This document shows, one piece after another, positions 1 through 64,000 of a DNA stretch of 64,000 nucleotides. A model generated the notes under the pieces. It was not told the origin of the DNA and searched no databases. It saw only the letters and a list, made by a program, of their open reading frames with translations. A program made the position numbers and the translations under genes. The stretch is from contig JAZOQY010000032.1 of assembly GCA_045656285.1 (NCBI GenBank), positions 6,758 through 70,757 of the forward strand, read 5' to 3'. Origin of the DNA: Kiritimatiellia bacterium. Its GTDB lineage: Bacteria > Verrucomicrobiota > Kiritimatiellia > RFP12 > UBA1067. Positions within the stretch are counted from its first letter, which is position 1; every line of letters begins with the position of its first letter.

Positions 1-798
1 TTCAGGGCGCTGGGTGTGATCGAAGTTGCCGCCTCTGTCGTGCGGTTTGCCGTCATGGTGGTTTTGATGCCGCTCAAGGCGCTTCTGGGGTATTTTGCGG
101 CGCAGGCCGCACAGCCGCTGACGCGAATCCTGGCCAGTCTTTTCGCGCTCCGTAAAGAGCTTGAGACAAAAGGCGAGAGCTATTGGAACCGGGGAAGCAC
201 CAGGAAGTTCGCGGCGCTGTTTTCGCTTGTGCTGGTCTATCAGGCTGTTCCGATGGCGGTTTCGCTTCTTGAGCAGTATGTCATCCGCACTTCAATGAGC
301 GCGCACGATTCTGCGGGATATTATATGGTTTCGCGATTTTCGGATTTTCTTTTTTACGTAACATTCCCGCTTTTGATCGTTTCGTTCCCTTATACGGCGC
401 AGGCGGGCGACAGACGTTCGCGCATGAAGTACGTCGTGGGGTGTTCCGCCGCAACTCTCGCCGCTGCGATTGCCGCGGCCGCATTGTATGTGTTTTGCGG
501 AACGCGGCTTTTGTCGCTTCTGCCGAACGGCGCGGAGTATTCGGAGTATGCTTGCCTGATGCCGCATTTGGTGCTGGCGGCAGCGCTTACGTCGGTGCAG
601 GTCTTTGTGACGAATGCCGAGGTTTCGGCCGGCAATTTCGGCTTTATGAAATGGTTTATTCCGGTGCATGCGGTTTATGCCGTCGCATTCGCAGTCGCGA
701 CGATGATGGGTTTTGTGAAGGCTCCTGATGATTTGATAGGCTGGTTTTGGAGTCTGGCGATAGCTCGAGTTGTTTTTTCCGTTCTCCAGACACGTTAA
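1..798 (+). CDS. Integral membrane protein, C-terminal part (5' end lies outside the window); possibly a MOP/Wzx-type flippase
   Basis: The frame of ORF 16..798 stays open back to base 1 (ttc agg gcg ctg ggt, no stop). The product is a series of hydrophobic helices. The family guess rests on topology only. Confidence 0.5.
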   Translation, partial: FRALGVIEVAASVVRFAVMVVLMPLKALLGYFAAQAAQPLTRILASLFALRKELETKGESYWNRGSTRKFAALFSLVLVYQAVPMAVSLLEQYVIRTSMSAHDSAGYYMVSRFSDFLFYVTFPLLIVSFPYTAQAGDRRSRMKYVVGCSAATLAAAIAAAALYVFCGTRLLSLLPNGAEYSEYACLMPHLVLAAALTSVQVFVTNAEVSAGNFGFMKWFIPVHAVYAVAFAVATMMGFVKAPDDLIGWFWSLAIARVVFSVLQTR

Positions 799-824
799 AC
801 CTTCAGATATTTCAAGGAATCGGG

Positions 825-854
825 TTGACTATCTCAATAGTGATTGGGTATACT
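825..854 (+). promoter_or_regulatory. Sigma70-like promoter upstream of the GH78-like gene
   Basis: TTGACT (825-830), 18-nt spacer, TATACT (849-854) in the intergenic region before the ATG at 933. Confidence 0.4.
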
Positions 855-932
855 GTTTTCGCTGTTTCTGTGGGGTTTATTTTTATAATCCTACAGGCTA
901 TAGTATAACACCGCCGTGAACGTAGCGGGTTA

Positions 933-3461
933 ATGGATAATTTAATCGACAGTGATGTTATGAATTTAAAGAAAATTTGTTTTTTGACATTGGCGCTCTT
1001 CGCAATAACTTCCGATGGAGCCGATATAACTCGTGTTTATCGTCCGGCGCGTTATTCACGCGGCAATACCAATCTTATTCCCGTTCAGCATGTCGATGAC
1101 GCTTCCTGGATATGGGCGACCACGAACAGGCCGGTTATGCATCAGTTTGATGACTGGAGCACTTATACGATGGCAGAAGGTTCCAGTGATGTTGAGTTTT
1201 TAAAGTTTCGTAAGGAATTCGACGTTAAAGAAGGTGAAGGCGAGCTTATTTTCGATGTGTCGGGCGATGAGAGGTTTTATCTGACTTTAGACGGCGTGTT
1301 CGTAGCGCGAGGGCCGAATCGCAGTCCTGTCGAGAACTGGCAGTATCAGACGTATTCGGTTAAAAACCTTAAGCCCGGCCGACATGTTTTCGAGGCGGTA
1401 GTCTGGAAGGTCGGAATCCATTCGCCTATGGCTCAGGTTTCTCATCGCGGCGGTTTTGTTTTTAGCGCCGAGGGAGTATACGACGCAAAACTTACTACCG
1501 GTAAAACCACGTGGCAAGTCGCTGAGATTGACAATGTAAAGGCATTGAAAATTCCAAATGAAGCGTGGGAGGTCGGCGGACAGTTTGAGGTGAAAGGGCG
1601 CGGACCTTATGCCGTTGAGCCTAAGGCGTGGCGCGACGCGGTCGTAGTGCGCAATCATGCGGGCATGAAGGGGCGCGGCATTTGCGGTGTAAGAACGGTG
1701 GGCTGGATGCTCTTCCCGACGCAGCTCCCCGATCAGACCGAAGAGCGCATTTCGGTCGGTACCGTTAGAGCCGTTGCGCGAAATGTGGAATGGAGATCGC
1801 GCCATACGTACAGTGAAGAGGATTGCCGTGATCCGCTTGTCGGCAAAATAAATGACTTTCTTAAAAATGGCGGTAAGCTCGTAATTCCGGCGAATACGCG
1901 ATTTCAGGCTGCCGTTGATTTGGGCGTTTATAAGTGCGCGTATCCGATTTTAAAAATGAAGGGTGCTAAGGGCGCGCGCGTTTCGTGGACTTGGGTAGAG
2001 TCGGCGATTGACGCTAAGACGAAGCGAAAAGCCAACCGTAATGAAATTATCGGTAAGTATTTGCGCGGCTATGGTGATGATTTTGTTTCAGATGGAGCTA
2101 TAGGAGAGTTTTCCACTCCCTGGTTCAGATGCGGAAGATGGTGCAGGATCGATGTCGAAACTCTTGATGAGCCATTGGAGATTTCGGAGATGTATCTTAT
2201 TTCGAGCCGTTATCCTCTTGAGATGGAGTCTGCTTTTACGGCGACGCCCGACGCATCGTTCGGCGAAATCCGCGAGATTTGCGCGCGCGCTATGCAAATG
2301 TGCGCACATGAAACTCTTTTTGACTGTCCTTATTACGAGCAGCTAATGTATGCCGGAGACACCCGCGTTCAGCTTCTCGTTTTAGCGGCCATGTCCAACG
2401 ATGAGAGACTCATTAAGCGCGCGATAGAGTGTTACGATCTAGCTTCGCGCGATGACGGTACAGTTCCGATGAGTTGGCCTCAGCGCGGAATCCAGGAGTC
2501 GTTTACATATACGCTCGCCTATCTGCTTATGTACGGCGATTATGTAATGAACGGTACCGATCGTCAGTGGCTTAAGGCGCGTTTGCCCGGATTCAGAAAG
2601 ACGATGTCGGGTGTAGAATATTATGAGAATAACGAAGGGCTTTTGGAGGATGTGCCCGGGTGGCCGTTCATGGATTGGCCGGTAGGGTGGTATGCGGGCA
2701 TGGCGCCCGGGAGTTTCGTAGGAGACGGCGTAAATGCCGAGATAAATCTCTTTTGGCTTCTCGCGCTTGAGTCGGCGGTAAAAGTCGAGAAGGCGTTAGG
2801 TAATGACGATATTGCTGAGCATTGGGCTAAGAAGGCTGCGAAACTAAAGTCGAAGATTTTCGAAAAGTTCTGGTGCGTTGAGAGAGGACTCCTTTCCGAT
2901 ACGCCACAGATGAAGCATTTCTCGGAGCACGCCCAGGCGCTTGGCATTATTTCGGGCGTTCTCGAAGGTAAGAATGCGGAACTTGCGCTGAAGCATCTTT
3001 TGGAGGATAAGGATTTGGCGCGTTGCACAGTCTACTTTTCGTATTATCTTTTTGAAGCGTTTTTCAAGATGGATAGGGGGGACTTATTCCTGAATCGTCT
3101 TGATCTCTGGCGTGATTACCTAAAGCTGGGCGTAACCACGCTTTTGGAGCGCCCTGAAAATGAAAAGATTCAAGCGCGAAGCGATTGTCATGCATGGGGC
3201 GCCCATCCGATCTGGTTTATGCAGACGGGACTTGCAGGAATCAAGAGTGACGGAGAGTTCTTTTCCCGAGTGCTGATAAAACCATCGCCTGGAAGCCTTA
3301 AGCGGATCAAGGCGTCGCATCCTCACCCAAAGGGTATGATAACCGTAGAGCTCGAGTTTTTGGGAGATGGCGTTTCTGGGTATGTTGATACGCCGGTTGA
3401 AGGATGTTTTAAATACAAAAATACGACATTAATCCTTAAGGCCGGAATTAACAGGTTTTAA
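933..3461 (+). CDS. Alpha-L-rhamnosidase-like six-hairpin glycoside hydrolase (GH78-related)
   Basis: 842-aa ORF. FDCPYYEQLMYAGDTRVQ is typical of the bacterial rhamnosidase (alpha/alpha)6 domain. A signal-peptide-like MNLKKICFLTLALFAITS starts at the internal Met at 960, which is an alternative start. Confidence 0.75.
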   Translation: MDNLIDSDVMNLKKICFLTLALFAITSDGADITRVYRPARYSRGNTNLIPVQHVDDASWIWATTNRPVMHQFDDWSTYTMAEGSSDVEFLKFRKEFDVKEGEGELIFDVSGDERFYLTLDGVFVARGPNRSPVENWQYQTYSVKNLKPGRHVFEAVVWKVGIHSPMAQVSHRGGFVFSAEGVYDAKLTTGKTTWQVAEIDNVKALKIPNEAWEVGGQFEVKGRGPYAVEPKAWRDAVVVRNHAGMKGRGICGVRTVGWMLFPTQLPDQTEERISVGTVRAVARNVEWRSRHTYSEEDCRDPLVGKINDFLKNGGKLVIPANTRFQAAVDLGVYKCAYPILKMKGAKGARVSWTWVESAIDAKTKRKANRNEIIGKYLRGYGDDFVSDGAIGEFSTPWFRCGRWCRIDVETLDEPLEISEMYLISSRYPLEMESAFTATPDASFGEIREICARAMQMCAHETLFDCPYYEQLMYAGDTRVQLLVLAAMSNDERLIKRAIECYDLASRDDGTVPMSWPQRGIQESFTYTLAYLLMYGDYVMNGTDRQWLKARLPGFRKTMSGVEYYENNEGLLEDVPGWPFMDWPVGWYAGMAPGSFVGDGVNAEINLFWLLALESAVKVEKALGNDDIAEHWAKKAAKLKSKIFEKFWCVERGLLSDTPQMKHFSEHAQALGIISGVLEGKNAELALKHLLEDKDLARCTVYFSYYLFEAFFKMDRGDLFLNRLDLWRDYLKLGVTTLLERPENEKIQARSDCHAWGAHPIWFMQTGLAGIKSDGEFFSRVLIKPSPGSLKRIKASHPHPKGMITVELEFLGDGVSGYVDTPVEGCFKYKNTTLILKAGINRF

Positions 3462-3512
3462 TAAAACTAAACTCTTGCGGATTATGATAAAATATCTGCT
3501 AGAGGAAAAAAG

Positions 3513-4916
3513 ATGGATACAGCAATAGCTATAGTGGGTATGAGTTGCCGTTTCGCCGGCTGCAGTACGCCCCAGGCGTACTGGGACGCGATCATGGCCA
3601 GACGCAGCATGCTTACGGTGCCGGGCGCCGACGCGGAGCTGCCCCATGGCCAGCGGGGCATATTCGGCAGGCCATACCCCGTCAGGCTCGGACAGCTTGG
3701 CGATCTGTATTCGTGCGTTCCTTCCATGCAGAACTTCCCTCGTCAGGTGAACGCCGGCGAGAACCAGGACCTTTATTTTGCGACCCAGCTTGCGTTCGAC
3801 GCCCTGACCGACGCGTCGATCCGCCTTCATTCGCGCGAGCCTATCCGCGGCACGGTGCGTCTCGGTTATGCGCCGCCTTTCAATGCGTCGACGATCAACT
3901 GGCTGCAGCATACGTACTTTCTCGACCAGACGATGGACATCATCCGGCGGTTCATGCCCAATGCGCCGCTTGAATCGCTCGAGTCGATGAGATCCAAGCT
4001 CAAGGAGTCGCTTCCCGAGCCGAATGCCGCGTCTTTCCTCCTTGGCTCCGGCTACCGCTTTGTTTCGTGGATCGCTCGCGAATGTTCGTTCTCCGGCGCC
4101 GCTACGATCCTCGACGCCGGCATCCTGAGCGGCGGCGCGGCGTTGATGGAGGCTGTCGACGATCTGAGGCTCGGCCATGCCGACGTCGCGCTCGCGGGCG
4201 CAATAACCCCTCCGATGAGCCGCGCCTATCTTGAAGGGCTTTCGGGGGAGGTTCGCTTCTCGACACGGCAGGAGCTGCATCCGTTCGAGCAGGACGGCGA
4301 CGGCACGATACCCGGCGAAGGCGGGGCGATGTTCGTTCTGAAGCGCCGTGAAGACGCGCTCAAGGCGCGCAACAGAATCTACGCTCTCATAAAATCCGTT
4401 TCTGTCGGCCACAATCCGGAAGACGATCCGTCCCGGATCCTTTCGGATGCGATCGACAAGGCGGGGGCGACGGTCCCGTCGATCGGGCTTGTCGAGGCCG
4501 ACGGCTCGGGAATAAAGGAAATGGAGAGCCGCGAGATCGAGGCGATCCAGCGCCTCTGGGGCGAACACCGCCCGGGCGGACCTCTCGTCGGCGTCGGCTC
4601 CGTGAAGGGCAACATCGGACATACCATGAGATCTTCGATGTCGGCCGGTGTTGTGAAGGCGGCGCTCGCCCTGCGTTACAGGGTGCTTCCGCCGCAGGTC
4701 ACGCCCGACCATCCGTCCGATGCGATCGCGAATCTCGGTTCGAGCGCGTATCTGCTTACCGAGCCGCGTCCGTGGATAACGGGCGACAGCTCCAACCCGC
4801 GCCGCGCGGCTGTTCTGGCGTCGAACTTCATTCCCAGCAATCCCATCGGCGTTGCGAGCCGCGAAGGGCGCAGTGCGGCGATCATCCTTGAAGAAGAGCC
4901 GGAGGACAGGATATGA
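3513..4916 (+). CDS. Beta-ketoacyl synthase-like protein (type I PKS/PUFA-synthase KS fold) with the active-site Cys apparently replaced
   Basis: N-terminal IAIVGMSCRF and C-terminal GSVKGNIGHT are KS landmarks. The expected DTACSSS reads LDAGILSGG, and EAHGTGT reads VEADGSG. RBS gaggaaa lies before the ATG. The stop overlaps the next start (ATGA). Confidence 0.75.
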   Translation: MDTAIAIVGMSCRFAGCSTPQAYWDAIMARRSMLTVPGADAELPHGQRGIFGRPYPVRLGQLGDLYSCVPSMQNFPRQVNAGENQDLYFATQLAFDALTDASIRLHSREPIRGTVRLGYAPPFNASTINWLQHTYFLDQTMDIIRRFMPNAPLESLESMRSKLKESLPEPNAASFLLGSGYRFVSWIARECSFSGAATILDAGILSGGAALMEAVDDLRLGHADVALAGAITPPMSRAYLEGLSGEVRFSTRQELHPFEQDGDGTIPGEGGAMFVLKRREDALKARNRIYALIKSVSVGHNPEDDPSRILSDAIDKAGATVPSIGLVEADGSGIKEMESREIEAIQRLWGEHRPGGPLVGVGSVKGNIGHTMRSSMSAGVVKAALALRYRVLPPQVTPDHPSDAIANLGSSAYLLTEPRPWITGDSSNPRRAAVLASNFIPSNPIGVASREGRSAAIILEEEPEDRI

Positions 4917-7900
4917 CGGCTGATTTTTCGATCATCGGCGGCTCGGAGCTCGTCATCATTTCGGCCGAGAACGACGCGAAACTCGTCGAGGAGATTTCGC
5001 GCCTCATAACGTTCATCGACAGGATCCCCGACTGTTCGCTCGTCAATGTCGCCTACACCTGCAGCCTCATGCGCGGCGAGAGCGTTCTTGCGCTCGTCGC
5101 TTCGTCCGTCCAGGATCTGCGCGACCGCCTTTCGTCGGCGAAGAACCGGCTCGAGTCCGGAACGGTGACGCGCCTCAAGGACAAGAGCGGAACATATTAT
5201 TTCCGCGATCATCTCCTTGGAGAGGGAAAGGGCAAGCTCGCCTTTGTGTTCCCCGGCGCTATCTCGTTCTATCCCGACATGCTTCGCGATCTTGTCGTCC
5301 TTCATCCCGAATGCCGCGCGCCGTTCGACGAGCTTGAAGAGGCGCTTGTCGGTGAACCCGGCTTTACTCCTTCGAATTTCATCTTTCCGCCCGCGCCGTA
5401 TTACAGGCACGATGCCGACATCTTCAGTTCCGGCGCGTACTCCCAGGCGCTTGTCGCGACCTATGCCGGATGCGCGGCGATGTCGCGCCTTCTCGATGAG
5501 GCGGGACTCAAGCCGGACGGCATCGTCGGATGCGGCGGCGGTGATCTCGCCGCTGTCATGAAGTCCGGGGCCGCCTCCGCCGCCGCATCGCGCACGGAGC
5601 GCGTCAAGGCTCTTCGCGACATCTACAAGATCGTCAGCAAGGCCGTCGACAACAAGGGACTGCCGAAGATCGTGATGGTTACGGCGATGGTGCGCCACGA
5701 GGAGGATCTTGATGCGGTCCTCTCGTCGTTCCCGAAAAAGAAGGTTTATCTCGTCTGCGATTTTTCGCCCAAGATGAAGACTCTCGCGATCGAGCCTGAT
5801 TTCGAGGAAACGGCGATGAAGGCGTTCGCGAATGCGGGAATAAGGATTTTGAGGCTCGAGCTCGACAAGCCGTTCAACACGCCGGACTGCTCGCCGATCG
5901 TCCCCGCGATCAAGAAGTTCGCGACGGACTACATGAAGCACAAGAGCGTCTGCGAGGTCTATTCGTGCGCCATCGCCGACAGGCTGCCCGAGAGCCCGCG
6001 CGCCGCGCGAAAGGATACGGCGGAGCGCTGGGCGAAGCCGGTCCTTTTCGCCCAGACGATCCGCAAGATGCACGAGGACGGCTACAGGGTGTTCGTCGAA
6101 GTCGGGCCGCGCGGCATCATGACGGGCGCCGTCGAAGAGACTCTCTCCGGACGCCAGTTCGCCGCGGTTGCGATGAATTCGATCCATCGCCGTTCGCTTC
6201 TTCAGGTGCAGCATGCGCTCGCGCAGCTCGCCGCCTTGGGCGCGGGGATCGACATATCGGGCTTCTTCGTCCGCCGTCGCGCCAAAAAGCTCGATTTCGA
6301 CGCGACGCTTTCGATGGAGTTCAGAACCGTCATCGAACGCAGGCTTTCGCGCTCCTTCCCCAAGATGACGTTTCTCGGCGAGCCTGTCGCGACGGGGCTG
6401 GCGTATACGGGCGAGCCTAAGGCGCGCGGTTCGCGCGCGGCGGAGCGCGCCGCAGCCAAGGCGGCCCGCGAAAGCTCGCGCCTCCAGTTCGCCGCAGGAA
6501 CGAGCGATCCGCTTATTTCCGACGCGCCGCCGACGGAGTCGATCCCTGGCGTCTCTTACGAGTTCACGAAGCTCTTCAGGATTTCCGACGCGCCGTTCAT
6601 TGCCGATTTCGCCTACGGCGTCAGCCAGCTTTCGTATTCCGATCCGAATCTTCGCGGTCTTGTGCTCTTGCCTATTCCGCTCGCCGTCGAGATCATGGCC
6701 GAGACGGCGCAGCGTGTCGTTCCGAATCGCGTTCTCGTGAGGATCGAAGATTTCATCTGCCGCCGCCGCGTCGCCTTCTCGAAGGGCGAGCTCAAGCTTA
6801 CGGTCAAGGCCGAGCGCGTCTCGCCCGCCGATCCGTCGACCGCCGCGGTAAAGGTCCAGATACGCGACGATACGCCCGATGCGCAATTTACGTGGCCCTT
6901 GATGGAGGCCAACTTCATCATGGCCGCCGAACGTCTCGAGCCGACGAGCGCCCAGGTCGAGCAGCTCGCCCATCCGCGAAGCGTCCACTGGTCCGGGCGC
7001 GACATCTATCCGTCGAAGCTCGGCTTCGGAAGCCGCCTGAGAGGAATCGTGTTCGCCGAGAGCTGGGCCGAAAGCGGCATCAACTACGAAGTCGAGGTTC
7101 CTTCCTCGTCGGGGAGCGTGACGTTTACCTTGATGCCGTCGTGGACGGTGAATCCGCTTCTGCTTCAGATCGTGACGAGCGGCTTCATGCTGTGGCGTTG
7201 CCACGAGAAGTTCACGGGCGCGTTCTCCTTCCCGTTCCGCTTCAGGCGTCTCGAGCTGAAGGGGCCGGGGCTCAAGGAGGGCTCGCGCCTCAACTGCTAT
7301 CTGCGCCTCACGGGTGTCACGCCGCGTTCGCACCTTTGCGACATAACCGTAACGGGCGGCAACGGCAACGTCGTCATGGAGATCGACGGCTGGGAGGAGA
7401 TTACCGAGCGTGTGCCGAAGAACTTCTGCGATATGGTTCTTCAGCCCGCGACGAGCTTCATTTCGGAGTGCGTGCCCGCCGAGGTTTTCGGGGATCCGGG
7501 AACGGATGTCGCGTCGGCGGTGATAACCGATGTGCCTTACGCGATGTTCGAGCGCAACGAGGAGCTGTGGCTCAAGATCCTGAGCAACGTCGTTCTCAAC
7601 GCTCCCGAAAGGCGGGAGGCCGCGAAGATGAAGGGCTCTGTCGCGCGTCGCACCGAATGGCTCTTCGGGCGCATCGCGGTCAAGGAGGCCGTGAGGCGCT
7701 ATCTCAAGAATTTCCATCAGGCGCGCTGGAGCTACGCCGATGTCCAGATTTGGCCCAACGAGAACGGCAAGCCTCAGGCGATCGGCGCGTGGGGCGACAA
7801 TCTCACGTCGAAGATCGATGTCGCCATCGCCCACACGTCGCAGTTCGTAATCGCGCTTGCGGCCGCCAACGCCAAGATCGGCGTGGACGTCGAGTCCATC

Positions 7901-8242
7901 TCTCGCAACCTTTCCGAAGAGTTCACGCACGGCGTATTCTCTCCCGAGGAGCTGGAGCTCGCGACGAAGGCCGCCAACGCCTCTCAGGCGATCATCCGCT
8001 TCTGGTGCGCCAAGGAGGCGGTCTCGAAGGCTCTCGGAACGGGCATCCGCTATTCGCCCAAGGAAATGGTGATTACGGACTACCTGCCCGATTCCGGCAA
8101 CATCACGATGCGCCTCACCGGCGCGTGGGTCGATGTGTTCAAGAATTTCACAGGCCGCGACATTCCCGTCTCGACGCGCGTCGTCAAAGATCATGCGCTC
8201 GCGTTTTCGTTCATTCCCGCTTCGCTCTTCAATGAAAATTGA
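4913..8242 (+). CDS. Multidomain PKS-like protein: KS-AT linker, acyltransferase-like region, dehydratase-like region and a C-terminal Sfp-type 4'-phosphopantetheinyl transferase
   Basis: LAFVFPGAISFYPDML and GIVGCGGGDLAA align by eye to the AT motifs FPGQGSQ and GHSxGE. A hotdog-like stretch reads FIADFAYG...LLPIPLAVEIM. The C-terminus has PPTase motifs AIAHTSQFV, KIGVDVESI and FWCAKEAVSKALG. Confidence 0.7.
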   Translation: MTADFSIIGGSELVIISAENDAKLVEEISRLITFIDRIPDCSLVNVAYTCSLMRGESVLALVASSVQDLRDRLSSAKNRLESGTVTRLKDKSGTYYFRDHLLGEGKGKLAFVFPGAISFYPDMLRDLVVLHPECRAPFDELEEALVGEPGFTPSNFIFPPAPYYRHDADIFSSGAYSQALVATYAGCAAMSRLLDEAGLKPDGIVGCGGGDLAAVMKSGAASAAASRTERVKALRDIYKIVSKAVDNKGLPKIVMVTAMVRHEEDLDAVLSSFPKKKVYLVCDFSPKMKTLAIEPDFEETAMKAFANAGIRILRLELDKPFNTPDCSPIVPAIKKFATDYMKHKSVCEVYSCAIADRLPESPRAARKDTAERWAKPVLFAQTIRKMHEDGYRVFVEVGPRGIMTGAVEETLSGRQFAAVAMNSIHRRSLLQVQHALAQLAALGAGIDISGFFVRRRAKKLDFDATLSMEFRTVIERRLSRSFPKMTFLGEPVATGLAYTGEPKARGSRAAERAAAKAARESSRLQFAAGTSDPLISDAPPTESIPGVSYEFTKLFRISDAPFIADFAYGVSQLSYSDPNLRGLVLLPIPLAVEIMAETAQRVVPNRVLVRIEDFICRRRVAFSKGELKLTVKAERVSPADPSTAAVKVQIRDDTPDAQFTWPLMEANFIMAAERLEPTSAQVEQLAHPRSVHWSGRDIYPSKLGFGSRLRGIVFAESWAESGINYEVEVPSSSGSVTFTLMPSWTVNPLLLQIVTSGFMLWRCHEKFTGAFSFPFRFRRLELKGPGLKEGSRLNCYLRLTGVTPRSHLCDITVTGGNGNVVMEIDGWEEITERVPKNFCDMVLQPATSFISECVPAEVFGDPGTDVASAVITDVPYAMFERNEELWLKILSNVVLNAPERREAAKMKGSVARRTEWLFGRIAVKEAVRRYLKNFHQARWSYADVQIWPNENGKPQAIGAWGDNLTSKIDVAIAHTSQFVIALAAANAKIGVDVESISRNLSEEFTHGVFSPEELELATKAANASQAIIRFWCAKEAVSKALGTGIRYSPKEMVITDYLPDSGNITMRLTGAWVDVFKNFTGRDIPVSTRVVKDHALAFSFIPASLFNEN

Positions 8243-9110
8243 TTTTCCAGAATACGCCTGCGATTATTCAAAGCGCCTTGCATCTGTTTCTCCCGCATTC
8301 GCAAAACAGGTATACGATCCGAAGCCGTCCCGCCGCAAGTCGGATGACGATGACGGGGCGTACGGCATAGATCCGTTCGGCGAGCTTGCCGGGGCGTCGA
8401 AATGCTTCGGGCTCAAGCAGCGCTTCAGGGATCGCGTTCTTGTGATGACGTCCGACAGGTGCTTCATGAACTGCAGGCACTGCACGCGGCGCGGGCTTTT
8501 GGGCAAGGCGCAGGTCGTCCGGACGAAGGCTGAACTTGACGCTTGCGTCGATTATGTGAAGGCGAGGCCGGAGGTGCGGGATGTCCTTCTCTCCGGCGGC
8601 GATATCCTCACATTGAGCGACAGGGAGATAATGCGTTTTGTCGATGCGTTCGCCGCGCTCGACCAGATCGACATCGTCCGCGTGTGCACCCGCGCGTTGT
8701 GCACGAATCCGATGCGCGTTACGGACGGGCTCGCGAAGGCTCTCGCCAGATCGGGCAAGGTCTGGGTCAACACCCAGTTCAACTGCGCCGATGAACTTAC
8801 CTCAGAGGCGCGTGAAGCGGCGGCGAAGCTTGTCAACAGAGGCATTCCCGTTTCGTGCCAGAGCGTTCTTCTCAAAGGCGTCAACGATTCGGCGCCGAAG
8901 ATGATAAAGCTCCTGAAGGCGCTTTCGGCGGCGCGCATCCGCCCTTATTACGTTTTCATGTGCGACCCGGTCGCCGGGATCGGTCGCTTTCGCGTTCCGG
9001 TCGAAAAGGCGAGAGAGATCGAGCGCCGCGCTGCGGAGGCGCTCGGAGGCTTGAGCCTGCCGCGCTTTGTCGCCGACATCCCGGGCGCCAAACGCAAGAC
9101 GCCGATCTGA
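8232..9110 (+). CDS. KamA/EpmB-family radical SAM aminomutase-like protein (lysine 2,3-aminomutase family), short form
   Basis: CFMNCRHCTRR (CX3CX2C), LLSGGDILTL, QSVLLKGVNDS and RPYYVFMCDPV are present. I chose the internal ATG at 8232 (MKIDFPEY). It overlaps the upstream stop by 11 nt, whereas the ORF-track start at 8133 lies deep inside the upstream gene. Confidence 0.75.
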   Translation: MKIDFPEYACDYSKRLASVSPAFAKQVYDPKPSRRKSDDDDGAYGIDPFGELAGASKCFGLKQRFRDRVLVMTSDRCFMNCRHCTRRGLLGKAQVVRTKAELDACVDYVKARPEVRDVLLSGGDILTLSDREIMRFVDAFAALDQIDIVRVCTRALCTNPMRVTDGLAKALARSGKVWVNTQFNCADELTSEAREAAAKLVNRGIPVSCQSVLLKGVNDSAPKMIKLLKALSAARIRPYYVFMCDPVAGIGRFRVPVEKAREIERRAAEALGGLSLPRFVADIPGAKRKTPI

Positions 9111-9237
9111 CGCTCCTTTTGAGGCGGCGTTTTGCGGTCAGCGGGCTAGCTTGCGGGCAGAGACGGAATTTTCGTTTTCATGTCGTTTTTATTGGGCTTT
9201 TTTGAAAAGCGGGCCAAGATTGCGGCGATGTTGAATC

Positions 9238-9267
9238 TTGATTGAGATAGCGCGATTTTGCTATAAT
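9238..9267 (+). promoter_or_regulatory. Sigma70-like promoter of htpX
   Basis: TTGATT (9238-9243), 18-nt spacer, TATAAT (9262-9267). RBS agaggag lies before the ATG at 9299. Confidence 0.45.
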
Positions 9268-9298
9268 CCAAACCTGCATCAGAGGAGAAAAAAGAGTT

Positions 9299-10177
9299 AT
9301 GAAAAGAGTTGCATTGTTTTTGCTGACGAATATCGCGATGATGATCACATTGACCATTGTTGCACACATAGCATGCGCATTGCTCGGCACCACCGTGGCT
9401 GATCTGATTGGCGACGAGTGGGCTCATTTGGCTATTTTCGCATTTGTGTTCGGCATGCTTGGCGCGACAATTTCGCTTTTGATTTCAAAGCCCATGGCGA
9501 AGTTCGCATGCGGGGCCGTGGTTATAGACGGAACAGAGGGTGAAGCCGAGCGCTGGCTTGTTGAAACCGTGGCCGATCTCGCACGTCGTGCAAACATAAA
9601 AATGCCAGAGGTGGCCATTTATGAAGGTGCGGCAAATGCTTTTGCCACAGGCGCATTCAAGAACAGCGCTCTTGTCGCCGTTTCGACCGATATCATGAGA
9701 CAGATGACAAAGGAAGAGCTGAGGGCCGTTCTTGGCCATGAGATCAGCCATGTCGCCAATGGCGATATGGTGACCCTCACGCTCGTGCAGGGCATTCTTA
9801 ACGCATTTGTCATCTTTTTCTCCCGCATGCTCGCGCGCGTCCTCTCTTCGAACGGCGAAAACCGCCGTTCTTCAGGCGGAATGTATTTCATGCTGGTCAT
9901 CGTCTTTGATATAGTTCTTGGAATATTGGCGTCGCTGGTCGTTTTTGCGTATTCCCGCCGCCGTGAATTTGCGGCCGATGCCGGATCTGCGCGTCTTTTG
10001 GGCTCGCCGTCGTCAATGATAGCCGCCTTGCAGCGTCTGGGCAATCTGCAGCCCGGCGTTCTGCCGGATTCCCTTAAGGCGATGGGAATCGCCGAAGGAA
10101 AGAAAACGTCTCTCTTTTCGACGCATCCGTCGCTTGACGACCGTATTGATGCGCTTCGCAATTTTCATCAGCAGTAA
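9299..10177 (+). CDS. htpX: Zinc metalloprotease HtpX (peptidase M48)
   Basis: N-terminal TM helices, an HEISHVANGDM zinc motif, and a typical length of 292 aa. Confidence 0.9.
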   Translation: MKRVALFLLTNIAMMITLTIVAHIACALLGTTVADLIGDEWAHLAIFAFVFGMLGATISLLISKPMAKFACGAVVIDGTEGEAERWLVETVADLARRANIKMPEVAIYEGAANAFATGAFKNSALVAVSTDIMRQMTKEELRAVLGHEISHVANGDMVTLTLVQGILNAFVIFFSRMLARVLSSNGENRRSSGGMYFMLVIVFDIVLGILASLVVFAYSRRREFAADAGSARLLGSPSSMIAALQRLGNLQPGVLPDSLKAMGIAEGKKTSLFSTHPSLDDRIDALRNFHQQ

Positions 10178-10192
10178 GGTAAATTTTGTTTT

Positions 10193-12445
10193 ATGGCGAA
10201 TTCGGAAATTCTTGCCAGGATCGTCGGTGAAGTCGGCGCTTCCTCCCATCAGATATCTGCCGTCGAGAAACTCCTGGGCGAAGGAAACACGGTTCCGTTC
10301 ATCGCCCGCTACCGAAAGGAGATGCACGGCAATCTCGACGAGGTGGCTATCGGCAGGATTCAGGAGCGCCTGACGTATTATACGGAGCTTGAATCGCGCA
10401 AGGAGACCATTCTCAAATCGATCGCCGATCAGGACAAGCTGACGGAGGATCTGGAGAAGAAGATACGCGAATGCTACCAGAAGTCGGCGCTGGAAGACCT
10501 TTACCAGCCTTACAAGCCCAAGCGTCGCACTCGCGCCCAGGTGGCGAAGGAAAAAGGCTACGGGCCGCTTGCGGAGTCGATCTGGAGCGGCGATGAAGCG
10601 GCGGCTTCGGCTGCGGGCGAAGAGGATCTTCAGTTCGCCCGCGACATAATCGCCGAGCGCGTCGCCGATATGGCCAACGTGCGCGGATACGTTCGGCAGC
10701 TTTTCGCCACCAAATCGACCGTCAAAAGCGAGGTCGCTTCTCCGAAGCCGGCCGAGCCGACCAAATTCGAACAGTACTACGAGTTTTCCGAATCGATTTC
10801 GACCATCCCGTCGCATCGCTATCTCGCCATACGCCGAGGCCAGAAAGAGGGCGTTCTTTGGGTCAAGCTTGAGCTCGACAGGGAGCTGGCCCTGGAGGGG
10901 ATTCTGGACCTGGTGGCCAAAGACGCCCCCGGCGCCGCGTCAAGAGGAGTCTGCGAGCGTCAGATAACGCTTGCTTCCGAAGATGCCTACAAGAGGCTGC
11001 TGGCTCCCTCCTGCGAGGTCGATGTCACGGTCGACAAGAAGATGGAGGCCGATCGCGCGGCGGTCGAGGTGTTCGCCGAGAATCTTCGCCATCTTTTGCT
11101 TGCCGCACCGTTGGGCGAAAAGGCCGTTCTCGCGATCGATCCCGGGATCCGCACCGGCTGCAAGGTTGCGATGATGGATTCGACCGGCAAATATCTCGGC
11201 AAGACCGTGATCTATCCGCAGCAGAATCCGCAGGAGGCGGCCAAGGCCGTTGCGATGATCGTCAACAAGTATCGCCCTGAAGCGATTGCGGTAGGCAACG
11301 GGACTGCAGGCCGCGAGACTGAGACGTTCGTCCGCCAGACTTTGAAGAAGCTTCACGAGCAGCATCCCGAAATTCCGACCCCCATGGTCGTGAGCGTAAG
11401 CGAATCGGGCGCATCGGTCTATTCCGCCAGCGAAATTGCCCGCAAGGAGTTCCCCGATCTCGATCTGACGGTTCGCGGCGCGATATCGATAGGCCGCAGG
11501 CTTCAGGATCCTCTCGCGGAACTTGTAAAGATCGATCCGAAGGCCATCGGTGTCGGACAGTATCAGCATGACGTCCATCAGCCGCTTCTCGGCTCGAAGC
11601 TCGATGAGGTTGTGGTAAGCTGCGTGAACGGCGTCGGTGTCGAGCTGAATACGGCTTCGGCTCCGCTTCTGGAGCGCGTTTCCGGCGTCGGCGCATCGCT
11701 CGCCAAGGCTATTGTCGAGTGGCGCAACGAGAACGGCAAGTTCACGAGCCGTGAAGATCTGAAGAAGGTCAAGGGGCTTGGCGCCAAGGCGTTTGAGCAG
11801 TGCGCCGGCTTCTTGAGAATCCGCGGGGCGGCGAATCCGCTTGATTCCTCGGCCGTGCATCCCGAGCGGTATGAACTTGTCAACAGGATGGCGCTCGACA
11901 TGGGCGTAGGCCTCGGCGAGCTTGTGGGCAACCAGTCTCTCGCATCGAAGATCAATATCCGCAATTACATTACGAATGAAGTCGGCGAGCCGACATTGAA
12001 GGATATCGTTTCTGAATTGGCCAAGCCCGGGCGCGATCCGCGCGCTGTCTTCGAGCCGCCGAAGTTTCGGGATGACGTCACCAAGATAGAGGATGTCCGC
12101 GAAGGAATGAAGCTTGAGGGCGTCGTCACCAATGTCACGGCGTTTGGCGCGTTCGTTGATATCGGCGTCCATCAGGACGGGCTTGTCCATCTTTCCGAGC
12201 TGAGCGATAATTTTGTCACAGATCCGGCCAGCGTGGTCAAGGCGGGCGACAGGCTTCAGGTTACGGTAATCGGTGTTGACGTTGCCCGTCAGCGCATCTC
12301 GCTTTCGGCGAAGTCCAAGCCCACGGTCGGTGCACCGGTCGGCAAAAGCGCGTCCTCGGGAACTCGTGAGCCGAGAAGGGCGCGCACATCCTTCGCCCCG
12401 AGTTCGGGGTCGGGGTTCAGCTGCAATCCTTTCGCCAATTTGTGA
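10193..12445 (+). CDS. tex: Tex-like transcription accessory protein (YqgF/HhH/S1 domains)
   Basis: ISAVEKLLGEGNTVPFIARYRKE at the N-terminus, a C-terminal S1 domain (GVVTNVTAFGAFVDIG) and a length of 750 aa. Confidence 0.9.
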   Translation: MANSEILARIVGEVGASSHQISAVEKLLGEGNTVPFIARYRKEMHGNLDEVAIGRIQERLTYYTELESRKETILKSIADQDKLTEDLEKKIRECYQKSALEDLYQPYKPKRRTRAQVAKEKGYGPLAESIWSGDEAAASAAGEEDLQFARDIIAERVADMANVRGYVRQLFATKSTVKSEVASPKPAEPTKFEQYYEFSESISTIPSHRYLAIRRGQKEGVLWVKLELDRELALEGILDLVAKDAPGAASRGVCERQITLASEDAYKRLLAPSCEVDVTVDKKMEADRAAVEVFAENLRHLLLAAPLGEKAVLAIDPGIRTGCKVAMMDSTGKYLGKTVIYPQQNPQEAAKAVAMIVNKYRPEAIAVGNGTAGRETETFVRQTLKKLHEQHPEIPTPMVVSVSESGASVYSASEIARKEFPDLDLTVRGAISIGRRLQDPLAELVKIDPKAIGVGQYQHDVHQPLLGSKLDEVVVSCVNGVGVELNTASAPLLERVSGVGASLAKAIVEWRNENGKFTSREDLKKVKGLGAKAFEQCAGFLRIRGAANPLDSSAVHPERYELVNRMALDMGVGLGELVGNQSLASKINIRNYITNEVGEPTLKDIVSELAKPGRDPRAVFEPPKFRDDVTKIEDVREGMKLEGVVTNVTAFGAFVDIGVHQDGLVHLSELSDNFVTDPASVVKAGDRLQVTVIGVDVARQRISLSAKSKPTVGAPVGKSASSGTREPRRARTSFAPSSGSGFSCNPFANL

Positions 12446-12464
12446 AATAAAACAGTCTGGAATA

Positions 12465-12473
12465 TGGTATAAT
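12465..12473 (+). promoter_or_regulatory. Extended -10 element (TGgTATAAT)
   Basis: tggtataat lies 32 nt upstream of the ATG at 12506, followed by RBS aaaggagga. Confidence 0.4.
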
Positions 12474-12505
12474 AATTGTAACTGAATGACAAAAAGGAGG
12501 ATACG

Positions 12506-13000
12506 ATGAAAAAATTGCTTGTTATGCTTTGTGGTGTTGCCGTTGCCATGACGGGTGTCGCTCAAGACGCTCCCAAGGCCGAGGGCGACAAGCCTGGCGT
12601 CAAGGCCGAAGAAGGCGCGCCCGGGCCTTCCGCGGAGGCTCGTCAGCAGCGTCAGCGTATGCGTCGCGAGGGAATGAAGAACCGCCAGAGGCCCGTGACG
12701 TTCGTCATAGACGAGAAGACCACGAGCGAGCAGATCGAGGCGTTCAAGAAGGATGTCTGCGCCAAGATCGACGAGGCCGCCAAGTCTTATGCCGCTCAGG
12801 AGGGAGAGAAGAAGTCTCCCAAAAACATCATTCTTTTTGTAAACGACCGTCCGAGCCGTGCACGCTATGAGGGAATGCGCGAGGGCGGTGTGCGCCGTGG
12901 CCCGCGCGATGGTATGCGCCGCGGTCCGCGTGAAGGCGGCGATCGCGGCCCGCGTGAGGGCGGCGACCGTCCCGCCGGGTCCGCCGAGGCGAAGAAATAA
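12506..13000 (+). CDS. Small secreted basic protein with C-terminal GPR(D/E)GG repeats
   Basis: Strong RBS, signal peptide MKKLLVMLCGVAVAMTGVAQ, and a tandem RGPRDG/RGPREGGD/RGPREGGD tail. I recognise no family. Confidence 0.6.
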   Translation: MKKLLVMLCGVAVAMTGVAQDAPKAEGDKPGVKAEEGAPGPSAEARQQRQRMRREGMKNRQRPVTFVIDEKTTSEQIEAFKKDVCAKIDEAAKSYAAQEGEKKSPKNIILFVNDRPSRARYEGMREGGVRRGPRDGMRRGPREGGDRGPREGGDRPAGSAEAKK

Positions 13001-13036
13001 TTTTAAACCGTAAATACAACAAAAGGATAGTTTTAC

Positions 13037-14074
13037 ATGAAAATTCTGGTAACTGGCGGTGCGGGCTTTATCGGCAGCCACACTGTTGTCGAGCTTCTGA
13101 ACGCCGGGCATGACGTAGTTGTCGTCGATAACCTCTGCAACAGCTCTAAGAAGTCGCTCGCCCGCGTCAAGAAGATCACGGGCAAGGACGTCACGTTCTA
13201 CAAGATCGACATCCGCGACGAGAAGAAGCTCAATGCAATGCTCGACAAGGAAGCTCCGTTCCAGGCGACGATCCATTTCGCCGCTCTCAAGGCCGTCGGC
13301 GAATCGACGAAGATTCCGCTCAAGTACTACAACAACAACCTCGGCGGAACGTTCACGCTTCTGAAGTGCCTTGCCGACCACAACTGCAAGAACATCGTGT
13401 TCTCGAGCTCGGCTACGGTTTACGGCGATCCCGCCTCGGTGCCGATCCGCGAAGACTTCCCCACGCCCGGCTGCACGAACGCCTACGGCTGGACAAAGCT
13501 CATGATGGAGCAGGTCTTCAAGGACGTCCAGAAGGCCGATCCCGAGTGGAACGTCATCCTTCTTCGCTACTTCAACCCGATCGGCGCCCACAAGTCCGGC
13601 CTTATCGGTGAAGATCCGGCGGGCATCCCCAACAACCTTCTTCCGTTCGTCGCCCAGGTCGCCATCGGCCGCCGCGAAGAGCTCAGCGTTTTCGGCAACG
13701 ACTATCCGACTCCCGACGGTACTGGCGTCAGAGACTACATCCACGTCGTCGATCTCGCCATCGGCCACCTGAAGGCCATCGAGAAGATCGAGAAGGAGCC
13801 CAAGCTCGGCCTTAAGGTCTACAACCTCGGCACCGGCAACGGCTATTCCGTCCTTCAGATCGTCAAGGCGTTCGAGAAGGCCTCCAAGAAGCCAGTCCCC
13901 TACAAGATCTGCCCGCGTCGTCCCGGCGACATCGCCGAGTGCTGGGCTGACCCCTCGCTCGCCGCGACAGAGCTCGGCTGGAAGGCGGAGCGCGGCATCG
14001 AAGAGATGTGCAAGGACGCATGGCGCTGGCAGAAGAAGAATCCCTACGGTTTCAACAAGCCGAAGAAGGCTTGA
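13037..14074 (+). CDS. galE: UDP-glucose 4-epimerase
   Basis: MKILVTGGAGFIGSH Rossmann motif, YGWTK (YxxxK), and 345 aa colinear with GalE. Confidence 0.9.
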   Translation: MKILVTGGAGFIGSHTVVELLNAGHDVVVVDNLCNSSKKSLARVKKITGKDVTFYKIDIRDEKKLNAMLDKEAPFQATIHFAALKAVGESTKIPLKYYNNNLGGTFTLLKCLADHNCKNIVFSSSATVYGDPASVPIREDFPTPGCTNAYGWTKLMMEQVFKDVQKADPEWNVILLRYFNPIGAHKSGLIGEDPAGIPNNLLPFVAQVAIGRREELSVFGNDYPTPDGTGVRDYIHVVDLAIGHLKAIEKIEKEPKLGLKVYNLGTGNGYSVLQIVKAFEKASKKPVPYKICPRRPGDIAECWADPSLAATELGWKAERGIEEMCKDAWRWQKKNPYGFNKPKKA

Positions 14075-14104
14075 GCGAGACTGCGATAAAGAGCGACGAA
14101 AAAG

Positions 14105-14731
14105 GTGACGGCTCTTGATTACATCCTGAACGGACTTGAAGCCGAGCTGCAGCTTGAACGCGAGCTCGGTGTTCGTTTTGTCGAGTGTGATCGAAGCGTG
14201 CTGGAGCCTGTCGTTGCAGAGGCGCCGCCTCCTGCGGAGGTAAAGGCGCCTCAGGTTGTCGCCGCGACGAGGGTTGAGGCGGCGTTTGCGCCCGGCAATG
14301 CTGTTGCCTCTGCTTCAACGCCAGTCGAGCGAATCGCCGCAGAGGCTGCACCGGGCGAAAACCGGGGCGGCTTTGATTTTGTCTTTCTGCACGAAAAGCC
14401 GCTTTCTCCGAAGGGCGCAGAGATGATCTCCAAAATCACCGCCGCATTGAAGACCACCGCCGAACTTGCACCCGTGGTGGATTCGGCTCCGTTGCCCGAT
14501 GCGAGGATATATGTCGTTCTCGGGGCGCTTGCGCTCAGGAAGTGGTTCCCGGAAATAAAGGCCGCGCCGGGAATGTGGGTCAAGACACGTGCCGGGAGCG
14601 ATGTTCTCGTGACGTATTCGCCCGAATACATTTTGAGATTTGGAACTGTCACGCCCGCTGTCGAGAAGATCAAAAAAGACATGTGGACATCACTTAAGGC
14701 CGTCGCTCAGAGGGCGGCCCAGAAAAGATAA
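14105..14731 (+). CDS. Uracil-DNA glycosylase-superfamily-like protein (family 4-like layout, catalytic motifs not evident)
   Basis: GTG start after aaaaagg. The C-terminal half (FDFVFLHEKP...IYVVLGALALRKWF...VLVTYSPEYILR) matches the UDG family 4 layout, but GEGP is absent. Confidence 0.4.
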   Translation: MTALDYILNGLEAELQLERELGVRFVECDRSVLEPVVAEAPPPAEVKAPQVVAATRVEAAFAPGNAVASASTPVERIAAEAAPGENRGGFDFVFLHEKPLSPKGAEMISKITAALKTTAELAPVVDSAPLPDARIYVVLGALALRKWFPEIKAAPGMWVKTRAGSDVLVTYSPEYILRFGTVTPAVEKIKKDMWTSLKAVAQRAAQKR

Positions 14732-14743
14732 AGGACTTTGTCT

Positions 14744-15526
14744 ATGCTGAACGAAAAATGCGAGATACTTGTTCATGATGAGCTTGCCGCCGGTTACCGG
14801 CTTTTGGTCGTCAAGGCTCCCGAGATGGCGCCGCAGCTCGTGCCCGGCCAGTTCGTTCACGTAAAGGTTCCCGCTCTCGAGAAGAGCGCTTTGAGGCGTC
14901 CGTTCTCCGTGTTCAACGCCGAGGACGGCAAGGTGTTCATACTTTACAAGACCGTCGGCCGCGGAACCGCCGCGCTCAACGCGGCGAAGGTCGGCGAGAC
15001 GCTTGAGATAATAGGGCCTCTCGGGCATGGCTTCCCCGTGAAGTGCGACGGCGCGGCTCTGCTTGTCGGCGGCGGCTACGGCGTCGCGCCGCTTTACTTC
15101 CTCGCCAAGCGTCTTGTCGCTTCGGGCTGGAATGGCCGTCTCGCCGTGTTCATCGGAGGCCGCACCAAAGACGATCTTCTCGCCGTCGAAGAGTTCAGAT
15201 CGCTCGGCGTCGAGCTTCATCTTGCGACAAATGACGGCAGCGAAGGCGTCAAAGGTCTTGTTACCGATCCTCTCGACGACGAGCTCATCAGTATCCGCGA
15301 GGCGGGCGGCAAGTTCGAGCTTTTCGCGTGCGGTCCCGATCCGATGCTCAAGGCCGTTGCGTTGAGGGCTACGGGCACGCGTTCGAAAGGGTGGATCTCG
15401 ATGGATCGCCACATGATCTGCGGCGTCGGCGCGTGCTACGCGTGCATCCAGAAAACGGTTCGCGGCAATTCGCGCTGCTGTGTAGAGGGGCCAGTCTTCG
15501 CGGCGGAGGATCTTGTTTGGGAATGA
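14744..15526 (+). CDS. pyrK: Dihydroorotate dehydrogenase B electron-transfer subunit
   Basis: FAD/NAD-binding layout (RRPFSV, GGGYGVAPL) and a C-terminal 2Fe-2S cluster motif CGVGACYACIQ. An ATG at 14744 is preferred over the TTG at 14738 because of its spacing from aaagga. Confidence 0.85.
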   Translation: MLNEKCEILVHDELAAGYRLLVVKAPEMAPQLVPGQFVHVKVPALEKSALRRPFSVFNAEDGKVFILYKTVGRGTAALNAAKVGETLEIIGPLGHGFPVKCDGAALLVGGGYGVAPLYFLAKRLVASGWNGRLAVFIGGRTKDDLLAVEEFRSLGVELHLATNDGSEGVKGLVTDPLDDELISIREAGGKFELFACGPDPMLKAVALRATGTRSKGWISMDRHMICGVGACYACIQKTVRGNSRCCVEGPVFAAEDLVWE

Positions 15527-15557
15527 TGCCGGAGCGGGAGTGAAAGGGATCTAAATC

Positions 15558-16511
15558 ATGATAGACACAAAAGTTAATCTCGGTGGACTTGAAATGGCGA
15601 CTCCGCTCACGACGGCGAGCGGAACGTTCGGCTACGGCACGGAATACGTAGGTGCCGTAGATTACTCCAAGCTCGGCGCAGTTACCGCCAAAGGAATCCG
15701 CGTCGACGCATGGCCGGGCAATCCGATGCCGCGCCATTGCGAAGTCCCCGGCGGTCTTGTGAACGCGATCGGTCTTCAGGGTACGGGCGTAAAGCACTTT
15801 CTCGACATTACCGTTCCGTGGTATGCCGATTCGGTTGGCGAGGCTGCCGGCGCCAAGGCTCCGCCGATGATCGTGAACATCTGGGGCGGGAGCGTCGATG
15901 AATATGCCGATGTCGCCCGTAGGCTCGATGAATACGCCCTCGCCAATCCCGGCTCTCCCGTCGCTGCGCTCGAATGCAACGTAAGCTGTCCGAACGTGAA
16001 GGCGGGCGGCCATACCTTCGGTCAGGATCCCGCCGTTCTCAACGGGCTTGTCGCCGCCGTAAGAAAGTCGACGACTTTGCCTCTTATCGTGAAGCTGGCG
16101 CCGAACGTCCCCGATATCCGCCCCTATGTCAAGGCGTGCGAGGATGCCGGAGCCGATGCGCTTGCTCTCATCAACACGATCCCCGCGATGGTTATCGACA
16201 TCGAGAAGCGCAAACCCGTTCTCGCCAACCGTACGGGCGGTCTTTCGGGCCGCGGAATCCATCCCGCCGCCGTAAAGGTCGTGTACGACGCGTACAGGGC
16301 GACCAGGCTCCCGATTCTCGCTATGGGCGGAGTCTACGAGGCGAAGGATGCGATCGAGTTCATGCTCGCGGGAGCGACGGCGGTCGCGCTCGGTACGGTC
16401 CTCTTCACCGATCCAGGTGCGGTGAGCGACGTCTACGACGGCATGGCTGCCTACTGCGAGCGTCATGGATTCGGCTCAATGTCGGCACTTACAGGAGCAT
16501 TGGAGGGCTGA
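15558..16511 (+). CDS. pyrD: Dihydroorotate dehydrogenase B catalytic subunit
   Basis: TIM-barrel DHOD class 1B motifs (ASGTFGYG, NVSCPN, GGLSGRGIHP). It sits next to pyrK. Confidence 0.9.
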   Translation: MIDTKVNLGGLEMATPLTTASGTFGYGTEYVGAVDYSKLGAVTAKGIRVDAWPGNPMPRHCEVPGGLVNAIGLQGTGVKHFLDITVPWYADSVGEAAGAKAPPMIVNIWGGSVDEYADVARRLDEYALANPGSPVAALECNVSCPNVKAGGHTFGQDPAVLNGLVAAVRKSTTLPLIVKLAPNVPDIRPYVKACEDAGADALALINTIPAMVIDIEKRKPVLANRTGGLSGRGIHPAAVKVVYDAYRATRLPILAMGGVYEAKDAIEFMLAGATAVALGTVLFTDPGAVSDVYDGMAAYCERHGFGSMSALTGALEG

Positions 16512-17780
16512 ATGTCGAAACTGACGTTTTATATTCTGCGCGAGTTCCTTGTCCCGCTTTTCTACTGTCTGGTGGGATTTCTGGGGATTTACATCCTTTT
16601 TGAACTGTTCGGGTCGTTTTCGCGTCTTGCGGATTCTAATCTTTCGTTCAAGGAATGCGTCCTTTATTTTGGAGGGTACCTTTCGCCGTTTTTCCACTAT
16701 CTCGTGTCTGCGGCGATGATGCTGGCGACGCTCTATACGATGTGGAATTTCTGCCGTCATTCCGAACTCACCGCGATGCGCGCCAGCGGCATAAGTCTGC
16801 TTGCCGTCGTGAAACCGCTGCTTTTGGCGGGCGGCATGATGGCGCTGTTCATTCTCTGGGTGAGCGAATCGTATATGCCGGAATACGGTCAGTGGGCCAA
16901 ACAGCTGAAGACAGAGCGTTTTGGCACCAGAAAGAAAGCCAACGGCAATGTATTTCTGTTCAGCAACACGCGCGATAAGCGCAAGTGGACGATCGGAAAC
17001 AGCGAAAACAGGGAGTATTCCGAGTTGACGAACGTTTCTGTCGATCAGGAGAACCCCAACGGCACCACCAAGTTCAACATCACGGCCGAGAAGGCCTCGT
17101 ACCTTGACGGCGAGTGGTGGTTCTTCAATCCGAAGATTCAACATTACGGGCACGGTCGGCAGATCAAATCTCCTGCGCCTGAGATTGACGGGTTGACATT
17201 GCGTTCCTTCCCCGGGTTCAAGGAAACGCCCGACGACATTCGCACTCAGCAGAGCAATCCCAAATTTCTGTCGGTCAAAGGCAAGTTGGACTATATCAAG
17301 AACAACACCAATCTGGAGGAAGATCAGAAAAGAGAGTATGCGTACGATGCATGGGCCCAGGTGGCGGCTCCGTTGTCGTGCATTGTGGTGATGCTGTTTT
17401 CGATCCCTGCGGGGGTGACATCTGGCCGTCAGTCCGTCTTTAAAGGCATTCTCGGCTCGATCGGAATGTTCTTTGCGTTTCACGGCTTTTCAATTGTGTG
17501 CATGGTGCTCGTGAGGTGCGGTTACCTCGCTCCGATTCCTGCGGCGTTGTTGCCCATCGCGGTGTTTCTGAGCGTCGGAATATTCTTTTTCCACAACACG
17601 CTCGAGGCGACATTGCGTGTTTTGGGCGTTTATCTCGTGCTCTTTGCGTTTTACGTCGTAGTGGCGGCGCTTCTTGTCTCCAAATGCGGTTTCGGATTTA
17701 CGGCGGCACATCTTCTCGCGTTTCCGCTTCCGTTGGTCGCGGCGGTCATGTGCACATCAAGATTGCGCTTCAGAGGGTGA
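16512..17780 (+). CDS. LptF/LptG-family LPS export permease (YjgP/YjgQ)
   Basis: N-terminal MSKLTFYILREFLVPLFYCLVGF and a 3+3 TM layout with a periplasmic insert. The start abuts the pyrD stop (TGAATG). Confidence 0.8.
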   Translation: MSKLTFYILREFLVPLFYCLVGFLGIYILFELFGSFSRLADSNLSFKECVLYFGGYLSPFFHYLVSAAMMLATLYTMWNFCRHSELTAMRASGISLLAVVKPLLLAGGMMALFILWVSESYMPEYGQWAKQLKTERFGTRKKANGNVFLFSNTRDKRKWTIGNSENREYSELTNVSVDQENPNGTTKFNITAEKASYLDGEWWFFNPKIQHYGHGRQIKSPAPEIDGLTLRSFPGFKETPDDIRTQQSNPKFLSVKGKLDYIKNNTNLEEDQKREYAYDAWAQVAAPLSCIVVMLFSIPAGVTSGRQSVFKGILGSIGMFFAFHGFSIVCMVLVRCGYLAPIPAALLPIAVFLSVGIFFFHNTLEATLRVLGVYLVLFAFYVVVAALLVSKCGFGFTAAHLLAFPLPLVAAVMCTSRLRFRG

Positions 17781-18460
17781 AGTCGATAAAGATCATTTTT
17801 GAGGACGACGACATAGTCGTTGCAGACAAGCCGGCGGGAATGATCGTCCATTCGGCTCCGGGCCATACCGATTGCTCTCTCGCCGATTGTCTTGCGAAAT
17901 CCAGGAAGGGGATGTACGATTGCGGCAGCCGCGAAAGGCCAGGAGTCGTTCATCGTCTTGACATCGGCACGAGCGGGGTGATGGTCTTCGCAAAAACTCC
18001 GAGAGCCTACCGTGCGTTGCGCGACGCCTTCGAGTCTCATTGCGAAATCAGAAAGACGTATCTCGCCGTTCTGCACGGCTCGCCGAAAACGAAGACCGGA
18101 CGAATCGAGAACAATATCGGCCGCAAGCCGTGGGATTCAAAGCGCATGGCTGTCGATGTTCCTGACGGAAAGAGGGCTGTGAGCGAGTGGTCTGTCTTGG
18201 CCAGGAAAATGGGCGTCTCGCTGGTGGAGTTCGTGATCGAAACCGGGCGTACCCATCAGATTCGCGTTCATGCGGCCCATCTTGGATGCCCGATAGTTGG
18301 CGATGAACTCTACGGCGATTCCGCCAAAGACAGAAGGCTTCGCGTGAAGCCGATGCGCACCTTGCTTCACGCTGTCGAGATTTCTTTCCCCCATCCGGTC
18401 AGCCGCAAGGTCGTCACATTCGCTTCTCCGCCTCCTGCCGATATAATTTATTCGGTGTGA
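17777..18460 (+). CDS. RluA-family pseudouridine synthase (no S4 domain)
   Basis: Motifs VVADKPAGMIVH, HRLDIGTSGVMVFAK and THQIRVH. A GTG start at 17777 overlaps the lptF/G stop (GTGA). The ORF-track start at 17498 would lie inside lptF/G. Confidence 0.8.
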   Translation: MKSIKIIFEDDDIVVADKPAGMIVHSAPGHTDCSLADCLAKSRKGMYDCGSRERPGVVHRLDIGTSGVMVFAKTPRAYRALRDAFESHCEIRKTYLAVLHGSPKTKTGRIENNIGRKPWDSKRMAVDVPDGKRAVSEWSVLARKMGVSLVEFVIETGRTHQIRVHAAHLGCPIVGDELYGDSAKDRRLRVKPMRTLLHAVEISFPHPVSRKVVTFASPPPADIIYSV

Positions 18461-18560
18461 TTTTCGGCGCTTTTGCATTGCAGACGGCGTATTGTTTCGG
18501 CCAGCGCATGCGCAATGCAAAACGTGTTTTGGGGGATGTAAAAAAAATTAAAATTCCCTA

Positions 18561-18590
18561 TTGCAATCCAACCGAACTTTGTGATATACT
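18561..18590 (+). promoter_or_regulatory. Promoter of the tRNA Gly-Lys-Phe cluster
   Basis: TTGCAA (18561-18566), 18-nt spacer ending in TG, then TATACT (18585-18590). Confidence 0.55.
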
Positions 18591-18623
18591 ATGTCTCGTT
18601 TTCGGGTGATACGCGAAACGCTG

Positions 18624-18699
18624 GCGAGCTTAACTCAGTTGGTAGAGTGCCACCTTGCCAAGGTGGTTGTCGAGGGTTCGAGTCCCTTAGCTCGCTCCA
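18624..18699 (+). tRNA. tRNA-Gly (GCC)
   Basis: A hand-folded cloverleaf. Acceptor gcgagct/agctcgc, anticodon stem ccacc/ggtgg with loop ttGCCaa, T-loop gttcgag, and an encoded CCA. Confidence 0.9.
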
Positions 18700-18720
18700 A
18701 TCAATCCGAGGCAGTGAAAT

Positions 18721-18796
18721 GGGAGCATAGCTCAGCTGGTAGAGCAAGTGACTCTTAATCACTGGGTCCAGGGTTCGAATCCCTGTGCTCCTACCA
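18721..18796 (+). tRNA. tRNA-Lys (CTT)
   Basis: Acceptor gggagca/tgctcct, anticodon stem agtga/tcact with loop ctCTTaa, T-loop gttcgaa, and an encoded CCA. Confidence 0.9.
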
Positions 18797-18813
18797 TTTC
18801 CAACCTATACTGT

Positions 18814-18889
<76 letters not shown>

Positions 18890-18906
18890 AATATTAGTTT
18901 ATGAAA

Positions 18907-18930
18907 CCTCGCAGATGCGAGGCTTTTTTT
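18907..18930 (+). terminator. Rho-independent terminator after the tRNA cluster
   Basis: cctcgc-agat-gcgagg hairpin followed by c and T7. Confidence 0.75.
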
Positions 18931-18952
18931 ATGCAAAAAAGACACGTAAATT

Positions 18953-18961
18953 TGGTATAAT
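18953..18961 (+). promoter_or_regulatory. Extended -10 element (TGgTATAAT)
   Basis: tttggtataat lies 32 nt upstream of the ATG at 18994. Confidence 0.45.
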
Positions 18962-18993
18962 TTAAAAAAATTATCAGTAAGGAACAATCCGTC

Positions 18994-21432
18994 ATGAAAA
19001 AATCAATTCTGAAGTATGTTTTCTTCAACCTTCTTGCAGCCGGAACTTTCTCAGCAGGTGCGGCCGATGGAGTTTGGATTTCTGTCCCGGAAGCGCCCGT
19101 TTATGACGGAAGGGTGACTACGGCGACGCGCGCTGCCGACGGCACGAGCTGGTTTGCGCGCTCGTTCACCAACGGCAACGAAATCGTCTCTGCGAAGTGG
19201 ACCGTTTCGGGTCTCGGAGTTTTCGAGGCGTACGTCAACGGCTCTCGCGTCGGCGATGATTTTCTCAAGCCCGGCTACACGCACTATGCGAAGACGAAAT
19301 ACTCCTTCACATACGATGTGACCGATCTTCTCAAGAAGTCCAAGGGCGCGACAAACATTCTCGCGGCGGAGGTTTCGGCGGGATGGTGGCGCGATAAGAT
19401 CGTCACTCGCCACAACAGCAAGGGCTTTACCGGACGCAAGAGCGCGTTTATCGGTACTCTCGAGATCACCTACAAGGACGGCCTCAAGGAAACTATCGGA
19501 ACCGATACGGATTCCTGGCGTTGCGGCATCGCGGGAGCGGTCGTCCAGGCGTCGATCTTCGACGGCGAGACGTATGATGCCCGCGTCAGGAACCCTGTTC
19601 TGGGCGGCGGCCTCAAATCCATCCCCGAATTGAACAAGGAGTTCAAGGGAGAGCTCAAGCCGACTGTAGGCGCCGAGGTTACTCTGCGCCGCGATCTCGC
19701 CATGACGAGAGGCCCGTATTCGCTCAAGAAGGGCGAGACGGTTGTCGTCGACTTCGGTCAGAATTGCGCGGGCGTGCCCGAGTTCGTGTTTCGCGCCAGG
19801 CGCGGCACCGTTCTTACGGCGCTGCCCGGCGAGATGCTGAACGACAGCGACAAGGGCAAGCGCGGATGCGACGGCCCCAAGGGCTCCGTCTACCGCGCCA
19901 ACCTGCGCCAGCCCAATATCGGAATGTTCGTAAAATATACGTTCTCGGGCGAAGGAACCGAGGTCTACATGCCGCGCTTTACGTTTTTCGGCTATCGTTA
20001 CATTTCTCTTACCGCGACAGACGATGTCGAAATCGAGCGCATCACTTCAATACCTGTCACTTCCGTCACCAAAGAAATGGAAATCGGCAAAGTGGAAACC
20101 GGTGTAAAAGACCTCAACCGTTTTATCGCCAACGTCTATTGGGGGCAGCTTTCCAACTATCTAAGCGTACCGACCGATTGCCCTCAGCGCAACGAGCGTC
20201 TCGGTTGGACGGCGGATACGCAGGTGTTCTGCGAAGCGGGCTCATTTAACGCCGATACGCGCAGATTCTTCCACAAGTATTCCCGCGATCTTCGCGACAG
20301 CCGCTGTCGTGAAGGCGGTTATCCTTCTGTCGCTCCTTTCGGACAGTACGGCAACGAAACGTTCAGCCTCGGCTGGGCCGATGCCGGCGTAATCGTCCCC
20401 TGGACCGTCTGGAGGCAGTTCGGCGATATCAAGATTCTTCAGGACAACTGGGATGCGATGTCGAAGTTTGTCCGTCGCCTCGACGCCATTAAATATGATG
20501 TCGACGGGAAGGGCAACTACATTTACGCCGACTGGCTTTCGTATGAGACGTTTGAGACATGCGGCAATTCGTTTGGCAGCTGGAAAAAATGGAGTAAGCA
20601 TCCCGACGCGTTGAATTATCGTCGCTATTTGGCCGCATGCTATTGGCTTTACGATGCGAGACTTATGGTCGAGATGGCCAATGCGCTCGGAAAGACCGAG
20701 GAGGCCGCATGGTTCGCCGCGAGCGCCGATCGCGCCCTCAAGCACATCCGCGAAAAATATCTCGAAGAGGACGGCCAGCTGCTTAAGCCCATGCGCCATC
20801 TGCAGACGGCCAACGTCTTCGCTCTCAAGCACGGCATTACGGAGGGTGCGGCGCGCGAGGGAAGCAAGGAGTTGCTCCTGAAGTCCATCCGTGAGCATGG
20901 CGATTGCTTACAGACCGGCTTTTTGGGTACGAGCTTCATTATGGACGCGCTTACGTCGTGCGGCGCCGTCGATATCGCCTACACGCTTCTTCTTCAGCAC
21001 AAGAATCCGAGTTGGCTTTATTCGGTCGACCAGGGCGCGACGACCGTCTGGGAGCGCTGGAACAGTTACACTAAAAAGGACGGCTTCGGGCCTGTGGGCA
21101 TGAACAGCTTCAATCACTACGCCTACGGAGCGGTTCTAGCCTGGATCTACCGAGAGGCGGCCGGCATTGCGCCCGATTCGTCGGCGCCTGGCTTCAAGAA
21201 GATCATCATGGCTCCAAAGCCCGACCGCAGATTGGGGTACATCAAGGCCGAGTACAATTCTGCGGCCGGACTCATCAAGAGCGCGTGGCGCTATGAGGGC
21301 GATGAATGGATATGGGAGTTTTCCGTTCCTGACGGCGCAGTCGCTATGGTGACGGTTCCCGGCGAAAATGTCGCCAAGGAGCATGCACCCGGCAGCTACA
21401 CGATACGGAAGGAGATTTCTTGCGGGAAGTGA
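18994..21432 (+). CDS. Alpha-L-rhamnosidase (GH78), secreted
   Basis: Signal peptide MKKSILKYVFFNLLAAGTFSAGA and the canonical GH78 motif VPTDCPQRNERLGWTADTQVF. Length is 812 aa. Confidence 0.9.
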   Translation: MKKSILKYVFFNLLAAGTFSAGAADGVWISVPEAPVYDGRVTTATRAADGTSWFARSFTNGNEIVSAKWTVSGLGVFEAYVNGSRVGDDFLKPGYTHYAKTKYSFTYDVTDLLKKSKGATNILAAEVSAGWWRDKIVTRHNSKGFTGRKSAFIGTLEITYKDGLKETIGTDTDSWRCGIAGAVVQASIFDGETYDARVRNPVLGGGLKSIPELNKEFKGELKPTVGAEVTLRRDLAMTRGPYSLKKGETVVVDFGQNCAGVPEFVFRARRGTVLTALPGEMLNDSDKGKRGCDGPKGSVYRANLRQPNIGMFVKYTFSGEGTEVYMPRFTFFGYRYISLTATDDVEIERITSIPVTSVTKEMEIGKVETGVKDLNRFIANVYWGQLSNYLSVPTDCPQRNERLGWTADTQVFCEAGSFNADTRRFFHKYSRDLRDSRCREGGYPSVAPFGQYGNETFSLGWADAGVIVPWTVWRQFGDIKILQDNWDAMSKFVRRLDAIKYDVDGKGNYIYADWLSYETFETCGNSFGSWKKWSKHPDALNYRRYLAACYWLYDARLMVEMANALGKTEEAAWFAASADRALKHIREKYLEEDGQLLKPMRHLQTANVFALKHGITEGAAREGSKELLLKSIREHGDCLQTGFLGTSFIMDALTSCGAVDIAYTLLLQHKNPSWLYSVDQGATTVWERWNSYTKKDGFGPVGMNSFNHYAYGAVLAWIYREAAGIAPDSSAPGFKKIIMAPKPDRRLGYIKAEYNSAAGLIKSAWRYEGDEWIWEFSVPDGAVAMVTVPGENVAKEHAPGSYTIRKEISCGK

Positions 21433-21494
21433 TCCGCTCTCTGTCCTGAACGGCCGGGTTCGCGGCCCTGTCTGAAGGACTGCAGGTTTTTGCC

Positions 21495-23183
21495 ATGACA
21501 TCTCTTGGAATATTCTTTTCCGTGCCTGTGCTGATCGTTGCCGCGGCCGCAGCGGTCCACGCAACGGCTTACGTTCATGGCGAGGCGCGTCGCCACCTGT
21601 TTCGCTTCTGGTGCTTTTTTGCGGCAACGGCAGTCTCGATGGTCGCCGTTGTCTATGCCGGAGGCAAGCTGCCGTTTCTTCTGGCGTGGGAGGCGATGGG
21701 GCTGGCTTCGGCCGGTCTTGTCGCGTTTGAATCGGGCGAGAAGAGTGTGCGCAAGGCGACGTGGATATACCTGCTCGCCTGCCATGCCGGAGCTTGTGCG
21801 CTGATGCTCGCCGGCGTATTTCTTGAGCGGCCTGATGCTATGATTGCGGCGTTTGCGTTTGCGGTTGTCGGTTTCGGGCTTAAAGCCGGATTTCCTCCGT
21901 TCCATGCCTGGCTTCCCGAGGCTCATCCCGCCGCACCCGCCCCGGCCTCCGCGATCATGTCGGGCGCTATGATTCCTTTGGGCTTTTACGGGCTTTTGAA
22001 GTTTTTCCCGATTTCGGAGCTTTCGTCATTCGACGCCCGGGTCTGCGGATGGACGCTTCTCTTGCTTGGTGCGGTCGGGGCTGTCGGCGGCATTCTCTTT
22101 GCGCTGCCGCAATCCAATCTCAAGCGGCTTTTGGCTTTCTCCTCCGTAGAGAACATGGGTGTCGTTTCCATGGGCCTCGGTCTTGGCGCTCTTTTGCATG
22201 CCCATGGCGATTTCAGGTCGCTTGCGCTTCTGTCAGGGGCAGGGGCGCTTGTCCATGTTCTCAACCATGCGTTTCTCAAAGGTTCCCTTTTTCTCGGCGC
22301 GGGTTCGGTCCTTCGCCAGACGGGCACTCTCGATCAGGATCGGCTCGGCGGTCTCATGAAGCGGATGCCTTTTACCGGTTCGCTTTTTGCGGTCAACGCA
22401 TTCGGTCTTGCCGGGCTCCCGCCGCTGAACGGATTCATGGGGGAGTTGGCGATTTACATCTCGGCGTTCTTCGCGATAAAGACCGGAGACCCGGTTCTTG
22501 CTTCGGCAGGGTTTTTCGCCGCTGTTTCGCTGGCGTTCACGGGCGGTCTTGCCGCGACAGCCTATGCAAAGGCGATCGGCGGAGTGTTTCTCGGCGAAAG
22601 CCGCAGCGAAGCGGCGGCAAATGCCGTCGAGACTCCGCGCCGCATGTGGCTCGCGCAGCTCTTTCTGACGCTATTGTCGTTAGCCATGATTCCAGGCAGC
22701 GTCTATCTGATCCATTTTCTGTCCGGCGGATGCAAGACGGAAGTCTTCATCATGGCGGCGGCAGTCGGATTGATTTTTGCCGTGCTGGTGGTTTCGCTGC
22801 TGCTTCTTCGCCGCTTCATCTGTCCGCGCGGCGGGATCCGGCCGCGTCTCCCCGTCTGGGACTGCGGCTACGACGCTCCGACGCCGCGTATGGCCTACAC
22901 CGCGACGGCGTTCACGCAACCGCTCGTCGATCTCTTCCGCCCGATCCTCAAATCGCGCCGCCACGTCAAGCATTTTGAGGGCGACCCGGCCGCGCCGTCC
23001 GATGCGGCGATAGCGACCGAGACATGCGACTTCGCGCTCGGCGGACTTTGGCGCCCCGTCTTCTCCGCCGTGGCCCGTCTTTTCCAGCGTGCGCATCTTT
23101 TGCAGAACGGCTCGTTGCATCTTTACATCCTGATAATCCTTATGGCGGTCTTGGCGCTGCTCGTCGCCGCATTGGTCTCATGA
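21495..23183 (+). CDS. HyfB/NuoL-like proton-conducting membrane subunit
   Basis: A polytopic 562-aa protein with FGLKAGFPPFHAWLPEAHPAAPAPASAIMSG, the signature of the Mrp/NuoL/HyfB antiporter-like family. Confidence 0.8.
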   Translation: MTSLGIFFSVPVLIVAAAAAVHATAYVHGEARRHLFRFWCFFAATAVSMVAVVYAGGKLPFLLAWEAMGLASAGLVAFESGEKSVRKATWIYLLACHAGACALMLAGVFLERPDAMIAAFAFAVVGFGLKAGFPPFHAWLPEAHPAAPAPASAIMSGAMIPLGFYGLLKFFPISELSSFDARVCGWTLLLLGAVGAVGGILFALPQSNLKRLLAFSSVENMGVVSMGLGLGALLHAHGDFRSLALLSGAGALVHVLNHAFLKGSLFLGAGSVLRQTGTLDQDRLGGLMKRMPFTGSLFAVNAFGLAGLPPLNGFMGELAIYISAFFAIKTGDPVLASAGFFAAVSLAFTGGLAATAYAKAIGGVFLGESRSEAAANAVETPRRMWLAQLFLTLLSLAMIPGSVYLIHFLSGGCKTEVFIMAAAVGLIFAVLVVSLLLLRRFICPRGGIRPRLPVWDCGYDAPTPRMAYTATAFTQPLVDLFRPILKSRRHVKHFEGDPAAPSDAAIATETCDFALGGLWRPVFSAVARLFQRAHLLQNGSLHLYILIILMAVLALLVAALVS

Positions 23184-24079
23184 ATATTCTAAGTGTCATT
23201 CTTGCGGCTGTCCTTGCTCCGCTTTTCGTCGGCATCGTCAATCAGACGAAGGCCTTCTTCGGCGGCCGTCGCGGTCCTGGTCTTCTGCGTCTTTACAGGG
23301 ATCTATTCAAGCTTGTGCGGAAGTCTTGCCCCCGACCCGCGCCTTCCTCCTGGATATTCGACATCGCCCAAAGCGTTTCGCTCGCATCTGTCGTCGTGGC
23401 GGCTGCCGTTTTCCCGTGGTCGGGCTGCGGAATCGGATCGGCGGCGGTTCCGGCGGTTCTCTTTTTCTACATTCTTGCCGCAGGGAGGTTCTTTACCGTC
23501 GTCGGAGCTCTGGATGCGGGCAACGCTTTCGAGGGGATGGGCGCTTCTCGCGAGATGCAGTTCTCTGCGCTTGTCGAGCCTGTCGTGTTTGTCGTCCTGG
23601 GATTTCTCGTCATGCTCAACGGCGACGCCTCTCTCTCGAGCGTGCTTTCCGGCGTTTCGGCCGAGACGTGGCGCGAGAGCATTGTCGCGCTCGTTCTGGT
23701 GTTCGCCGCCTTCTACGCGGTGTTTCTCCTTGAGAATTGCCGTGTGCCGTTCGACGATCCCGAAACGCATCTTGAGCTTACGATGATTCATGAAGCGATG
23801 CTTCTTGACGTGGGCGGCGTCGATCTAGCCTTTGCGCTTTACGGCGCGGCGCTCAAGTTTGAGCTTCTCGCGGCGTTTCTCGTCACTATGTTCGTGCCGG
23901 TCCTGGAGAACCCCTATATCCATCTGGCGGTTGTCTTTGGCGGCGTCGCGCTCATGTCGCTGGCGACGGGAGTCGTCGAATCCATCATGGCTCGAATGAG
24001 GTTTTTCAAAACGCCCCAGATTCTTCTCGGGGCGCTGCTGATGGCTTCGCTTGCCGTTTTCTTCTTGGCGTGTTTCTGA
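23180..24079 (+). CDS. HycD/HyfC/NuoH-like membrane subunit
   Basis: MNILSVILAAVLAPLFVGIVNQTKAFFGGRRGPGLLRLYRDLFKLVRK matches the HycD/NuoH N-terminus. ATG 23180 overlaps the upstream stop (ATGA). The ORF-track start at 23024 lies inside hyfB. Confidence 0.8.
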   Translation: MNILSVILAAVLAPLFVGIVNQTKAFFGGRRGPGLLRLYRDLFKLVRKSCPRPAPSSWIFDIAQSVSLASVVVAAAVFPWSGCGIGSAAVPAVLFFYILAAGRFFTVVGALDAGNAFEGMGASREMQFSALVEPVVFVVLGFLVMLNGDASLSSVLSGVSAETWRESIVALVLVFAAFYAVFLLENCRVPFDDPETHLELTMIHEAMLLDVGGVDLAFALYGAALKFELLAAFLVTMFVPVLENPYIHLAVVFGGVALMSLATGVVESIMARMRFFKTPQILLGALLMASLAVFFLACF

Positions 24080-24101
24080 AGGACGAAGGGGGAGAAGAAA
24101 A

Positions 24102-24803
24102 ATGACAACGCTTTCCGAAATCGCTCTTGCGCTTTTTCTCACATCGAATCTCGTGCTTGCGGGCGCGAGCCGTCTGCGTTCGGCTGTCCGCTTCGTCGCG
24201 ATGCAAGGCGTGATTCTGGGCGCTCTTCCCGTGCTCATGTGGGACTGGCCGGTTGACGGCTGCCCCGGCGCCCGCATCTGGGCCGTCGCCGCCGTCAACA
24301 CGCTCGTCAAGGGCGTTCTGCTGCCGGCGCTTTTGCTTTACGCTGTCCGCAAGGCCCGCACCCGCCGCGAAGTCGAGCCGATAGTTCCGTTCCATCTCTC
24401 CCAGATCATCGTCTTTTTAATGGCCGTCGGCGCTTTTGTAGTCGGGCGGCTTCTCCGGGTTCACGTTTCGGGCGCGTCGGAGCTCGCCGTTCCGGTTGCG
24501 CTCACGACGATGGGAACGGGGCTTCTTCTTATCTGCGGCCGGAAGAAGGCGATCACCCAGGTGCTGGGCTTCCTCGTTCTCGAAAACGGCATTTCTGTCT
24601 TCGGCGCGGCGATCCTTCTAGAGTACGGCGTTGTCGTGGAGCTCGGAATCCTGCTCGATGTCTTTGCGCTCGTCTTCATCCTCGGGATTGCCGTGTTCCA
24701 GATAAGCCGGACGTTCTCCTCGACGGACACCGACAGATTGAATCATCTCGGCGACACTCATCTGATGCATCCTCATCATCACCACGATCACGTTCACGCT
24801 TGA
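24102..24803 (+). CDS. HyfE-like small membrane subunit (NuoK-related) with a His-rich C-terminal tail
   Basis: RBS gaagggggag lies before ATG 24102. The 233-aa protein has multiple TM helices and contains VLENGISVFG. The tail reads HLMHPHHHHDHVHA. Confidence 0.7.
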   Translation: MTTLSEIALALFLTSNLVLAGASRLRSAVRFVAMQGVILGALPVLMWDWPVDGCPGARIWAVAAVNTLVKGVLLPALLLYAVRKARTRREVEPIVPFHLSQIIVFLMAVGAFVVGRLLRVHVSGASELAVPVALTTMGTGLLLICGRKKAITQVLGFLVLENGISVFGAAILLEYGVVVELGILLDVFALVFILGIAVFQISRTFSSTDTDRLNHLGDTHLMHPHHHHDHVHA

Positions 24804-24804
24804 T

Positions 24805-25992
24805 ATGGAACACATTCTCAGGAATCTACTTCTTGTTCTGACGCCGGTTCTCTTTGCGGCGAATCTGGTGCAGAGCTTTTTCTATCTGCCGCAGTCGGCG
24901 CGGCACGGCGGCTCTCCGCACATGCCGGCAGCGCTTTACTATACATTCTTCGTGCTCTTTTTCGGTGCGATGATTTTCGCGTTGACGGCGGAGTCGTTGC
25001 CTATGATGTGGGTCGCGATCGAATTGACGACGCTCGTTTCGGCGCCGCTGATCGCCTATCACCGCAACCAGGACGGGCTTGAGGCGATGTGGAAATATCT
25101 TCTCATCTGTTCCATCGGCATCGCTTTCGCGCTCTTTGGCACGATGCTCGTGCTTCATTCCCGGGAGACCGGAAATCCGCGCTGGTTCATGGCCGGTTTT
25201 GCGTTTGTCCTGGCGGGCTACGGAACCAAGACGGGGCTTGCCCCGTTTCATTCGTGGCTGCCCGACGCCCACTCAGAGGCGCCGGCTCCTGTCTCCGCGC
25301 TTCTTTCGGGCGCGCTTCTGAACTGTTCGTTCTTCGCGATTGTGCGATTCCGTGAAATCGCGCCTGTCGAGGCCGTGCGTTTCTGCGACGGTTCGATGCT
25401 CGCTTTAGGTCTTCTTTCGGTTGCGGTGGGCGCTGTATTCATGGTTCGCCAAAACGACTTCAAGCGGCTTTTGGCGTATTCTTCGGTCGAGCATGTCGGT
25501 CTCATAACGATTCTCTATTCGCTTTGTGCCGGCTCATCCGACATGAAGAGCATGGTCGTCCTCGCGCTTTTGGCCCATATTGCAGTCCATTCGCTCACCA
25601 AAACGCTTCTTTTCCAGACCGCAGGAAACATTCTGCTGGCGTTCCGCACTCGTGCAGTGCCGGTGGTGCAGGGCCTCGCCGTTTCGATGAAGGGCCATGC
25701 CTTGCTCTGGCTGCTCGGCATCGTTTTCATCTGCGCAATGCCGCCGTCGGTATTGTTCTTTACGGAGTTGGCGCTCGTCTTCTCGGCGCCTGTCTGGGTG
25801 TCGATAACGGTGCTCCTGCTTCTTTTCGTCGTTTTCGCCGCGATGATGAAAATCGCGCTTTCGATGGTGATGGGCAAGCCTCTGGTCAAGTGCGAGAAGC
25901 TGCCCGCGAGACTTGTCGCCGTGCCGTGCACGCTTCTTGCGGCGCTGATTCTGCTCGGGGTCGCGTGCGCATGCATCGCGCTCGCGCGTTAA
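24805..25992 (+). CDS. HyfF/NuoN-like antiporter-type membrane subunit (short, 395 aa)
   Basis: GYGTKTGLAPFHSWLPDAHSEAPAPVSALLSG matches the antiporter-like subunit signature. It starts 1 nt after the hyfE-like stop. Confidence 0.75.
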   Translation: MEHILRNLLLVLTPVLFAANLVQSFFYLPQSARHGGSPHMPAALYYTFFVLFFGAMIFALTAESLPMMWVAIELTTLVSAPLIAYHRNQDGLEAMWKYLLICSIGIAFALFGTMLVLHSRETGNPRWFMAGFAFVLAGYGTKTGLAPFHSWLPDAHSEAPAPVSALLSGALLNCSFFAIVRFREIAPVEAVRFCDGSMLALGLLSVAVGAVFMVRQNDFKRLLAYSSVEHVGLITILYSLCAGSSDMKSMVVLALLAHIAVHSLTKTLLFQTAGNILLAFRTRAVPVVQGLAVSMKGHALLWLLGIVFICAMPPSVLFFTELALVFSAPVWVSITVLLLLFVVFAAMMKIALSMVMGKPLVKCEKLPARLVAVPCTLLAALILLGVACACIALAR

Positions 25993-25993
25993 G

Positions 25994-26917
25994 CTATTCA
26001 AAAAGCCAAGTGGAGAGATAGCGCTCTCCCGTGTCAGGCAGAAGCGCGACGATGGTCCTGCCGGCGAATTCTTCGCGTTTGCCAAGTTCAATGGCCGCCC
26101 AAAGCGCCGCGCCGGACGAGATGCCGACGAAGAGTCCTTCTTTCGCTGCTGCGGCGCGCGCCAGAGCTCCGGCGTCTTCCGCAGAGACGGCGATCGTTTC
26201 GTCGAGAATCGAGGTGTCGAGGACTTTGGGTATGAACCCCGCGCCGATTCCCTGAAGCTTGTGAGGACCCGGCTTCCCGCCCGAAAGAACCGCCGATGTG
26301 TCGGGTTCGACGGCGACGATCTTGATTGAAGGATTCTGTTCCTTGAGAAACCTCCCCGTGCCCGTGATGGTTCCGCCCGTTCCGACGCCTGCGACAAACG
26401 CCGAAACCTCCCCGCCCGTCGCAGCCCATATTTCGGGGCCGGTGGTGCGGTAGTGGTGTCCGGGATTTGCGGGATTCTCGAACTGCTGGAGGATGACGGC
26501 TCCGGGTGTGGCTTTGCGCAGCTCTTCGGCCTTGTCGATCGCTCCTTGCATCCCGCTCTCGCCTGGCGTAAGGACGATCTCGGCTCCGTATGCGGCGGCG
26601 AGCTTGCGCCGCTCCACGCTCATCGTTTCGGGCATTGTCAGGATGAGGCGATATCCTCTTACTGCAGACACGAGCGCCAGCCCGACGCCGGTGTTCCCGC
26701 TTGTAGGCTCGATGATGGTCGCGCCGGGCTTAAGCGCGCCCGACTTCTCCGCCGCGTCGATCATTGCGAGCGCGATACGGTCCTTTACGCTGCCGCCGGG
26801 ATTGAAATATTCAACCTTGGCGAGCACGCGTGCTCCGCCCTTGTTGAGTCTGTCCGATATTTCGATTAACGGCGAGCGGCCGATTTTTTCGAGGATGTTC
26901 TTTGCGATATCGCTCAT
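25994..26917 (-). CDS. cysK: Cysteine synthase A (O-acetylserine sulfhydrylase)
   Basis: PLP-enzyme motifs (NPGGSVKDR, TSGNTG, GVGTGGTITG). I prefer the start at Met27 of the ORF (MSDIAKNILEKIG) because an extended -10 lies inside the longer N-terminal extension. Confidence 0.9.
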   Translation of the reverse strand: MSDIAKNILEKIGRSPLIEISDRLNKGGARVLAKVEYFNPGGSVKDRIALAMIDAAEKSGALKPGATIIEPTSGNTGVGLALVSAVRGYRLILTMPETMSVERRKLAAAYGAEIVLTPGESGMQGAIDKAEELRKATPGAVILQQFENPANPGHHYRTTGPEIWAATGGEVSAFVAGVGTGGTITGTGRFLKEQNPSIKIVAVEPDTSAVLSGGKPGPHKLQGIGAGFIPKVLDTSILDETIAVSAEDAGALARAAAAKEGLFVGISSGAALWAAIELGKREEFAGRTIVALLPDTGERYLSTWLFE

Positions 26918-26948
26918 GGCGCGGGATTTTCTTCTTTTGGATGTGTAA

Positions 26949-26957
26949 ATTATATCA
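26949..26957 (-). promoter_or_regulatory. Extended -10 element of cysK (minus strand, TGaTATAAT)
   Basis: The reverse complement reads tttttgatataat, 31 nt upstream of the ATG at 26917. Confidence 0.4.
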
Positions 26958-27013
26958 AAAAGTGGCCTGTTGCAGCCGCTGACATTTTTTTGCAAATAAA
27001 AATCGTGCGCCTA

Positions 27014-27043
27014 TTGACGAGCGGGCGGGATATTTGGTATCAT
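27014..27043 (+). promoter_or_regulatory. Promoter of tRNA(CAT) and possibly the helicase gene
   Basis: TTGACG (27014-27019), 18-nt spacer ending in TGg, then TATCAT (27038-27043). Confidence 0.5.
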
Positions 27044-27075
27044 ATGCGCTCGTTGTGTTTAAGCAATAAATCTTT

Positions 27076-27151
27076 GGCGAGATAGCTCAGTTGGTAGAGC
27101 GCAGGACTCATAAGCCTAAGGTCAAGGGTTCGATCCCCTTTCTCGCCACCA
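27076..27151 (+). tRNA. tRNA with anticodon CAT (elongator Met or Ile2; not an initiator, since 1-72 is G-C)
   Basis: Acceptor ggcgaga/tctcgcc, D-arm gctc/gagc, loop ctCATaa, T-arm aaggg/ccctt, and an encoded CCA. The anticodon stem cagga/gccta has only 3 Watson-Crick pairs in my fold. Confidence 0.8.
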
Positions 27152-27178
27152 TTTTTCATCAACTTACGGGTCAAGACG

Positions 27179-28483
27179 ATGTTCGAAGGCAATATTTTCG
27201 GCAAGCTCGATCAGAAACTCCAACACGCTATTGCGGACGCAGGCTACAAAACCCCCACCCCGATTCAAGAAGAGGCGATCCCGGTTCTGCTCAAAGGCCG
27301 CGATCTCATAGGCTGCGCCCAGACAGGCACGGGCAAGACGGCCGCGTTCATGCTTCCGATCCTGAACCATCTCGTCAAGGTCCGCAAGCCCCGCCGCACC
27401 GGCCATCCCAGGGCGCTCGTCTTGTCGCCTACGCGCGAGCTCGCGGCGCAGACGGCGGAGAACGTCAAAAAGTATTCCAAGCATGCGGGGTTGCCGTTTG
27501 CGTGCGTCTTCGGCGGCGTATCGCAATACGGCCAGGTCAAGGAGATAAAGAAGGGCGCCGAGACCTTGATCGCGTGCCCCGGGCGCCTTATCGATTTGAT
27601 GACCCAGGGGATAATCTTCCTCGATCAGGTCGAGTGCTTCGTTCTCGACGAGGCCGACAGGATGCTCGATATGGGCTTTTTGCCCGACATCAGGCGGATC
27701 ATATCCAAGCTCCCCAAGGCGCGTCAATCGCTTTTCTTCTCGGCTACGATGTCTCCCCAGATCCGCAAGCTCGCCGCAGAGCTTGTCACCGACCCTGTAG
27801 AGATAACGATCGCGCCCGAGGCCCCCACGGTCGAGAAGATCAATCAGCGTGTCATGATGGTCGAGAAGAACGACAAGGATTCGCTTTTGATCCATCTTCT
27901 CGAGAATCATCCCGAATGGACCAAGGTCATCGTTTTCGCGAAAATGCGCCACGGCGCCGACAGGGTCAACAAGAAGCTCTTCCGCGCCAAGATTCCGTCG
28001 GCCGCGATCCATTCAGACAAGACCCAGAATCAGCGTACGCGCGCGCTTGAAGGTTTCCGCCGGGGCGATGTGAGGGTTCTTGTCGCGACGGACATCGCGA
28101 GCCGAGGCATCGACGTTCCCGACGTTTCGTGCGTGATCAACATGGAGCTTCCGCTTGAAACCGAGAGCTATGTCCACCGTATCGGGCGCACGGCGCGAGC
28201 GGGCGAGTCCGGCGCGGCGATCAGCTTTGTGACCTCCTCGGAGCGCAACCAGCTTAAGGCCGTCGAGAGGTTCATAAAAAAGACGATCCCCGTCGACAGG
28301 GATCATCCGTTTCACAGCGTTGCGGCCGACAGGAAGAACGGCAAGGAGGGCGAGGGCCTCGATCCCGCACCGTGGGTCCATCCCGCCAACCGCAACCGCT
28401 CGAACAAAAAGCGCAACGGCCGCAAGTCGTTTCTCGGACGCCGTCAGCCTGATTTCGGCCAGAACGGGTCGATCCACGGTTGA
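27179..28483 (+). CDS. rhlE: DEAD-box ATP-dependent RNA helicase (RhlE-like)
   Basis: Q-motif region, AQTGTGKTAAF, DEAD, SAT and HRIGRTARAG, plus a basic C-terminal tail. Confidence 0.85.
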   Translation: MFEGNIFGKLDQKLQHAIADAGYKTPTPIQEEAIPVLLKGRDLIGCAQTGTGKTAAFMLPILNHLVKVRKPRRTGHPRALVLSPTRELAAQTAENVKKYSKHAGLPFACVFGGVSQYGQVKEIKKGAETLIACPGRLIDLMTQGIIFLDQVECFVLDEADRMLDMGFLPDIRRIISKLPKARQSLFFSATMSPQIRKLAAELVTDPVEITIAPEAPTVEKINQRVMMVEKNDKDSLLIHLLENHPEWTKVIVFAKMRHGADRVNKKLFRAKIPSAAIHSDKTQNQRTRALEGFRRGDVRVLVATDIASRGIDVPDVSCVINMELPLETESYVHRIGRTARAGESGAAISFVTSSERNQLKAVERFIKKTIPVDRDHPFHSVAADRKNGKEGEGLDPAPWVHPANRNRSNKKRNGRKSFLGRRQPDFGQNGSIHG

Positions 28484-28489
28484 CGTGTT

Positions 28490-30868
28490 TTATTCGATCG
28501 GCCGGGCGATGATTTCGTCTGCGTTGCCGCCGTGCATTTTAAGCCATGCCAAGAGGCAGTTCCAGCTCGCCATTGAGCGTGCGTAGTTGTGGCCGCATTC
28601 CGGCTCGTTGAACGGATTGCGTTTAAGACCCTCGTGACGGTCGCGGATGGCTTTGACGACCTTCACTGCATCGTCGTCGAGCCCCTGGAAGATCATTTCG
28701 GCCGCTGCGACGTATTCGAAGCCTGTCATGACTTCGCCGAAGTACGGGAAGGGTATCTTTTCGCGGCCGCGCGGCCAGCTGCCCATGAGAAGCCCCGCCT
28801 CTTCGCCTGCGCAGTATGTGCGCATGTTGTTGAAGTGGTGCGTGAAATCCGGCATGAAGTTGTATTTCATGATCGAGCGGCACGTCGTCTTCAGATTGTC
28901 CTTTTCGGCGAGGTCTCCCAAGTCCCAGAGATGCGCCATCTGCTGACCGACGAGCTGGTCTACGAGGCAGCATTTGCCGAGCTGATATCTGAGTTCTCCG
29001 TGGCCGCCCGGGATCTTCTGCTCGTAATATTCCCCGTTGAAGAGCTCCGCGTCGATTCGCTTCGACCCTTTCTCGAAAATGGCGCGGCATTCTTCGGCGA
29101 ATTCCCTGTCGCCCGTCGCTTTCGCCATTTCCTCTGCGGCTCTGAGAGCGCCCAGGTACCAGAAGCCCATCTGCGAATTGGGGCCGTAGTAGTTTACGTC
29201 CATTGTATTGTGCTGCTCTCCGTCCATGAGGCCCGACTTCTTCGCGTCCCAGCCGACGGTTTGCCATTCTTTGTCCCATTTGTGGACGCCTTTGCCGCAC
29301 CACGCGAACTGGAGCGCCTTTTTGACCTTCGGCCAGATCGCCTCAAGCCATGCGTCGTCGCCGCAGATCTTCCAGTCGCGGTAAGCCTTCATGATCGTCC
29401 CCATCTGGCCGTCCGCCGCGACCGCGCCCTTGAGTTCGGCGCCGAGCGGAAGGGGCGTCCTGAAATCCATCGCGCCGGTTTCGGGGTTCATCGAATAGTT
29501 GAATTCGACATCGCGCATCGAGCGGGCAAGATCGGGAAAGAGGCACGCTACGGCATTTTCGTAGTTCCAGACGTGGGTGCAGCTGCCGTGGCAGGAGCCC
29601 TCGTGGTGGAACGAGCCTTCCCAGCCCATGAAGTGGCCGCTCGGAACGCGGAACACCGTTTGGCTTTTAAGGACGGCGAGATTGGAGAGCGCCGCCTCTT
29701 TTATCGTGTCGGGCGCGTCGAGCGCGATTATTTTGCGCGTGAAAGCGAGGGAGCGCCTCTCAAGTTCATCGAGGCGCGGCACGATTTCAAGCGCGGCGTC
29801 CCATGCGTCGCGATAGTGTCTCGAGTACCAGTTGCCGACGATCGTCTTTTCGTCTTCCCAGGCCTGGCGGTTGGGGAAGTTCCACGTAAAGGCGAAGCGG
29901 AAGGACTCCTTCGATTTCGCGTCCACGGACTTCTTTACGCACAGTGCGCCGTGAGGAGTCGTTTGCTCTTCGTTTTCGATGGTCTTGAGCTTTCCGTCGT
30001 CGGAAAGATCGTCCCAGAATTCGAGGATTGTCCTGCGCCAGCTGTTCTCGGCGCATTTCGTCTTGTGCGAAACGTCCGCGTTCGTGTCGGGGGTCGAGAG
30101 CGCGAAGGTTCCCCAGGCGGTCGAGTTTGTCGCTACGCCGTCGGAAAGGCACATGATTCCCTTCAGGCCCTTTTCGTCACGGTAGACTGTCCTGTTGTCT
30201 TTTTCGCCGCTGGTGCGCGTCAGGCGGCGCCATGTAAAGCCGGTCATCTTGCCGTCGTTGCCGACGGTGTTTCTCACGAACGCGGCGATTGAAATGTCGA
30301 GCGGTTCGTCGGAGAGGTTCTCGACTTCGTATTCAAGCGAAGCTACAGGGAGCGAGCTCGCCGCGCTGTCGCCGGGAACAAAGGGCGAAAATCCTTTTAT
30401 TTTGATTTTTGCAGGAAGATCCCTGTCGCTCAGGTTGACGGTCCCGAAGGGGAATGCGCCGTCGAACGTCGCGTGCCTGAAGCGCGGCAGCCCCGCCTGG
30501 GGAACGCTGTTGCCCTCGTCGGCGTAAAGTTCGGTCGGGTGAAGGGGGCCTGCGAGCATGGTGACGGATTCGTGCTTCTTGCCTTTGATGCGGATGGCGA
30601 AGAATGTGCGCGAGTCCGCTTGGCGCTCAAGTTCGCTCATCGTCTTGTTGGGTCTGTTCATGATTTCCCAATCGACGAGCTCGCCGCGTCCCGAAAGCGA
30701 AATGGCGCCGCAGCCGATGCCGCCCATGGGAAGCGCGACGCGCAAGACATGCTCCGAGTCGAAGTGTTTGACGACGGGCCATTCCGCAGCCGTGGCCGCA
30801 GAGGACAGGATGGAACAGCTTGCGATCAATCCAAGGATCGGCTTGTTGGCGAAAGATATGTTTTTCAT
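28490..30868 (-). CDS. GH116-type beta-glucosidase/glucosylceramidase-like enzyme, secreted
   Basis: Signal peptide, then LPMGGIGCGAISLSGRGELVDWEIMNRPNK, which is typical of the GH116 N-terminal domain. A C-terminal (alpha/alpha)6 region follows. Length is 792 aa. Confidence 0.8.
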   Translation of the reverse strand: MKNISFANKPILGLIASCSILSSAATAAEWPVVKHFDSEHVLRVALPMGGIGCGAISLSGRGELVDWEIMNRPNKTMSELERQADSRTFFAIRIKGKKHESVTMLAGPLHPTELYADEGNSVPQAGLPRFRHATFDGAFPFGTVNLSDRDLPAKIKIKGFSPFVPGDSAASSLPVASLEYEVENLSDEPLDISIAAFVRNTVGNDGKMTGFTWRRLTRTSGEKDNRTVYRDEKGLKGIMCLSDGVATNSTAWGTFALSTPDTNADVSHKTKCAENSWRRTILEFWDDLSDDGKLKTIENEEQTTPHGALCVKKSVDAKSKESFRFAFTWNFPNRQAWEDEKTIVGNWYSRHYRDAWDAALEIVPRLDELERRSLAFTRKIIALDAPDTIKEAALSNLAVLKSQTVFRVPSGHFMGWEGSFHHEGSCHGSCTHVWNYENAVACLFPDLARSMRDVEFNYSMNPETGAMDFRTPLPLGAELKGAVAADGQMGTIMKAYRDWKICGDDAWLEAIWPKVKKALQFAWCGKGVHKWDKEWQTVGWDAKKSGLMDGEQHNTMDVNYYGPNSQMGFWYLGALRAAEEMAKATGDREFAEECRAIFEKGSKRIDAELFNGEYYEQKIPGGHGELRYQLGKCCLVDQLVGQQMAHLWDLGDLAEKDNLKTTCRSIMKYNFMPDFTHHFNNMRTYCAGEEAGLLMGSWPRGREKIPFPYFGEVMTGFEYVAAAEMIFQGLDDDAVKVVKAIRDRHEGLKRNPFNEPECGHNYARSMASWNCLLAWLKMHGGNADEIIARPIE

Positions 30869-30874
30869 TCTGAA

Positions 30875-30883
30875 ATTGTATCA
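30875..30883 (-). promoter_or_regulatory. Extended -10 element (minus strand, TGaTACAAT) 6 nt from the GH116 ATG
   Basis: The reverse complement reads tttgatacaat-ttcaga-ATG with no Shine-Dalgarno sequence. This implies a leaderless transcript. Confidence 0.4.
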
Positions 30884-31051
30884 AATTATCCGGTCCATAT
30901 CTATCGGTTAATTGCAATGGCGAGAGAGCGCTCCCAGCGGCGGAAATTTATGCTAAAATATCTGTTGTTGACTTTATTTTGCGTTTTTCCGTCTATTCCT
31001 AATCGAAATATCTCCATGAACACATTCTTTACCTTCAAAACGGCCGGTTGC

Positions 31052-31636
31052 ATGAAACAGGCGTTCAGGACCCGGGTTCTCGCAAGGGTTTTCGCGGCGG
31101 CGCTTGCCGGATATGCCGCGGCAGGGTGTACATCTTCGAACGATCCGGCCAATGCGGGGGTGCGCAAGGAAACTTGGGCGACGCCTGTTGAATGCGCCGG
31201 CGTTCCGAACCTGCACAAGATAAACGATTCTCTCTATCGCAGCGCCCAGCCTACGGCGGAAGGGATGACAAACCTGGTTTCGCTCGGAATCAAGACGGTT
31301 GTCAATCTTCGCGACAATCATTCCGACGATGACGAGATAGGCGATCTCCCGTTGAAGGCGAGAAGGATCGAGATCTTTACCGCCAACATGAAGGAGAAAT
31401 ACGTCGATGAGTTCTTGGCGATCGTTGCGGACGCGGATGCGGCCCCTGTTCTCGTGCATTGCCAGCATGGCGCCGACCGTACGGGGACGATGTGCGCAAT
31501 GTATCGGATAATGTGCGAGGGCTGGAGCGTCGACGATGCGATAGACGAGATGAAGAACGGAGGATACGGCTATCATTCGATTTGGACAAATTTGCCGCGT
31601 TTCATCCGCAAGTCGGCGAAGGCGCGCGGCAAATAA
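31052..31636 (+). CDS. Dual-specificity/tyrosine phosphatase-family lipoprotein
   Basis: CX5R active site VHCQHGADRTGT. A lipoprotein-type signal MKQAFRTRVLARVFAAALAGYAAAGC is present. An alternative start is at 31016. The ORF-track start at 30473 is antisense to the GH116 gene. Confidence 0.7.
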   Translation: MKQAFRTRVLARVFAAALAGYAAAGCTSSNDPANAGVRKETWATPVECAGVPNLHKINDSLYRSAQPTAEGMTNLVSLGIKTVVNLRDNHSDDDEIGDLPLKARRIEIFTANMKEKYVDEFLAIVADADAAPVLVHCQHGADRTGTMCAMYRIMCEGWSVDDAIDEMKNGGYGYHSIWTNLPRFIRKSAKARGK

Positions 31637-31645
31637 TAATCGCTA

Positions 31646-31675
31646 TTGCGGCGGATATTAAATATTTGATATAAT
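31646..31675 (+). promoter_or_regulatory. Promoter of the rplY-rpsF-ssb-rpsR-rplI block
   Basis: TTGCGG (31646-31651), 18-nt spacer ending in TGa, then TATAAT (31670-31675). The leader is 76 nt. Confidence 0.45.
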
Positions 31676-31751
31676 ATTCGCCGTTTTGTCGCGGAGTGTA
31701 GCGCGCGTGCGCGAGAGTACGTGACAGCAACCAATAAAACCAAGGTAAAAA

Positions 31752-32378
31752 ATGGCTCAGATCAAAATCAAGGCGGCGGTCCGTACCGAACAGGGTACCG
31801 GTGCTGTTCGCCGTTTGCGCCGTACGGGTATGATCCCCGGCTCGGTGATGAAGATGAAGAAGGGCGGCACGGAACTCATCAAGCTTCCTGCCCACGACTT
31901 CATGATGGCAATGCGCGGCCGCGCGAGCAAGCAGCTCCTCGTCACGCTTGACATGGATGGCAGGGAAGTGCCTGCGCTCATGCGCGAAATGCAGAACGAC
32001 GTTCTCGCCGGCACTCCCATTCACGTGGATTTCAGCGAAGTTTCTCTCACCGAGAAGGTTCGCGTCAAAGTTCCGCTTTACTTGACCGGCGAAGCCGTCG
32101 GCGTCAAGATCGGCGGCGGCATTCTTCAGCAGGCTCTTCGCACGATCGAAGTCGACTGCCTCCCCGAAGACATCGCCGAGAAGTTCCTTATCGACGTCTC
32201 CCAGCTCGGTCTCGACCAGACGATTTTCGTTCGCGACCTCCAGCTCGGCGAGAAGCAGACGATCGTCACGCGTGGCGAGCTCGCCGTCGCCGTCGTCAAG
32301 GCTCCGGCCGATGCCGCTTCCGCCGGCGACAAGTCGCCCGATGTGATCAAGAAGGGTAAGGATGAGGAGAAGAAGTAA
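31752..32378 (+). CDS. rplY: 50S ribosomal protein L25/general stress protein Ctc
   Basis: IKIKAAVRTEQGTGAVRRLRRTGMIPG at the N-terminus, a two-domain Ctc length of 208 aa and an acidic/Lys tail. Confidence 0.85.
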   Translation: MAQIKIKAAVRTEQGTGAVRRLRRTGMIPGSVMKMKKGGTELIKLPAHDFMMAMRGRASKQLLVTLDMDGREVPALMREMQNDVLAGTPIHVDFSEVSLTEKVRVKVPLYLTGEAVGVKIGGGILQQALRTIEVDCLPEDIAEKFLIDVSQLGLDQTIFVRDLQLGEKQTIVTRGELAVAVVKAPADAASAGDKSPDVIKKGKDEEKK

Positions 32379-32761
32379 TGAAGAAGTATGATGCTCTCTA
32401 TATCTTCGTCGGCATCTCCAAGGATGATGCCTTGAACGCCAACCTCGAGAAGGCTCTCGCCGAGGTCGCCCGCGTCGGCGGCAACGTGCTCACGACCGAG
32501 TCTCTCGGAAAGCGCATGTTTTCCCGTCCGATGTCCAAGAAGGACAGCGGTGTTTACGTGAAGGTCCGCATGGAGCTCGATCCTGCCAAGGTTTCCGAAC
32601 TCCTCGCCCGCTACCGTCTCGTCGAGGAAGTCTTCCGCGTCCAGATTCTCGCGGTTGACGAGCGCCGTGAGGCCAAGCTCGTCGAGGAGCGTGCGGCTCG
32701 TGCCGAACGTCAGGCCAAGAAGGATGCCGCTGCGGCCGCCGCGACTGCAGTCGAAGCGTAA
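32378..32761 (+). CDS. rpsF: 30S ribosomal protein S6
   Basis: MKKYDALYIF start and the conserved S6-SSB-S18-L9 gene order. The start overlaps the rplY stop (TAATG). Confidence 0.85.
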   Translation: MKKYDALYIFVGISKDDALNANLEKALAEVARVGGNVLTTESLGKRMFSRPMSKKDSGVYVKVRMELDPAKVSELLARYRLVEEVFRVQILAVDERREAKLVEERAARAERQAKKDAAAAAATAVEA

Positions 32762-32778
32762 AAAGAACGGAACGGGTT

Positions 32779-33189
32779 ATGGCCTCTTTCAATAAAGTGA
32801 TCCTGATGGGTAATCTGACGCGCGACCCCGATGTCCGCGCGACCGGTTCGAGCGGCATGAAAGTCGCCCGTCTCGGCATTGCCGTCAACGAGCGTCGCAA
32901 AGACCGCAACGGTCAGATTCAAGAGTTCCCCGTATTTGTCGATGTCGACGCGTGGGACAAGCTTGCCGAACTTTGCGGGCAGTACCTGTCGAAGGGCAGA
33001 ACGATTCTCGTCGAAGGTCGTCTGCAGATGGATTCATGGGAAAAGGACGGTGTCAAGCACCAGAAGCTCAAAGTCAGAGCTTCCACGATCAAGTTCCTCC
33101 CGCAGGGAGATCGCCTTGGCGGCCAGCGTCACGAGGCGCCTATCGAGTCCAATTCGCTTGAGAGCGACCCTGACAATATCCCGTTCTGA
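32779..33189 (+). CDS. ssb: Single-stranded DNA-binding protein
   Basis: MASFNKVILMGNLTRDPDVR OB-fold N-terminus and an acidic tail ending in DNIPF. Confidence 0.9.
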   Translation: MASFNKVILMGNLTRDPDVRATGSSGMKVARLGIAVNERRKDRNGQIQEFPVFVDVDAWDKLAELCGQYLSKGRTILVEGRLQMDSWEKDGVKHQKLKVRASTIKFLPQGDRLGGQRHEAPIESNSLESDPDNIPF

Positions 33190-33225
33190 TACACGTAAAC
33201 AACAATCTAACAGAGGAAAACCAAA

Positions 33226-33456
33226 ATGGCTTTCAAAAAATCCAACAGCTCTGCAGGTGAAGAATTCGCCGCGAGAAAGCGTCCGCCGCTCGGTCCCAAG
33301 GATCAGATCGACGTTAACGACATTGAAACGCTCAGCTACTACATCACCGATTACGGCAAGATCCTTCCTGCCCGCATCACCGGCGTCACCGCCGCTCAGC
33401 AGCGTCAGATCCGCCAGGGTGTCAAGCGTGCGCGCAACATGGGCCTCATGGCTTAA
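33226..33456 (+). CDS. rpsR: 30S ribosomal protein S18
   Basis: A 76-aa protein with LSYYITDYGKILPARITGVTAAQQRQI. Confidence 0.9.
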   Translation: MAFKKSNSSAGEEFAARKRPPLGPKDQIDVNDIETLSYYITDYGKILPARITGVTAAQQRQIRQGVKRARNMGLMA

Positions 33457-33473
33457 TCGAAAGGAGTTCGAAA

Positions 33474-33944
33474 ATGGCTATTGAAGTTATGCTCATGGAC
33501 AATGTGAAGAAGCTCGGCAAGGCCGGCGAGATCGTCAAGGTCGCCCCCGGTTACGCCCGCAATTACCTCTTCACGAAGGGTCTCGCCGCGGTTGCCACCG
33601 AGGCCGCCAAGCGCCGTCTCAAAAAGCTCGAGGCCGAGCGCGCCGCTCGCGCCGCCGAAGAGAAGAAGGCCGCTCTCGAAGTCGCCAAGAAGCTCGAAAA
33701 GCTCGAGCTCACCGTTTCTGCCGCCACGACCGACGGCAAGAAGCTCTATGGCGCCGTCAGCGTCTCCGACATTCTCGCGGCCATCGAGGCCAATCGCGGT
33801 GTTGCGCTTGAGCGCAGCCAGCTTTCCATCGAGGATTCGCTCCGCGAAGTCGGTGAATACGAAGCTGCCATCGATCTCGGACAGAGCGTCATCGTCAAGT
33901 TCAAGATCACGATTCTTGACGAGCAGGCGCCCGTCGAAGCCTGA
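33474..33944 (+). CDS. rplI: 50S ribosomal protein L9
   Basis: VMLMDNVKKLGKAGEIVKVAPGYARNYL N-terminus, a long central helix, and 156 aa. Confidence 0.9.
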   Translation: MAIEVMLMDNVKKLGKAGEIVKVAPGYARNYLFTKGLAAVATEAAKRRLKKLEAERAARAAEEKKAALEVAKKLEKLELTVSAATTDGKKLYGAVSVSDILAAIEANRGVALERSQLSIEDSLREVGEYEAAIDLGQSVIVKFKITILDEQAPVEA

Positions 33945-33970
33945 TAAGGCATCTAAAGCGACAAAAAGAA

Positions 33971-33998
33971 ACGCCGTTGCGAAACGGCGTTTTTTTTT
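33971..33998 (+). terminator. Rho-independent terminator after rplI
   Basis: acgccgtt-gcga-aacggcgt hairpin followed by T8. Confidence 0.8.
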
Positions 33999-34057
33999 GT
34001 CGATATTGTTGCGCTGGCGTCTTATTTTCTATATACTTTCAGGAAGAAGGAGTAGAT

Positions 34058-35641
34058 ATGATGCACATGCCAAAAAGTTTTTTCTTCGCTGCGTTTTCTG
34101 TCGTCATTGCCGTATTCGAGGCGAGCGCCGCCTCCAAGGTGAAGATCGCCTGCATCGGCGATTCGATAACGTATGGCTACGGTATCGACAACCGGAATGA
34201 AAATTCCTATCCGGCGCAGCTGCAGAGACTTTTTGACGCCGAAGCGCCGGGCAGGTATGAAGTGCGCAATTTCGGCAATTCCGGGCGAGGCATTTATCTC
34301 GACTCGATGCGCGGGCGCGAGAAGCGCGGCTTCAGGTGGATGAAGGAGCATAGGGCGGCTCTAGAATGGAAGCCTGATGTCGTAATTTCTAATCTCGGCA
34401 TAAACGATTGCGGGGAATACATCAAGGAACATACCGGTTCTCGCAGGCGCGGACAGTTCGCAGATGATTATCTTGCGCTGCTCAAGGACTACAAGACGGC
34501 GAATAAAGGCGTCAGGTTCTATGTTTGGACTAAGCTTTCGCCGCTTGCGGAAGGCCAAAGGTTCTATCGCAGTCCGGAGCCGTTTCTCATGCAGAGGGAT
34601 CTGGAGATGGTTGCGGAGAGGATGGGTGCGATCGGCATCGATATGCAGGAGCCGCTTCGTGAGGTGATTGACGAGGTACTGGCGAAGGACAAGATCCATC
34701 CCGATGCAAAGGGCGCCAGGATTATCGCCGAGGCGACATTTGAAGCGATGAAGAAGCCTGCGATTGAGCGCGGATGCAGACGTTGGCCTCGCGATTGCGA
34801 GTTCTGGCTTTGCGCCGGTCAATCCAACATGCAGAAGGGCTGGGGCGAGTTCAATGCATCTCCCGCCGAAAAGGCGCGCGTAAAAAACGAGATGGCGAGA
34901 CTCGGGAAGGTTGACGTCTTCTTTTGGGATTTCAACACGGGCAAGATGGTCAGGCTGACTCCTGAAAATGCTCTTGCAAAATCAGCCTTTGGCGTCAGCT
35001 TTGCAATCCGGCGCGCCGAGAAGACCGGAAAGAAGGTGTATTTGCTTTATGTGGCGGCGGGCGGAGCGCCGACCGAATCGTTTCTTTCGGAGTCGACTAT
35101 GTGCGCTGTAGGAAAGGACGGCAAGCCTCTCTATCCGAGGCTCTCCGCGATAGCGACCAACCGCCGCAGACTCGACCGGAACAAGGATTTTCCGTGCGCA
35201 TGGGTGGCGAGGGAATATCCGCGCCGCCGCGGCAACAGGAGCGAGGCGTATTGGTGGCCTGTGTCGAAGATGTACGACAACGGCATCAAGGAGATCGAAA
35301 GGGGCGCTTATCCGGTCACTGGAGTTCTCTGGTATCAGGGCGAGTCCAACGCGACAACGTGCGTCTCGCCCGATGTGCCGACACCGCGGGATTATCAGGA
35401 GGAGACGCTCCGTGCCGTCATCGACGAATTGCGCGGCGGGAAGGACATTCCGTTCGTCATGGTGGGGCTCCCCAGGATGAACCGTCCGTGGGAGCAGTAC
35501 CGCGAAGTCCAGAAGAAGATCGCCAAGGAGAAGGGCGCGATTTTCGTCGATACCTTCGCCGCAGGACTCGGCGACGTGCGAGACGTCCATCCCCGCGACA
35601 AGGTTCCGTTCGCCGAGCTGACGATCAAAGCACTCAAATGA
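34058..35641 (+). CDS. Two-domain carbohydrate esterase: N-terminal SGNH/GDSL hydrolase plus sialate O-acetylesterase-like (SASA) domain
   Basis: RBS aggaagaaggag lies before ATG 34058, followed by a signal peptide. KIACIGDSITYGYG is the GDS block. The second half has WLCAGQSNMQ and GVLWYQGESN, which are SASA-type blocks. Confidence 0.75.
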   Translation: MMHMPKSFFFAAFSVVIAVFEASAASKVKIACIGDSITYGYGIDNRNENSYPAQLQRLFDAEAPGRYEVRNFGNSGRGIYLDSMRGREKRGFRWMKEHRAALEWKPDVVISNLGINDCGEYIKEHTGSRRRGQFADDYLALLKDYKTANKGVRFYVWTKLSPLAEGQRFYRSPEPFLMQRDLEMVAERMGAIGIDMQEPLREVIDEVLAKDKIHPDAKGARIIAEATFEAMKKPAIERGCRRWPRDCEFWLCAGQSNMQKGWGEFNASPAEKARVKNEMARLGKVDVFFWDFNTGKMVRLTPENALAKSAFGVSFAIRRAEKTGKKVYLLYVAAGGAPTESFLSESTMCAVGKDGKPLYPRLSAIATNRRRLDRNKDFPCAWVAREYPRRRGNRSEAYWWPVSKMYDNGIKEIERGAYPVTGVLWYQGESNATTCVSPDVPTPRDYQEETLRAVIDELRGGKDIPFVMVGLPRMNRPWEQYREVQKKIAKEKGAIFVDTFAAGLGDVRDVHPRDKVPFAELTIKALK

Positions 35642-35660
35642 GACATCCCCCATGCGATTA

Positions 35661-35669
35661 TGGTAAAAT
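35661..35669 (+). promoter_or_regulatory. Extended -10 element (TGgTAAAAT) 6 nt from the ATG at 35676
   Basis: tggtaaaat-atcact-ATG with no Shine-Dalgarno sequence. This implies a leaderless transcript. Confidence 0.4.
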
Positions 35670-35675
35670 ATCACT

Positions 35676-36590
35676 ATGACTATCAATGAATTGAATACAC
35701 GTTACGGTGCTCCCGGTCGCATCGTCTTTCACCAAGGCCATTGCGGTTATCCCGAGGTGGTGCTTGCCAACAAGTTCGGAACAGCCGAAGTCGCTCTTAT
35801 GGGCGCGAATGTTCTTTCGTACAAGCCTACGGGCCATGCGCCCGTGATATTCCGTCCCGCGAAGCGCGACTACAATCGCGGCGAATCGTTCCATGGCGGA
35901 ATTCCCGTCTGCTGGCCGCAGTTCGGACGACTCGCGATTCCCGGAATGTCGCCTCACGGATTCGCTAAAATAATGCCGTTTACCGTCCGCGCGACGCAGT
36001 ATTCCGAAGACATGACCGAAATTACGCTCGCGTTGAAATCATCTGAAGAAACGAAGAGCCTCTGGCCGTACGATTTCGATCTGGAGGTTAAGATTTCAGT
36101 TTCGATGAAGCTCAATCTGAAGCTCACGACGAGAAATACGGGCGAGGCGCCGTTTGAGTTCACGGCCGGGTTCCACCCGTATTTTCTCGTCAGAGAGCGC
36201 GACAACGTCGCGGTCAGAGGCCTGGACGGCTGCAAATACATTTTCGCCGTGGACATGTCGGAGCATGTCCAGGAGGGCGATCTCAAGATGAATACGGACG
36301 CTGATCATGTTTATACTTTGAAAGAAGAGCTTAAACATGAGTTCGCCATTCTCGATCCCGGACTTAAGCGCGCTTTGGCGATGGTTTCAACCGGCAATGA
36401 ATGCGCTGTTGTTTGGAATCCGGGTCCTGAAACGAAGCTTGCGGACTTGGAAGACGGCGATTGGCGCAAATTTATCTGCGTTGAGCCTGTTACAATCTGG
36501 CCGAAAGCCTTGGAGACGATTAAGCCCGGCGAGAAGCATGAACTCGTTGTTGCGATTCAGTCTTCTCAGGAAGAAGCCGAACAAAACTAA
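35676..36590 (+). CDS. D-hexose-6-phosphate mutarotase (aldose 1-epimerase family, YeaD-like)
   Basis: Motifs GGIPVCWPQFG and FHPYF. Length (304 aa) and layout match glucose-6-phosphate 1-epimerases. Confidence 0.8.
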   Translation: MTINELNTRYGAPGRIVFHQGHCGYPEVVLANKFGTAEVALMGANVLSYKPTGHAPVIFRPAKRDYNRGESFHGGIPVCWPQFGRLAIPGMSPHGFAKIMPFTVRATQYSEDMTEITLALKSSEETKSLWPYDFDLEVKISVSMKLNLKLTTRNTGEAPFEFTAGFHPYFLVRERDNVAVRGLDGCKYIFAVDMSEHVQEGDLKMNTDADHVYTLKEELKHEFAILDPGLKRALAMVSTGNECAVVWNPGPETKLADLEDGDWRKFICVEPVTIWPKALETIKPGEKHELVVAIQSSQEEAEQN

Positions 36591-36645
36591 AAATCTGTTC
36601 GTGGGCGAATATAAAACTTCATTTCGCGCATCACGAAAAATTTGC

Positions 36646-36774
36646 AATAGATATTTATGGATACTCTCGCGGGCGCCTGTGATCGACAGGAATGTCAGAA
36701 ATGTCATTCTGGCCGAAGCTAAACGCCGCGGATATGATACCGCTAAACTCATTTGGGTCGAACAATCGGAATAA
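36646..36774 (+). pseudogene. 3' remnant of a bacterial lipocalin (Blc) gene
   Basis: NRYLWILSRAPVIDRNVRNVILAEAKRRGYDTAKLIWVEQSE is colinear with the Blc C-terminus (DYLWILSRTP...SKFIWVQQ). No N-terminal two-thirds and no start codon are present. Confidence 0.6.
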
Positions 36775-36776
36775 CG

Positions 36777-36808
36777 TTACCCCCGCATTTTTAAAAATGC
36801 GGGGGTAA
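36777..36808. repeat. Perfect 32-nt palindrome (possible bidirectional terminator)
   Basis: ttacccccgcattttt|aaaaatgcgggggtaa, with 16 nt pairing perfectly to the next 16 nt. It starts 3 nt after the blc-remnant stop. Confidence 0.8.
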
Positions 36809-36959
36809 TATTCGGGCAGACATTTCGGGGCGTTTTTAGACCCGGCAGAAGTTGCCGGATACAGTTTTATTTCTCCTAAAAGTCGAGGTGTTTTAGGTTT
36901 CGCTTTTTCTCCTTGTAATGCCGTTTTTGCGCCTTTTTGTGCATAAAATCGAAGATATT

Positions 36960-36968
36960 TGGTATAAT
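36960..36968 (+). promoter_or_regulatory. Extended -10 element (TGgTATAAT) at the head of the island operon
   Basis: tttggtataat lies 23 nt upstream of the ATG at 36992. Confidence 0.4.
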
Positions 36969-36991
36969 ATTGTTCAGAAAACGAATGACAA

Positions 36992-38050
36992 ATGAGAACT
37001 AATACAACAGATGGCGTTCTTAAGCGCGATATACTGGAATGGCACGTTCCAGAGGAGGTCCTTGCGGTCTTGCTGAAAGACCGCTCGACGGGGCGCAATC
37101 TCATCTGGGCGACGGACGACTATACCGCGCGCGGCAAAGGCTTTGGCGTGAACGATGAGATACAGGTCGCGCAGATTGCGGACAGAGACCATCCCGTGAT
37201 TCGTCCTCGCGTGGACAAAAATGCGGAGGAACAACGGCAGCGCTCTGTCAAGCGCGCGGAAGTGTTCACGCCGTCATGGATATGCAACAAGCAGAACAAC
37301 CTTGTGGATGCCGCCTGGTTTGGATGGAAGAAACGCGATTCAAGTCCGTTCAATACCGAAATCGTCAAGTTTGATTCTGAAGCCGAATTCGGCTGGAAAT
37401 CAACTTGCGGCAAGCATATAAAATTCCCCAAAGGTAAGACCTGGCAGGAATATGTCAAGGCTCCGCGTCTGGAGGTGTCGTGCGGGGAGGCTCCGTATCT
37501 TGCAAGTAGATATGACACGGTAAGCGGCAGGATTATTCCCGTAGGCGAACGCATTGGGTTGCTGGATCGCAAGCTGCGCGTGATTACGGAGAATATCGGC
37601 ATGGGTGATATACAGGATTGGCTGTATTACGCCAAACGTGCGGTGCAAAGCATTTATGGCTTCGACTGGCAAGGCGACAATGTCCTTCTTGCGCGGGAGA
37701 ATGTGCTGTTTACGGTCGTTGAAAGCTTCAATGCGGATTTCTTCGGGGAGGAGAGTTCGGGGTTGAATTGGACGACGAAGTCATTGCTGGAGTTTGCCGA
37801 AATCATCAGCTGGAACATCTGGCAGATGGATGGAATCAAGTATGTCGTGCCGATGAGCTGTAAGCCGAAGGTGACGAAAGAAACGCTTCTTGACGGAACT
37901 GTTAAAACACATGTTGAAGAGTGTCCTGGTTGCAGTAAGAAAGGAAATCGTCAGCACTTTGGCACGTATTGCAAGGTCATGGATTGGAATACAGGCGAGC
38001 CGGTCGAATTCAGGGCGATTGCAGAAAACGGAGGTGGGCATGGCAAATAG
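36992..38050 (+). CDS. Hypothetical protein with methyltransferase-fold-like motifs but no (D/N)PPY; restriction-modification associated
   Basis: The 352-aa ORF leads the RM operon. AEVFTPSWICNKQNNLVD resembles gamma-class motif X, and RLEVSCGEAPYLASRYD resembles motif I. No NPPY or DPPY is present. A Cys pair (CPGCSKKG) lies near the C-terminus. Confidence 0.65.
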   Translation: MRTNTTDGVLKRDILEWHVPEEVLAVLLKDRSTGRNLIWATDDYTARGKGFGVNDEIQVAQIADRDHPVIRPRVDKNAEEQRQRSVKRAEVFTPSWICNKQNNLVDAAWFGWKKRDSSPFNTEIVKFDSEAEFGWKSTCGKHIKFPKGKTWQEYVKAPRLEVSCGEAPYLASRYDTVSGRIIPVGERIGLLDRKLRVITENIGMGDIQDWLYYAKRAVQSIYGFDWQGDNVLLARENVLFTVVESFNADFFGEESSGLNWTTKSLLEFAEIISWNIWQMDGIKYVVPMSCKPKVTKETLLDGTVKTHVEECPGCSKKGNRQHFGTYCKVMDWNTGEPVEFRAIAENGGGHGK

Positions 38051-39149
38051 AAACAGAAAGAAAACCGCGTCTGTCGAGGTTGTCGAAAGCGTGGAGAAAG
38101 AACTTTATGAGAACGTTCGAGCCTACATATCTGCGGCGCGTGCAAAGGTCTATACTGTAGCTAATGCGGAGATGGTAAAGGCATACTGGAACGTCGGACG
38201 CGAAATTGTCGAAAAACAGGGTGGCGCAGATCATGCGAAGTATGGGGATGGCTTGATTAAGAACCTGTCAGTGAAGCTGACTGCTGAATTTGGGCCTGGC
38301 TATACGGGGGCAAATTTGCGCTATATGCGACTTGTGTATCTTGCATTTCCGAATTGTCACACACTGTGTGACAAATTGAGTTGGTCGCATTATCGTCTGT
38401 TGGCAGCAGTGGATAAAATTGAAGCGCGTGATTTCTATTTGTCAGAGGCTGTGAAGTGTAAGTGGAGCGTTCGAGATTTGCAAAGACAGATTGAGACGCA
38501 GTTTTACCAGCGGCTGATTGCAAATCATGTCGATTTGTCTTCTGCGGGAAATCTTGTTAAGCGAGGGAAGGTGGAGGCACGGGACATCGTCCGTAGTCCT
38601 GCAATTCTGGAGTTTGCCGGTATTTCTCCAGCGGAGTACAAGGAAAAGGATCTTCAAACAGGGCTTGTCAAACACCTTAGCAAGTTCATGTTGGAACTGG
38701 GGCGTGGTTTTGCGCTTGTGCGTGAGCAGTGTCCCATACAGATCGGGAACGAGACTTATCATTGTGATCTCCTGTTCTACAACTTCATTGCTCGGTGCTT
38801 TGTCTTGATTGACCTTAAAGTCGGGAAGGTAACACCGCAGGATATCGGGCAGATGCAGCTCTACAAGCATTACTACGAACGTGAAATGATGAATCCCGGC
38901 GACAATCCGCCGATAGGAATTGTTCTTGGCTCCGACAGAGATGAGGCGGTCATCCGTTATACTCTCAACGAACATGAGCGCAATCTTTTTGCGGTGAAGT
39001 ACCATCTTGATCTGCCGACGGTCGAGGAGCTGAGCCTTGAATTGCAGCGTGAACGCGCCGCTATTGAAGAGGCCATGGCGCTTCGCGCCCTCTCGCCGGA
39101 TGATAAATGTGTCGAAGGGATTTCGTTGAAAGTTAAAAAAAACGAGTGA
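38040..39149 (+). CDS. DUF1016/YhcG-family PDDEXK nuclease-domain protein
   Basis: The N-terminal half (YWNVGREIVEKQGG...YGDGLIKNLSVKL...LSWSHYRLL) and the C-terminal HCDLLFYN...FVLIDLKVGK core match YhcG. ATG 38040 overlaps the upstream stop by 11 nt. Confidence 0.75.
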   Translation: MANRNRKKTASVEVVESVEKELYENVRAYISAARAKVYTVANAEMVKAYWNVGREIVEKQGGADHAKYGDGLIKNLSVKLTAEFGPGYTGANLRYMRLVYLAFPNCHTLCDKLSWSHYRLLAAVDKIEARDFYLSEAVKCKWSVRDLQRQIETQFYQRLIANHVDLSSAGNLVKRGKVEARDIVRSPAILEFAGISPAEYKEKDLQTGLVKHLSKFMLELGRGFALVREQCPIQIGNETYHCDLLFYNFIARCFVLIDLKVGKVTPQDIGQMQLYKHYYEREMMNPGDNPPIGIVLGSDRDEAVIRYTLNEHERNLFAVKYHLDLPTVEELSLELQRERAAIEEAMALRALSPDDKCVEGISLKVKKNE

Positions 39150-39179
39150 GATTACTAAATCGGTGTAAAGGAACTGAAA

Positions 39180-42100
39180 ATGATAACCATAAGCAACTTC
39201 AAAACTGTACTTTCGACATGTCTCGGTTTTGCACAGACTGATATACTAAAACCTAATACGTGGACGCGAGTGTTTCGCCACGGCAAAGACGGAAAATCGG
39301 ATTGTGTATTATCGGTAGATTTTGAGAAGCAGAAAATTGACTATGACGATGCTGGAATAGACATTGGCGGCGGCACGACGGTAAGCTTCGCGCCCGATGC
39401 GAACGGCAAGGTGCAAAACGAGAACTTTGTTGTTTTCGAGTGTGTTGTACGTCTCCTTTCCAAAGGCTATAAGGCGTGTGACATATTTCTTGAGAAGAAA
39501 CACACGCTCGGACACAGCCAAAAATCTGGACGTCTTGACATTACCGTAGCAAAGGATGGGAATGCCTATCTCATCATTGAGTGCAAGACCGCAGGAACAG
39601 AATACAAAAAGGCTCGCAAGGAACTTTTCGGCGATCCTGAAGGAAAGCAACTTTTCAGTTATTGGGCGCAGGCGCGTTCGACGAAGTGGCTGCAATTGTA
39701 CGCCTCTGATTATGATGCCACAAGTAACGCAATAGCGGTTGAAGAGGAAATCATCCGTTCCCATGATGATAGAAATATCGAACTACTTGCTTCTAAAGAT
39801 GCACCCATTGCGCTTTACAGATCAGCGTCGGAGGCTACAGATGCGTGGAGAGTCTGGGACGAGACTTATCACAAAGAGACATATAGGAGCCTTGTTTTTG
39901 GTGACAATTGTGTCGCGTACAATATCGGCATCCAGCCGCTTGTAAAAAAGGATTTGCGCCGGTTTACGCAGGAAGATGGATTTACGAACACTTTTCGCGA
40001 AATACTGCGGCACAATGCGATTAGCGACAAAGAAAACGCTTTCAACAAGCTGCTTTCGCTTTTCATTTGCAAATTTGTCGATGAAGCCCGTTGCAGCGAG
40101 CAGGACGTTGTTTCATTTCAGTATAAGGACGGTCAGGACGATTATTATTCCCTCTATGAACGGTTGCTTGCCCTCTTCCAGATTGGCATGAAGGACTATC
40201 TCAAGGAGGAGGTCTTCTATCTGGAGAACGACTACATAACAAAGACACTCGACACTTTTACGGGTAAAAAACGTAAAGCCCTAGAAGCGGAACTTAAAGA
40301 CAAGTTCCAGAAGACGAAGATGCTTTCTTGCCAGGTGTTCGCTTTCCGCGAGGTTTACAATGAAACGCTTTTCCTTCAGAATGGCAAGGTCCTGGTGGAG
40401 ATTGTGAAACTGATGCAGCAGTATCAGTTTGCGTATTCATCCAAGGAACAGTTGTTGGGTGATCTTTTCGAGAATCTTCTAAGCCAGGGGTTCAAGCAGG
40501 AAGCGGGGCAATTCTTCACGCCTACGCCTATAACGCGCTTTGTGTGGAACGCACTTCCCTACGAACGTTTCCTCAATTGCGCAAAGAAGTCAGTGCCGCG
40601 TGTCATAGACTTTGCTTGTGGATCGGGGCATTTCCTGACCGAGGGCATTGCTGCAATTTCGGATTTCTACCGAACCGCAGGACTCTCCAAGGAAAAGTTT
40701 CCCGATTCTGCTATTTCGCGCAAGTTCTTCGGAATCGAGAAGGACAATCGCCTTGCAAAGGTCTCAAAGATAGCAATGATTCTGAACGGCGCTCTTGAAG
40801 GTCGGATAAAGGCTGACGATGGACTTGAACATGACGAGGATTTTCTCGGCAAGAAACACTCTTTTGACATCCTTGTCGCGAATCCTCCATATTCCGTCGA
40901 CTCTTTCAAGACGCATGAATCTGTCACTGTGCAGAAAGCGTATGAGACAATTTCTCTAATGTCAATAGACTGTTCCCGCATTCAAAACGTCTTTGTGGAG
41001 CGAATGGAGCATCTGTTGAAATCAGGCGGCATTTCGGCAATTGTTCTGCCGTCGCCGTTTCTGACAAATGACGAAAGCGACACTAACAAGGCCCGTGAAA
41101 TATTGTTGCACAATTTCACGATAAGGGCCATTGCCGAATTCGGGAACAAAGCATTTGCCGAGACTGGGACGAATACCGTAATCCTTTTCCTTGAACACTT
41201 CAACTTTCCTCCGCGCAAAGCGGCCTTGCTGAACGATACGGTCGATGCGATCCTTTCCGGCGAGGAGCTGTCCGATTGGGAGGATAAAGAAATATTCTCT
41301 GCGTACCTTTCCAAGATTGGTGTCGCCGAAAATGACTATCTCGACGCAATGTCTGAAACGTTTTCGCCGGACACTTTCAGTACAGACTATTTCAAGGCTT
41401 ATGTTGGCGCATTGCTTTCTAAAGGTGCCATTGCGAAAGACGTGGAGAAAGCGGCGAAAGAAAAAGACCCAACGAAAAAAGCGGAAATCCAAAAGAGGAT
41501 AAAGGAGCGGTTTTACATCGCACTCAAAGAGACGGAGCGGGCAAAAATACTCGCATTTGCCATCGTGCGCAAGCAGAAGACTGTACTTGTCAAGTCGCCT
41601 ACTGACAATGACGAGCAGGAGCGTTTTCTCGGTTACAAGTTCTCGAAGCGCCGCAATTCGGAGGGCTTGAGCGAAACTGGTACAAGCCAGTTGACGAACA
41701 ACCACGACCGCGCCGACAAAACAAAAATTGCCTACGCCATAAAAAATGCTTTCGCGGACGATTATGTATTGCCCAATGGAATGAACCATGTCTCGGTTGT
41801 CAACACCGCAGATATGCTTGATTTCTCCCGTCCGTATTTTAATTGGTCTTTTTCCTTGTCATCCAAAGCAGTGTCAGCCATTTCAAGCAAGTTTCATCTT
41901 GTAAAGATGGCGGATGTTATCAACCTTCGTTCAGGACAAGACCTGACCCCAGAGCGTTATAATGACAATCAAGAAGGAATCCCGTATATCACGGGCGCCA
42001 GTAATTTTGAGGGAGGTGAAATTATAATAAACCGCTGGACTTCTTCGCCTACATCTATAGCGAACAAGGGGGACTTACTCATTACTTGTAAAGGTACTGT

Positions 42101-42464
42101 CGGCAAAATGGCATATTTGCATGTTGACAAGGCTCATATAGCTCGTCAGATAATGGGTATAACAGCAAAGAAAAACTTGAAGTTGTCATATCTGAAATAT
42201 ATTCTTGAAATTATTGTAGTTCATTTGTCTGCGCAGGCAAAAGGCATGATTCCTGGTATCAAGCGAGAGGACATATTAAACGCTGATATTCCATTGCCAC
42301 CACTTGATGTTCAGAAAAAGGTAGTTGCAGAGTGCGAAAAAGTGGATGAAGAATACAATACTTCGCGTATGGCGATAGAGGAATACCGCGCCAAAATCGC
42401 CAAGGTTTTTGCAGACCTTGAAGTTATAATTGCACAAAATGGGGGGGGGGGTATAAGAAAATGA
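39180..42464 (+). CDS. Single-chain restriction-modification enzyme: N-terminal PD-(D/E)XK nuclease, gamma-class N6-adenine methyltransferase and one C-terminal HsdS-type target-recognition domain (type IIG/IIB-like)
   Basis: GRLDITV...AYLIIECK nuclease motif. GQFFTPTPI (motif X), VIDFACGSGHFL (motif I) and LVANPPYS (motif IV). The last ~200 aa look like a Methylase_S TRD plus a conserved helix (KKVVAECEKVDEEYN...). Confidence 0.8.
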   Translation: MITISNFKTVLSTCLGFAQTDILKPNTWTRVFRHGKDGKSDCVLSVDFEKQKIDYDDAGIDIGGGTTVSFAPDANGKVQNENFVVFECVVRLLSKGYKACDIFLEKKHTLGHSQKSGRLDITVAKDGNAYLIIECKTAGTEYKKARKELFGDPEGKQLFSYWAQARSTKWLQLYASDYDATSNAIAVEEEIIRSHDDRNIELLASKDAPIALYRSASEATDAWRVWDETYHKETYRSLVFGDNCVAYNIGIQPLVKKDLRRFTQEDGFTNTFREILRHNAISDKENAFNKLLSLFICKFVDEARCSEQDVVSFQYKDGQDDYYSLYERLLALFQIGMKDYLKEEVFYLENDYITKTLDTFTGKKRKALEAELKDKFQKTKMLSCQVFAFREVYNETLFLQNGKVLVEIVKLMQQYQFAYSSKEQLLGDLFENLLSQGFKQEAGQFFTPTPITRFVWNALPYERFLNCAKKSVPRVIDFACGSGHFLTEGIAAISDFYRTAGLSKEKFPDSAISRKFFGIEKDNRLAKVSKIAMILNGALEGRIKADDGLEHDEDFLGKKHSFDILVANPPYSVDSFKTHESVTVQKAYETISLMSIDCSRIQNVFVERMEHLLKSGGISAIVLPSPFLTNDESDTNKAREILLHNFTIRAIAEFGNKAFAETGTNTVILFLEHFNFPPRKAALLNDTVDAILSGEELSDWEDKEIFSAYLSKIGVAENDYLDAMSETFSPDTFSTDYFKAYVGALLSKGAIAKDVEKAAKEKDPTKKAEIQKRIKERFYIALKETERAKILAFAIVRKQKTVLVKSPTDNDEQERFLGYKFSKRRNSEGLSETGTSQLTNNHDRADKTKIAYAIKNAFADDYVLPNGMNHVSVVNTADMLDFSRPYFNWSFSLSSKAVSAISSKFHLVKMADVINLRSGQDLTPERYNDNQEGIPYITGASNFEGGEIIINRWTSSPTSIANKGDLLITCKGTVGKMAYLHVDKAHIARQIMGITAKKNLKLSYLKYILEIIVVHLSAQAKGMIPGIKREDILNADIPLPPLDVQKKVVAECEKVDEEYNTSRMAIEEYRAKIAKVFADLEVIIAQNGGGGIRK
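42441..42451 (+). repeat. G11 homopolymer tract at the end of the R-M-S gene, 9 nt before the hsdS-like ATG
   Basis: Direct count gives aaaat-ggggggggggg-tataagaaaATG. It encodes the GGGG near the C-terminus of the 1094-aa protein. Confidence 0.95.
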
Positions 42465-43027
42465 TTGATATAAGTGTTATCAATGTTGACTCAATAGACC
42501 CTAGTGCGTATCCAGACAAAGAGTTTACGTATATTGACATTGACGCGGTTCAGAATGGTGAAGGAACGTTTGCGACCGATAAGAAGATTCTTGGTTCTAA
42601 CGCTCCGTCAAGAGCGCGCAGGATTGCAAGAAGCAACTCTACCCTTGTCTCTACTGTTCGCCCTAATCTGAAAGGCTTTGCTTATGTAGAGAATGAAATA
42701 AAGGATGCTGTGTATTCGACGGGTTTTGCAGTCTTAAAAAGCAAAGATACAGATGTTCTTCTAGACAAGATGATTTACTATATGTTCATGTATTCCAACG
42801 ACCTTATGGAGCAAATGATAGCCGCCATGCCGAAAGGATCCTATCCGTCAATCAATAAGGATGACATAGAGAACTTTATTATCCCAATCCCGCCTATTGA
42901 CGAACAGAAGAAAATTGTTGCAGAAGTTGTGAACTATGAATCCAAAATCACCAAGGCGAAAGCGGTCATGGATTCCGCACCAGCTCGCAAACAGGCTATA
43001 CTGCGAAAGTATGGAGTGATTGCATGA
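42461..43027 (+). CDS. Half-size HsdS-like specificity subunit (single target-recognition domain)
   Basis: 188 aa, with a TRD-like N-terminal part and a conserved C-terminal helix PIPPIDEQKKIVAEVVNYESKI. The start overlaps the upstream stop (ATGA). Confidence 0.75.
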   Translation: MIDISVINVDSIDPSAYPDKEFTYIDIDAVQNGEGTFATDKKILGSNAPSRARRIARSNSTLVSTVRPNLKGFAYVENEIKDAVYSTGFAVLKSKDTDVLLDKMIYYMFMYSNDLMEQMIAAMPKGSYPSINKDDIENFIIPIPPIDEQKKIVAEVVNYESKITKAKAVMDSAPARKQAILRKYGVIA

Positions 43028-43029
43028 TA

Positions 43030-43193
43030 AGTTCTTGGTATAGATTTGATACCGACTGGTCGCGTCCAATTCCTGAGATCGACGCGCAGCTATACGCGAA
43101 TACGGCCTCACCGAAGCCGAGCAGAAGTTCATCGAATCCATGATCAAGCCGATGGAGCCTAGCGGCGCTTTCCGCGGTAGTTTGAATTTCTAA
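43030..43193 (+). pseudogene. Frameshifted 3' remnant of another restriction/modification-type gene (C-terminal tail only)
   Basis: One frame reads SWYRFDTDWSRPIPEIDAQLY. The adjacent frame reads REYGLTEAEQKFIESMIKPME. This LYxxYGLTEEE..FIExxIKPM tail is one I associate with large RM/helicase enzymes. There is no start codon and a TGA at 43074. Confidence 0.45.
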
Positions 43194-43206
43194 TGAAAGG
43201 AGAAGT

Positions 43207-44136
43207 ATGAAGCAATATGTTAAGGTGATGTTGGGGCGTAAAAGCTGTATGGCGGACAAGTGCCATGCGGATGGATTTATCGGCGCGGGATTCCTCTCAA
43301 AAGTCGATTTTTCGAAAAATCTTTATGATGAGTGGCGAGAATTCAACAAGAAGTATATCCCGGTCTATTTGAAGGAATGCCCGGGGAAGAGTAGGGTCGC
43401 GGCGGGTTTAAGCTGCGGTTATCTTTGGACGGTTTGCAAAGGGCTTCGGACTGGTGATGTTGTCCTTTCGCCGACAGGGAACAAGGGCGAACTGTACGTT
43501 GGCGAGGTGATCGGTGACTATTATTACGTGAAGGGCAACGACTTTCCGCACCGTCGTAAGGTTAAATGGTACAACGTCATCCTTCATCGCGAAGACATGA
43601 GTGAAGATCTCCAGCATTCCTCTGGAGCAATTGGAACCTGTGCAGATCTTTCAAAATATGCACAGGAGATCGAGAAGCTAATCGGCACGAACGCGCCTGT
43701 TCGAGTCATGACGAATGATCCAGACATCGAGGACCCGAGTGTCTTTGCGATGGAGAAGTATCTCGAAGAGTTCCTTGTTTCGAATTGGAAGAATACCGAC
43801 CTTGGCAAGAAATACGATATCTTCAGCGACGAGGGCGAGACGATAGGAGAGCAGTATCCGACCGATACGGGGCCCATTGACATACTGGCCATCAGCAAAG
43901 ACCGCAAGACAGTACTTGTTATTGAACTTAAGCGAGGTCAGGCCTCTGATCGCGTCGTCGGTCAGATCCAACGCTACATGGGTTACGTGAAGGATGAAGT
44001 CCTCGAAAAAGGACAGAAGTTGAAGGGTTTAATCATCGGTCTTAAACCTGATCAAGGTCTCAAGCGGGCGCTTTCTATGTGTCCTGATATCGAATTCCGC
44101 CGTTACAAAGTCGACTTCAAGTTGCTAAAGGATTGA
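43207..44136 (+). CDS. NucS/DUF91-like PD-(D/E)XK nuclease with an unassigned N-terminal domain
   Basis: RBS aaaggaga. The C-terminal half (LEEFLVSNWKNTDLG...GPIDILAISKDRKTVLVIELKRGQASDRVVGQIQRYMGYV) matches the NucS-type nuclease core. Confidence 0.65.
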   Translation: MKQYVKVMLGRKSCMADKCHADGFIGAGFLSKVDFSKNLYDEWREFNKKYIPVYLKECPGKSRVAAGLSCGYLWTVCKGLRTGDVVLSPTGNKGELYVGEVIGDYYYVKGNDFPHRRKVKWYNVILHREDMSEDLQHSSGAIGTCADLSKYAQEIEKLIGTNAPVRVMTNDPDIEDPSVFAMEKYLEEFLVSNWKNTDLGKKYDIFSDEGETIGEQYPTDTGPIDILAISKDRKTVLVIELKRGQASDRVVGQIQRYMGYVKDEVLEKGQKLKGLIIGLKPDQGLKRALSMCPDIEFRRYKVDFKLLKD

Positions 44137-44149
44137 GGAGGTTGAATGG

Positions 44150-44218
44150 ATGCTTAACTTCATCATTAACTACGACATCAAATACCGCATGGGCGACGAA
44201 CTGAACGCGGAGGAGTAA
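44150..44218 (+). CDS. Possible 22-aa ORF (MLNFIINYDIKYRMGDELNAEE)
   Basis: It is preceded by gaggagg. There is no other support. Confidence 0.2.
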   Translation: MLNFIINYDIKYRMGDELNAEE

Positions 44219-44243
44219 TAAATTTGAAAGGATTACATACGGC

Positions 44244-44459
44244 ATGGGAGAAGAATTAGTTTTTGGCAAGGGGTTGCCAGGTCGTGTGGCCCTCGCCAAC
44301 TCGCGGGATCGGCTTGTTGCTCCGATGAATCCTGCTGGAGGGGCTATGGCAATTTGCACTCGTGATCGGCTGATTTCGCCGTGTAATCCGTCCACACGTA
44401 CACAGGATCGATTGCCGACACCAACACGTCCACAGGGTTCGGGAACGCAACGGCATTAA
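44244..44459 (+). CDS. Small protein (71 aa) with three DRLxxPx(N/R)P repeats
   Basis: Repeats lie at 44307-44333, 44364-44390 and 44406-44432. At the conserved residues they differ from each other at synonymous codon positions. The RBS is weak. Confidence 0.45.
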   Translation: MGEELVFGKGLPGRVALANSRDRLVAPMNPAGGAMAICTRDRLISPCNPSTRTQDRLPTPTRPQGSGTQRH

Positions 44460-44475
44460 TTTGAGGAGGGTAATT

Positions 44476-44580
44476 ATGAATGATAGAGGAGATGTTGTAA
44501 AATCGGTGGGCGGCGTCGTGCAAGGTACTGCAGACCGATTGTCGGCACCTGCAAACCCCGTGACGCGTCCTGTGAAATAG
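44476..44580 (+). CDS. Small ORF (34 aa) carrying a fourth DRLxxPxNP motif, in frame with the downstream SLATT-like ORF across a single TAG
   Basis: AGGAGG lies 6 nt before ATG 44476. The motif is at 44533-44559. TAG at 44578-44580 is followed directly by the same-frame ORF starting at 44581. Confidence 0.45.
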   Translation: MNDRGDVVKSVGGVVQGTADRLSAPANPVTRPVK

Positions 44581-44622
44581 GTGGACGTTTTGGGCGAATC
44601 GCTGACAGATCGCTTCTGGATA

Positions 44623-45135
44623 ATGAAGCATGGGCTGCAACGCTCGTATTATTATTACGAGTCGCGCCGTTGTTTTTGGATGTTGTTTTTGATTGTCACA
44701 AAAGCAGCAGAGTTCTTTGTTGGCTATCCAGCTGTCGCGTCATTAATAGATGGGAAACTGAGCGTTTGGGTTTGGGTTCGGGCCATCGTTGCTACCGGAT
44801 CATCTGTCTTGACTTTGTGCCAGGCGACTTCGCGCAGAGACATCCTTTTGCATCAGATGCGAGAGATGGGCGCGTGCTTGGGGATGATGCCTTATCGCTC
44901 GGAAGACGAGACAGAGGAGTTGTACCTAAAAATCAAGATGCGTCGCGAAAAGGCAGAACGTAAGGACGATGTAATTTTCGAAGTCGTGGATGCGATGTGC
45001 TATAACAAAGCATGCAAGACACTTGGTGCTGCAGAACGTTGGCGTATCACCCCTTGGCAGAAGTTTTTCGGATGGTGGTTGCCGATACCATATACGATGA
45101 ACGCGAAAATGGAACGGGTGGAAAACGGTGTGTAG
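44623..45135 (+). CDS. Two-TM membrane protein, SLATT-like putative effector
   Basis: Two hydrophobic helices (CFWMLFLIVTKAAEFFVGYPAVASLI and VWVWVRAIVATGSSVLTLC) are followed by a ~100-aa soluble tail. It lies directly upstream of the RT gene. An alternative start is GTG 44581. Confidence 0.6.
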   Translation: MKHGLQRSYYYYESRRCFWMLFLIVTKAAEFFVGYPAVASLIDGKLSVWVWVRAIVATGSSVLTLCQATSRRDILLHQMREMGACLGMMPYRSEDETEELYLKIKMRREKAERKDDVIFEVVDAMCYNKACKTLGAAERWRITPWQKFFGWWLPIPYTMNAKMERVENGV

Positions 45136-45162
45136 GCAACAGTTTGTAAATAAAACGGAGCG

Positions 45163-48100
45163 ATGGCGAACAGTAGTGATAGTATTTTTACATTAAAGAA
45201 TGCAACGACGGCTTATAAAAAAGCGAAAGTCGATGCATGGAAATTGCATACGATTAATGCTACCGATTTTATGCAGTTTGAGGTCGGCTTTAAGGAGAAC
45301 ATTGTTGATTTCTTGGCGGATATTTCTTGGGTTGATTATCAAAAGATTTTGTCTGATGATTGGCTGGGAACATGGTCATATCGGATAAAGAAAGTCCATC
45401 CATTGGAGGAGGAGGTCGCCGGTGAAATATTTTCAGCTCCAGTAAAACAATTAAAAGGGTGCAGTGTCAAGAGTGTTGATTTCAGGGTGTTTGCAGATCC
45501 GTCGGTTAAATTTCATTTGCTGAGTGCATTTTGGATTGCTATGGTTGCGCCAAAATACAATGCGAAACTGCGGAGTTGCGTTTATGGTAATTGTCTTCGA
45601 CATGGGCAGAATCCTCGTGCCGCAGGATCGTTTGTTGGATATATTGGTAAATTGCAGGAGTGGAAGAAACGGGCAATTGGCACAACGAAGGAATTGTTAA
45701 ATCAGAAAAAAGAGGCAATCGTTGTCACGGCGGATGCAACGGCATTTTACCATTCGTTGAAGCCAGACTTTCTATTGAATGAAACCTATTTAAGAAGAGT
45801 CGGTATAAATTTGACGGATGAAGAACGGGGGCTGACAAGGTTGTTGATATCTGCTATAAATTACTGGGCATCACAAACACCGCTAAAAAGTGGGCTCCCA
45901 GTAGGATTGCCTGTGTCGGCCGTGATTGCAAATCTTGCGCTAGTTGAATTTGACTCAATTGTGTGTGACAGGGTGAAACCTGCTTATTATGGTCGATATG
46001 TTGATGATTTGTTGTTTGTATTTGAAAGGGGCGAAGGAATAAATAATAGGACGGAAGTGTGGCAGCATATTCAACGAGCGTCGAGGAATTTCAGATTAGA
46101 GTTTGTCGGCGGGGATAAGCCTGTGTTGGATTTTGTCCCACAATATGAGGCCGATATTACGAACTCCCGTATTTCATTCAATGGTGAAAAATGCAGGGTG
46201 ATGTTTTTAGATTCAAAATCAGGTGTGGGTTTTATCCGCAGATTGGAAAATCAGATTCGAGAAGTTTCCAGTGAGTTTCGCCTGCTGCCTGAACATATTG
46301 GGGACGCTAAGAGTGTTGAACACCGATTACTGAAACTCGTAGATGCTGACGGAGAGATAGTGGATTCATTTCGTAAAATCGAGATGATGACATTCAGGAA
46401 GGCTGATTTCACGGGATTTGTTCAAGAGATGGAGTTTTTCCAGCGAACATTGATTCCGGCGATGTGGCAAGCACAAAGGCAAGCTTTTTATCGGTTTGTG
46501 TGTGATTACATATTGTCGCTAAAACACTATGACGAATATGAGGCAAATTTATTCCAGATAATCACGCTTGCGGTGAGTTGTGGGGATTTTGTTGAGTTGA
46601 GCAATATTATAGATTCATTGAATGCCCTGGCGAATGAGATTTTGGGCGTTAAATCGTTGTGTGTTGCCCATCCCAAGCAAAGGACTGGGCAGATGCATGA
46701 AATGCAATTCTTGATTACGAAGCAGAATGTTGCGGATCAATGGTTGAGTCGATTGTATGTTCGAATCGCTGACTGCGTTCAGAGAAGTTTTAATTGTCGT
46801 GGTGACGCATCGTATCGTGCGCGATACGATGCGTTTCGTGAGAAATTTCTGGTAAATGCAGGAATCCGATTACTTCCTTCGGCACGCGTTTCAACCTATA
46901 ATCAGCATGCGCTAATTCATGATGTAAGTGAGTTTAGGTATGTTGATCATTTATATCGCAAGGAAATACGTTCCAATAGAATTATCTCTGATAATGGCGG
47001 CATGAGATTGTTATCTGTTGGGTTGAAAATGGACGATGAGGTTAAGTCACTGTTTGATGATTTGTTTTTGGCTGGAGTAGATGCAGTCTATAAAAATGTT
47101 TTGAAAGATGTTTATAAATCTGATGAGATTCCTTATGGGATGTTGTTTCCAACGCGACCTCTCGTTCAGCATGATTTATTCTGGTTGGAAGATGCGAGCT
47201 TGTGGGTAGATAATTCTGATGTAATAATGCAGGCATTCCGTGGGTATGCTGCCAAATTGACAAACAGGGAGCGTGTAAATGATGTGGATATTTTATCTGT
47301 GCCGACGCGGCGAAATCATAAAGTGAGAATTGCGTTGGTAAATATGAAAACTAAAAATGAGGATGTCTACGCAAATTTTATCGAGATTTCACCAGAGTTG
47401 CGATTTCATAGGTTTTGCAAGATTGTTGAGTTAATTAATCGAGTGTTACGGAATGAAAAGAACTTGGATTACATTGTGCTTCATGAGTTGGCGTTGCCTG
47501 CCGAATGGTTTGTGCCGATTGCTGAAAGGTGTGCAATTAGTGGTGTATCTATAATCTCGGGCATTGATTATCTGGTTACTGAAAAGGATAAATATTGCAT
47601 AAATCCTGTGTGGATGTCGCTTGTCGGTGAGAAGGATGGTGGATTTCGTCAGACAGTATATATTTGTGAGAATAAGAAAGATTTCTCGTATGAAGAAGAA
47701 AAAGAAATATCTGACAGAGGCTATCAAAATGATCCTTACAAGACGAAAGAAGATCATGCCATAATTAGGCATGGAGATTTTTGTTTTTCAACGCTGATTT
47801 GTAGCGAACTAACGGATATAGAAAATCGGACGCGTCTACGAGGACTGATTGACGCATTGTTTGTGGTGGAGTGGAATAAGGATGTTAATTCGTTTGCGCC
47901 GATTGTAGAAGCGACCGCGTTGGATCTGAGCGCTTATGTGATTCAATGTAATAATAACGAGTATGGTGATAATAGAATTCGTGTGCCGGCAAAAGAAAAG
48001 CACTTGCGTGATTTGATTCGGTTGAGGGGAGGAGACGCTCCTTATTATGTGTGTGAATCACTTGATGTCAATGCATTGCGCGCACATCAAGAAGAATGGT

Positions 48101-48213
48101 TTGCGAATCGTGATGGGGCCCGTACGACACGAGAGGACTGGGCGTTCAAACCATTACCCAGAGGGTATAAGTTATTTCGATTTCGTTTCCCCGATTCTGA
48201 ATGTGCGGAATAG
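45163..48213 (+). CDS. Defence-type reverse transcriptase (UG/Abi class) with a helical middle region and a C-terminal nitrilase (C-N hydrolase) domain
   Basis: RT motifs VTADATAFYHSL, GLPVGLPVSAVIANLAL and YGRYVDDLLFV (YVDD at 45997-46008). The nitrilase triad candidates are E775 in IVLHELALP, K838/K839 in ICENKKDF and C880 in STLICSEL. Confidence 0.8.
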   Translation: MANSSDSIFTLKNATTAYKKAKVDAWKLHTINATDFMQFEVGFKENIVDFLADISWVDYQKILSDDWLGTWSYRIKKVHPLEEEVAGEIFSAPVKQLKGCSVKSVDFRVFADPSVKFHLLSAFWIAMVAPKYNAKLRSCVYGNCLRHGQNPRAAGSFVGYIGKLQEWKKRAIGTTKELLNQKKEAIVVTADATAFYHSLKPDFLLNETYLRRVGINLTDEERGLTRLLISAINYWASQTPLKSGLPVGLPVSAVIANLALVEFDSIVCDRVKPAYYGRYVDDLLFVFERGEGINNRTEVWQHIQRASRNFRLEFVGGDKPVLDFVPQYEADITNSRISFNGEKCRVMFLDSKSGVGFIRRLENQIREVSSEFRLLPEHIGDAKSVEHRLLKLVDADGEIVDSFRKIEMMTFRKADFTGFVQEMEFFQRTLIPAMWQAQRQAFYRFVCDYILSLKHYDEYEANLFQIITLAVSCGDFVELSNIIDSLNALANEILGVKSLCVAHPKQRTGQMHEMQFLITKQNVADQWLSRLYVRIADCVQRSFNCRGDASYRARYDAFREKFLVNAGIRLLPSARVSTYNQHALIHDVSEFRYVDHLYRKEIRSNRIISDNGGMRLLSVGLKMDDEVKSLFDDLFLAGVDAVYKNVLKDVYKSDEIPYGMLFPTRPLVQHDLFWLEDASLWVDNSDVIMQAFRGYAAKLTNRERVNDVDILSVPTRRNHKVRIALVNMKTKNEDVYANFIEISPELRFHRFCKIVELINRVLRNEKNLDYIVLHELALPAEWFVPIAERCAISGVSIISGIDYLVTEKDKYCINPVWMSLVGEKDGGFRQTVYICENKKDFSYEEEKEISDRGYQNDPYKTKEDHAIIRHGDFCFSTLICSELTDIENRTRLRGLIDALFVVEWNKDVNSFAPIVEATALDLSAYVIQCNNNEYGDNRIRVPAKEKHLRDLIRLRGGDAPYYVCESLDVNALRAHQEEWFANRDGARTTREDWAFKPLPRGYKLFRFRFPDSECAE

Positions 48214-48419
48214 AGGAGGAAATACAGAACCATGTCGAAAGGTGCGTTGAACACAGAGAGTAATAAATTGTCGCGGTTGTGGATAGTTTGTTGTGCGGGC
48301 TGGTTGGGAAGATCGTTACCCGACGTGAGGAAAATTGCAAGCGGCTTTGAGGCGATGAGTTCGGCCGGGCGGACGTGGGGTGTGGCTTGGTGTGATATAA
48401 TTTGAAACGGAGGTAAAGG

Positions 48420-48551
48420 ATGAATAAAAATGTGACGCGGAGACCCAGGAAAGTCCCGAGTTATACATTTAGCGACAAGATGATTTCCCTTGTCGCTGAA
48501 ATAACAGAAGTCGCTACGCACCTTGAAATGCGCGAAAGAAACAATAAATAG
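48420..48551 (+). pseudogene. 43-aa ORF resembling the N-terminus of a Fic/DOC-family protein (truncated remnant)
   Basis: MNKNVTRRPRKVPSYTFSDKMISLVAEITEVATHLEMRERNNK. The YTFSxKMIxLVAEI pattern recalls Fic_N starts. It has its own tgtgatataat element and ggagg RBS, but stops after 43 aa. Confidence 0.3.
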
Positions 48552-48652
48552 CTAAGTTGAATAATTAGGAGTTGTTGAGATGTCCAAGCAAGAAATCATA
48601 AAAGGCGGGGATATTCCCGGTTCCGATTTGCAATCCGCCGTCTGTTCTTTTT

Positions 48653-48661
48653 TGATATAAT
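48653..48661 (+). promoter_or_regulatory. Extended -10 element (TGaTATAAT) of iorA
   Basis: ttttgatataat lies 32 nt upstream of the ATG at 48694. Confidence 0.45.
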
Positions 48662-48693
48662 ATGATTTTATCAATAACACAGTCAGGAAGAAT

Positions 48694-50457
48694 ATGAAAA
48701 AGTTTTTAAGCGCCAACGAAGCCGTAGCCCACGCCGCCGCTCAGGCCGGCTGCATTGTCGCGTCCGCCTATCCGGGCACGCCCTCGACCGAGATTCTCGA
48801 GAATGTCGCCAAGTTCAAGGATACCGTAAGGTGCGAATGGGCGGTGAACGAGAAGGTTGCAATGGAGACGGCGATCGGCGCGTCCATGGCCGGATTCCGC
48901 TCGCTTACCGCGATGAAGCACGTCGGTCTCAACGTAGCGATGGATCCTTTGATGACGTTCACGTACGTCGGCGCGACGGGCGGTATGGTCATTATTTCGG
49001 CAGACGATCCCGGTCTCCACTCCTCCCAGAACGAGCAGGACAACCGCAATCTCGCCAAGTTCGCGCGCGCGGCGCTTCTTGAGCCGGCCGACAGCCAGGA
49101 GGCCTACGATATGGTTCTCGAGGCCTTCGACATCTCCGAGAAGTTCGAGGTTCCGGTAATCATCCGTCTTACGACCCGTACGAGCCATTCCTCTTCGCTC
49201 GTCGAGCTCGGCGACTTCAATCCCAAGCCGCATCCCCAGATCCCCTACGTCAAGAACATCAAGAAGACGATTCCCGTTCCTATGTTTGCGCGCGGCCACC
49301 GTCTCGCCGCCCAGGAGCGCACGGCCGCGATGTCCGCCGCGTCCTGCGAAAGCGCGCTCAACAGGATCGTCCACGGCCGCAAGGATCTCGGCATCGTGAC
49401 GAGCGCCGTCGCGTATCAGTACGTAAAGGAGATTTTCCCCGAGTTTTCGATCCTTAAGCTCGGTTGGACGAATCCGCTGCCCAAAAAGCTCATTTCCGAC
49501 TTCGCGGCCTCCGTCGAGAAGCTTCTCGTCGTCGAAGAGCTCGATCCCTTCCTCGAAGATCAGATTCGCGCGATGGGCATCAAGGTTGTCGAGCACAAGA
49601 CCGAGCTCAACATGCTCGAGCTCAACGCCGACAGGCTCCAGAACCTTCGCCATGAGCTTCTCGGCGACGTCCCCGAGGCGAAGGTCGCCTCTGTCGACGC
49701 GACTCTCCCGACCCGTCCGCCCGTACTTTGCGCGGGCTGCGGCCACCGTGGCGTATTCTACATTTTGAACAAGCTTAAGGCGACGGTCACAGGCGACATC
49801 GGCTGCTACACGCTCGGCGCGTTTCCTCCGCTCAACGCGATGGACACGACGATCTGCATGGGCGCGTCGATCGGCAACGCTGCAGGTATGAAGAAGGCCG
49901 GCTACAAGGGCCGCGTCGCCGCCGTGCTCGGCGACTCCACGTTCTTCCATTCGGGAATGACCGGTATTTTGAGCGCGCTTTACAACAATACTCCCGTTAC
50001 CACGATCGTTCTCGATAACCGCATCACCGGCATGACCGGACATCAGGAGAATCCGGGCAGCGGTAAGACGCTCGCGGGCGATGCAGCTCCCGTTTCCGAA
50101 ATCGCCGAGATCGCCAAGTCGATGGGCTACAAGAAGGTTGTTACCGTCCCCGCTGAAGATCTTGCCGAGCTCGAGCGCGTTCTTATCGACGCGATGGACG
50201 GCGACGAGGCGGCGCTCGTCATCGCCTACGCTCCCTGCCGCATCGCGGCGAAGCTCACCAAGGCGGGTCTCGTCGAGGTCGATGCCGAGAAGTGCAAGGC
50301 TTGCGGCGCGTGCTTCAAGATGGGCTGCCCCGCGATGAAGCGCGGCAAGGAGCTCCGTCCCGGCGCGTTCCAGATGGTCGTCGACGCCAATCAGTGCGCC
50401 GGCTGCACCCAGTGTTCCCAGGTCTGCAAATTCGACGCGATCAAGCGCGTTCGGTAA
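48694..50457 (+). CDS. iorA: Indolepyruvate:ferredoxin oxidoreductase alpha subunit
   Basis: TPP-enzyme layout (AYPGTPSTEI, GDSTFFHSG) and two C-terminal 4Fe-4S motifs (CKACGACFKMGCP and CAGCTQCSQVC). Length is 587 aa. Confidence 0.85.
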   Translation: MKKFLSANEAVAHAAAQAGCIVASAYPGTPSTEILENVAKFKDTVRCEWAVNEKVAMETAIGASMAGFRSLTAMKHVGLNVAMDPLMTFTYVGATGGMVIISADDPGLHSSQNEQDNRNLAKFARAALLEPADSQEAYDMVLEAFDISEKFEVPVIIRLTTRTSHSSSLVELGDFNPKPHPQIPYVKNIKKTIPVPMFARGHRLAAQERTAAMSAASCESALNRIVHGRKDLGIVTSAVAYQYVKEIFPEFSILKLGWTNPLPKKLISDFAASVEKLLVVEELDPFLEDQIRAMGIKVVEHKTELNMLELNADRLQNLRHELLGDVPEAKVASVDATLPTRPPVLCAGCGHRGVFYILNKLKATVTGDIGCYTLGAFPPLNAMDTTICMGASIGNAAGMKKAGYKGRVAAVLGDSTFFHSGMTGILSALYNNTPVTTIVLDNRITGMTGHQENPGSGKTLAGDAAPVSEIAEIAKSMGYKKVVTVPAEDLAELERVLIDAMDGDEAALVIAYAPCRIAAKLTKAGLVEVDAEKCKACGACFKMGCPAMKRGKELRPGAFQMVVDANQCAGCTQCSQVCKFDAIKRVR

Positions 50458-50470
50458 AAGGATTCCCGGC

Positions 50471-51664
50471 ATGGCGAAAGTTGTCTTGAAGAAAGGGCGC
50501 GAGCGTTCTTTGGTCCGTCGCCATCCCTGGATCTTTTCGGGCGCGATCGAATCGGCGGACGATGGTATCGAGGCCGGCGGCATTGTCGAGGTGGTTTCAG
50601 CCGGCGGTGCGACGCTTGGCTTCGGCGCGTATTCTCCCGCTTCTCAGATTCGCGTCAGAATGCTTATCTTCGGGCATAGACCCGTTGAAATCGCGTCCCT
50701 CGTGCGCGATCGCGTTTTCGCGGCGGTTGCGAGGCGTTCCGATTTCTTTGTCGGCGGCTATACCGACGCGGTCCGTCTCATCAACGCCGAATCCGATCTC
50801 CTGCCGGGCGTAGTCGTCGACTTTTATGCCGGTTGGGCGGTATGTCAGATGACTTCGGCCTTCGCCGACAGATATAAAGATCTGATCGCCGATGCCGTTA
50901 TGACGGCCGCGCCAGGTTGTATGGGCGTCAGCGAGAGACTCGATGTTGATGTTCGCGCCAAGGAAGGTCTTAATGTCGGCTCGTTCGCCGTTTTGAAGGG
51001 TGAAGAACCTCCGGAACTGATCGAAATAAAGGAAGGCGACTGCAAGTTTCTCGTAGATGTCCGAAAGGGCCATAAGACGGGCTTTTATCTCGATCAGCGC
51101 GAAGCGCGCGCGGCCGTCGGTGCTCTCGCGACGAACTGTGAAGTTTTGAACTGCTTCTCGTACACGGGCGGCTTCGGCGTGTTCGCGCGAGCGAACGGCG
51201 CCGAGAAGGTGACCCAGGTCGACATTTCCGGCGACGCGCTCGCGCTTGCCGGGAGGAACGCCGAACTTTTGGGGCTTTGCCACAACAACACAGATTTTGT
51301 CGAGGCCGACGTCTTCAAGTTCCTGCGTTCCTGCCGCGACGAGAACAGGACGTTCGATCTGATCGTACTCGATCCGCCGAAGTTCGCGGAGTCGAAGTCG
51401 CAGGTAATGAAGGCGGCCCGCGGCTACAAGGACATCAATCTCCTTGCGATGAAGCTGTTGCGTCCGGGCGGCCATCTCGCCACGTTTTCATGTTCGGGCG
51501 CGATGACGGGCGACCTGTTCGACAAGATTCTGATGGAGGCGGCCGAAGACGCCGGGCGCGATTTCCAGATCGTATCGCGCACGCGCCAGGCTGCCGATCA
51601 TCCCGTCATGGTTTCGTTCCCTGAAGGGCTCTATCTGAAAGGTGTCATTCTTAGGGCTTTGTGA
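50471..51664 (+). CDS. rlmI: 23S rRNA m5C methyltransferase RlmI-like (PUA plus class I SAM MTase)
   Basis: VVLKKGRERSLVRRHPWIFSGAI N-terminus and the SAM-binding motifs VLNCFSYTGGFG and DLIVLDPPKF. Confidence 0.85.
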   Translation: MAKVVLKKGRERSLVRRHPWIFSGAIESADDGIEAGGIVEVVSAGGATLGFGAYSPASQIRVRMLIFGHRPVEIASLVRDRVFAAVARRSDFFVGGYTDAVRLINAESDLLPGVVVDFYAGWAVCQMTSAFADRYKDLIADAVMTAAPGCMGVSERLDVDVRAKEGLNVGSFAVLKGEEPPELIEIKEGDCKFLVDVRKGHKTGFYLDQREARAAVGALATNCEVLNCFSYTGGFGVFARANGAEKVTQVDISGDALALAGRNAELLGLCHNNTDFVEADVFKFLRSCRDENRTFDLIVLDPPKFAESKSQVMKAARGYKDINLLAMKLLRPGGHLATFSCSGAMTGDLFDKILMEAAEDAGRDFQIVSRTRQAADHPVMVSFPEGLYLKGVILRAL

Positions 51665-51670
51665 TATAAT
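51662..51670 (+). promoter_or_regulatory. Extended -10 element (TGaTATAAT) 6 nt from the rhaB ATG
   Basis: gtgatataat-gatgtt-ATG. It overlaps the rlmI stop and has no Shine-Dalgarno sequence, which implies a leaderless transcript. Confidence 0.4.
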
Positions 51671-51676
51671 GATGTT

Positions 51677-53098
51677 ATGAAAAACTATTTAGCCATCGAT
51701 ATCGGAGCCAGCTCCGGCCGTCATATTCTCGGAACAGTTAAAGACGGGCAGATTTGTCTCGAGGAGATCTACAGGTTTGACAACGGTCAGGTTTTCAAAA
51801 ACGGCCATGACTGCTGGGATGTCGAAAAGCTCGTGTCCTCCGTCAAGGCCGGCATTGATGAGGCGATCGCGAAATACGAGATAGAGTCGATCGGAATCGA
51901 CACGTGGGGTGTCGATTTTGTCCTCCTTGACGAGAAAGGTGAGCTTTGCTCCGATGCCGTTGCCTATCGCGACAGGCGAACTGAAAATGCCGATGTTGAA
52001 ATCGAGGCTCAAGTACTGTCGTTCAAGGATCTGTATTCTCGCACCGGCATCCAGAAGGCGAGCTACAATTCGATCTATCAGCTCTGGGCGCTGAAGAAGG
52101 AGTTCCCCGGACAGCTTGAGACGGCGGCGCATTTTCTCATGATGCCCGAATATCTCAACTATCGTCTTACCGGCAATATTGTCCACGAATACACCGATTC
52201 CTCCACGACGGCGCTTCTCGATGCGGTCAAAAAGGATTGGGATTTCGATCTTATCGAAAAACTGGGCCTGCCGAAGCGCATCTTCGGAAAGCTCGAGATG
52301 CCCGGAGCGGTCGTAGGCGAGTATAAGGGCGTGAAGGTGGTTCTTCCTGCGATGCACGATACGGCGAGCGCGTATCTTGCCGTTCCCGCGCGCGACGACA
52401 AGGCGGTTTACCTTTCCAGCGGAACGTGGTCGCTCCTCGGAGTCGAAAACACTTCGCCGATCACGACGGGCGAGAGCTGCGAAGCGAATTTTACCAACGA
52501 GGGCGGTGCCTGGGGACGTTACAGGTATCTCAAGAACATCATGGGTCTCTGGATGATCCAGTCGATCCGCCGCGAGCTCAATCAGGTCGAATATGTCGAG
52601 GGCAAGGGCGCCGACGCCACCAAAGAGGCTCTGTTGAAGATAGCTGACTACAAGCCCGGCTGGAAATATTCGTTCGCCGAGCTTGAGATGATGGCGCGCG
52701 GAGCCGCCGAATACAATGTTACGATCAATGTCAACGAGCAGCGCTTCATGAACCCCGCGTCCATGATAGGCGAGGTCCTTGCCGCCGCCGAAGCCGAAGG
52801 CCCCGCTCCCAGGACGATCGGCGAGCTCATGCAATGCGTGTACAACTCCCTGGCAGAGTGCTATGCGTCGGCGATTTCGACCTTGTCGTACATCACCGGC
52901 AAGACTTACACGTCGATCAACATCGTAGGCGGAGGCAGCAAGGACAAGTATCTTAACTCTCTTACTGCAGAGGCCACGGGGCTTGAGGTCTTTGCCGGGC
53001 CGACCGAAGGTACGGCAATCGGCAATCTTATCGTTCAGATGATCGCGGGCGGAGAATTCTCCGGTTTGGACGAGGCCCGCAAGGCGATCGTCCGATAA
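51677..53098 (+). CDS. rhaB: Rhamnulokinase (FGGY carbohydrate kinase)
   Basis: YLAIDIGASSGRHILG and IGIDTWGVDFVLLD, with FGGY C-terminal motifs. Length is 473 aa. Confidence 0.8.
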   Translation: MKNYLAIDIGASSGRHILGTVKDGQICLEEIYRFDNGQVFKNGHDCWDVEKLVSSVKAGIDEAIAKYEIESIGIDTWGVDFVLLDEKGELCSDAVAYRDRRTENADVEIEAQVLSFKDLYSRTGIQKASYNSIYQLWALKKEFPGQLETAAHFLMMPEYLNYRLTGNIVHEYTDSSTTALLDAVKKDWDFDLIEKLGLPKRIFGKLEMPGAVVGEYKGVKVVLPAMHDTASAYLAVPARDDKAVYLSSGTWSLLGVENTSPITTGESCEANFTNEGGAWGRYRYLKNIMGLWMIQSIRRELNQVEYVEGKGADATKEALLKIADYKPGWKYSFAELEMMARGAAEYNVTINVNEQRFMNPASMIGEVLAAAEAEGPAPRTIGELMQCVYNSLAECYASAISTLSYITGKTYTSINIVGGGSKDKYLNSLTAEATGLEVFAGPTEGTAIGNLIVQMIAGGEFSGLDEARKAIVR

Positions 53099-53212
53099 GG
53101 CTTTCCTTTACAAGGGGGATTGGCGGGGATTGGGATTCTGTCTTGATCTTTTCGTTTCCCTCTTGTTTTTTGGTCGCCCGACGATACTGATTTTATGGTA
53201 AAATACTTCATT

Positions 53213-54592
53213 ATGAAAAAGATACTTTTTGCTTTTGCAGTTCTTCTGGCGGGGCTTGTTTTTGCCGAAGAGCAGATTATCGACGGCAAGAAAATGGTCT
53301 GCAAGGATGGTATTTGCATGCTTGTCGAAGAAGGCGTTGATGAAGCCGGCTCTCCTTTGGCGCCGGATTGGCTTTCCGCCGCCGCCGATGTCGACAGCCA
53401 AAAAGAAAAGCCGTCCGGCGGCGTGACCAATGAGCCTCCCGCTTCCGTTGCCGATTCCCGCGATGGAGCGCGGACGTCCGGCGATCAGAATCAGGAACGT
53501 CCTTTATCGTCCGCGACGCCAGAAACAGGATTTGCTCTTGCCGTCACGCCGCGTGTCGCCCAGGGGTATATGGATGTCGATGAATTTCTGGCGTTTTTGG
53601 AAAATTCCGGCGGGAAAGACGGCGAGGACGGCTCGGGATCGTTTTTGGGCGGGAAATCGTGGTGGTTGATCATACTTTTGGTTGTCGCCGGCGGTCTTGT
53701 GATGAATTTTACGCCTTGTGTTTTGCCGATGATTCCGATAAATCTTATGATTATCGGCCGTTCTGCCGTCCGTGGAGCCTTGTACGGCGCCGGCATCGCC
53801 ATAGCATACGGTGTTCTCGGAGTCCTGGCGGCGGTTGGCGGAATGGCGTTCGGGGAAGTTCAGGGGAATCCGTGGTTCAATACGGCGATTGCGGTGCTCT
53901 TTACCGTGCTCGCACTTTCCATGCTCGGAGTGTTCTTTATTGATTTTTCGAAGAAGCGCAATAATTTCGCGGCTCTTCGCTCCAGCATGTGGCCCGGGGT
54001 CTTCGCTTTCTTCATGGGGATGGTGAGCGCCGTTCTCGCGGGTGCGTGCGTCGCCCCGATCCTTATCGCGGTATTGCTGCTTACTGCCGATTTGTTCGCC
54101 AAGGGCGTTGCCATCGCTCTTGCGCTGCCGTTCCTTCTCGGTCTTGGAATGGCGCTTCCGTGGCCGTTCGCCGGCGCGGGGCTTCAGGTTCTGCCCAAGC
54201 CTGGCGCATGGATGACGAAGGTCAACAAAATCTTCGGTGTGATCGTGCTTGGGTTCGCGGCGTATTACGGATTTTTGGCGTATAGCGGCTTTGTTGCCCG
54301 GAATGACTCTGGCGGCGTTTCCGATGTGGCCGATCTTGTCGACAAGGTGAACGAGGCCGAGGGTCCCGTACTGGTGGATTGCTGGGCGACGTGGTGCAAG
54401 AACTGCTCCGCCATGGAGAAAAACGTCCTGGCCGACGAGAAGGTCGGGAAAGTCCTGAAAGACAAAGGCTTTACCGTAATAAGGATGCAGTGTGAAAACG
54501 GAATAGGTGAATTGAAGACTCTGCCGGGGTGCGCCGACATCAAGGGGCTTCCCGCGTTTTTGGTTTTTGAGAAAAAGAAAAAGAATCAGTAA
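53213..54592 (+). CDS. dsbD: Thiol:disulfide interchange protein DsbD-like (CcdA-type membrane core plus C-terminal thioredoxin domain)
   Basis: Signal peptide MKKILFAFAVLLAGLVFA, a membrane core containing FTPCVLPMIP, and a C-terminal CWATWCKNC. I prefer the start at 53213 because 53195 lies inside the tggtaaaat -10 element. Confidence 0.8.
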   Translation: MKKILFAFAVLLAGLVFAEEQIIDGKKMVCKDGICMLVEEGVDEAGSPLAPDWLSAAADVDSQKEKPSGGVTNEPPASVADSRDGARTSGDQNQERPLSSATPETGFALAVTPRVAQGYMDVDEFLAFLENSGGKDGEDGSGSFLGGKSWWLIILLVVAGGLVMNFTPCVLPMIPINLMIIGRSAVRGALYGAGIAIAYGVLGVLAAVGGMAFGEVQGNPWFNTAIAVLFTVLALSMLGVFFIDFSKKRNNFAALRSSMWPGVFAFFMGMVSAVLAGACVAPILIAVLLLTADLFAKGVAIALALPFLLGLGMALPWPFAGAGLQVLPKPGAWMTKVNKIFGVIVLGFAAYYGFLAYSGFVARNDSGGVSDVADLVDKVNEAEGPVLVDCWATWCKNCSAMEKNVLADEKVGKVLKDKGFTVIRMQCENGIGELKTLPGCADIKGLPAFLVFEKKKKNQ

Positions 54593-54607
54593 AGAAAGGA
54601 ACACAAG

Positions 54608-55423
54608 ATGAAAAAGATCATGGTTTTGGCCGCTATGTCCGCAGTGTCGCTGTCGCTGTTGGCGAAGACATCGACGCCGGATGGGTTTAGCGATGATTTG
54701 GACGCGGCGATCGAGGCGTCGAAGGCATCTGGCAAGACCGTTTATGCCGTCTTCTCCGGCAGCGACTGGTGCTATTGGTGCAAAGTCCTCGAGAAGGATT
54801 ATCTTTCAAAGAAGGAGTTCGTCGATGAAGCCTCGAAGAGCTTCGAATTGGTCTACATCGACTCACCGAACGACAAGACAAAGCTTTCCGAAAAGGCGGC
54901 CAGGAAAAATCCCGAGCTGGTGAAGAAGTACGGCATTCGCGGCTTCCCCACCGTCAAGTTCATTGCGGCCGACGGGTCCGCCTTCGAGGCGTCCCGTCCC
55001 GGAAACGGAGTTGCGCCCAAGGCGTACGCCGAGTCGCTTGCGAAGGAACTTAAGTATCGTCCTTTGGTCGAAAAGCACATCAAGCCGCTTAAGGACGAGC
55101 TCAATTCCGCGATGAGGGCCGCCTGGACAAAGTTCATCAAGATCGGAGATCCCTTCTCTAAGAAGACGGAAGAGGAGCAGCGCGCGGCCTACGCCGATGT
55201 GCAGAAGAATTTCGTCGAAGTCATCGCCCAGATGAACGAGCTTCGCGGAAAGATCGCAAAGGCCGAAGTCCCCGCCGAGATTGCGCACGAAAAGGAGAAT
55301 CTCATCAAGAGACTCGACCGCGACATCAAGGGCATGAAGGAAACCTCGGCCGTGACGTTTGAAGACGCCAAGAAAGCCGATGAAGCCCGGAAGAACCGCA
55401 AGGGGAAGAACAAGATCAAGTAA
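54608..55423 (+). CDS. Secreted thioredoxin-fold protein with a Lys-rich coiled C-terminal region
   Basis: A signal peptide and the motif FSGSDWCYWCKVLEKD (CxxC). Confidence 0.7.
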   Translation: MKKIMVLAAMSAVSLSLLAKTSTPDGFSDDLDAAIEASKASGKTVYAVFSGSDWCYWCKVLEKDYLSKKEFVDEASKSFELVYIDSPNDKTKLSEKAARKNPELVKKYGIRGFPTVKFIAADGSAFEASRPGNGVAPKAYAESLAKELKYRPLVEKHIKPLKDELNSAMRAAWTKFIKIGDPFSKKTEEEQRAAYADVQKNFVEVIAQMNELRGKIAKAEVPAEIAHEKENLIKRLDRDIKGMKETSAVTFEDAKKADEARKNRKGKNKIK

Positions 55424-55429
55424 CGACGG

Positions 55430-57283
55430 ATGGTTATGGCTAAGAGCAGTTACGGCGCAGACAGCATCAAGACCCTCGATCCGGTGACGCATATCAGAAT
55501 GCGTCCCGGCATGTATGTCGGCGAGCCCGGTACGGGTGCGATGTACCATGATTGCATCTACATTCTGATGAAGGAGGTCATCGACAACTCGGTCGACGAG
55601 TTCGTCATGAACCACGGCAGAAGAATCGATGTCAATGTCAATTATGATACGGGTGAGACCAGCGTTCGTGACTACGGTCGAGGCATTCCCCTTGAGAAGG
55701 TCGTCGACTGCGTAAGCCAGATGAACACCGGAGGAAAGTTCGACTCCGACAACTTCCAGTTCTCCGCCGGCATGAACGGCGTCGGAACGAAGGCCGTGAA
55801 CGCGCTTTCCGAGTTTTTCGAGGTCCGCGCCTTCCGCGAGGGCGAGTATTCCGAGGGCTTTTTCGAAGAAGGGCGCCTCAAGTCCAAGAAGCGCGGACAG
55901 TGCAGGACGCGCGAGCCGAACGGAACGTTCATCCGCTACAAGCCGGACGTGAAGGTTCTCAAGAACTTCAAGGTGCGCGAAGAGCATGTCGTAAGGCGCA
56001 TGCGCATGTACTGCTACGTGAACGCGGGCCTTACGATCAACCTCAACGGCCAGTCGATCTGCTCCGAGGGCGGGCTCGCCGATCTCGTCGCCGACGAGGC
56101 CCAGTTCGAAAAGCTCTATGCGCCTTTCCACATCAAGACGAAGAATCTCGAGATAATCTTCACCCACACGAACCGTTTCGGCGAAGAGTACCATTCCTTC
56201 GTCAACGGCCAGTACACGACCGACGGCGGAACCCATCTTACCGCGTTCAAGGAGGCGCTCACCAAGGCGCTCAACGACTACGGGGCGAAGAAGAAGTTCG
56301 ACGGCGACGATATCCGCGACGGCCTTATCGGAGCGGTGTCGCTCAGGATCATGAATCCCGTATTCGAGGGACAGACGAAGATCAAGTTCGTGATGAACGA
56401 CATCCGTTCCGATCTCGTCGCCGAGATGCGCAAGGAGATTCTCGCCGCACTCCACCGCTCGCCCTCCGAGACGGACAAGCTCATCGCAAAGATCGAGGAG
56501 ACGGGCAAGATCCGCTCCCAGCTCAATACGATCAAGAAGCAGGCGCGCGAGCGCACGCAGGCGGTTTCGGTCCGCGTTCCGCAGCTCAAGGACTGCAAGA
56601 ACCATCTCAAGCTCGACAAGGTAAACAAGAAGACCGGCCGTCCAGAAGGCGACGACACGATGATCTTTTTGACCGAGGGCCAGTCCGCTGGCGGCACGCT
56701 CGGTCTCGCGCGCGATGCGATGAACCAGGCCGTGTTCTTCCTGAAGGGCAAGCCTCTCAACACGTGCGGACTCAACAAGGACGTTCTCTACAAGAACGAG
56801 GAGTTCTTCAATCTCATCAAGACTCTCGACATTGAAGACTCTCTCGACCACCTGAGATATTCCAAGATCATCTTCGCGACCGATGCCGATGTCGACGGGC
56901 TTCACATACGGATGCTCCTTACGACATTCTTCATGCGCTTCTACCGCCCCCTCATAACGGACGGGCGCGTATTCATTCTCGAGACGCCGCTCTTCCGCGT
57001 GCGCAACAAGAAGGAGCAGCACTACTGCTTCTCCGACGAGGAGCGCGAGGCCGCGATCAGGAAGTGCGGGCGCGGGTGCGAGATTACGCGATTCAAGGGA
57101 TTGGGCGAATTGAACGCCAAGGAGTTCAAGGACTTCATCGGCGAGAGCATGCGCTTGACTCCGGTCACGTGCGCGGACGATCACGACGTCGAAAAGACGA
57201 TAAAGTTCTACATGGGCAGCAACACCCCGGAGCGCAAGGACTACATCATGGAATCGCTCGTCTGCGATTCGAGCGATTTCTAG
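55430..57283 (+). CDS. parE: Type IIA topoisomerase subunit B (short ParE-like form, 617 aa)
   Basis: GHKL ATPase motifs (LDPVTHIRMRPGMYVG, EVIDNSVDE, GGKFD) and a Toprim domain (IFLTEGQSAGG, IFATDADVDGLHI). Assigning ParE rather than GyrB rests on length only. Confidence 0.75.
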   Translation: MVMAKSSYGADSIKTLDPVTHIRMRPGMYVGEPGTGAMYHDCIYILMKEVIDNSVDEFVMNHGRRIDVNVNYDTGETSVRDYGRGIPLEKVVDCVSQMNTGGKFDSDNFQFSAGMNGVGTKAVNALSEFFEVRAFREGEYSEGFFEEGRLKSKKRGQCRTREPNGTFIRYKPDVKVLKNFKVREEHVVRRMRMYCYVNAGLTINLNGQSICSEGGLADLVADEAQFEKLYAPFHIKTKNLEIIFTHTNRFGEEYHSFVNGQYTTDGGTHLTAFKEALTKALNDYGAKKKFDGDDIRDGLIGAVSLRIMNPVFEGQTKIKFVMNDIRSDLVAEMRKEILAALHRSPSETDKLIAKIEETGKIRSQLNTIKKQARERTQAVSVRVPQLKDCKNHLKLDKVNKKTGRPEGDDTMIFLTEGQSAGGTLGLARDAMNQAVFFLKGKPLNTCGLNKDVLYKNEEFFNLIKTLDIEDSLDHLRYSKIIFATDADVDGLHIRMLLTTFFMRFYRPLITDGRVFILETPLFRVRNKKEQHYCFSDEEREAAIRKCGRGCEITRFKGLGELNAKEFKDFIGESMRLTPVTCADDHDVEKTIKFYMGSNTPERKDYIMESLVCDSSDF

Positions 57284-57315
57284 GATCCGGCTCCCCGCGA
57301 TTGCATGATTCAGGC

Positions 57316-59475
57316 ATGAGACTCGAAGACATAAAAAAAAGAATGGATCATCTCGTTGCGGAGATAAACCGCAACGACCGTCTTTACTATGTCGAGGCGC
57401 GTCCCGTCATTCCCGATGCCCAGTATGACGAAATGTACGAGGAGCTGATCGCTCTTGAGCGCGAACACCCCCAGTTCAAAGACCAGAATTCCCCGACCCT
57501 TCGGGTGAGCGGCGAGCCCATCGAAGGCTTTTTGCAGGTGCGCCACTCTCCGCCCATGAAGTCGCTGGACAAATGCTACGAGAAAGGCGAATTGATCCAG
57601 TTCGATTCGTTCCTCCGTCGCGAAATCCCCGGAGATGTTTCGTTCAATTACGTCGTCGAGCCCAAGGTCGACGGTGTTTCAATGTCGCTTTTTTACGAGA
57701 ATCGCGCGCTTGTGCGCGCTGCCACGCGAGGGAACGGCGAAGTCGGAGATGATGTGACCCAGAATGTCCGCACGATCCGCTCGATCCCCAAGATTCTTCC
57801 CGGCGACGCGCCCGAGATGCTAGAGGTCCGCGGCGAGGTTTTCATGACGCGCGACGGTTTTGTGAAGCTTAACGCGGCATTGGACGAGGCGGGACGGGAG
57901 ACGTTCATGAATCCGCGCAACGCCTGCGCCGGTTCGCTTAAGCTTCTGGACCCTAAAGTAGTCTCGAAGCGTCCGCTCGACATGGTGGTCTACAATGCCG
58001 GCGGAGTCGGGTGCGACGGCTTTGGTACTCATGCCGAAATGATCGAGGCATTCAGGCGCTGGGGATTTGCGGTAGCGCCGTTCAGCCGCATCGTTCCGAC
58101 GATCGGCGAGGCCGTCGGGGCGATCGACGAACTTGGCCGCATGCGTCATGATTTTCGCTTTGAGATCGACGGAGCGGTTCTTAAGATAAACGAGCGTACG
58201 CTCTACGGCCTGCTCGGTGCGACCGCCCATTCGCCCCGTTGGGCGCGTGCCTATAAATATGCGCCAGAGCGCGCCGAAACGCTGCTTAAAGACATAACGG
58301 TCCAAGTCGGACGAACGGGCGTGCTGACTCCTGTAGCCGAACTTGAGAGCGTAGAGCTCGCGGGCAGCGTCATATCGCGAGCGACGCTCCACAACTCCGA
58401 TCAGATCGTCGCCCAGGACATTCGCATAGGCGACCGCGTATGGGTCGTCAAGGCCGGAGATGTGATCCCCGCCATCGACGGAGTGATCCTGGAGAAGCGC
58501 CCTCGTGATTCCGTGCCGTATGCATTTCCCGCGGACTGCCCCGTTTGCGGCGGCGCCGTCGTCAAGCTTGATGGCGAAGTCGCGGTAAGATGCGTCAATC
58601 CCGCATGTCCCGCGCAGCTTCAAAGGCGTCTTGAGCATTTCGCGAGCCGCAACGCGCTTGACATCAAGGCTCTTGGCGGAAGGATTTCGGATGTCCTTGT
58701 CGAGAAGAAGATCGTTACCGATCCGATTGACCTTTTTACGCTTGACTACGGCGCGCTGCAGGATCTTGATGTCGGAGAAGAGGGTGCTGCGCGCAAATTC
58801 GGCAAGAACGCGCTCAATATGATGAAGGCTGTGTCGGATGCGAAAAGATTGCCGCTCGAACGATGGCTTTTTGCGTTCGGCATTCCGAATGTCGGCGTGA
58901 CTGTCGCGCGCGATATTTCCGCCGAGCACGGGAGGATGAGCGAACTTGCCGGCAGTCCCGTGCTGAAGAATGTCGTCGAGAACGATCTTAAAAAGGGGAA
59001 GGAGCGCAAGATACTCCAGATCAAGGTCGAGGCGGCAAAGTCTGTGCTCGCTTTCTTCGACAGTGATTATGGACGCGGTGTGCTGGCGAAGCTCAAGGAG
59101 CTGGGCATCGATCCTGTTCGGGCCGAGAAGGAGGCCGTGAAGACCGAGGGACCTCTTGTCGGGATGGGGTGCGTACTTACCGGGTCTCTTTCGCGCCCGA
59201 GAACGGAGTGGGCTAGGCTTATCGAGCTTGCGGGCGGTGTTGTTCAGAGCGCCGTAACCTCAAAGACGCGTTATTTGATAGCAGGTGCGAATGTCGGAGC
59301 GGCCAAAACGGAGAAGGCCAAAGCGCTTGGAACCGAGGTGATCGACGAGGCCCGCCTCAAGGAGCTTCTTGGGATGGCTGCCGAAGAAGGCGTGAGCGGT
59401 TCCGCTGTTGAAAAACCGGCTCCTTCGGCCGAAAAGCCCGTTCTCGTTCAAGACATGCTGCTTGATTTCGGTTGA
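57316..59475 (+). CDS. ligA: NAD-dependent DNA ligase
   Basis: YYVEARPVIPDAQYDEMY, adenylation motif VEPKVDGVSMSL, Zn finger CPVCGGAV...CVNPACPAQ and a C-terminal BRCT domain. The start at 57316 (MRLEDIKKRMDHL) is used because the ORF-track start at 57064 lies inside parE. Confidence 0.9.
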   Translation: MRLEDIKKRMDHLVAEINRNDRLYYVEARPVIPDAQYDEMYEELIALEREHPQFKDQNSPTLRVSGEPIEGFLQVRHSPPMKSLDKCYEKGELIQFDSFLRREIPGDVSFNYVVEPKVDGVSMSLFYENRALVRAATRGNGEVGDDVTQNVRTIRSIPKILPGDAPEMLEVRGEVFMTRDGFVKLNAALDEAGRETFMNPRNACAGSLKLLDPKVVSKRPLDMVVYNAGGVGCDGFGTHAEMIEAFRRWGFAVAPFSRIVPTIGEAVGAIDELGRMRHDFRFEIDGAVLKINERTLYGLLGATAHSPRWARAYKYAPERAETLLKDITVQVGRTGVLTPVAELESVELAGSVISRATLHNSDQIVAQDIRIGDRVWVVKAGDVIPAIDGVILEKRPRDSVPYAFPADCPVCGGAVVKLDGEVAVRCVNPACPAQLQRRLEHFASRNALDIKALGGRISDVLVEKKIVTDPIDLFTLDYGALQDLDVGEEGAARKFGKNALNMMKAVSDAKRLPLERWLFAFGIPNVGVTVARDISAEHGRMSELAGSPVLKNVVENDLKKGKERKILQIKVEAAKSVLAFFDSDYGRGVLAKLKELGIDPVRAEKEAVKTEGPLVGMGCVLTGSLSRPRTEWARLIELAGGVVQSAVTSKTRYLIAGANVGAAKTEKAKALGTEVIDEARLKELLGMAAEEGVSGSAVEKPAPSAEKPVLVQDMLLDFG

Positions 59476-59579
59476 GTCACAGTCCTGTCTCCCGGACGCA
59501 AGCGTCGCAGCAGACAGCAAGCGACGGCGATAGCTTTTTCTTGTTTTTCTTTGAGAAGCTTTGATACAATAATGACATT

Positions 59580-60368
59580 ATGTCAAGGACGGTTCTGATA
59601 ACGGGCGCGAGCTCCGGAATAGGAGAGGCGTTGGCGCTGGAGTGCGCCAAGCGCGGCGATACGCTTTTTCTTTGCGGGCGAAACGGCGAACGGCTTCAGG
59701 GCGTGGCCGAGGCGTGCCGTTCTCTGGGAGGCGTCGTTTACGCCGAAGTTCTCGATGTTACTGACGCCGCGTCGGCAAAGGCGTGGATTGAAAAATGCGA
59801 TTCCATCTCGTCCGTTGAAATTGTTTTTTCAAATGCCGGAGTGGGGACGGGAGAAGAAACCGAAAGCAACGTAAGACTGACGTTCGGCATAAACGTGGGA
59901 GGCGCCGTCAACATCGTGCTCCCGGCGATCGAAATTTTCAGAAAGCGCGCTCGCGAGCGGATCGATCCCGGATTGCGGCAGATACTCATCACATCGTCGA
60001 TAGCGGGGTACGGGCCGCTTAAGAGCTGTCCTTCGTATTCCGCCACCAAAAGCTGCGTAAAGACCTGGGCGCTTGCGTTGAGGGGCATGCTCAAGAGCGA
60101 AGGGATTCGCGTTTCTGCGATCTGCCCCGGTTTTGTCCGTTCGCGCATCACCGAAAAGAATACGTGCCCGATGCCTTTCTTCATGGAGGCGGACAAGGCC
60201 GCCAGAATAATTCTGAAGCGCGCCGGGCGCAATGTCGGGTTGATCGCCTTCCCGTGGCCTATGCGTCTTGCGACATGGTTTTTATCGATACTTCCGTATA
60301 GGTTTAATGAAATCATAAATTCAATTCTTCCCGAAAAGATAGCTTCCGGAAGACCGAAAATGCTTTGA
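59580..60368 (+). CDS. Short-chain dehydrogenase/reductase (SDR)
   Basis: VLITGASSGIGEA (TGxxxGxG) and YSATK (YxxxK). Length is 262 aa. Confidence 0.8.
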   Translation: MSRTVLITGASSGIGEALALECAKRGDTLFLCGRNGERLQGVAEACRSLGGVVYAEVLDVTDAASAKAWIEKCDSISSVEIVFSNAGVGTGEETESNVRLTFGINVGGAVNIVLPAIEIFRKRARERIDPGLRQILITSSIAGYGPLKSCPSYSATKSCVKTWALALRGMLKSEGIRVSAICPGFVRSRITEKNTCPMPFFMEADKAARIILKRAGRNVGLIAFPWPMRLATWFLSILPYRFNEIINSILPEKIASGRPKML

Positions 60369-60370
60369 TT

Positions 60371-61537
60371 ATGATCTATGCGGTAATATCCGATGTACAC
60401 GCCAACGAAACGGCTCTCCGGAAAGTTCTCGAGGACGCCGAAGTTCACGGGGCCGAAGGCATCATCTGTCTGGGAGATGCCGTCGGATACGGGCCGCTTC
60501 CGGCCGAGACCGTCGCGCTTCTACGGGAGGTGAACGCGTCGATGGTCGTCGGGAATCATGATGCCGCCGTTTTGGGGCGCGGCAACGGCGACGATTTCAT
60601 TGATCTGGCCAAAGATGCCGTTGAGAGGCATCGCGAGGCGTTGGGCCAGAAAGACCGCGATTTTCTCGCCGGCCTGCCTTATGTCCTGACATTTGCGGAG
60701 GCAGTCGCCACGCATGGCGATTTCACGGATCCGGAAAAGTTTTTATACATAGAGGACACCGAGGACGCCAAAGTGAATTTTGACGCTGTCGACGCGCGTC
60801 TTGCGTTTGTCGGCCATACGCATGTTCCGGGCGTTTTTCTGACGGGTTGCTCGGGCGCGGTCTACAAGATAGAGCCTCAGGATTTTGTGCTGGAAGACGA
60901 AAAGCGCTACATAGTGAATCCAGGATCGGTCGGCTATCCGCGCGAAAGGAACGGGCAGTGTTTTTCGTCGTATGTTCTCTATGATTCCGACGAGCGCAGC
61001 ATTTCATTCCGCTTCCTGCCTTTTGCCGTTTCTTCGGTGATGCAGCGCGGAGGAATCCAAAAGCGGTTCGGGAAATGGGTTTGGGCTTCAGGCGCGGCGT
61101 TGCTGTGCGCGGCGGTGGCGGCCGTCGTTTGGCTCTCTGCCGCCTTTTTTGCCGGCAAAAACGACGGGAGCAATGTCAAGGAAGCCGAAAAAGAGGTCAT
61201 GGTCGTCGAGAAGGTTGATGACGGCAAAGCATTGACGCTTGACGTGAAAGAGCTTGATATGTCGCCTCAGATGAAATATCTGAAATATGACCTCTCTTTG
61301 GATGCGCAGGCGCATTCGGAACCTGTAAAGGTAAAGACCGAGTTTTTGGATGAAGCGGGAGTTGTTGTTGATGAGAATACGAGGACGGTGAAAGAAGAGT
61401 GGAAGGCGTGGAAGAAAATAACGGTAAAAAACCGCGAAAAGGCCAAGAGAGTGAGAATAACGCTTGCAAAGCAGAAAAAAGAAGACAATGTGAGGGTGAA
61501 GGAGTTTTCGCCTCGACTTTCCGAGGCCAAGGATTGA
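60371..61537 (+). CDS. Calcineurin-like metallophosphoesterase with a C-terminal TM segment and a Lys/Glu-rich extension
   Basis: MIYAVISDVHAN, GDAVGYGP, GNHD and GHTH. A TM helix WVWASGAALLCAAVAAVVWLSAAFFA follows. ATG 60371 is preferred over the TTG at 60365. Confidence 0.75.
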   Translation: MIYAVISDVHANETALRKVLEDAEVHGAEGIICLGDAVGYGPLPAETVALLREVNASMVVGNHDAAVLGRGNGDDFIDLAKDAVERHREALGQKDRDFLAGLPYVLTFAEAVATHGDFTDPEKFLYIEDTEDAKVNFDAVDARLAFVGHTHVPGVFLTGCSGAVYKIEPQDFVLEDEKRYIVNPGSVGYPRERNGQCFSSYVLYDSDERSISFRFLPFAVSSVMQRGGIQKRFGKWVWASGAALLCAAVAAVVWLSAAFFAGKNDGSNVKEAEKEVMVVEKVDDGKALTLDVKELDMSPQMKYLKYDLSLDAQAHSEPVKVKTEFLDEAGVVVDENTRTVKEEWKAWKKITVKNREKAKRVRITLAKQKKEDNVRVKEFSPRLSEAKD

Positions 61538-61702
61538 CCGCTGGCGGCGGACAGGAATTTGGGTGCATCGAAAAGTGAATGCGCACGCCGTTCAATTTTG
61601 ATATACTAAACGGATAATGCATTCGGTGGACGGGGAAATTTAGAGCGTTTTCGCTTTTTATGTCTGACAGTCCTAGGCTTAACAAACAACAAGGAAGATA
61701 AA

Positions 61703-63865
61703 ATGACGACAAAAATAATGGTTGCCGCAATAAGCGCTGTCGCTGCGGTATCGTTGTTCGCGCAGACCGAGAACAAGCGCGAATATCCCAAAACGACTAA
61801 AGAGCTTGCCGCGTTGCCGCGTCTTCCTACGACCAAAACGCCCGTTCCTGAGGATGCCGGTATCTATATCGGTTCCGGCGTATATCCCAACCACGGCAAG
61901 ATGCTTACCGGCGGCTTCTGTTTCACCTACTGGGAGCCCGGCACTCTCGATCCCACCGGCGCTGTCGAACTTTGCGTCAAGGAGCAGGTCGGCAACACTC
62001 TCCAGTTCTGGCGCGGTAACGAGATTCTTCGCGATCTTTGCCGTCTCGCCAAGGAGAAGGGTCTTTATTCTACCTGTATCTATTCGCGCGGAGAGCGCGG
62101 AATTCCTCACGTAATCACCAACGAGCTCGGCGCGACGTGGCTCGGTTACGACTTCGGCGAGAAGTTCTCGTTCGCTCTCGACGACTGGGGTGATCGCGGC
62201 CAGACGCTCGAGACGGTTGCCGCTGACTATATGAAGCGCGTTCGTGCTCATGTCGATAAGCTTCATGATATGGGTTGGGGTAATGTTATGGCGACTTCCG
62301 CTAACTTCGGTCTCGATATCGAGGTCGCGGCAGGCGTAGAAATCCCCTGCACCGAGGACTTCCCCTTCGGTAGCCTTACGCTCTCCTCGTCGCTCGGTCG
62401 CGGTCTCTATCGCCAGTACAACCTGCCGATGTGGGGCTCGCATCTTGCGCACGAATGGTACAGCTGGATTCCCCATAAGAATCCCTACAAGATGAAGACG
62501 CTCGAGACGGCGTTTTATCTCAAGTATATGACGGGCGCCAAGATCATCATCAACGAGTCCGGCAACTGGCAGCTTCAGAGCTCGCTCTGCGAAGACTCTC
62601 CGATGTCCAAGATGCCCAAGCCTTTAAGAAAGCTCAACGTCCCCGTCACCGACGAGATGCGCAAGAAGTATGTCGAGCCGATCATGCCTGAGGCCAGGAA
62701 GAAATTCCCGATGCTCGACTATCGCTCGCCCGTCGCGACGAAGTATCGTAAGATCATTTCCGACTTCTATAAGTTCTGCCTCAAGAATCCCGCTCCCGCC
62801 GGTCAGCCCGAAGCCACCTGGGCGATCGCGAAGGGTAACCTCGACCTCGGCGGCGCGGGCTATGCTCCCGCCTCGGTAATCTGCGGTGCGGTCGAGCTCG
62901 CCAAGAAGAATCCCAACTGGATGGCCGGCACTCCTGAAATGAGCTGGGGCACGGTTCTCAATTCCGTCATGCCCAAGCCGCCGATGCTCGCTCCCAACAA
63001 GAACATCCACTTCTCGGCGACTCCCTACGGCCAGTGCGACATCGTTTCGTTCGCCGCCGACAATGTAACCGCCGACCACCTCATCAACAACTACAAGGTC
63101 GTCATGTTCGGCGGATGGAACACCTGCTCCGAGAAGCAGTACAAGGTCTTGAGCGAATACGTCAACCGCGGCGGCATTCTCGTTATCGGTCTTTGCCATC
63201 TTTCGACCGACAACAAGCGCGAATATCTCGATATGAAGCCCGAGAAGCTCGTGAACGGCGGTGACTTGAGCGAACTTTGCGGCCTTAAGGTCGTCGGCAT
63301 GTCGAACCGCAAATGGTGGGCCACCGGTCCCAGCGAGAAGCCGAACGAGCTCGGTTTCGTCGCGCGTCGCCGCTTCGGTAAGATGATGGTCTCGCTCGGC
63401 AAGGTTGAGTTTACCCAGGATGCTTCGAACTATGAGGAGATCGCCGTGGATGACGAGGATGGCGAACCCTTCATTCTCCGCTGCAAGAAGGGCAAGGGTC
63501 AGGTCTTCCTCATGAACTGGTGGAACTATCCCGCCGCCTGCAATTCCGACATCGGCTGCGGCGCCGAGATCGCCGATATCGGTATGGTCGGCTACCTCTA
63601 CAAGCACGCCGCCAAGCTCGGCCGCGGCAACGTGTACATTACGGGCAGCGACTTTGAGAATCCCGATGAGGATTGCAACTGGATCGTCTACTCCTACTTC
63701 CCGGACGCCGGCAAGGTTTACATGCTTAACCTCGACTACAAGAACGAGAGAAAGTGCGTACTCCAGCAGTTCGGAGACAAGGACTTCATCACTCTTAATC
63801 CCGGCGAATTCAGGATCATCGATTCCGTCAAGCTTCGCCCTGAAGAGAAACTCAACGTGGAGTGA
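61703..63865 (+). CDS. Secreted hypothetical protein (720 aa), possibly a glycoside hydrolase
   Basis: RBS aaggaag and signal peptide MTTKIMVAAISAVAAVSLFAQ. I recognise no motif, and the function guess rests only on the carbohydrate-rich context. Confidence 0.6.
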   Translation: MTTKIMVAAISAVAAVSLFAQTENKREYPKTTKELAALPRLPTTKTPVPEDAGIYIGSGVYPNHGKMLTGGFCFTYWEPGTLDPTGAVELCVKEQVGNTLQFWRGNEILRDLCRLAKEKGLYSTCIYSRGERGIPHVITNELGATWLGYDFGEKFSFALDDWGDRGQTLETVAADYMKRVRAHVDKLHDMGWGNVMATSANFGLDIEVAAGVEIPCTEDFPFGSLTLSSSLGRGLYRQYNLPMWGSHLAHEWYSWIPHKNPYKMKTLETAFYLKYMTGAKIIINESGNWQLQSSLCEDSPMSKMPKPLRKLNVPVTDEMRKKYVEPIMPEARKKFPMLDYRSPVATKYRKIISDFYKFCLKNPAPAGQPEATWAIAKGNLDLGGAGYAPASVICGAVELAKKNPNWMAGTPEMSWGTVLNSVMPKPPMLAPNKNIHFSATPYGQCDIVSFAADNVTADHLINNYKVVMFGGWNTCSEKQYKVLSEYVNRGGILVIGLCHLSTDNKREYLDMKPEKLVNGGDLSELCGLKVVGMSNRKWWATGPSEKPNELGFVARRRFGKMMVSLGKVEFTQDASNYEEIAVDDEDGEPFILRCKKGKGQVFLMNWWNYPAACNSDIGCGAEIADIGMVGYLYKHAAKLGRGNVYITGSDFENPDEDCNWIVYSYFPDAGKVYMLNLDYKNERKCVLQQFGDKDFITLNPGEFRIIDSVKLRPEEKLNVE

Positions 63866-64000
63866 GCTTCAGTCTTCTTGTTTTCGCGATTGGGATTTGA
63901 TAAAATAATACCGTTTTTCACAATAAAGAGGAAATAACAATGGTCTACTCGACAGAGGTACAACATCAGTGCCCTCTTATGAAAGGGTGCAATCACGGTC

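Follow-up and report, generated by a model that had tools for sequence, protein, structure and literature searches.

A catalytically dead polyketide synthase-like protein pair carrying an intact Sfp-type phosphopantetheinyl transferase in Kiritimatiellae and their relatives

Phosphopantetheinyl transferases (PPTases) of the Sfp/ACPS superfamily are found as free proteins of about 240 aa and as domains of active megasynthases. A PPTase is embedded in the alpha chain of fungal fatty acid synthase (FAS), and the Sfp-type enzyme PcpS of Pseudomonas is the only PPTase of its cell and does the job of AcpS. Megasynthase domains without catalytic residues are likewise known, including the KS0 domains and AT-docking remnants of trans-AT polyketide synthases (PKSs), CLF and KSQ, and the pseudo-KR and pseudo-ME of animal FAS, in which thiolase, acyltransferase (AT) or Rossmann folds are conserved as scaffolds inside working assembly lines. 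Among the closest systems to the locus described here are the Pfa-like "secondary lipid" type I FAS/PKSs whose PPTase is either built in or encoded next to them (Shulse and Allen, 2011; PMC3098273), exemplified by the ars Type P cluster of Azotobacter and the pfaC-PPTase of Pseudoalteromonas. This report is focused on a locus in which the ketosynthase (KS), AT and dehydratase (DH) domains are all dead, the carrier is gone, and the PPTase is intact.

The window, i.e., the whole stretch of 64,000 nucleotides analysed, comes from a Kiritimatiellia bacterium (contig JAZOQY010000032.1) and contains three plus-strand genes, ORF A (467 aa), ORF B (4913–8242; 1109 aa) and ORF C (292 aa), the features of which are listed in Table 1. 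The stop of ORF A and the start of ORF B share an ATGA, and an overlap of 11 nt joins ORFs B and C; the three frames and both overlaps are as the sequence-only reading of this DNA had described them. A rhamnosidase-like GH gene (933–3461) lies upstream of ORF A and an M48 peptidase gene (9299–10177) downstream of ORF C. The sole match in a promoter and terminator scan is a promoter-like site at 9238–9267, ahead of the M48 gene, which is consistent, as weak evidence, with an operon end at 9110. NCBI names for these proteins are "PPTase superfamily protein", "polyketide synthase" or "hypothetical". No curated family model or described pathway matching the trio was found, in agreement with the earlier impression that it is not a described pathway, and literature searches covering the ORF A/B architecture, fusions of a pseudo-KS to a PPTase and the PPTases of Kiritimatiellae or Lentisphaerae returned nothing relevant.

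Table 1. Coordinates of the features of the A/B/C locus within the window.
Feature	Position	Strand	Evidence
Ketosynthase-fold protein without condensing triad (ORF A)	3513..4916	+	PF00109, PF02801; PDB phmmer E 7e-33
KS-AT linker domain (ORF B residues 1-105)	4913..5227	+	CurL-like_PKS_C, RhiE-like_linker Pfam matches at 13-76
Acyltransferase fold, dead active site (ORF B residues 106-460)	5228..6292	+	Acyl_transf_1, PDB alignments, Foldseek
Post-AT linker (ORF B residues 461-545)	6293..6547	+	AlphaFold model; ACP position in live relatives
PKS-type double-hotdog dehydratase fold, both catalytic residues replaced (ORF B residues 546-870)	6548..7522	+	PS-DH
Sfp-type 4'-phosphopantetheinyl transferase, motifs intact (ORF B residues 871-1109 + stop)	7523..8242	+	ACPS, TIGR00556
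Minimal KamA-family radical SAM/PLP aminomutase, lysine-type pocket (ORF C)	8232..9110	+	TIGR00238, 2A5H alignment

ORF A has the thiolase-type KS fold, with Pfam matches to the N- and C-terminal ketoacyl-synthase families at E 3e-23 and 2e-17, respectively, and a best phmmer match at E 7e-33 among the PKS KS entries of the PDB, and it is a KS split off from an ancestral KS-AT chain. Its AlphaFold model was unusable (pLDDT 38.5, from an alignment of 25 sequences that are all at least 70% identical). Profile and PDB alignments place LDAGILSG at the KS motif DTACSS and VEADGSG at EAHGTGT, i.e., the nucleophilic Cys is Ile204 and the first catalytic His is Asp330; Lys365 is unchanged, as is the second His (H370), and the Cys-His-His triad thus reads Ile204, Asp330 and His370. 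Among 121 orthologues, the Cys position is occupied by I, M, L, V or N, the first His is Asp in all 121 and the second is His in all 121.

The AlphaFold model of ORF B has a mean pLDDT of 87.5 and four folds, all of which are confident. The linker (pLDDT above 90) is followed by a match to Acyl_transf_1 at residues 111–413 (37.7 bits), and Foldseek aligns the chain with PKS AT domains (TM about 0.8, rmsd about 4 Å) and with KS-AT-DH megasynthases. The AT fold is kept and its catalytic residues are lost: in the profile and PDB alignments, FPGQGSQ is FPGAISF, GHSxG is GCGGG (His to Cys207, Ser to Gly208) and the catalytic His is Asn322. In the 121 orthologues, the Ser position is A, V or G, the His position is Asn in every case, and Arg235 is kept in 95. 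The DH domain is modelled at a pLDDT of about 90 and matches PS-DH at 703–826 with 22.7 bits, just below the Pfam cut-off. The His of HxxxG is replaced by Phe566 and the Asp of DxxxQ by Gln752; both residues are present in all 125 live representatives of the family and neither in ORF B, and the orthologues have F, A, S or Y at the His site and G, Q, E or H at the Asp site. The by-eye register of the dead KS and AT sites and of the missing DH His therefore holds, and the alignments add the loss of the AT His and of the DH Asp.

The carrier is missing as well, as had been proposed from the letters alone. Pfam gave no PP-binding match in ORF A, B or C; residues 453–540 of ORF B, which span the post-AT linker where live relatives carry a PP-binding domain, are modelled as a disordered stretch (469–508) and one helix (506–527), with no helical-bundle domain. 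Searches with tblastn, in which AcpP and the family's own stand-alone ACPs were the queries, found nothing in the window, and a family-type ACP is absent from every dead-clade locus searched. No ACP, AcpS, EF-P or pan gene was found in the window. ACP, KR, TE and adenylation genes were absent both from it and from more than 40 related loci, where the neighbours of A/B are CAZyme and housekeeping genes and not biosynthetic clusters. A type I PKS or PUFA module has its ACP in cis or encoded alongside, and A/B has neither; with its dead sites, the pair is not a standard synthase of either kind, as first thought. The enediyne PKSE (KS-AT-ACP-KR-DH-PPTase), compared by layout only, differs in that 85 residues separate AT and DH in ORF B, with no KR or ACP match.

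These observations bear on the suggestion that A/B is a diverged working module, in which non-canonical KS, AT and DH residues would load, extend or process a beta-amino acid from ORF C on a carrier encoded elsewhere. It is established that beta-amino-acid starters made by KamA-type mutases occur in polyketide pathways, and Asp330 of the KS and Asn322 of the AT are fixed in the window's clade (clade 1), with Cys207 of the AT in 88 of the 121 orthologues. However, the former nucleophile positions are variable and hydrophobic or small (I, M, L, V or N in the KS; A, V or G in the AT) and have not been re-fixed, Cys207 gives way to F, L or V in relatives, the AT and DH dyads are both lost, no partner gene of the kinds listed above was found, and KS and B occur without KamA in most subclades. 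This part of the sequence-only reading is accordingly given up as very improbable.

By contrast, the PPTase domain is complete. ORF B matches ACPS at residues 989–1075 (60 bits) and TIGR00556 with 60.6 bits, above the cut-off of 45.35. It has the Sfp-type fold and the Mg- and CoA-binding motifs of the group (GxDxE, (F/W)xxKE(A/S)xxK, GKP and SH/AH) in the form of WLKILS (P0-like), GKP, IAHT, GVDVE and FWCAKEAVSK. Variation among the orthologues is nil or almost nil at K953, H974, D992 (120 of 121), E994, K1034 and E1035, which bears out the earlier recognition of an intact PPTase. As read from its motifs, this C-terminal domain is the only one in A/B that keeps a catalytic site. The motifs are common to the Sfp/ACPS superfamily, including PcpS and the PPT domain of fungal FAS alpha, and the latter is among the PDB matches of ORF B (4v58, E 5.5e-4; 9d47 and 6u5v, E about 7e-3). 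The difference lies in the host, which is catalytically extinct in ORF B, whereas PcpS is free and fungal FAS is active.

Within a large family of live KS-AT-ACP-DH-PPTase proteins, the A/B pair is a branch that has degenerated, a placement beyond the reach of the earlier reading. This unnamed family, [KS]-AT-[ACP]-DH-PPTase, comprises 774 representative clusters at E ≤ 1e-30. Live members carry FPGEGSQ, GHSxGE, YHTP, the DH His motif and DxxxQ, together with an ACP in the chain or just downstream; they also lack a KR. A single neighbour-joining (NJ) clade holds all members without the DH His, and its taxa are Kiritimatiellae, Lentisphaeraceae and relatives. Within it the ACP is gone and the losses are nested: DH His in all members, then AT Ser, AT His and DH Asp, with the KS dead in several ways. 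Two uncharacterised live relatives (L107 and L108) are split in the same manner, between KS and an AT-DH-PPTase chain of about 1100 aa, and are the sister group in the NJ tree; their clusters run SDR, SDR, KS, AT-DH-PPTase, an ACP of about 100 aa and a phosphodiesterase. In these clusters FPGEGSQ, GHSxGE, YHTP and both DH catalytic residues (His and Asp) are present, the KS is live and a separate ACP gene follows directly; the clade of the window has none of these.

Several features tie the family to the Pfa-like systems. PfaA (TIGR02813) is the best curated model for ORF A, ORF B and the live relatives; the domain order is KS-AT-(ACP)-DH-PPTase, in line with that of ArsD; the P0-like PPTase motif WLKILS of ORF B resembles hRxhLS; and one live relative (L018) adjoins a 2810-aa ER-KS-AT-KR protein. 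However, ORF A and ORF B score 129 and 79 bits, respectively, against a TIGR02813 cut-off of 1010 and lie outside that family, and A/B differs from the Pfa-like systems in having no tandem ACPs (indeed no ACP at all), dead KS, AT and DH domains and no partner synthase genes. Similarly, the vestigial domains of trans-AT PKSs and animal FAS belong to working assembly lines, whereas in A/B all synthase domains are dead and the carrier is gone.

In the comparison of the window with L002 (dS 0.4–0.6), dN/dS is 0.02–0.06 over the dead domains, these ratios being drawn from the L002 and L007 pairs only, with L012 (saturation) and L005 left out. The individual values are 0.055 for ORF A, 0.053 for the linker, 0.029 for AT, 0.021 for DH, 0.007 for PPTase and 0.076 for ORF C. 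Hundreds of full-length orthologues exist, with full length kept at 35–98% identity. A functionless, decaying remnant of a lost PKS cluster could be read into the absence of an ACP and into active sites that are lost throughout KS, AT and DH; it deserves practically no credence, being refuted by the selection analysis (dN/dS 0.02–0.06 at dS of about 0.5) and contradicted by reading frames that are intact in hundreds of metagenome contigs. Because of this constraint, the confident folds of ORF B, the full-length orthologues and PPTase residues that stay invariant while the dead sites vary, the pair is not decaying.

ORF C belongs to the KamA family, with a Radical_SAM match in Pfam and a TIGR00238 score of 208 bits against a cut-off of 199; the earlier assignment stands, corrected in that the N-terminus is about 48 residues shorter than that of clostridial lysine 2,3-aminomutase (LAM). 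Its identity to the LAM (KamA/AblA) core of 2A5H is 40% (E 8.5e-55), against 32% to E. coli EpmB. Residues C77/C81/C84 (the CxxxCxxC motif), R86, D245, D282 and K289 (the PLP lysine) correspond to C125/129/132, R134, D293, D330 and K337 of LAM, and the residues at LAM catalytic and substrate positions, including the equivalents of the lysine-binding Asp293 and Asp330, are invariant across 121 orthologues. With this lysine-type pocket and complete catalytic residues, ORF C should make beta-lysine. The chain ends three residues past the PLP lysine, much as EpmB does; nothing of the C-terminal LAM domain is present, and Ser stands in place of the Zn ligand Cys268. Its N-terminus is shorter than that of either LAM or EpmB, and it scores below the cut-off of every equivalog model (AblA 231 of 525, EpmB 174 of 369, glutamate mutase 207 of 650, arginine mutase 182 of 600). 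No epmA, efp, ablB or lysine-fermentation gene is adjacent to it. A typical EpmB was rejected on the grounds of the 32% identity, the sub-cut-off score and the Glu of E. coli EpmB where ORF C and LAM have Asp (282/330). An alanine 2,3-aminomutase supplying beta-alanine for pantothenate, an idea that came from a panB link described below, was rejected because both lysine-binding Asp residues are invariant; in engineered alanine mutases of the patent literature, the Asp330 equivalent reportedly had to be changed. EpmAB-type EF-P has been reported in Verrucomicrobiota (PMC11388002), and EF-P beta-lysylation is one candidate role for the predicted beta-lysine.

Conservation of the trio as a unit, against which the sequence-only reading had set its own proposal, held in part. 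Of about 26 close loci, 21 have KamA 3' of B, an order that extends down to a B identity of about 53%; in the remaining five (58–71% B identity) and in all other subclades KS and B stand without it. An alternative downstream partner common to the KamA-less loci was looked for and none was found. In the sister subclade, panB, KS and B adjoin in this order in 10 distinct loci, no gap or overlap being longer than 12 nt, and the PanB there exceeds the TIGR00222 equivalog cut-off; in another subclade, at 48–52% identity (L013 and L035–L038), B has no adjacent KS. Since the KS and B pair occurs elsewhere without KamA and is linked to panB in the sister subclade, the trio is a lineage-specific operon arrangement and not an obligate three-part system.

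The same distribution weighs on the proposal that A, B and C form one machine, in which the dead megasynthase would serve as structural partner to a minimal aminomutase without the N- and C-terminal LAM domains for oligomerisation and Zn, with beta-lysine used on or by the complex. The 11-nt overlap and the order of B then KamA in 21 loci speak for it, as do the truncated ends and lost Zn ligand of ORF C and the strong constraint on the non-catalytic domains of A/B, which wants a cause. Against it, KamA is missing beside B in the five close loci and in every other subclade, and A/B has no residues fit for handling an amino acid. E. coli EpmB also stops just past its PLP lysine, and it works alone. 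We regard a single machine as unlikely, although a physical association of ORF C with A/B may exist.

The panB operon, in turn, is an argument for a role other than that of a PPTase, namely a dead body acting as a regulator or sensor (e.g., binding acyl-ACP, malonyl-CoA or CoA) tied to pantothenate/CoA homeostasis, with the PPTase mainly a CoA-binding module. The strong constraint on all domains and the retention of the KS His and Lys and of AT Arg235 would suit such a role. However, invariance in the PPTase extends beyond the CoA-binding residues to all catalytic ones, among them the Asp and Glu that bind Mg and the Lys-Glu pair, and Pfam found no DNA-binding or signalling domain; this alternative is rated somewhat lower still than a single machine and above a diverged working module.

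The explanation that we favour, with moderate confidence and with PPTase activity and substrate read from the motifs, is that A/B is the fossil of a synthase that persists as a PPTase acting in trans, probably in a housekeeping role, and that ORF C is a co-expressed aminomutase predicted to make beta-lysine. A pseudoenzyme scaffold around the PPTase had already been considered, and it fits the dead sites, the purifying selection, the invariant motifs, the missing ACP and a neighbourhood of housekeeping genes. The ancestor of A/B would have been an iterative type I FAS/PKS, a Pfa/Ars-like "secondary lipid" synthase with the order KS-AT-ACP-DH-PPTase that primed its own ACP. The ACP would have been lost in a lineage of the PVC group (Kiritimatiellae, Lentisphaeraceae and relatives), and the catalytic residues of DH, AT and KS would then have been replaced in the nested pattern, while the whole body of about 1570 residues was held under strong purifying selection. 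The pair would now put phosphopantetheine from CoA onto free-standing carriers, most likely the AcpP of type II FAS, which is what makes a housekeeping role probable. The panB operons of the sister subclade lend the pair's neighbourhood a CoA theme in keeping with this role. The PPTase would depend on the dead KS-AT-DH body as a chassis for structure or docking. Translational coupling of ORF C to ORF B is confined to a gut Kiritimatiellae subclade, and the link would be the co-expression of two housekeeping functions and not shared-substrate chemistry.

Some observations sit uneasily with the housekeeping-PPTase explanation. The coupling of B to C in 21 loci has no mechanism in it, and the occurrence of B without an adjacent KS in the L013 and L035–L038 subclade also counts against it. 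The PPTase leaves unexplained the approximately 1300 non-catalytic residues that evolve at a dN/dS of about 0.03, which could have a further function, and the KS His-to-Asp and AT His-to-Asn replacements, fixed in 121 of 121 clade 1 orthologues, would also suit a novel, specific function. A bolder version, which we put forward only tentatively, is that essential holo-ACP synthesis throughout the PVC lineage of Kiritimatiellae, Lentisphaeraceae and allies relies on a PPTase that a ratchet has made inseparable from a dead megasynthase, the non-catalytic residues being only a chassis or carrier-docking surface, and that in gut Kiritimatiellae this chassis also recruits a stripped-down lysine 2,3-aminomutase.

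For genome annotation, the "polyketide synthase" calls made on these proteins by genome mining and at NCBI are a false biosynthetic signal in gut and rumen Kiritimatiellae and relatives. Furthermore, the family shows, as a natural series of stages, how the domains of a megasynthase die, with live sister forms for comparison, and ORF C, a minimal KamA of about 290 aa, is among the smallest complete members of its own family. If the PPTase is the housekeeping enzyme of the cell, A/B would clearly exemplify an enzyme of primary metabolism caught in a pseudoenzyme scaffold, and the conserved panB link would give the PVC group a new neighbourhood marker for the supply of CoA and holo-ACP.

The KS-fold ORF A (467 aa) is matched by Pfam in both KS halves, ORF B (1109 aa) comprises a KS-AT linker, Acyl_transf_1, PS-DH (just under threshold), and ACPS, and ORF C (292 aa) scores above the TIGR00238 cut-off as a KamA-family radical SAM protein. 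When the residue register of KS and AT was set by alignment to solved PKS structures, the nucleophile Cys of the KS was found replaced by Ile204 and the first His by Asp330, with the second His and the Lys kept; in the AT, FPGQGSQ reads FPGAISF, GHSxG reads GCGGG, and the catalytic His is Asn322. In the DH, Phe566 replaces the His and Gln752 the Asp of DxxxQ, the latter a loss beyond those listed in the sequence-only reading, and the motif set of the PPTase is complete. All four domains of B are confidently folded in an AlphaFold model (58-sequence alignment, mean pLDDT 87.5), in which a disordered linker and one helix, and no carrier-like bundle, lie between AT and DH. By Foldseek, residues 1-460 superpose on PKS AT domains (TM ~0.8) and the full chain aligns to KS-AT-DH megasynthases. 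The register and the model thus confirm in full what had been read from the sequence. None of the three active sites of the synthase survives and there is no carrier, whereas the PPTase and aminomutase sites are intact.

The trio is flanked by a rhamnosidase-like glycosidase on one side and an M48 peptidase on the other, followed by Tex and an epimerase; a sigma-70-like site that precedes the M48 gene (9238-9267) is weak evidence for an operon end at 9110. An antisense ORF (4676-8194, - strand, 1172 aa) shadows B and exceeds it in length; it is unsupported as a gene, and homology, selection, and structure all back the + strand B. Elsewhere the window contains housekeeping genes, CAZymes, and a single probable defence island, the low-GC region at 36600-48250 (GC 0.41-0.49 versus ~0.57, strong GC skew). 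At 21495-25992, Mrp/Nuo-type antiporter-like membrane subunits follow one another (two Proton_antipo_M proteins and unassigned ORFs), with a strongly negative AT skew of -0.33 to -0.37. The 64 kb yielded neither a carrier protein nor AcpS, EF-P, a pan gene, or any additional PKS/FAS gene.

Coordinates of the trio, of genes in the low-GC island (36600-48250), and of genes at relatives' loci (L numbers)
Feature	Location	Strand	Remark
ORF A	3513-4916	+	shares ATGA with B
ORF B	4913-8242	+	11-nt overlap with C
ORF C	8232-9110	+	KamA-family radical SAM
YhcG/DUF1016 PDDEXK nuclease	37890-39149		island
N6-methylase/Eco57I/specificity-domain fusion	39180-42464		island; 1094 aa
Second specificity subunit	42461-43027		island
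NucS_C-like protein	43207-44136		island
Reverse-transcriptase-domain protein	45163-48213		island; 1016 aa
KS-less AT-DH-PPTase	L013:7899-11324		
KS-less AT-DH-PPTase	L035:3022-6363		
KS-less AT-DH-PPTase	L038:5036-8368		
KS and B homologue	L024:1702-6446		intermediate decay stage
Stand-alone ACP	L107:3911-4210		downstream of live B relative
Stand-alone ACP	L108:8272-8583		downstream of live B relative
Stand-alone ACP	L018:15946-16248		downstream of live B relative

The whole assembly, its non-catalytic mass included, is under strong constraint. For B, 574 relatives were found at E<=1e-5; the best 120 span the full length at 60% identity or more, and those named among them are from Kiritimatiellae MAGs of ruminant and other guts. 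Against the orthologous locus L002 (dS ~0.4-0.6), dN/dS is 0.055 for A, 0.029 for AT, 0.021 for DH, 0.007 for PPTase, and 0.076 for C, and these values, the full-length relatives, and the confident folds make simple decay almost certainly wrong. Across 121 orthologues, the former catalytic sites vary (I/M/L/V/N at the KS Cys, A/V/G at the AT Ser, F/A/S/Y at the DH His, and G/Q/E/H at the DH Asp) and the catalytic residues of the PPTase are all invariant or nearly so, the pattern expected of folds that are kept for structure and have one live enzyme in their midst.

An exhaustive profile search yielded a family of 774 representative clusters (E<=1e-30), whose members are 1100-1900 aa long and arranged as [KS, fused or separate]-AT-[ACP]-DH-PPTase. 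The family has no name of its own; PfaA is the top curated model for all members, at scores well under its cut-off, and this together with the layout places them with the Pfa-like 'secondary lipid' synthases (PMC3098273). In live members the KS is live, FPGEGSQ, GHSxGE, and YHTP are retained, and the DH keeps its His and Asp. In long live forms a PP-binding domain separates AT from DH, and one such form adjoins a 2810-aa ER-KS-AT-KR protein; in short split forms, the gene directly downstream encodes a stand-alone ACP of ~100 aa, within clusters ordered SDR, SDR, KS, AT-DH-PPTase, ACP, phosphodiesterase. The stand-alone ACPs have no Pfam match, and their unusual attachment motif has DLDFQSTD or DLEFESTD instead of DSL (GFESLD in L018). 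In an NJ tree without support values, all members lacking the DH His fall into one clade, with the live split forms as its sister group; losses in that clade are nested in the order DH His (all), AT Ser, AT His. Loss of the DH Asp is seen both in the window's subclade and, as a separate event, in the P0253-group branch, where the AT His persists. KS partners vary in what they have lost: C-H-H in L024 (DAACASS, EAHGTG, GHC), where B has lost the AT Ser (GPGIGE) and both DH residues; Cys still present in L019; A/G/T/S-H-H in the PanB-linked subclade; and I/M/L/V/N-D-H in the window clade. The A/B pair is the degenerate offshoot of a family of live synthases. The fixation of KS Asp330 and AT Asn322, unlike the drifting nucleophile sites, could indicate a neo-functionalised module, which is nevertheless very unlikely given that drift, the lack of any match to the family's ACPs in the window or any dead-clade locus, and the lack of a biosynthetic gene cluster appearance in all surveyed loci.

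Among 106 loci surveyed by tblastn, KS, B, and KamA occur together in 21 (B identity 53-98%), all of the window's Kiritimatiellae type. That proximity, with the translational coupling of KamA to B through their overlap, would suit a single machine of A, B, and C, but this is unlikely because five close loci (58-71% identity) have downstream sequence without KamA, with no common alternative partner found, and other subclades also lack it. In a Kiritimatiellae subclade with B identity of 48-52%, neither KS nor KamA adjoins B; in L035 and L038, a ~630-aa protein without Pfam match precedes the AT-DH-PPTase gene. KamA is absent from every surveyed locus of the 35-47% identity subclade, which includes the Lentisphaeraceae MAG locus L015 (contig beginning at KS). 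Each link is thus confined to its own subclade, KamA to the window's and panB to the 35-47% one.

C shares 40% identity with the Clostridium lysine 2,3-aminomutase (LAM) core and 32% with E. coli EpmB, and scores under every equivalog cut-off. In the LAM structure, Asp293 and Asp330 hold the epsilon-amino group of lysine. Equivalents of both, of the three cluster cysteines, of Arg134, and of the PLP Lys337 are invariant in the 121 orthologues, so C probably acts on a lysine-type substrate to give beta-lysine and is unlikely to be a mutase of alanine or glutamate. LAM has ~48 more N-terminal residues and a C-terminal Zn domain, whereas C lacks both and terminates 3 residues past the PLP lysine, in much the manner of EpmB. 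C may produce beta-lysine for a purpose separate from A/B. EpmAB-type EF-P has been reported (PMC11388002) for Verrucomicrobiota, the phylum in which GTDB places Kiritimatiellae; EF-P beta-lysylation would thus be a plausible ordinary role, with neither epmA nor efp found near C.

Megasynthase-embedded PPTases, vestigial PKS/FAS domains, Sfp-type enzymes in primary metabolism, and KamA/EpmB enzymes are each already known. No account of a conserved megasynthase with all synthase domains dead and the PPTase alone surviving, or of panB or KamA operons of the KS-B pair, turned up in a literature search, and no curated model for A/B was found. In 10 distinct loci of the 35-47% subclade, panB, whose product exceeds the equivalog cut-off, precedes KS and B with gaps or overlaps of <=12 nt; further neighbours are TsaD, PFK, ribosomal proteins, and SmpB. 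At L019:14889-20561, an ORF of >2935 aa without Pfam family lies 4 kb downstream of panB, KS, and B. The panB operon and the constraint on all domains could reflect a regulatory role of A/B, which is quite improbable in view of the near-invariant PPTase residues. Through ketopantoate synthesis the panB link leads on to pantothenate, CoA, and phosphopantetheine, which suggests that the PPTase is the component still at work. From sequence comparison, A/B would be a trans-acting PPTase, probably with a housekeeping function, whose dead KS-AT-DH body may be retained as its chassis or docking surface.

Follow-up and report, generated by a model that had tools for sequence, protein, structure and literature searches.

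Organisation of the locus

Two overlapping open reading frames (ORFs) meet at a tract of 11 consecutive G (G11) on the forward strand of the 64 kb stretch of DNA analysed here (the window; Table 1). In the frame of this allele the upstream ORF ends with ..AQNGGGGIRK and a TGA codon (42462-42464), which overlaps the ATG (42461-42463) of a 188-aa ORF beginning with MIDISVINVD... The tract is the only homopolymer of 10 bases or more in the window, followed by T9 and three A8, and base composition predicts 0.056 runs of G11 or longer in the window. GGG accounts for 16% of the glycine codons in the window. No other frame breaks were seen in the two ORFs. A promoter and terminator scan of positions 38800-43400 gave no more sites than shuffled sequence, and none of the sites lay between the two ORFs. 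An Rfam scan of the window returned four tRNAs and nothing else.

Table 1. Features of the G-tract locus in the window
Feature	Position	Strand	Evidence or content
R-M-(half S) ORF, 1094 aa in the G11 frame	39180..42464	+	putative nuclease, N6-adenine methyltransferase, TRD1, CR1
Putative nuclease catalytic motif GRLD(120)...IIE(134)CK(136)	39528..39587	+	motif positions, conservation, weak HSDR_N_2
Methyltransferase motifs DFACGSG (residue 477, AdoMet-binding) and NPPY (residue 568, catalytic)	40608..40892	+	
TRD1 (target recognition domain 1), about residues 905-1041	41892..42302	+	Methylase_S 905-1058
CR1, conserved coiled-coil helix after TRD1, residues 1042-1086, ..DVQKKVVAECEKVDEEYNTSRMAIEEYRAKIAKVFADLEVIIAQ	42303..42437	+	
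G11 homopolymer, probably hypermutable tract	42441..42451	+	codes for the glycine linker joining CR1 to TRD2
ATGA overlap	42461..42464	+	G tract ends 9 nt upstream of the ATG
TRD2 + CR2 ORF, 188 aa	42461..43027	+	Methylase_S 1.4e-10

An earlier sequence-only reading of the window had noticed the tract, the end of the upstream protein and the hsdS-like start codon, all of which were correct on recounting, and had suggested that 9 or 12 G would fuse the two ORFs. Translation in silico bears this out: nine G give a protein of 1281 aa (..NGGGYKKMIDISV..) and twelve a fusion of 1282 aa, whereas 7, 10 or 13 G stop at ..GV*, with G10 reading GTA TAA as had been claimed, and 8, 11 or 14 G stop at ..IRK*. 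The allele of the window is thus out of frame, in the one-TRD state. Both of the predicted fused products, NGGGGYKKM.. (+1, 1282 aa) and NGGGYKKM.. (-2, 1281 aa), occur naturally in close relatives (P0127, P0126, P0002 and P0133).

Domain architecture of the predicted enzyme

The gene is predicted from its sequence to encode a single-chain Type IIB/IIG restriction-modification-specificity (R-M-S) enzyme of the BsaXI/TstI/AloI type. The 1094-aa ORF matched the PADLOC model PDLC03624 (REase_MTase_IIG) with E=4e-212, residues 1-1080 aligning to positions 1-1066 of 1271, and residues 7-184 of the 188-aa ORF matched positions 1086-1268 of the same model. Within the longer ORF, Pfam recognised N6_Mtase (8.9e-28) and Eco57I (7.7e-13), and the residues of the DFACGSG and NPPY motifs were invariant in the homologue alignment A1. 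The N-terminal nuclease is putatively of the PD-(D/E)XK type: HSDR_N_2 was weak at residues 94-145 (22.9 bits, under the 25-bit cut-off), and the predicted motif residues D120, E134, C135 and K136 were invariant in 34 homologues. No helicase or ATPase family of an ATP-dependent translocase, such as Type I and Type ISP enzymes possess, was found among the Pfam, NCBIfam and PADLOC matches; all the R, M and S functions lie in one ORF, and there are no adjacent hsdR or hsdM genes.

The closest solved structure is that of the Type IIB enzyme RM.BsaXI, by sequence (9e-22) as well as by fold (2.6e-20). The AlphaFold model of the 1094-aa monomer is of moderate quality (pLDDT 67, pTM 0.46) and served solely to place the end of the helix and to compare folds domain by domain. 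The match of this model (pLDDT 67) to the whole RM.BsaXI chain extended over 891 columns, and the modelled TRD1 fold matched half of the HsdS subunit 5ybb_D (172 columns, rmsd 2.4 A). The model predicts a beta-rich domain at residues 907-996, helices at 1042-1062 and 1066-1086, and disorder at 1087-1094. The CR1 helix is thus predicted to end at residue 1086, and the tract, encoding residues 1088-1091, follows directly afterwards.

TRD2 and CR2 form the C-terminal part of the same protein in the G9 and G12 relatives. The TRD2 equivalent of P0002 (residues 1091-1265) matches the HsdS structures 3okg and 5ybb with E=1e-42, and the TRD2 alignment begins at residue 14 of an HsdS structure. The S region consists of two modules of equal size (187 and 188 aa), and the motif PxPPxDxQKKxVAE recurs in both CR1 and CR2. 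Two TRDs and two helices in one chain are found in G9/G12 relatives (P0002, P0126 and P0127) and not in the G11 window; among the best 120 homologues about 104 are two-TRD fusions of 1229-1300 aa. A reading of the 188-aa ORF as a free-standing hsdS gene of the usual kind was considered and rejected: the ORF covers the C-terminal stretch of a model for one gene, and relatives distinguished solely by their G count have it in the reading frame of the upstream ORF.

Variation of tract length on identical backgrounds

The window region was matched by 39 runs, and tract lengths were compared between samples from assembled contigs. Contigs of about 4 kb from five runs (L100, L086, L087, L098 and L099) carry G8, G9, G9, G10 and G11, respectively, and show no mismatch in flanks of at least 3371 nt on the 5' side of the tract and at least 677 nt on its 3' side, so that tract length is the sole variable site among them. 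Protein records gave the same picture: the 90% cluster of the window protein has 13 members, of 1090, 1091 (three), 1093 (four), 1094 (three), 1281 and 1282 aa. No differences were found in the 1086 residues before the tract between P0126 and P0127 (G9 versus G12), P0123 and P0133 (G8 versus G9) or P0122 and P0130 (NGGRV* versus G8). Metagenome contigs of near relatives carry G9, G12 and G15. The tract shows two of the features of a contingency locus: it is an uninterrupted homopolymer of about 8 bases or more in a reading frame, and its length differs between closely related strains while the flanks are conserved.

These data bear on the explanation offered as an alternative in the sequence-only reading, that the length is an error of this assembly and the true gene is the in-frame fusion. 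Errors are frequent in homopolymers of 11 bases, many metagenome contigs are interrupted at the tract, and close relatives carry the in-frame alleles G9 and G12. Still, separately made assemblies of different origin (L088 from NCBI, L089 and L090 from ENA, L099 from Logan) also have G11, and a one-off error is for this reason unlikely. Half of the loci with a tract likewise have an out-of-frame length at this site, and the two ORFs are otherwise unbroken, so that this alternative appears improbable. The differences between assemblies could nevertheless be partly homopolymer or assembler noise. Contigs terminate at the tract in eight runs, in one of them at a word depth of 51, which is suggestive, although such breaks fit real heterogeneity and poor sequencing of poly-G alike.

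Slippage of RNA polymerase or ribosomal frameshifting on the G run might also yield a mixture of truncated and full-length protein from one DNA allele, and would account for the tolerance of out-of-frame alleles. This is a general possibility for long homopolymers, but transcriptional slippage is known mostly at A/T runs, and variation of length was seen directly at the DNA level; such a mechanism has little probability here.

Distribution of the tract in related loci

Comparison of tract length and frame in orthologous loci, proposed earlier as a check, covered 85 related loci and revealed a tract of G7-G16 at this junction in 33 of them, about half in frame (15 of 33, the other 18 being out of frame). 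These loci were assigned to Kiritimatiellota, Lentisphaerota, Spirochaetota, Bacteroidota, Bacillota and Campylobacterota, with the reservation that taxonomic labels of MAG contigs may be wrong. Cultured carriers are exemplified by Histophilus somni, Neisseria leonii and Treponema pedis. Family members from Wolinella and Helicobacter also bear the tract, while no Campylobacter protein was present among the best 120 homologues, nor among the best 120 of a Helicobacter-seeded search. Some in-frame relatives have interrupted tracts (L019, GGGGGAGGGAGA; L020, AGGAGTGGG). There are also stable one-TRD relatives, which end at the same position and have no TRD2 downstream: L051 (1099 aa), L094 (1106 aa) and L095-97 (1076 aa).

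Together with the length polymorphism on identical backgrounds, the recurrence of the tract at one junction supports the slipped-strand homopolymer switch first suggested from the sequence. The toggle between split and fused architectures suggested with it is supported with a qualification. Fused and unfused forms both occur, but in most other family members no start codon follows the tract, and across the family the out-of-frame state is therefore a one-TRD enzyme and not a split into two subunits.

In the clade of the window, of which the ATGA overlap is a feature, a functional split deserves separate consideration. The 188-aa TRD2-CR2 protein might be translated from the ATG at 42461 by ATGA coupling and reassemble with RM-TRD1-CR1, which would make G11 equivalent to G9 and G12 and the variation silent. 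The overlap itself is consistent with this, and the G run 9 nt 5' of the ATG could serve as a Shine-Dalgarno-like element. The identical arrangement is found in L088, L089 and L099, G11 is the commonest out-of-frame length in the clade, the 188-aa ORF is called as a gene on many contigs (cluster 3), and BcgI and BsaXI, Type IIB enzymes of two chains, have a separate S subunit. However, the Met sits in a linker that reads YKL-K in other relatives and that offers no start in most of the family, and G10 and G8 on the same background lose the overlap or alter the spacing. A silent split is thus unlikely.

Comparison with known systems

Among Type II systems, the predicted protein resembles the single-chain enzymes AloI, TstI and PpiI and the two-chain enzymes BsaXI and BcgI, all of which combine a nuclease, a gamma-class N6-adenine methylase and an HsdS-like module with two TRDs. 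The likeness to Type IIB enzymes includes size (about 1250-1280 aa; TstI has 1251 aa, PMC4027205), and that to AloI and TstI consists in domain order and length. BsaXI forms an (RM)2S assembly (PMC11997821). No description of a phase-variable tract in AloI, TstI or BsaXI was found in the literature searched.

Tracts are known in other R-M genes. In Helicobacter pylori, the Type IIG genes JHP1272 and HP1353-HP1354 contain homopolymer tracts inside R-M fusion genes, a second tract deciding on an extra C-terminal recognition domain and changing the motif from GGWTAA to GGWCNA, and the S gene of the BcgI-like HP1471/HP1472 bears a G repeat (Krebes et al. 2014, PMC3936762). All of these share with the window gene a homopolymer tract in an R-M gene; the H. 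pylori enzymes differ in being MmeI-like: their motif is contiguous and read on one strand, and the domain that is added is small, in place of an HsdS-like two-TRD module with coiled-coil helices. The Campylobacter cj1051c (CjeI) group consists of R-M-S fusions, with repeat-bearing, putatively phase-variable homologues in 22 genomes (PhasomeIt, PMC6321876). As described, the group resembles the window gene in comprising R-M-S fusions with repeats; for tracts in cj1051c/CjeI itself or in the Histophilus somni enzymes, the literature gave only these repeat-bearing homologues of the cj1051c group.

The closest functional parallel is found among Type I systems. The hsdS gene of NgoAV carries a poly-G tract of 6-15 nt, the length of which decides between HsdS400 and HsdS200, the latter being a dimer that recognises a palindromic target (bioRxiv 10.64898/2026.01.10.698759). 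The place of repeats in hsdS genes is always between the TRDs, just past the coiled coil, and the tracts of Mannheimia and Salmonella are G10-12 (Atack et al. 2020, PMC7383803). In the window gene, likewise, poly-G stands directly after the coiled-coil helix behind TRD1, a change of its length leads to a two-TRD or a TRD1-only product, and the downstream TRD is annotated as a separate 'S2' ORF. Unlike in NgoAV, nuclease, methylase and specificity module share one chain of Type IIB/IIG architecture, with neither an HsdR motor nor a separate HsdM, so truncation would also alter the RM:TRD stoichiometry. Moreover, the truncated form of NgoAV was shown to be active, whereas activity of the truncated window enzyme is a prediction. 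The window locus would operate in the manner of NgoAV, although it does not belong to a Type I system: the known switch by a repeat between two TRDs of Type I hsdS is here placed inside a fused R-M-S gene. The REBASE survey of hsdS repeats took in Type I loci only (PMC7383803).

Possible function of the tract

Very probably the G11 run, which lies where CR1 meets TRD2 in a single-chain Type IIB/IIG R-M-S gene, is a contingency tract that varies by strand slippage. Gains and losses of G during replication, which we infer to occur within populations, would move TRD2 in or out of frame. With 9 or 12 G, an enzyme of 1281 or 1282 aa with two different TRDs would be made, and an asymmetric bipartite site would be expected; with 7, 8, 10 or 11 G the product would be an enzyme of about 1090 aa comprising only the nuclease, methylase, TRD1 and the coiled-coil helix. 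In the G11 allele the stop codon overlaps an ATG, so translational coupling may in addition yield TRD2 as a protein of its own. By analogy with NgoAV and other hsdS repeats, the one-TRD product would most likely homodimerise through CR1, and the resulting (RM)2S-like complex, in which TRD1 is present twice, would have a specificity that is bipartite and palindromic. If so, the tract would switch specificity and not simply turn the system off.

A simpler possibility is that the tract is hypermutable and the one-TRD product inactive, restriction and modification being turned on and off together. The abundance of out-of-frame tracts and the absence of a start codon after the tract in most of the family are in agreement with it, and truncated half-subunits do sometimes fail, as NgoAV HsdS200 without LEAT repeats is inactive (bioRxiv 10.64898/2026.01.10.698759). 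A further point against switching of specificity is that a DNA-cutting enzyme with a new specificity could damage the host's own chromosome. On the other hand, on several contigs the ORF of the stable one-TRD relatives (1076-1106 aa) is unbroken, the truncated product is predicted to retain the complete CR1 helix needed for dimerisation, and truncated hsdS products are active in NgoAV (PMC7383803; bioRxiv 10.64898/2026.01.10.698759). Plain ON/OFF variation seems, on this evidence, somewhat unlikely.

Returning to a tract that switches specificity, it may tentatively be proposed, with less than even confidence, that the inter-TRD poly-G is a conserved architecture switch of a whole family of single-chain Type IIB/IIG R-M-S enzymes, in at least six phyla of gut and rumen bacteria as well as Pasteurellaceae and Neisseria. 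The alternating forms would be an RM-S enzyme with an asymmetric bipartite target and an RM-half-S homodimer resembling the (RM)2S assembly of BsaXI, with a palindromic target. The specificities of restriction and methylation would then change together at high frequency. Wherever the tract does switch specificity, one gene would provide a commensal population with two or three restriction barriers and methylomes. Resistance to phages, the uptake of plasmids and possibly gene regulation (phasevarions) would be affected, in bacteria of the rumen and gut in which phase variation is rarely studied. To our knowledge, repeat-driven phase variation of the methylome has hardly been described in Kiritimatiellota, Lentisphaerota, Bacteroidota or Spirochaetota. 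Mis-annotation of the family is systematic, since automatic annotation divides or shortens its genes and metagenome contigs come to an end at the tract. The alleles from G8 to G12, which share an identical background, form a ready set for comparing the behaviour of one-TRD and two-TRD Type IIB enzymes.

The G tract and domain organisation of the R-M-S locus

The 1094-aa product of the large ORF consists of three parts: a nuclease-like N-terminus, an N6-adenine methyltransferase and one HsdS-type target recognition domain (TRD1). In the nuclease-like region, which matched Pfam HSDR_N_2 slightly under the family cut-off, the motif D120...E134-C-K136 is invariant in 34 homologues. The methyltransferase carries DFACGSG (residue 477) and NPPY (residue 568), and TRD1 corresponds to a Methylase_S match at residues 905-1058. 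A second TRD (TRD2) is encoded by the 188-aa ORF. One PADLOC model, that of a Type IIG restriction enzyme-methyltransferase (1271 positions), is covered by both ORFs in turn: profile positions 1-1066 by residues 1-1080 of the large ORF (E=4e-212), and positions 1086-1268 by residues 7-184 of the small one. No translocase domain was present among the Pfam, NCBIfam and PADLOC matches. In approximately 104 of the 120 best homologues, both TRDs lie in a single chain of 1229-1300 aa, the architecture known from the one-chain Type IIB enzymes TstI (1251 aa) and AloI (PMC4027205). Among solved structures, the nearest relatives are the RM chain of Type IIB BsaXI (9e-22 by sequence; 2.6e-20 by fold over 891 columns of a predicted model with pLDDT 67) and the HsdS subunit, which matches the C-terminal half at 1e-42 by sequence; in the predicted model, TRD1 and the following helix (CR1) can be superposed, at 2.4 A, on one half of 5ybb_D.

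Features of the R-M-S locus and its surroundings in the window
Feature	Position	Strand	Length	Remarks
tRNA genes	18624-18886			three, clustered (Rfam scan)
tRNA gene	27076-27148			one (Rfam scan)
Type II methyltransferase	36992-38050			PADLOC PDLC03390, 1.8e-103
YhcG/DUF1016 PD-(D/E)XK protein	37890-39149			PDC-S02; listed from TTG
R-M-(TRD1) ORF	39180-42464		1094 aa	C-terminus ..EVIIAQNGGGGIRK; TGA at 42462-42464
G tract	42441-42451		11 nt	11 consecutive G
TRD2 ORF	42461-43027		188 aa	ATG overlaps stop of upstream ORF
NucS-like PD-(D/E)XK protein	43207-44136			PDC-S02, 2e-142
ORF without family match	44581-45135		184 aa	precedes reverse transcriptase
Reverse transcriptase	45163-48213	+	1016 aa	PADLOC RT_UG5-nitrilase (DRT), 3.7e-213, near full length

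The G11 tract (Gn denoting a run of n G) is the sole homopolymer of at least 10 bases in the 64-kb window, for which base composition predicts 0.056 G-runs of such length by chance. Only 16% of the glycine codons in the window are GGG, so an all-GGG run would not be favoured by translation alone. In the structure model, which is of moderate quality (pLDDT 67), the long helix stops exactly at residue 1086 (..VIIAQ) and the tail is disordered; the tract is thus predicted to lie directly after CR1, the conserved coiled-coil helix behind TRD1. The modules on its two sides are equal in size (187 and 188 aa) and both end in PxPPxDxQKKxVAE. The position, ends and overlap described in the sequence-only reading are correct, and so is each of its frame statements. 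With the gene rebuilt in silico at other tract lengths, 9 or 12 G give a fusion of 1281 or 1282 aa (..NGGG(G)YKKMIDISV..), 7, 10 or 13 G lead to a stop at once (..GV*), and 8, 11 or 14 G give the ..IRK* ending.

Tract length variation among close relatives

All three frames (..NGGGYKKM.., fused; ..NGGGGIRK*; ..GGGV*) are found in relatives at 72-95% identity. The 90%-identity cluster of the window protein comprises 13 members of 1090, 1091 (three), 1093 (four), 1094 (three), 1281 and 1282 aa, lengths that correspond to G8 through G12, except for two irregular endings (P0122, ..NGGRV*, and P0131, ..NGGI*). Four homologous proteins (P0002, P0125, P0128 and P0132) are identical in amino acid sequence throughout the 1086 residues that precede the tract, and end as G9, G10, G11 and G8, respectively; two further pairs with identical backbones differ as G9 and G12 (P0126 and P0127) and as G8 and G9 (P0123 and P0133). 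At the DNA level, compared between samples on assembled contigs, five contigs from five different runs (L100, L086, L087, L098 and L099) carry G8, G9, G9, G10 and G11, and their flanks agree without a single mismatch over at least 3371 nt on the upstream side and at least 677 nt on the downstream side, the tract being the sole variable position in approximately 4 kb. Near-relative metagenome contigs carry G9, G12, G15 and one interrupted form, and in eight runs contigs terminate at the tract, one of them at word depth 51.

These several lines of comparison argue for a real variable site, and lend support to the earlier proposal of a switch between split and fused enzymes. The other possibility raised there, a length error in the assembly of the window's contig, is unlikely, since lengths vary on identical backgrounds and G11 was seen again in independent assemblies from NCBI (L088), ENA (L089 and L090) and Logan (L099).

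Logan contigs from ruminant and other gut metagenomes stop at or inside the G tract in runs X2, X3, X11, X26, X28, X29, X30 and X31; thus, metagenome assemblies and gene catalogues will often contain the two-TRD genes of this family in truncated or split form.

Distribution of the tract in the enzyme family

The comparison of orthologues proposed in the sequence-only reading revealed a G7-G16 run at exactly the CR1/TRD2 junction in 33 of 85 related loci, 15 in frame and 18 out of frame; the loci were taken from genome and metagenome collections and include some duplicates of one another. The tract-bearing records are labelled as Kiritimatiellaeota (G9), Candidatus Spyradenecus (Lentisphaerota in NCBI taxonomy; G16), Treponema (G8, G10), Wolinella (G12, G14), Helicobacter (G9), Bacteroidales and Paludibacteraceae (G7-G12), as well as Lachnospiraceae, Ruminococcus and Eubacteriales, although the phylum labels of MAG contigs may be wrong. 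Among proteins from complete Histophilus somni genomes, the junction varies by one Gly (..SRGGVK.. and ..SRGGGVK..), and the Neisseria leonii protein reads ..SRGGVK... Other in-frame members have interrupted or absent tracts, such as the loci L019 (GGGGGAGGGAGA) and L020 (AGGAGTGGG), and many read ..VKGEMKKL... This mix of pure, interrupted and absent tracts fits repeated gain, loss and stabilisation, and the inter-TRD tract is, judging from these loci, a feature of the enzyme family.

Helicobacter sp. 11S02629-2 has a second tract, G15, at the boundary between methylase and TRD1, approximately 250 codons upstream of the one at the junction (L044, 5499-5513); a related Helicobacter protein (P0150) reads ..NFVGGGGIFIS.. 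at this boundary. In this lineage, TRD1 may thus have a homopolymer tract on either side. A Treponema MAG has a separate G14 tract in the upstream flank of its R-M-S gene (L012, 575-588), which hints at other homopolymer tracts in the same genome.

The recognition modules also look mobile. The window TRD2 is 58% identical to that of the Neisseria leonii enzyme (P0179), and the R-M body only 33%. The CR1 stretch of 150 nt ahead of the tract (42290-42440) shares 73-90% DNA identity with the Candidatus Spyradenecus locus (L036), the protein of which is overall only 34% identical to that of the window. Among relatives at 72% identity or more, TRD1 and TRD2 each come in two types, which occur in different combinations.

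Possible function of the out-of-frame enzyme

A start codon after the tract is absent in most family members, so the general out-of-frame product would comprise the nuclease, methylase, TRD1 and CR1, without TRD2. Stable relatives with one TRD, lacking both the tract and a downstream TRD2, do exist: a 1099-aa protein followed by an unrelated 401-aa ORF (L051), one of 1106 aa (L094) and one of 1076 aa with a KAP NTPase gene behind it, seen on five contigs (L095-97). Their existence suggests that a one-TRD enzyme is able to function. In the Type I system NgoAV, the parallel that has been studied best, a poly-G of 6-15 nt in hsdS yields either the two-TRD HsdS400 or the one-TRD HsdS200, which dimerises along its own helix and methylates a palindromic site (bioRxiv 10.64898/2026.01.10.698759). 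A REBASE survey located hsdS repeats always between two TRDs, just behind the coiled coil (PMC7383803), and BsaXI is an (RM)2S assembly (PMC11997821). An RM-TRD1-CR1 homodimer would have this stoichiometry with a symmetric S, and a change of tract length would then switch specificity. Given these parallels, a specificity switch is tentatively favoured over a plain OFF switch, in which the one-TRD G11 state would be inactive and which appears rather doubtful. The G11 frame ends in ATGA in the window and its closest relatives, with the G run 9 nt before the ATG, so coupled translation might also yield the 188-aa TRD2 protein, which would then reassemble with the large chain and leave G11 silent; this seems unlikely.

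Comparison with known systems

The proposed mechanism belongs to a known class, simple-sequence-repeat phase variation of an R-M specificity module. Unlike the Type I cases, R, M and S here form one polypeptide of Type IIB/IIG architecture, so that the R-M-S gene lacks the feature that marks NgoAV-type systems as Type I, and the switch would also alter the RM:TRD ratio. The Type IIG enzymes JHP1272 and HP1353-54 of H. pylori differ in being MmeI-like, with a second tract that supplies an additional small recognition domain (PMC3936762), and the Campylobacter cj1051c group, which may belong to the present family, reportedly includes repeat-bearing homologues (PMC6321876). No description of an inter-TRD tract in AloI, TstI, BsaXI or the present family was found in the searchable literature, which is not proof of absence. 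Three points make the system valuable: the allele ladder is clean, the family ranges broadly across gut and rumen bacteria, and it poses a question of one versus two TRDs for Type IIB enzymes that can be tested directly.

Genomic surroundings

At positions 36000-49000, GC content is 39-52% (45% at the R-M-S locus), compared with 55-61% in the flanks; this low-GC island is packed with defence-type genes and looks like a horizontally acquired defence island. Its reverse transcriptase matched Pfam RVT_1 at 2e-9 only. No Rfam family other than tRNA reached the threshold in the window. Approximately 160 nt are shared between the mechanical ORFs called for the methyltransferase and for the DUF1016 protein; since the orthologue of the latter in L088 was called at 375 aa, its real start is probably further downstream of 37890.

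Follow-up and report, generated by a model that had tools for sequence, protein, structure and literature searches.

Small proteins with a repeated DRLxxPx[N/R]P motif are encoded ahead of a 2TM membrane protein gene in defence islands

Results

Features of the locus

The window (the whole stretch of 64 kb analysed here) contains a low-GC island with a Type IIG RM system, YhcG, PDC-S02 and a UG5 RT. In this island two small ORFs, ORF-A and ORF-B, carry copies of a nine-residue motif and lie upstream of a gene for a small membrane protein, referred to below as the 2TM gene. The features concerned are as follows.

43207..44136, plus strand: PDC-S02-type PD-(D/E)XK protein (DUF8426 + NucS_C); PADLOC PDC-S02, E 2e-142
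44150..44218, plus strand: 22-aa ORF (MLNFIINYDIKYRMGDELNAEE) with no DRL motif, in the conserved 5′ leader of the cassette
44244..44459, plus strand: ORF-A, 71 aa, three DRLxxPx[N/R]P motifs; Shine-Dalgarno (SD) sequence AAAGGA ~10 nt upstream
44307..44333, plus strand: motif unit 1, DRLVAPMNP, in ORF-A; family consensus ALAN[ST]RDRL[VM]xPMNP
44364..44390, plus strand: motif unit 2, DRLISPCNP, in ORF-A; segment restricted to subfamily 1
44406..44432, plus strand: motif unit 3, DRLPTPTRP, in ORF-A; family consensus RTQDRLPxPxRP
44463..44469, plus strand: SD sequence of ORF-B, GAGGAGG; anti-SD duplex −12.7 kcal/mol
44476..44580, plus strand: ORF-B, 34 aa, one motif (GTADRLSAPANP), C-terminal Lys; upstream of the 2TM gene wherever locus DNA suffices
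44533..44559, plus strand: motif unit 4, DRLSAPANP, in ORF-B
44590..45135, plus strand: 2TM protein, 181 aa, plausibly SLATT-like; likely start TTG 44590 (MGESLTDRFW...), 9 nt past the ORF-B stop
45163..48213, plus strand: UG5-large RT-nitrilase, 1016 aa; YVDD at 279-282, C880/E882 in the nitrilase part

An earlier sequence-only reading had described four 27-nt motif units, three in the frame of the 71-aa ORF and the fourth in the 34-aa ORF, and re-translation of the window returned the same units, translations and frames. Position 8 of the third unit is R and not N, so that the strict consensus is DRLxxPx[N/R]P. Six-frame translation of the window gave no match to DRLxxPxxP besides these four, against a chance expectation of ~0.19 from the window's own residue frequencies. 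At the DNA level only units 1 and 2 are alike (72% over 29 nt), and identical residues are indeed written with different codons, as the same reading had noted, in 2/6 up to 7/7 cases per unit pair.

ORF-A and ORF-B as protein-coding genes

ORF-A, a hydrophilic small protein, has homologues in 31 clusters of 64-73 aa, and in the cassettes its length is 64-74 aa with 2-3 motifs; in subfamilies 2 and 3 motif unit 2 is missing. ORF-B homologues are 34-48 aa long and have a single motif, and conservation among homologues is centred on the motif. Estimates of dN/dS are 0.11-0.38 for ORF-A and 0.06-0.40 for ORF-B, comparable to those of the 2TM gene (0.10-0.18). Substitutions fall mostly at the third codon position in both ORFs (for example 11/7/37 by codon position), indels of 3, 15 and 18 nt between homologues keep the frame (−18 and +15 nt in ORF-B), and the motif arginine is encoded by CGN in subfamily 1 and by AGR in subfamilies 2 and 3. 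The proposal that selection acts on the peptide, made originally from the codons of the window alone, is thus upheld among homologues, as is that of a good ribosome-binding site for ORF-B, which has a strong Shine-Dalgarno sequence. By these comparative measures ORF-A and ORF-B are real genes, maintained by purifying selection as peptides.

Both peptides are hydrophilic and, by hydropathy, neither amphipathic nor hydrophobic. The AF2 model of ORF-A (pLDDT 52, pTM 0.13) contains no secondary structure, which suggests that the protein is probably disordered; disordered peptides of this kind are likely to be protease-sensitive. Searches of Pfam, NCBIfam, PADLOC and PHROGs gave no match for the peptides, in keeping with the earlier remark that no family with this motif had been described.

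The 22-aa ORF is a different matter. The 5′ leader in which it lies is conserved in loci L001, L004, L008 and L009, a 5-nt indel is present at its start in L008 and L004, and L004 has no in-frame start codon. Its region resembles the start region of ORF-A (repeat D2), and it is probably no gene but a relic.

A three-gene cassette

Wherever a locus includes enough DNA (L001-L014, L016-L031 and L036-L044), the order ORF-A, ORF-B, 2TM gene is fixed, and the cassette is carried by about 30 metagenomic lineages. SD duplex energies of ORF-A and ORF-B range from −5 to −12.7 kcal/mol, the single exception being ORF-B of L006 (−4.0), and those at most 2TM starts from −0.1 to −3.8 kcal/mol. Because the 2TM start in the cassettes is usually GTG or TTG, lacks a Shine-Dalgarno sequence and falls 9-12 nt past the ORF-B stop, translation of the 2TM gene probably depends on termination-reinitiation from ORF-B.

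Two other ways of connecting the genes were considered and rejected. Every metagenomic lineage has ORF-B in the reading frame of the 2TM gene, with gaps of 9, 12, 15 or 42 nt, but readthrough to give a fusion protein is discounted as a general mechanism, since all three stop codons are in use; it is also opposed by two in-frame stops in L011 and L033 and by the phage and plasmid pairs, which overlap by 20 nt in another frame. A 13-nt inverted repeat (44421-44433 / 44581-44593) might have masked the 2TM start, with a duplex energy of −23.6 kcal/mol versus −19.6 ± 2.2 for shuffles, but 11 other loci are no better than shuffled controls and the repeat is therefore taken as chance.

The gene that follows the cassette varies. 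It is a UG5 RT-nitrilase at four loci, and elsewhere HATPase_c_3 (GHKL ATPase), AAA_21+bSEFIR, Abi_C, PDC-S02 or a pair of genes of 187 and 289 aa. Across all contexts the neighbours comprise RM enzymes, nucleases, ATPases, TIR/SEFIR, Abi_C and RT proteins, and most cassette lineages have no RT. One locus, L044, is a recombinant in which subfamily-2 peptides are joined to a subfamily-1 2TM gene, and this mosaic cassette is followed by an RT 81% identical to that of the window. On the evidence of gene order and sequence comparison, ORF-A, ORF-B and the 2TM gene constitute a self-contained, horizontally mobile defence-island cassette.

The sequence-only reading had found the position of the small ORFs, ahead of a SLATT-like gene and an RT-nitrilase, suggestive. 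A link to the RT system is not borne out: the peptides are invariably tied to the 2TM gene while the following gene changes, so by this comparison of loci the small ORFs are partners of the 2TM protein and not of its RT neighbour. Nor are they conserved upstream of the RT in the other UG5 loci that were compared, as the motif ORFs are absent both from the S. meliloti pSymA locus of DRT11, the characterised UG5-large system, and from an E. coli plasmid UG5 locus, which also has no related TM protein. The RT-nitrilase of the window matches PADLOC RT_UG5-nitrilase over residues 6-1005 (E 3.7e-213), is 31% identical to S. meliloti DRT11 and has no relatives in viral contigs. It may be a defence gene in its own right, or else an upstream module, one of several that can replace each other in front of the cassette as their effector. 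The PDC-S02 gene, which lies upstream of the cassette in the window, L001, L002 and L008 and downstream of it in L023, L024 and L027, is by its position a separate candidate defence gene recurring on either side.

The 2TM protein and its distant relatives

The N-terminal extension from TTG 44590 is kept in 2TM homologues. Hydropathy places two hydrophobic helices at approximately residues 28-53 and 57-79, beyond which the C-terminal region is soluble and conserved, and the AF2 model, of moderate confidence (pLDDT 65), shows two long helices as a hairpin together with C-terminal helices. The protein matches phrog_11791 (E 3.6e-8) almost end to end, residues 11-163 aligning with positions 12-165 of the 173 in the profile, and all 55 of 55 distant 2TM relatives match the same family (best E 9e-62). 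It had been called SLATT-like, and the label is plausible, on the strength of weak matches among those 55 distant relatives (ten to PADLOC Effector-2TM, best E 6e-5, two to RTasSLATT and one each to SLATT_5 and SLATT_6); the window protein itself matches no Pfam or PADLOC model, the DRT-associated ones included. Foldseek comparison of the model with the PDB gave non-specific helical matches only, all with E > 1. No SMODS, SLOG or CD-NTase gene is conserved beside the cassette in the contexts read. A search of GTDB genomes and IMG/VR with the 2TM alignment gave no relative, and a broader alignment only one distant genome locus, while tblastn of the window 2TM protein and of P0083 against phages and plasmids gave no match.

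A small proline-rich ORF also stands directly upstream of distant 2TM homologues, in L032, L033, BcepMu/phiE255, TC7, the Klebsiella plasmid OW969859 and pAtS4b, so that the hosts of such a pair include Burkholderia phages, Pseudomonas phage TC7 and a Lentisphaeraceae MAG. A DRxxxPxxP core is kept in 3/5 of the distant upstream peptides (P ~1.6e-5 by composition-preserving shuffles), and between the BcepMu and Klebsiella peptides identity is 48% over 29 aa. Annotation routinely overlooks proteins of this size, and the upstream ORF is a case in point: phiE255 has it as gp48, no annotation covers it in BcepMu or the Klebsiella plasmid, and in TC7 it has been absorbed into a mis-started 2TM gene. 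In Mu-like phages the pair adjoins lysis genes, so a role in lysis timing or exclusion is also possible from this placement. The literature on SLATT with a small ORF, on proline-rich anti-phage small proteins, on EF-P with phage defence and on BcepMu gp19 yielded nothing relevant.

Discussion

We infer that the small proteins are multivalent, labile regulatory partners, whether antitoxin or sensor, of a membrane-permeabilising effector, and would put the probability of this reading at roughly 45%, a little short of even. The DRLxxPxNP motifs would act in trans as short linear motifs, several copies (1 to 3 per peptide, in two peptides) binding a partner, of which the likeliest, as a guess, is the conserved cytoplasmic C-terminal part of an oligomerising 2TM protein. 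Bound peptide would keep the 2TM protein closed, following a logic like that of an upstream, over-produced, labile antitoxin. Infection might then remove the peptides, through host shut-off, proteolysis or capture of the motif by a phage protein, and the freed 2TM protein would permeabilise the membrane, leading to abortive infection or exclusion. Several observations sit less comfortably with this proposal. The short gaps or overlaps between the cassette and the downstream gene in several loci fit a shared effector module as well as they fit an autonomous system; the proline runs of many ORF-B relatives, considered below, could also be explained by a cis-acting role in translation; and the SLATT assignment comes from weak matches confined to distant relatives.

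A broader version of the same idea is more tentative, and could well prove wrong. The DR(L)xxPxxP micro-proteins may be ancient, hitherto unrecognised, multivalent disordered regulators of the PHROG 11791 2TM family in phages, plasmids and defence islands, and the pair, or in the gut lineage the triple, may constitute an autonomous abortive-infection or exclusion system of a new type, able to serve also as an effector placed before varied defence enzymes, the UG5 RT among them.

Of the other explanations, one that we think unlikely is that ORF-A and ORF-B are cis-acting leader peptides, the proline motif slowing or arresting the ribosome (by EF-P-dependent polyproline pausing or as a specific arrest sequence) and so setting or gating coupled synthesis of a toxic 2TM protein, perhaps in response to translation stress during infection, with no function for the released peptides. 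The geometry is suitable, in that the 2TM start lies 9-42 nt past, or overlaps, the upstream stop and mostly lacks a Shine-Dalgarno sequence, and the centring of conservation on the motif speaks in its favour. Many ORF-B relatives moreover contain PPP to PPPPP (DRLPPPQNP, FLPPPSP, DAPPPPPS, TLPPPPPLP, PVPPPPRR). However, the four motifs of the window have no PP pair and are nevertheless as conserved as the others, and conservation of D, R, L and N is not needed for polyproline pausing. Furthermore, the 2-3 copies in ORF-A precede ORF-B, with its own strong SD, and not the 2TM gene; the distance from motif to stop varies from 3 to 16 codons among relatives; and there is no conserved mRNA structure near the 2TM start that a stalled ribosome could open. 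At this locus, the idea of an arrest leader is weakened by these comparisons; for the family at large, whose other members do carry PPP, it may still apply.

It is also doubtful that the cassette is a dedicated effector or regulator module of the UG5 RT-nitrilase, standing in for the canonical TM partner, and that the peptides connect RT-nitrilase activity with the membrane protein, for instance because the nitrilase domain takes them as substrates or uses them as adaptors. Only 27 nt separate the 2TM stop from the RT start on the same strand, the pairing recurs in L001, L002 and L044, and UG5-large systems are described with a TM partner on which defence can depend (PMC9226505). On the other side, most cassette lineages have other downstream genes in place of an RT, S. 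meliloti DRT11 defends as an RT-nitrilase alone, with no TM gene (PMC13436386), both the motif ORFs and any related TM protein are missing from the E. coli UG5 locus, and the 2TM protein matches no DRT-associated model of PADLOC.

Very improbable is a third proposal, in which ORF-A and ORF-B would be processed into a secreted or modified peptide (a two-peptide bacteriocin or a RiPP) and the 2TM protein would confer immunity. Two small peptide genes and a small membrane protein do resemble class IIb bacteriocin operons, and a GG pair precedes the motif in many ORF-B copies, but this pair is lost in L005 and L006, the peptides are hydrophilic, neither amphipathic nor hydrophobic, no transporter, protease or modifying enzyme recurs beside the cassette in any context, and that context is always a defence island or prophage.

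The possibility left open in the sequence-only reading, that the region 5′ of the RT gene, on the same strand, encodes a structured ncRNA (an RT template or scaffold as in DRT2, DRT3 and DRT9) with incidental ORFs, can be set aside as barely credible: the short hairpins reported for the window copy exist there, yet in homologues they are altered or missing, Rfam has no match at E <= 1, the MFE is no better than that of shuffles (z = +0.79), the RNAalifold covariation term of +0.8 gives no support, the codon-position signature is strong with all indels in frame, the region persists where the RT is absent, and class 3 UG RTs have no known ncRNA, DRT11 likewise showing none (PMC13436386).

For studies of class 3 UG/DRT systems, the correction matters: the motif ORFs should not be linked to the UG5 RT as template or cofactor. 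More generally, the analysis defines a micro-protein family with a repeated motif and ties it to a 2TM family annotated without function whose range runs from phages of Burkholderia and Pseudomonas to defence islands of gut bacteria. Should the 2TM protein be gated by the peptides, the cassette would amount to a simple suicide or exclusion module under micropeptide control. SLATT proteins have been described, in connection with UG/Abi RTs, as effectors of high mobility with an accessory or replacement role (PMC9226505), and gating of this kind would mean that SLATT-like effectors can travel with their own regulators.

Comparison with known systems

The arrangement in the window recalls the UG5-large systems with a TM gene (Rst_RT-nitrilase-Tm; DRT11) in that a membrane protein gene adjoins a UG5-large RT-nitrilase. 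The described TM partner is reported to lie downstream of the RT (PMC9226505), whereas the 2TM gene here is upstream, and its product is unrelated to the protein encoded after the RT in the single E. coli UG5 locus used for comparison.

Control of a membrane-related gene by a short ORF ahead of it, with conserved sequence that includes proline, has precedents in the proline-rich leader ORFs mgtP and mgtL and in the arrest peptides SecM and MifM. These act through conserved mRNA structure, and their motif is single and near the end of the ORF. No conserved structure is seen at the present locus, where the motif copies are spread over two ORFs and the window's version contains no PP pair.

The 2TM effectors of the SLATT/CBASS type, reportedly set out by Burroughs and colleagues in 2015 and represented by PADLOC 'Effector 2TM' and Pfam SLATT_1-6, share with the window protein a small size and an architecture of N-terminal amphipathic helix, TM helix pair and helical cytoplasmic tail, and like them the 2TM gene is found in defence islands beside varied enzymatic modules. 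The window protein differs in matching no SLATT or 2TM model and in having no conserved SMODS/SLOG signal generator adjacent to it. We know of no description of SLATT proteins that includes a small-protein partner with a repeated linear motif. The PHROG 11791 proteins of phages (BcepMu gp19, phiE255 gp49 and TC7_041) are matched over the full length of the family by the window protein and all 55 distant relatives, and also have a small proline-rich ORF just upstream, although the phage members have one peptide and not two, and stand beside repressor or lysis genes.

Membrane-protein toxins are usually under the control of antisense RNA, as in type I TA systems. Compared with type II TA, the cassette would have two inhibitor genes with a repeated 9-residue motif in place of a folded DNA-binding antitoxin, and its putative toxin is an integral membrane protein. 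The layout, however, with its fixed order, spacing of 9-12 nt, strong SD sequences on the small ORFs and a weak or absent one on the non-ATG 2TM gene, resembles that of type II TA and abortive-infection modules with labile, partly disordered antitoxins: the putative inhibitor, itself disordered, precedes its potentially toxic target, has the stronger translation signals, is coupled to that target in translation and moves with it as a compact module of defence islands and prophages.

The motif ORFs are conserved coding sequences

Translation of the four 27-nt DRLxxPx[N/R]P motif units gave exactly the peptides listed in the sequence-only reading, three in the frame of ORF-A and one in ORF-B. 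ORF-A, ORF-B and the adjoining 2TM gene make up a cassette, listed here with features on either side:

44150-44218: 22-aa ORF MLNFIINYDIKYRMGDELNAEE, in the conserved 5′ leader of the cassette
44244-44459 (+): ORF-A, 71 aa, motif units 1-3
44476-44580 (+): ORF-B, 34 aa, motif unit 4
44590-45135 (+): 2TM gene, 181 aa, SLATT-like protein with two transmembrane helices
45163-48213 (+): RT, UG5-large RT-nitrilase

Six-frame translation of the 64-kb window contains no other DRLxxPxxP, for which the window's own residue frequencies predict about 0.19 chance matches. At the DNA level only units 1 and 2 are alike (72% over 29 nt), and between 2/6 and 7/7 of the residues that two units share are written with different codons; the units are not recent DNA duplicates.

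Public metagenomes contain homologues of the 71-aa ORF in 31 protein clusters (64-73 aa), and about 40 loci were retrieved for comparison. Purifying selection acts on ORF-A and ORF-B as peptides, and the earlier suggestion that the small ORFs are coding was right: dN/dS in codon-aware alignments is 0.11-0.38 for ORF-A and 0.06-0.40 for ORF-B, comparable to the 0.10-0.18 of the neighbouring membrane-protein gene, third codon positions take most substitutions (11/7/37 between the window and homologous locus L005, for example), all indels are in frame (3, 15 and 18 nt), and the motif arginine is encoded by CGN in subfamily 1, the cassette lineage of the window, and by AGR in subfamilies 2 and 3. 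Subfamilies 2 and 3 lack one entire motif unit that subfamily 1 has. The consensus over 65 motif units is [N/R/C]-[T/S]-[R/Q]-D-R-L-x-x-P-x-[N/R]-P, with D and R invariant and L and both P nearly so. A non-coding RNA was dropped as an alternative and is scarcely credible given this coding signal, zero Rfam matches in the small-ORF region, no gain in fold stability over shuffles (z = +0.79), a positive and hence unsupportive RNAalifold covariation term, and hairpins that alter or disappear in homologues.

Both peptides are hydrophilic and basic, ORF-A is predicted without structure (pLDDT 52, pTM 0.13), and the peptides are likewise predicted to be disordered. Throughout the three gut-metagenome subfamilies the last codon of ORF-B before the stop encodes lysine (44575-44577 in the window), however the tail varies otherwise; lysine also ends the peptides of the more distant loci L032 and L033, but not those of phages and plasmids. 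At locus L025 (991-1145) ORF-B has lost its stop codon through deletion of 1 nt close to its end and continues in another frame across the 2TM start; its ORF-A sequence was seen again in L028, where ORF-B was not read.

Cassette architecture and translation signals

The architecture is fixed. All loci covered by sufficient DNA share one order: ORF-A (64-74 aa, two or three motifs), a short spacer containing a Shine-Dalgarno sequence, ORF-B (34-48 aa, one motif, GTADRLPxPxNP), a gap (9 or 12 nt in the fixed-order cassette loci) and the 2TM gene, whose product has about 180 aa and two hydrophobic helices. Translation signals are unequal across the cassette: Shine-Dalgarno energies are -5 to -12.7 kcal/mol at nearly all ORF-A and ORF-B starts and -0.1 to -3.8 kcal/mol at the 2TM start in most loci; nearly all lineages begin this gene with GTG or TTG. 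For the window 2TM gene TTG 44590 is the most likely start, since homologues keep the N-terminal M-x-x-SLTDRFW as protein. With a non-ATG start and little or no Shine-Dalgarno sequence, it is therefore likely that the 2TM protein is translated through termination-reinitiation from ORF-B; readthrough of the ORF-B stop codon is unlikely because double stops occur.

The probable translational coupling to the 2TM gene, together with PPP runs in relatives, would suit a cis-acting pausing leader. However, the window motifs lack PP, ORF-A carries repeats, D/R/L/N are conserved and no responsive mRNA structure exists, so that we regard such a leader as unlikely.

ORF-B and the 2TM gene share a reading frame in every metagenomic lineage examined (44578-44592 in the window; L004-L044, L032, L033), with gaps of 9, 12, 15 or 42 nt; in phage and plasmid versions the small ORF and the 2TM gene overlap by 20 nt in different frames. 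The shared frame may be the trace of an ancestral N-terminal tail cut off by a stop codon. The inside of the 22-aa ORF resembles the start region of ORF-A (79% over 24 nt; 44177-44200 / 44232-44255), and the junction beyond it resembles the ORF-A/ORF-B junction (44218-44227 / 44455-44464). A 5-nt indel lies at its start in L008 and L004, and L004 lacks an in-frame start codon; the ORF has the look of a remnant, either of a partial duplication or of the 3′ end of a gene upstream.

The 2TM membrane protein

The window 2TM protein has no match of its own in Pfam, PADLOC or NCBIfam, and its whole length matches PHROG 11791, a family with no assigned function. Among 1.8 billion representative proteins, a profile search returned 62 relatives; PHROG 11791 was matched by 55/55 of those scanned, among which ten weakly match the PADLOC CBASS 2TM-effector (best E 6e-5) and a few weakly match RTasSLATT, SLATT_5 and SLATT_6. 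By hydropathy and an AF2 model, two helices form a hairpin and a soluble helical part comes after it; Foldseek comparison of the model with the PDB gave no informative match. We use 'SLATT-like 2TM effector' as a reasonable working name, not as demonstrated membership. Within residues 4-10, SLTDRFW (44599-44619), T-D-R-F resembles the motif start [T/S]-x-D-R-L, which could be chance, or a sign of mimicry or of competition for one putative binding site.

Genomic neighbourhoods

The gene downstream of the cassette differs between loci:

UG5-large RT-nitrilase: window, L001, L002, L044
HATPase_c_3 protein: L004
AAA_21 ATPase plus bSEFIR: L015, L025
Conserved 187-aa and 289-aa pair: L011, L013, L016-L020
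Abi_C protein: L036-L041
PDC-S02 nuclease: L023, L024, L027

Upstream genes are equally variable (Type ISP and Type IIG restriction enzymes, PDC-S02 and others). Locus L044 (637-4642) is a recombinant with ORF-A and ORF-B of subfamily 2, a 2TM gene of subfamily 1 and an RT-nitrilase 81% identical to that of the window; the breakpoint of this mosaic lies close to the 2TM start. The window RT is 31% identical to DRT11 of S. meliloti, an experimentally characterised UG5-large RT that functions without a TM protein and for which an ncRNA was not detectable (PMC13436386). Neither motif ORFs nor a related membrane protein were found at DRT11 or at an E. coli UG5 locus. The motif ORFs are not an RT feature, and their association with the RT system in the sequence-only reading fails on the varying downstream gene and on these two loci; a dedicated UG5 accessory module is improbable.

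As a mobile unit, the cassette occurs in defence islands and prophages. Between about 36.7 and 48.3 kb, flanked by housekeeping genes, the window has a low-GC island comprising YhcG/DUF1016, a Type IIG RM system that includes an additional S subunit, PDC-S02, the cassette and the RT. A PDC-S02-type nuclease (DUF8426 + NucS_C) repeatedly adjoins the cassette (window 43207-44136, L023:1371-2300, L024, L027), on its upstream side in some lineages and on its downstream side in others, a hint of either a looser association or shared traffic of islands. Downstream of the 2TM gene, subfamily 2 has the conserved 187-aa and 289-aa genes, which overlap (L011:1658-2221, L013:881-2310, L016:8916-10345); the 289-aa protein weakly matches PADLOC PDC-M24B, and cassette and pair may form a five-gene operon. 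The first and last 26 nt of L006 (a Logan contig of 1179 nt) are identical and fall in the 3′ end of an RM-like gene (...KYIEKTIIDMDAS), reflecting either an assembly artefact or similar genes on both sides of the cassette.

Distant relatives

In distant 2TM relatives (25-35% identity), a small Pro-rich ORF ends just before, or overlaps, the 2TM start:

L032, Logan contig: peptide ...SRNFLPPPSPRKNPPQPEGKPTNGGK
L033, Lentisphaeraceae MAG: peptide ...EVDRDAPPPPPSDK
L045:1128-1316, Burkholderia phage BcepMu (NC_005882.1 10494-10682): unannotated ORF ...NTLPPPPPLPTRDN...
L046:2308-2508, Klebsiella plasmid OW969859 (OW969859.1, complement 172987-173187): unannotated ORF
L047:1143-1301, Pseudomonas phage TC7 (MG707188.1, complement 23231-23389): MMMPDRPRQPPRP...PVPPPPRRDP
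L049:333-1262, Allorhizobium ampelinum pAtS4b: ORF outside the PLSDB gene table

The BcepMu ORF is annotated in phiE255 as gp48. The Klebsiella ORF includes an exact DRLQRPSGP, and its peptide is 48% identical to that of BcepMu over 29 residues. Part of the TC7 ORF is concealed by the gene call TC7_041, whose annotated start is probably 84 nt too far upstream, so that the call runs through the small ORF. On pAtS4b the Pro-rich stretch (...YQDFPPPTRSVPVRPAEAKPQGAPPVKPPKNKG) is the tail of an RpsB-like ORF that stops 10 nt before the 2TM homologue; its N-terminal sequence, read by eye, resembles ribosomal protein S2, and the small ORF may be fused to an rpsB paralogue or fragment.

Of the five free-standing distant peptides, three have a DRxxxPxxP core (P about 1.6e-5, composition-preserving shuffles). 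The partnership of small ORF and 2TM protein is old, and the window DRLxxPxNP repeat is therefore an ancient motif, carried along with this family of membrane proteins and multiplied locally.

Discussion

We propose, with a probability of about 0.45, that the peptides regulate the 2TM effector as its partner, through motifs that work in trans as short linear motifs. They would serve as an inhibitor, over-produced and probably labile, and/or as an infection-sensing element. Their loss or capture would free the 2TM protein to permeabilise the cell; an oligomeric target would fit several motif copies. That the cassette is a bacteriocin or RiPP operon is very hard to credit, and the remaining probability goes to roles not yet thought of, such as lysis timing in the phage versions.

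The ORF-A and ORF-B peptides have zero matches in Pfam, PADLOC, NCBIfam and PHROGs, and literature searches found no description of them. Set against known systems, the cassette appears to be an effector module of the 2TM/SLATT-like kind whose micro-protein partner, which bears the motif, had not been recognised before.
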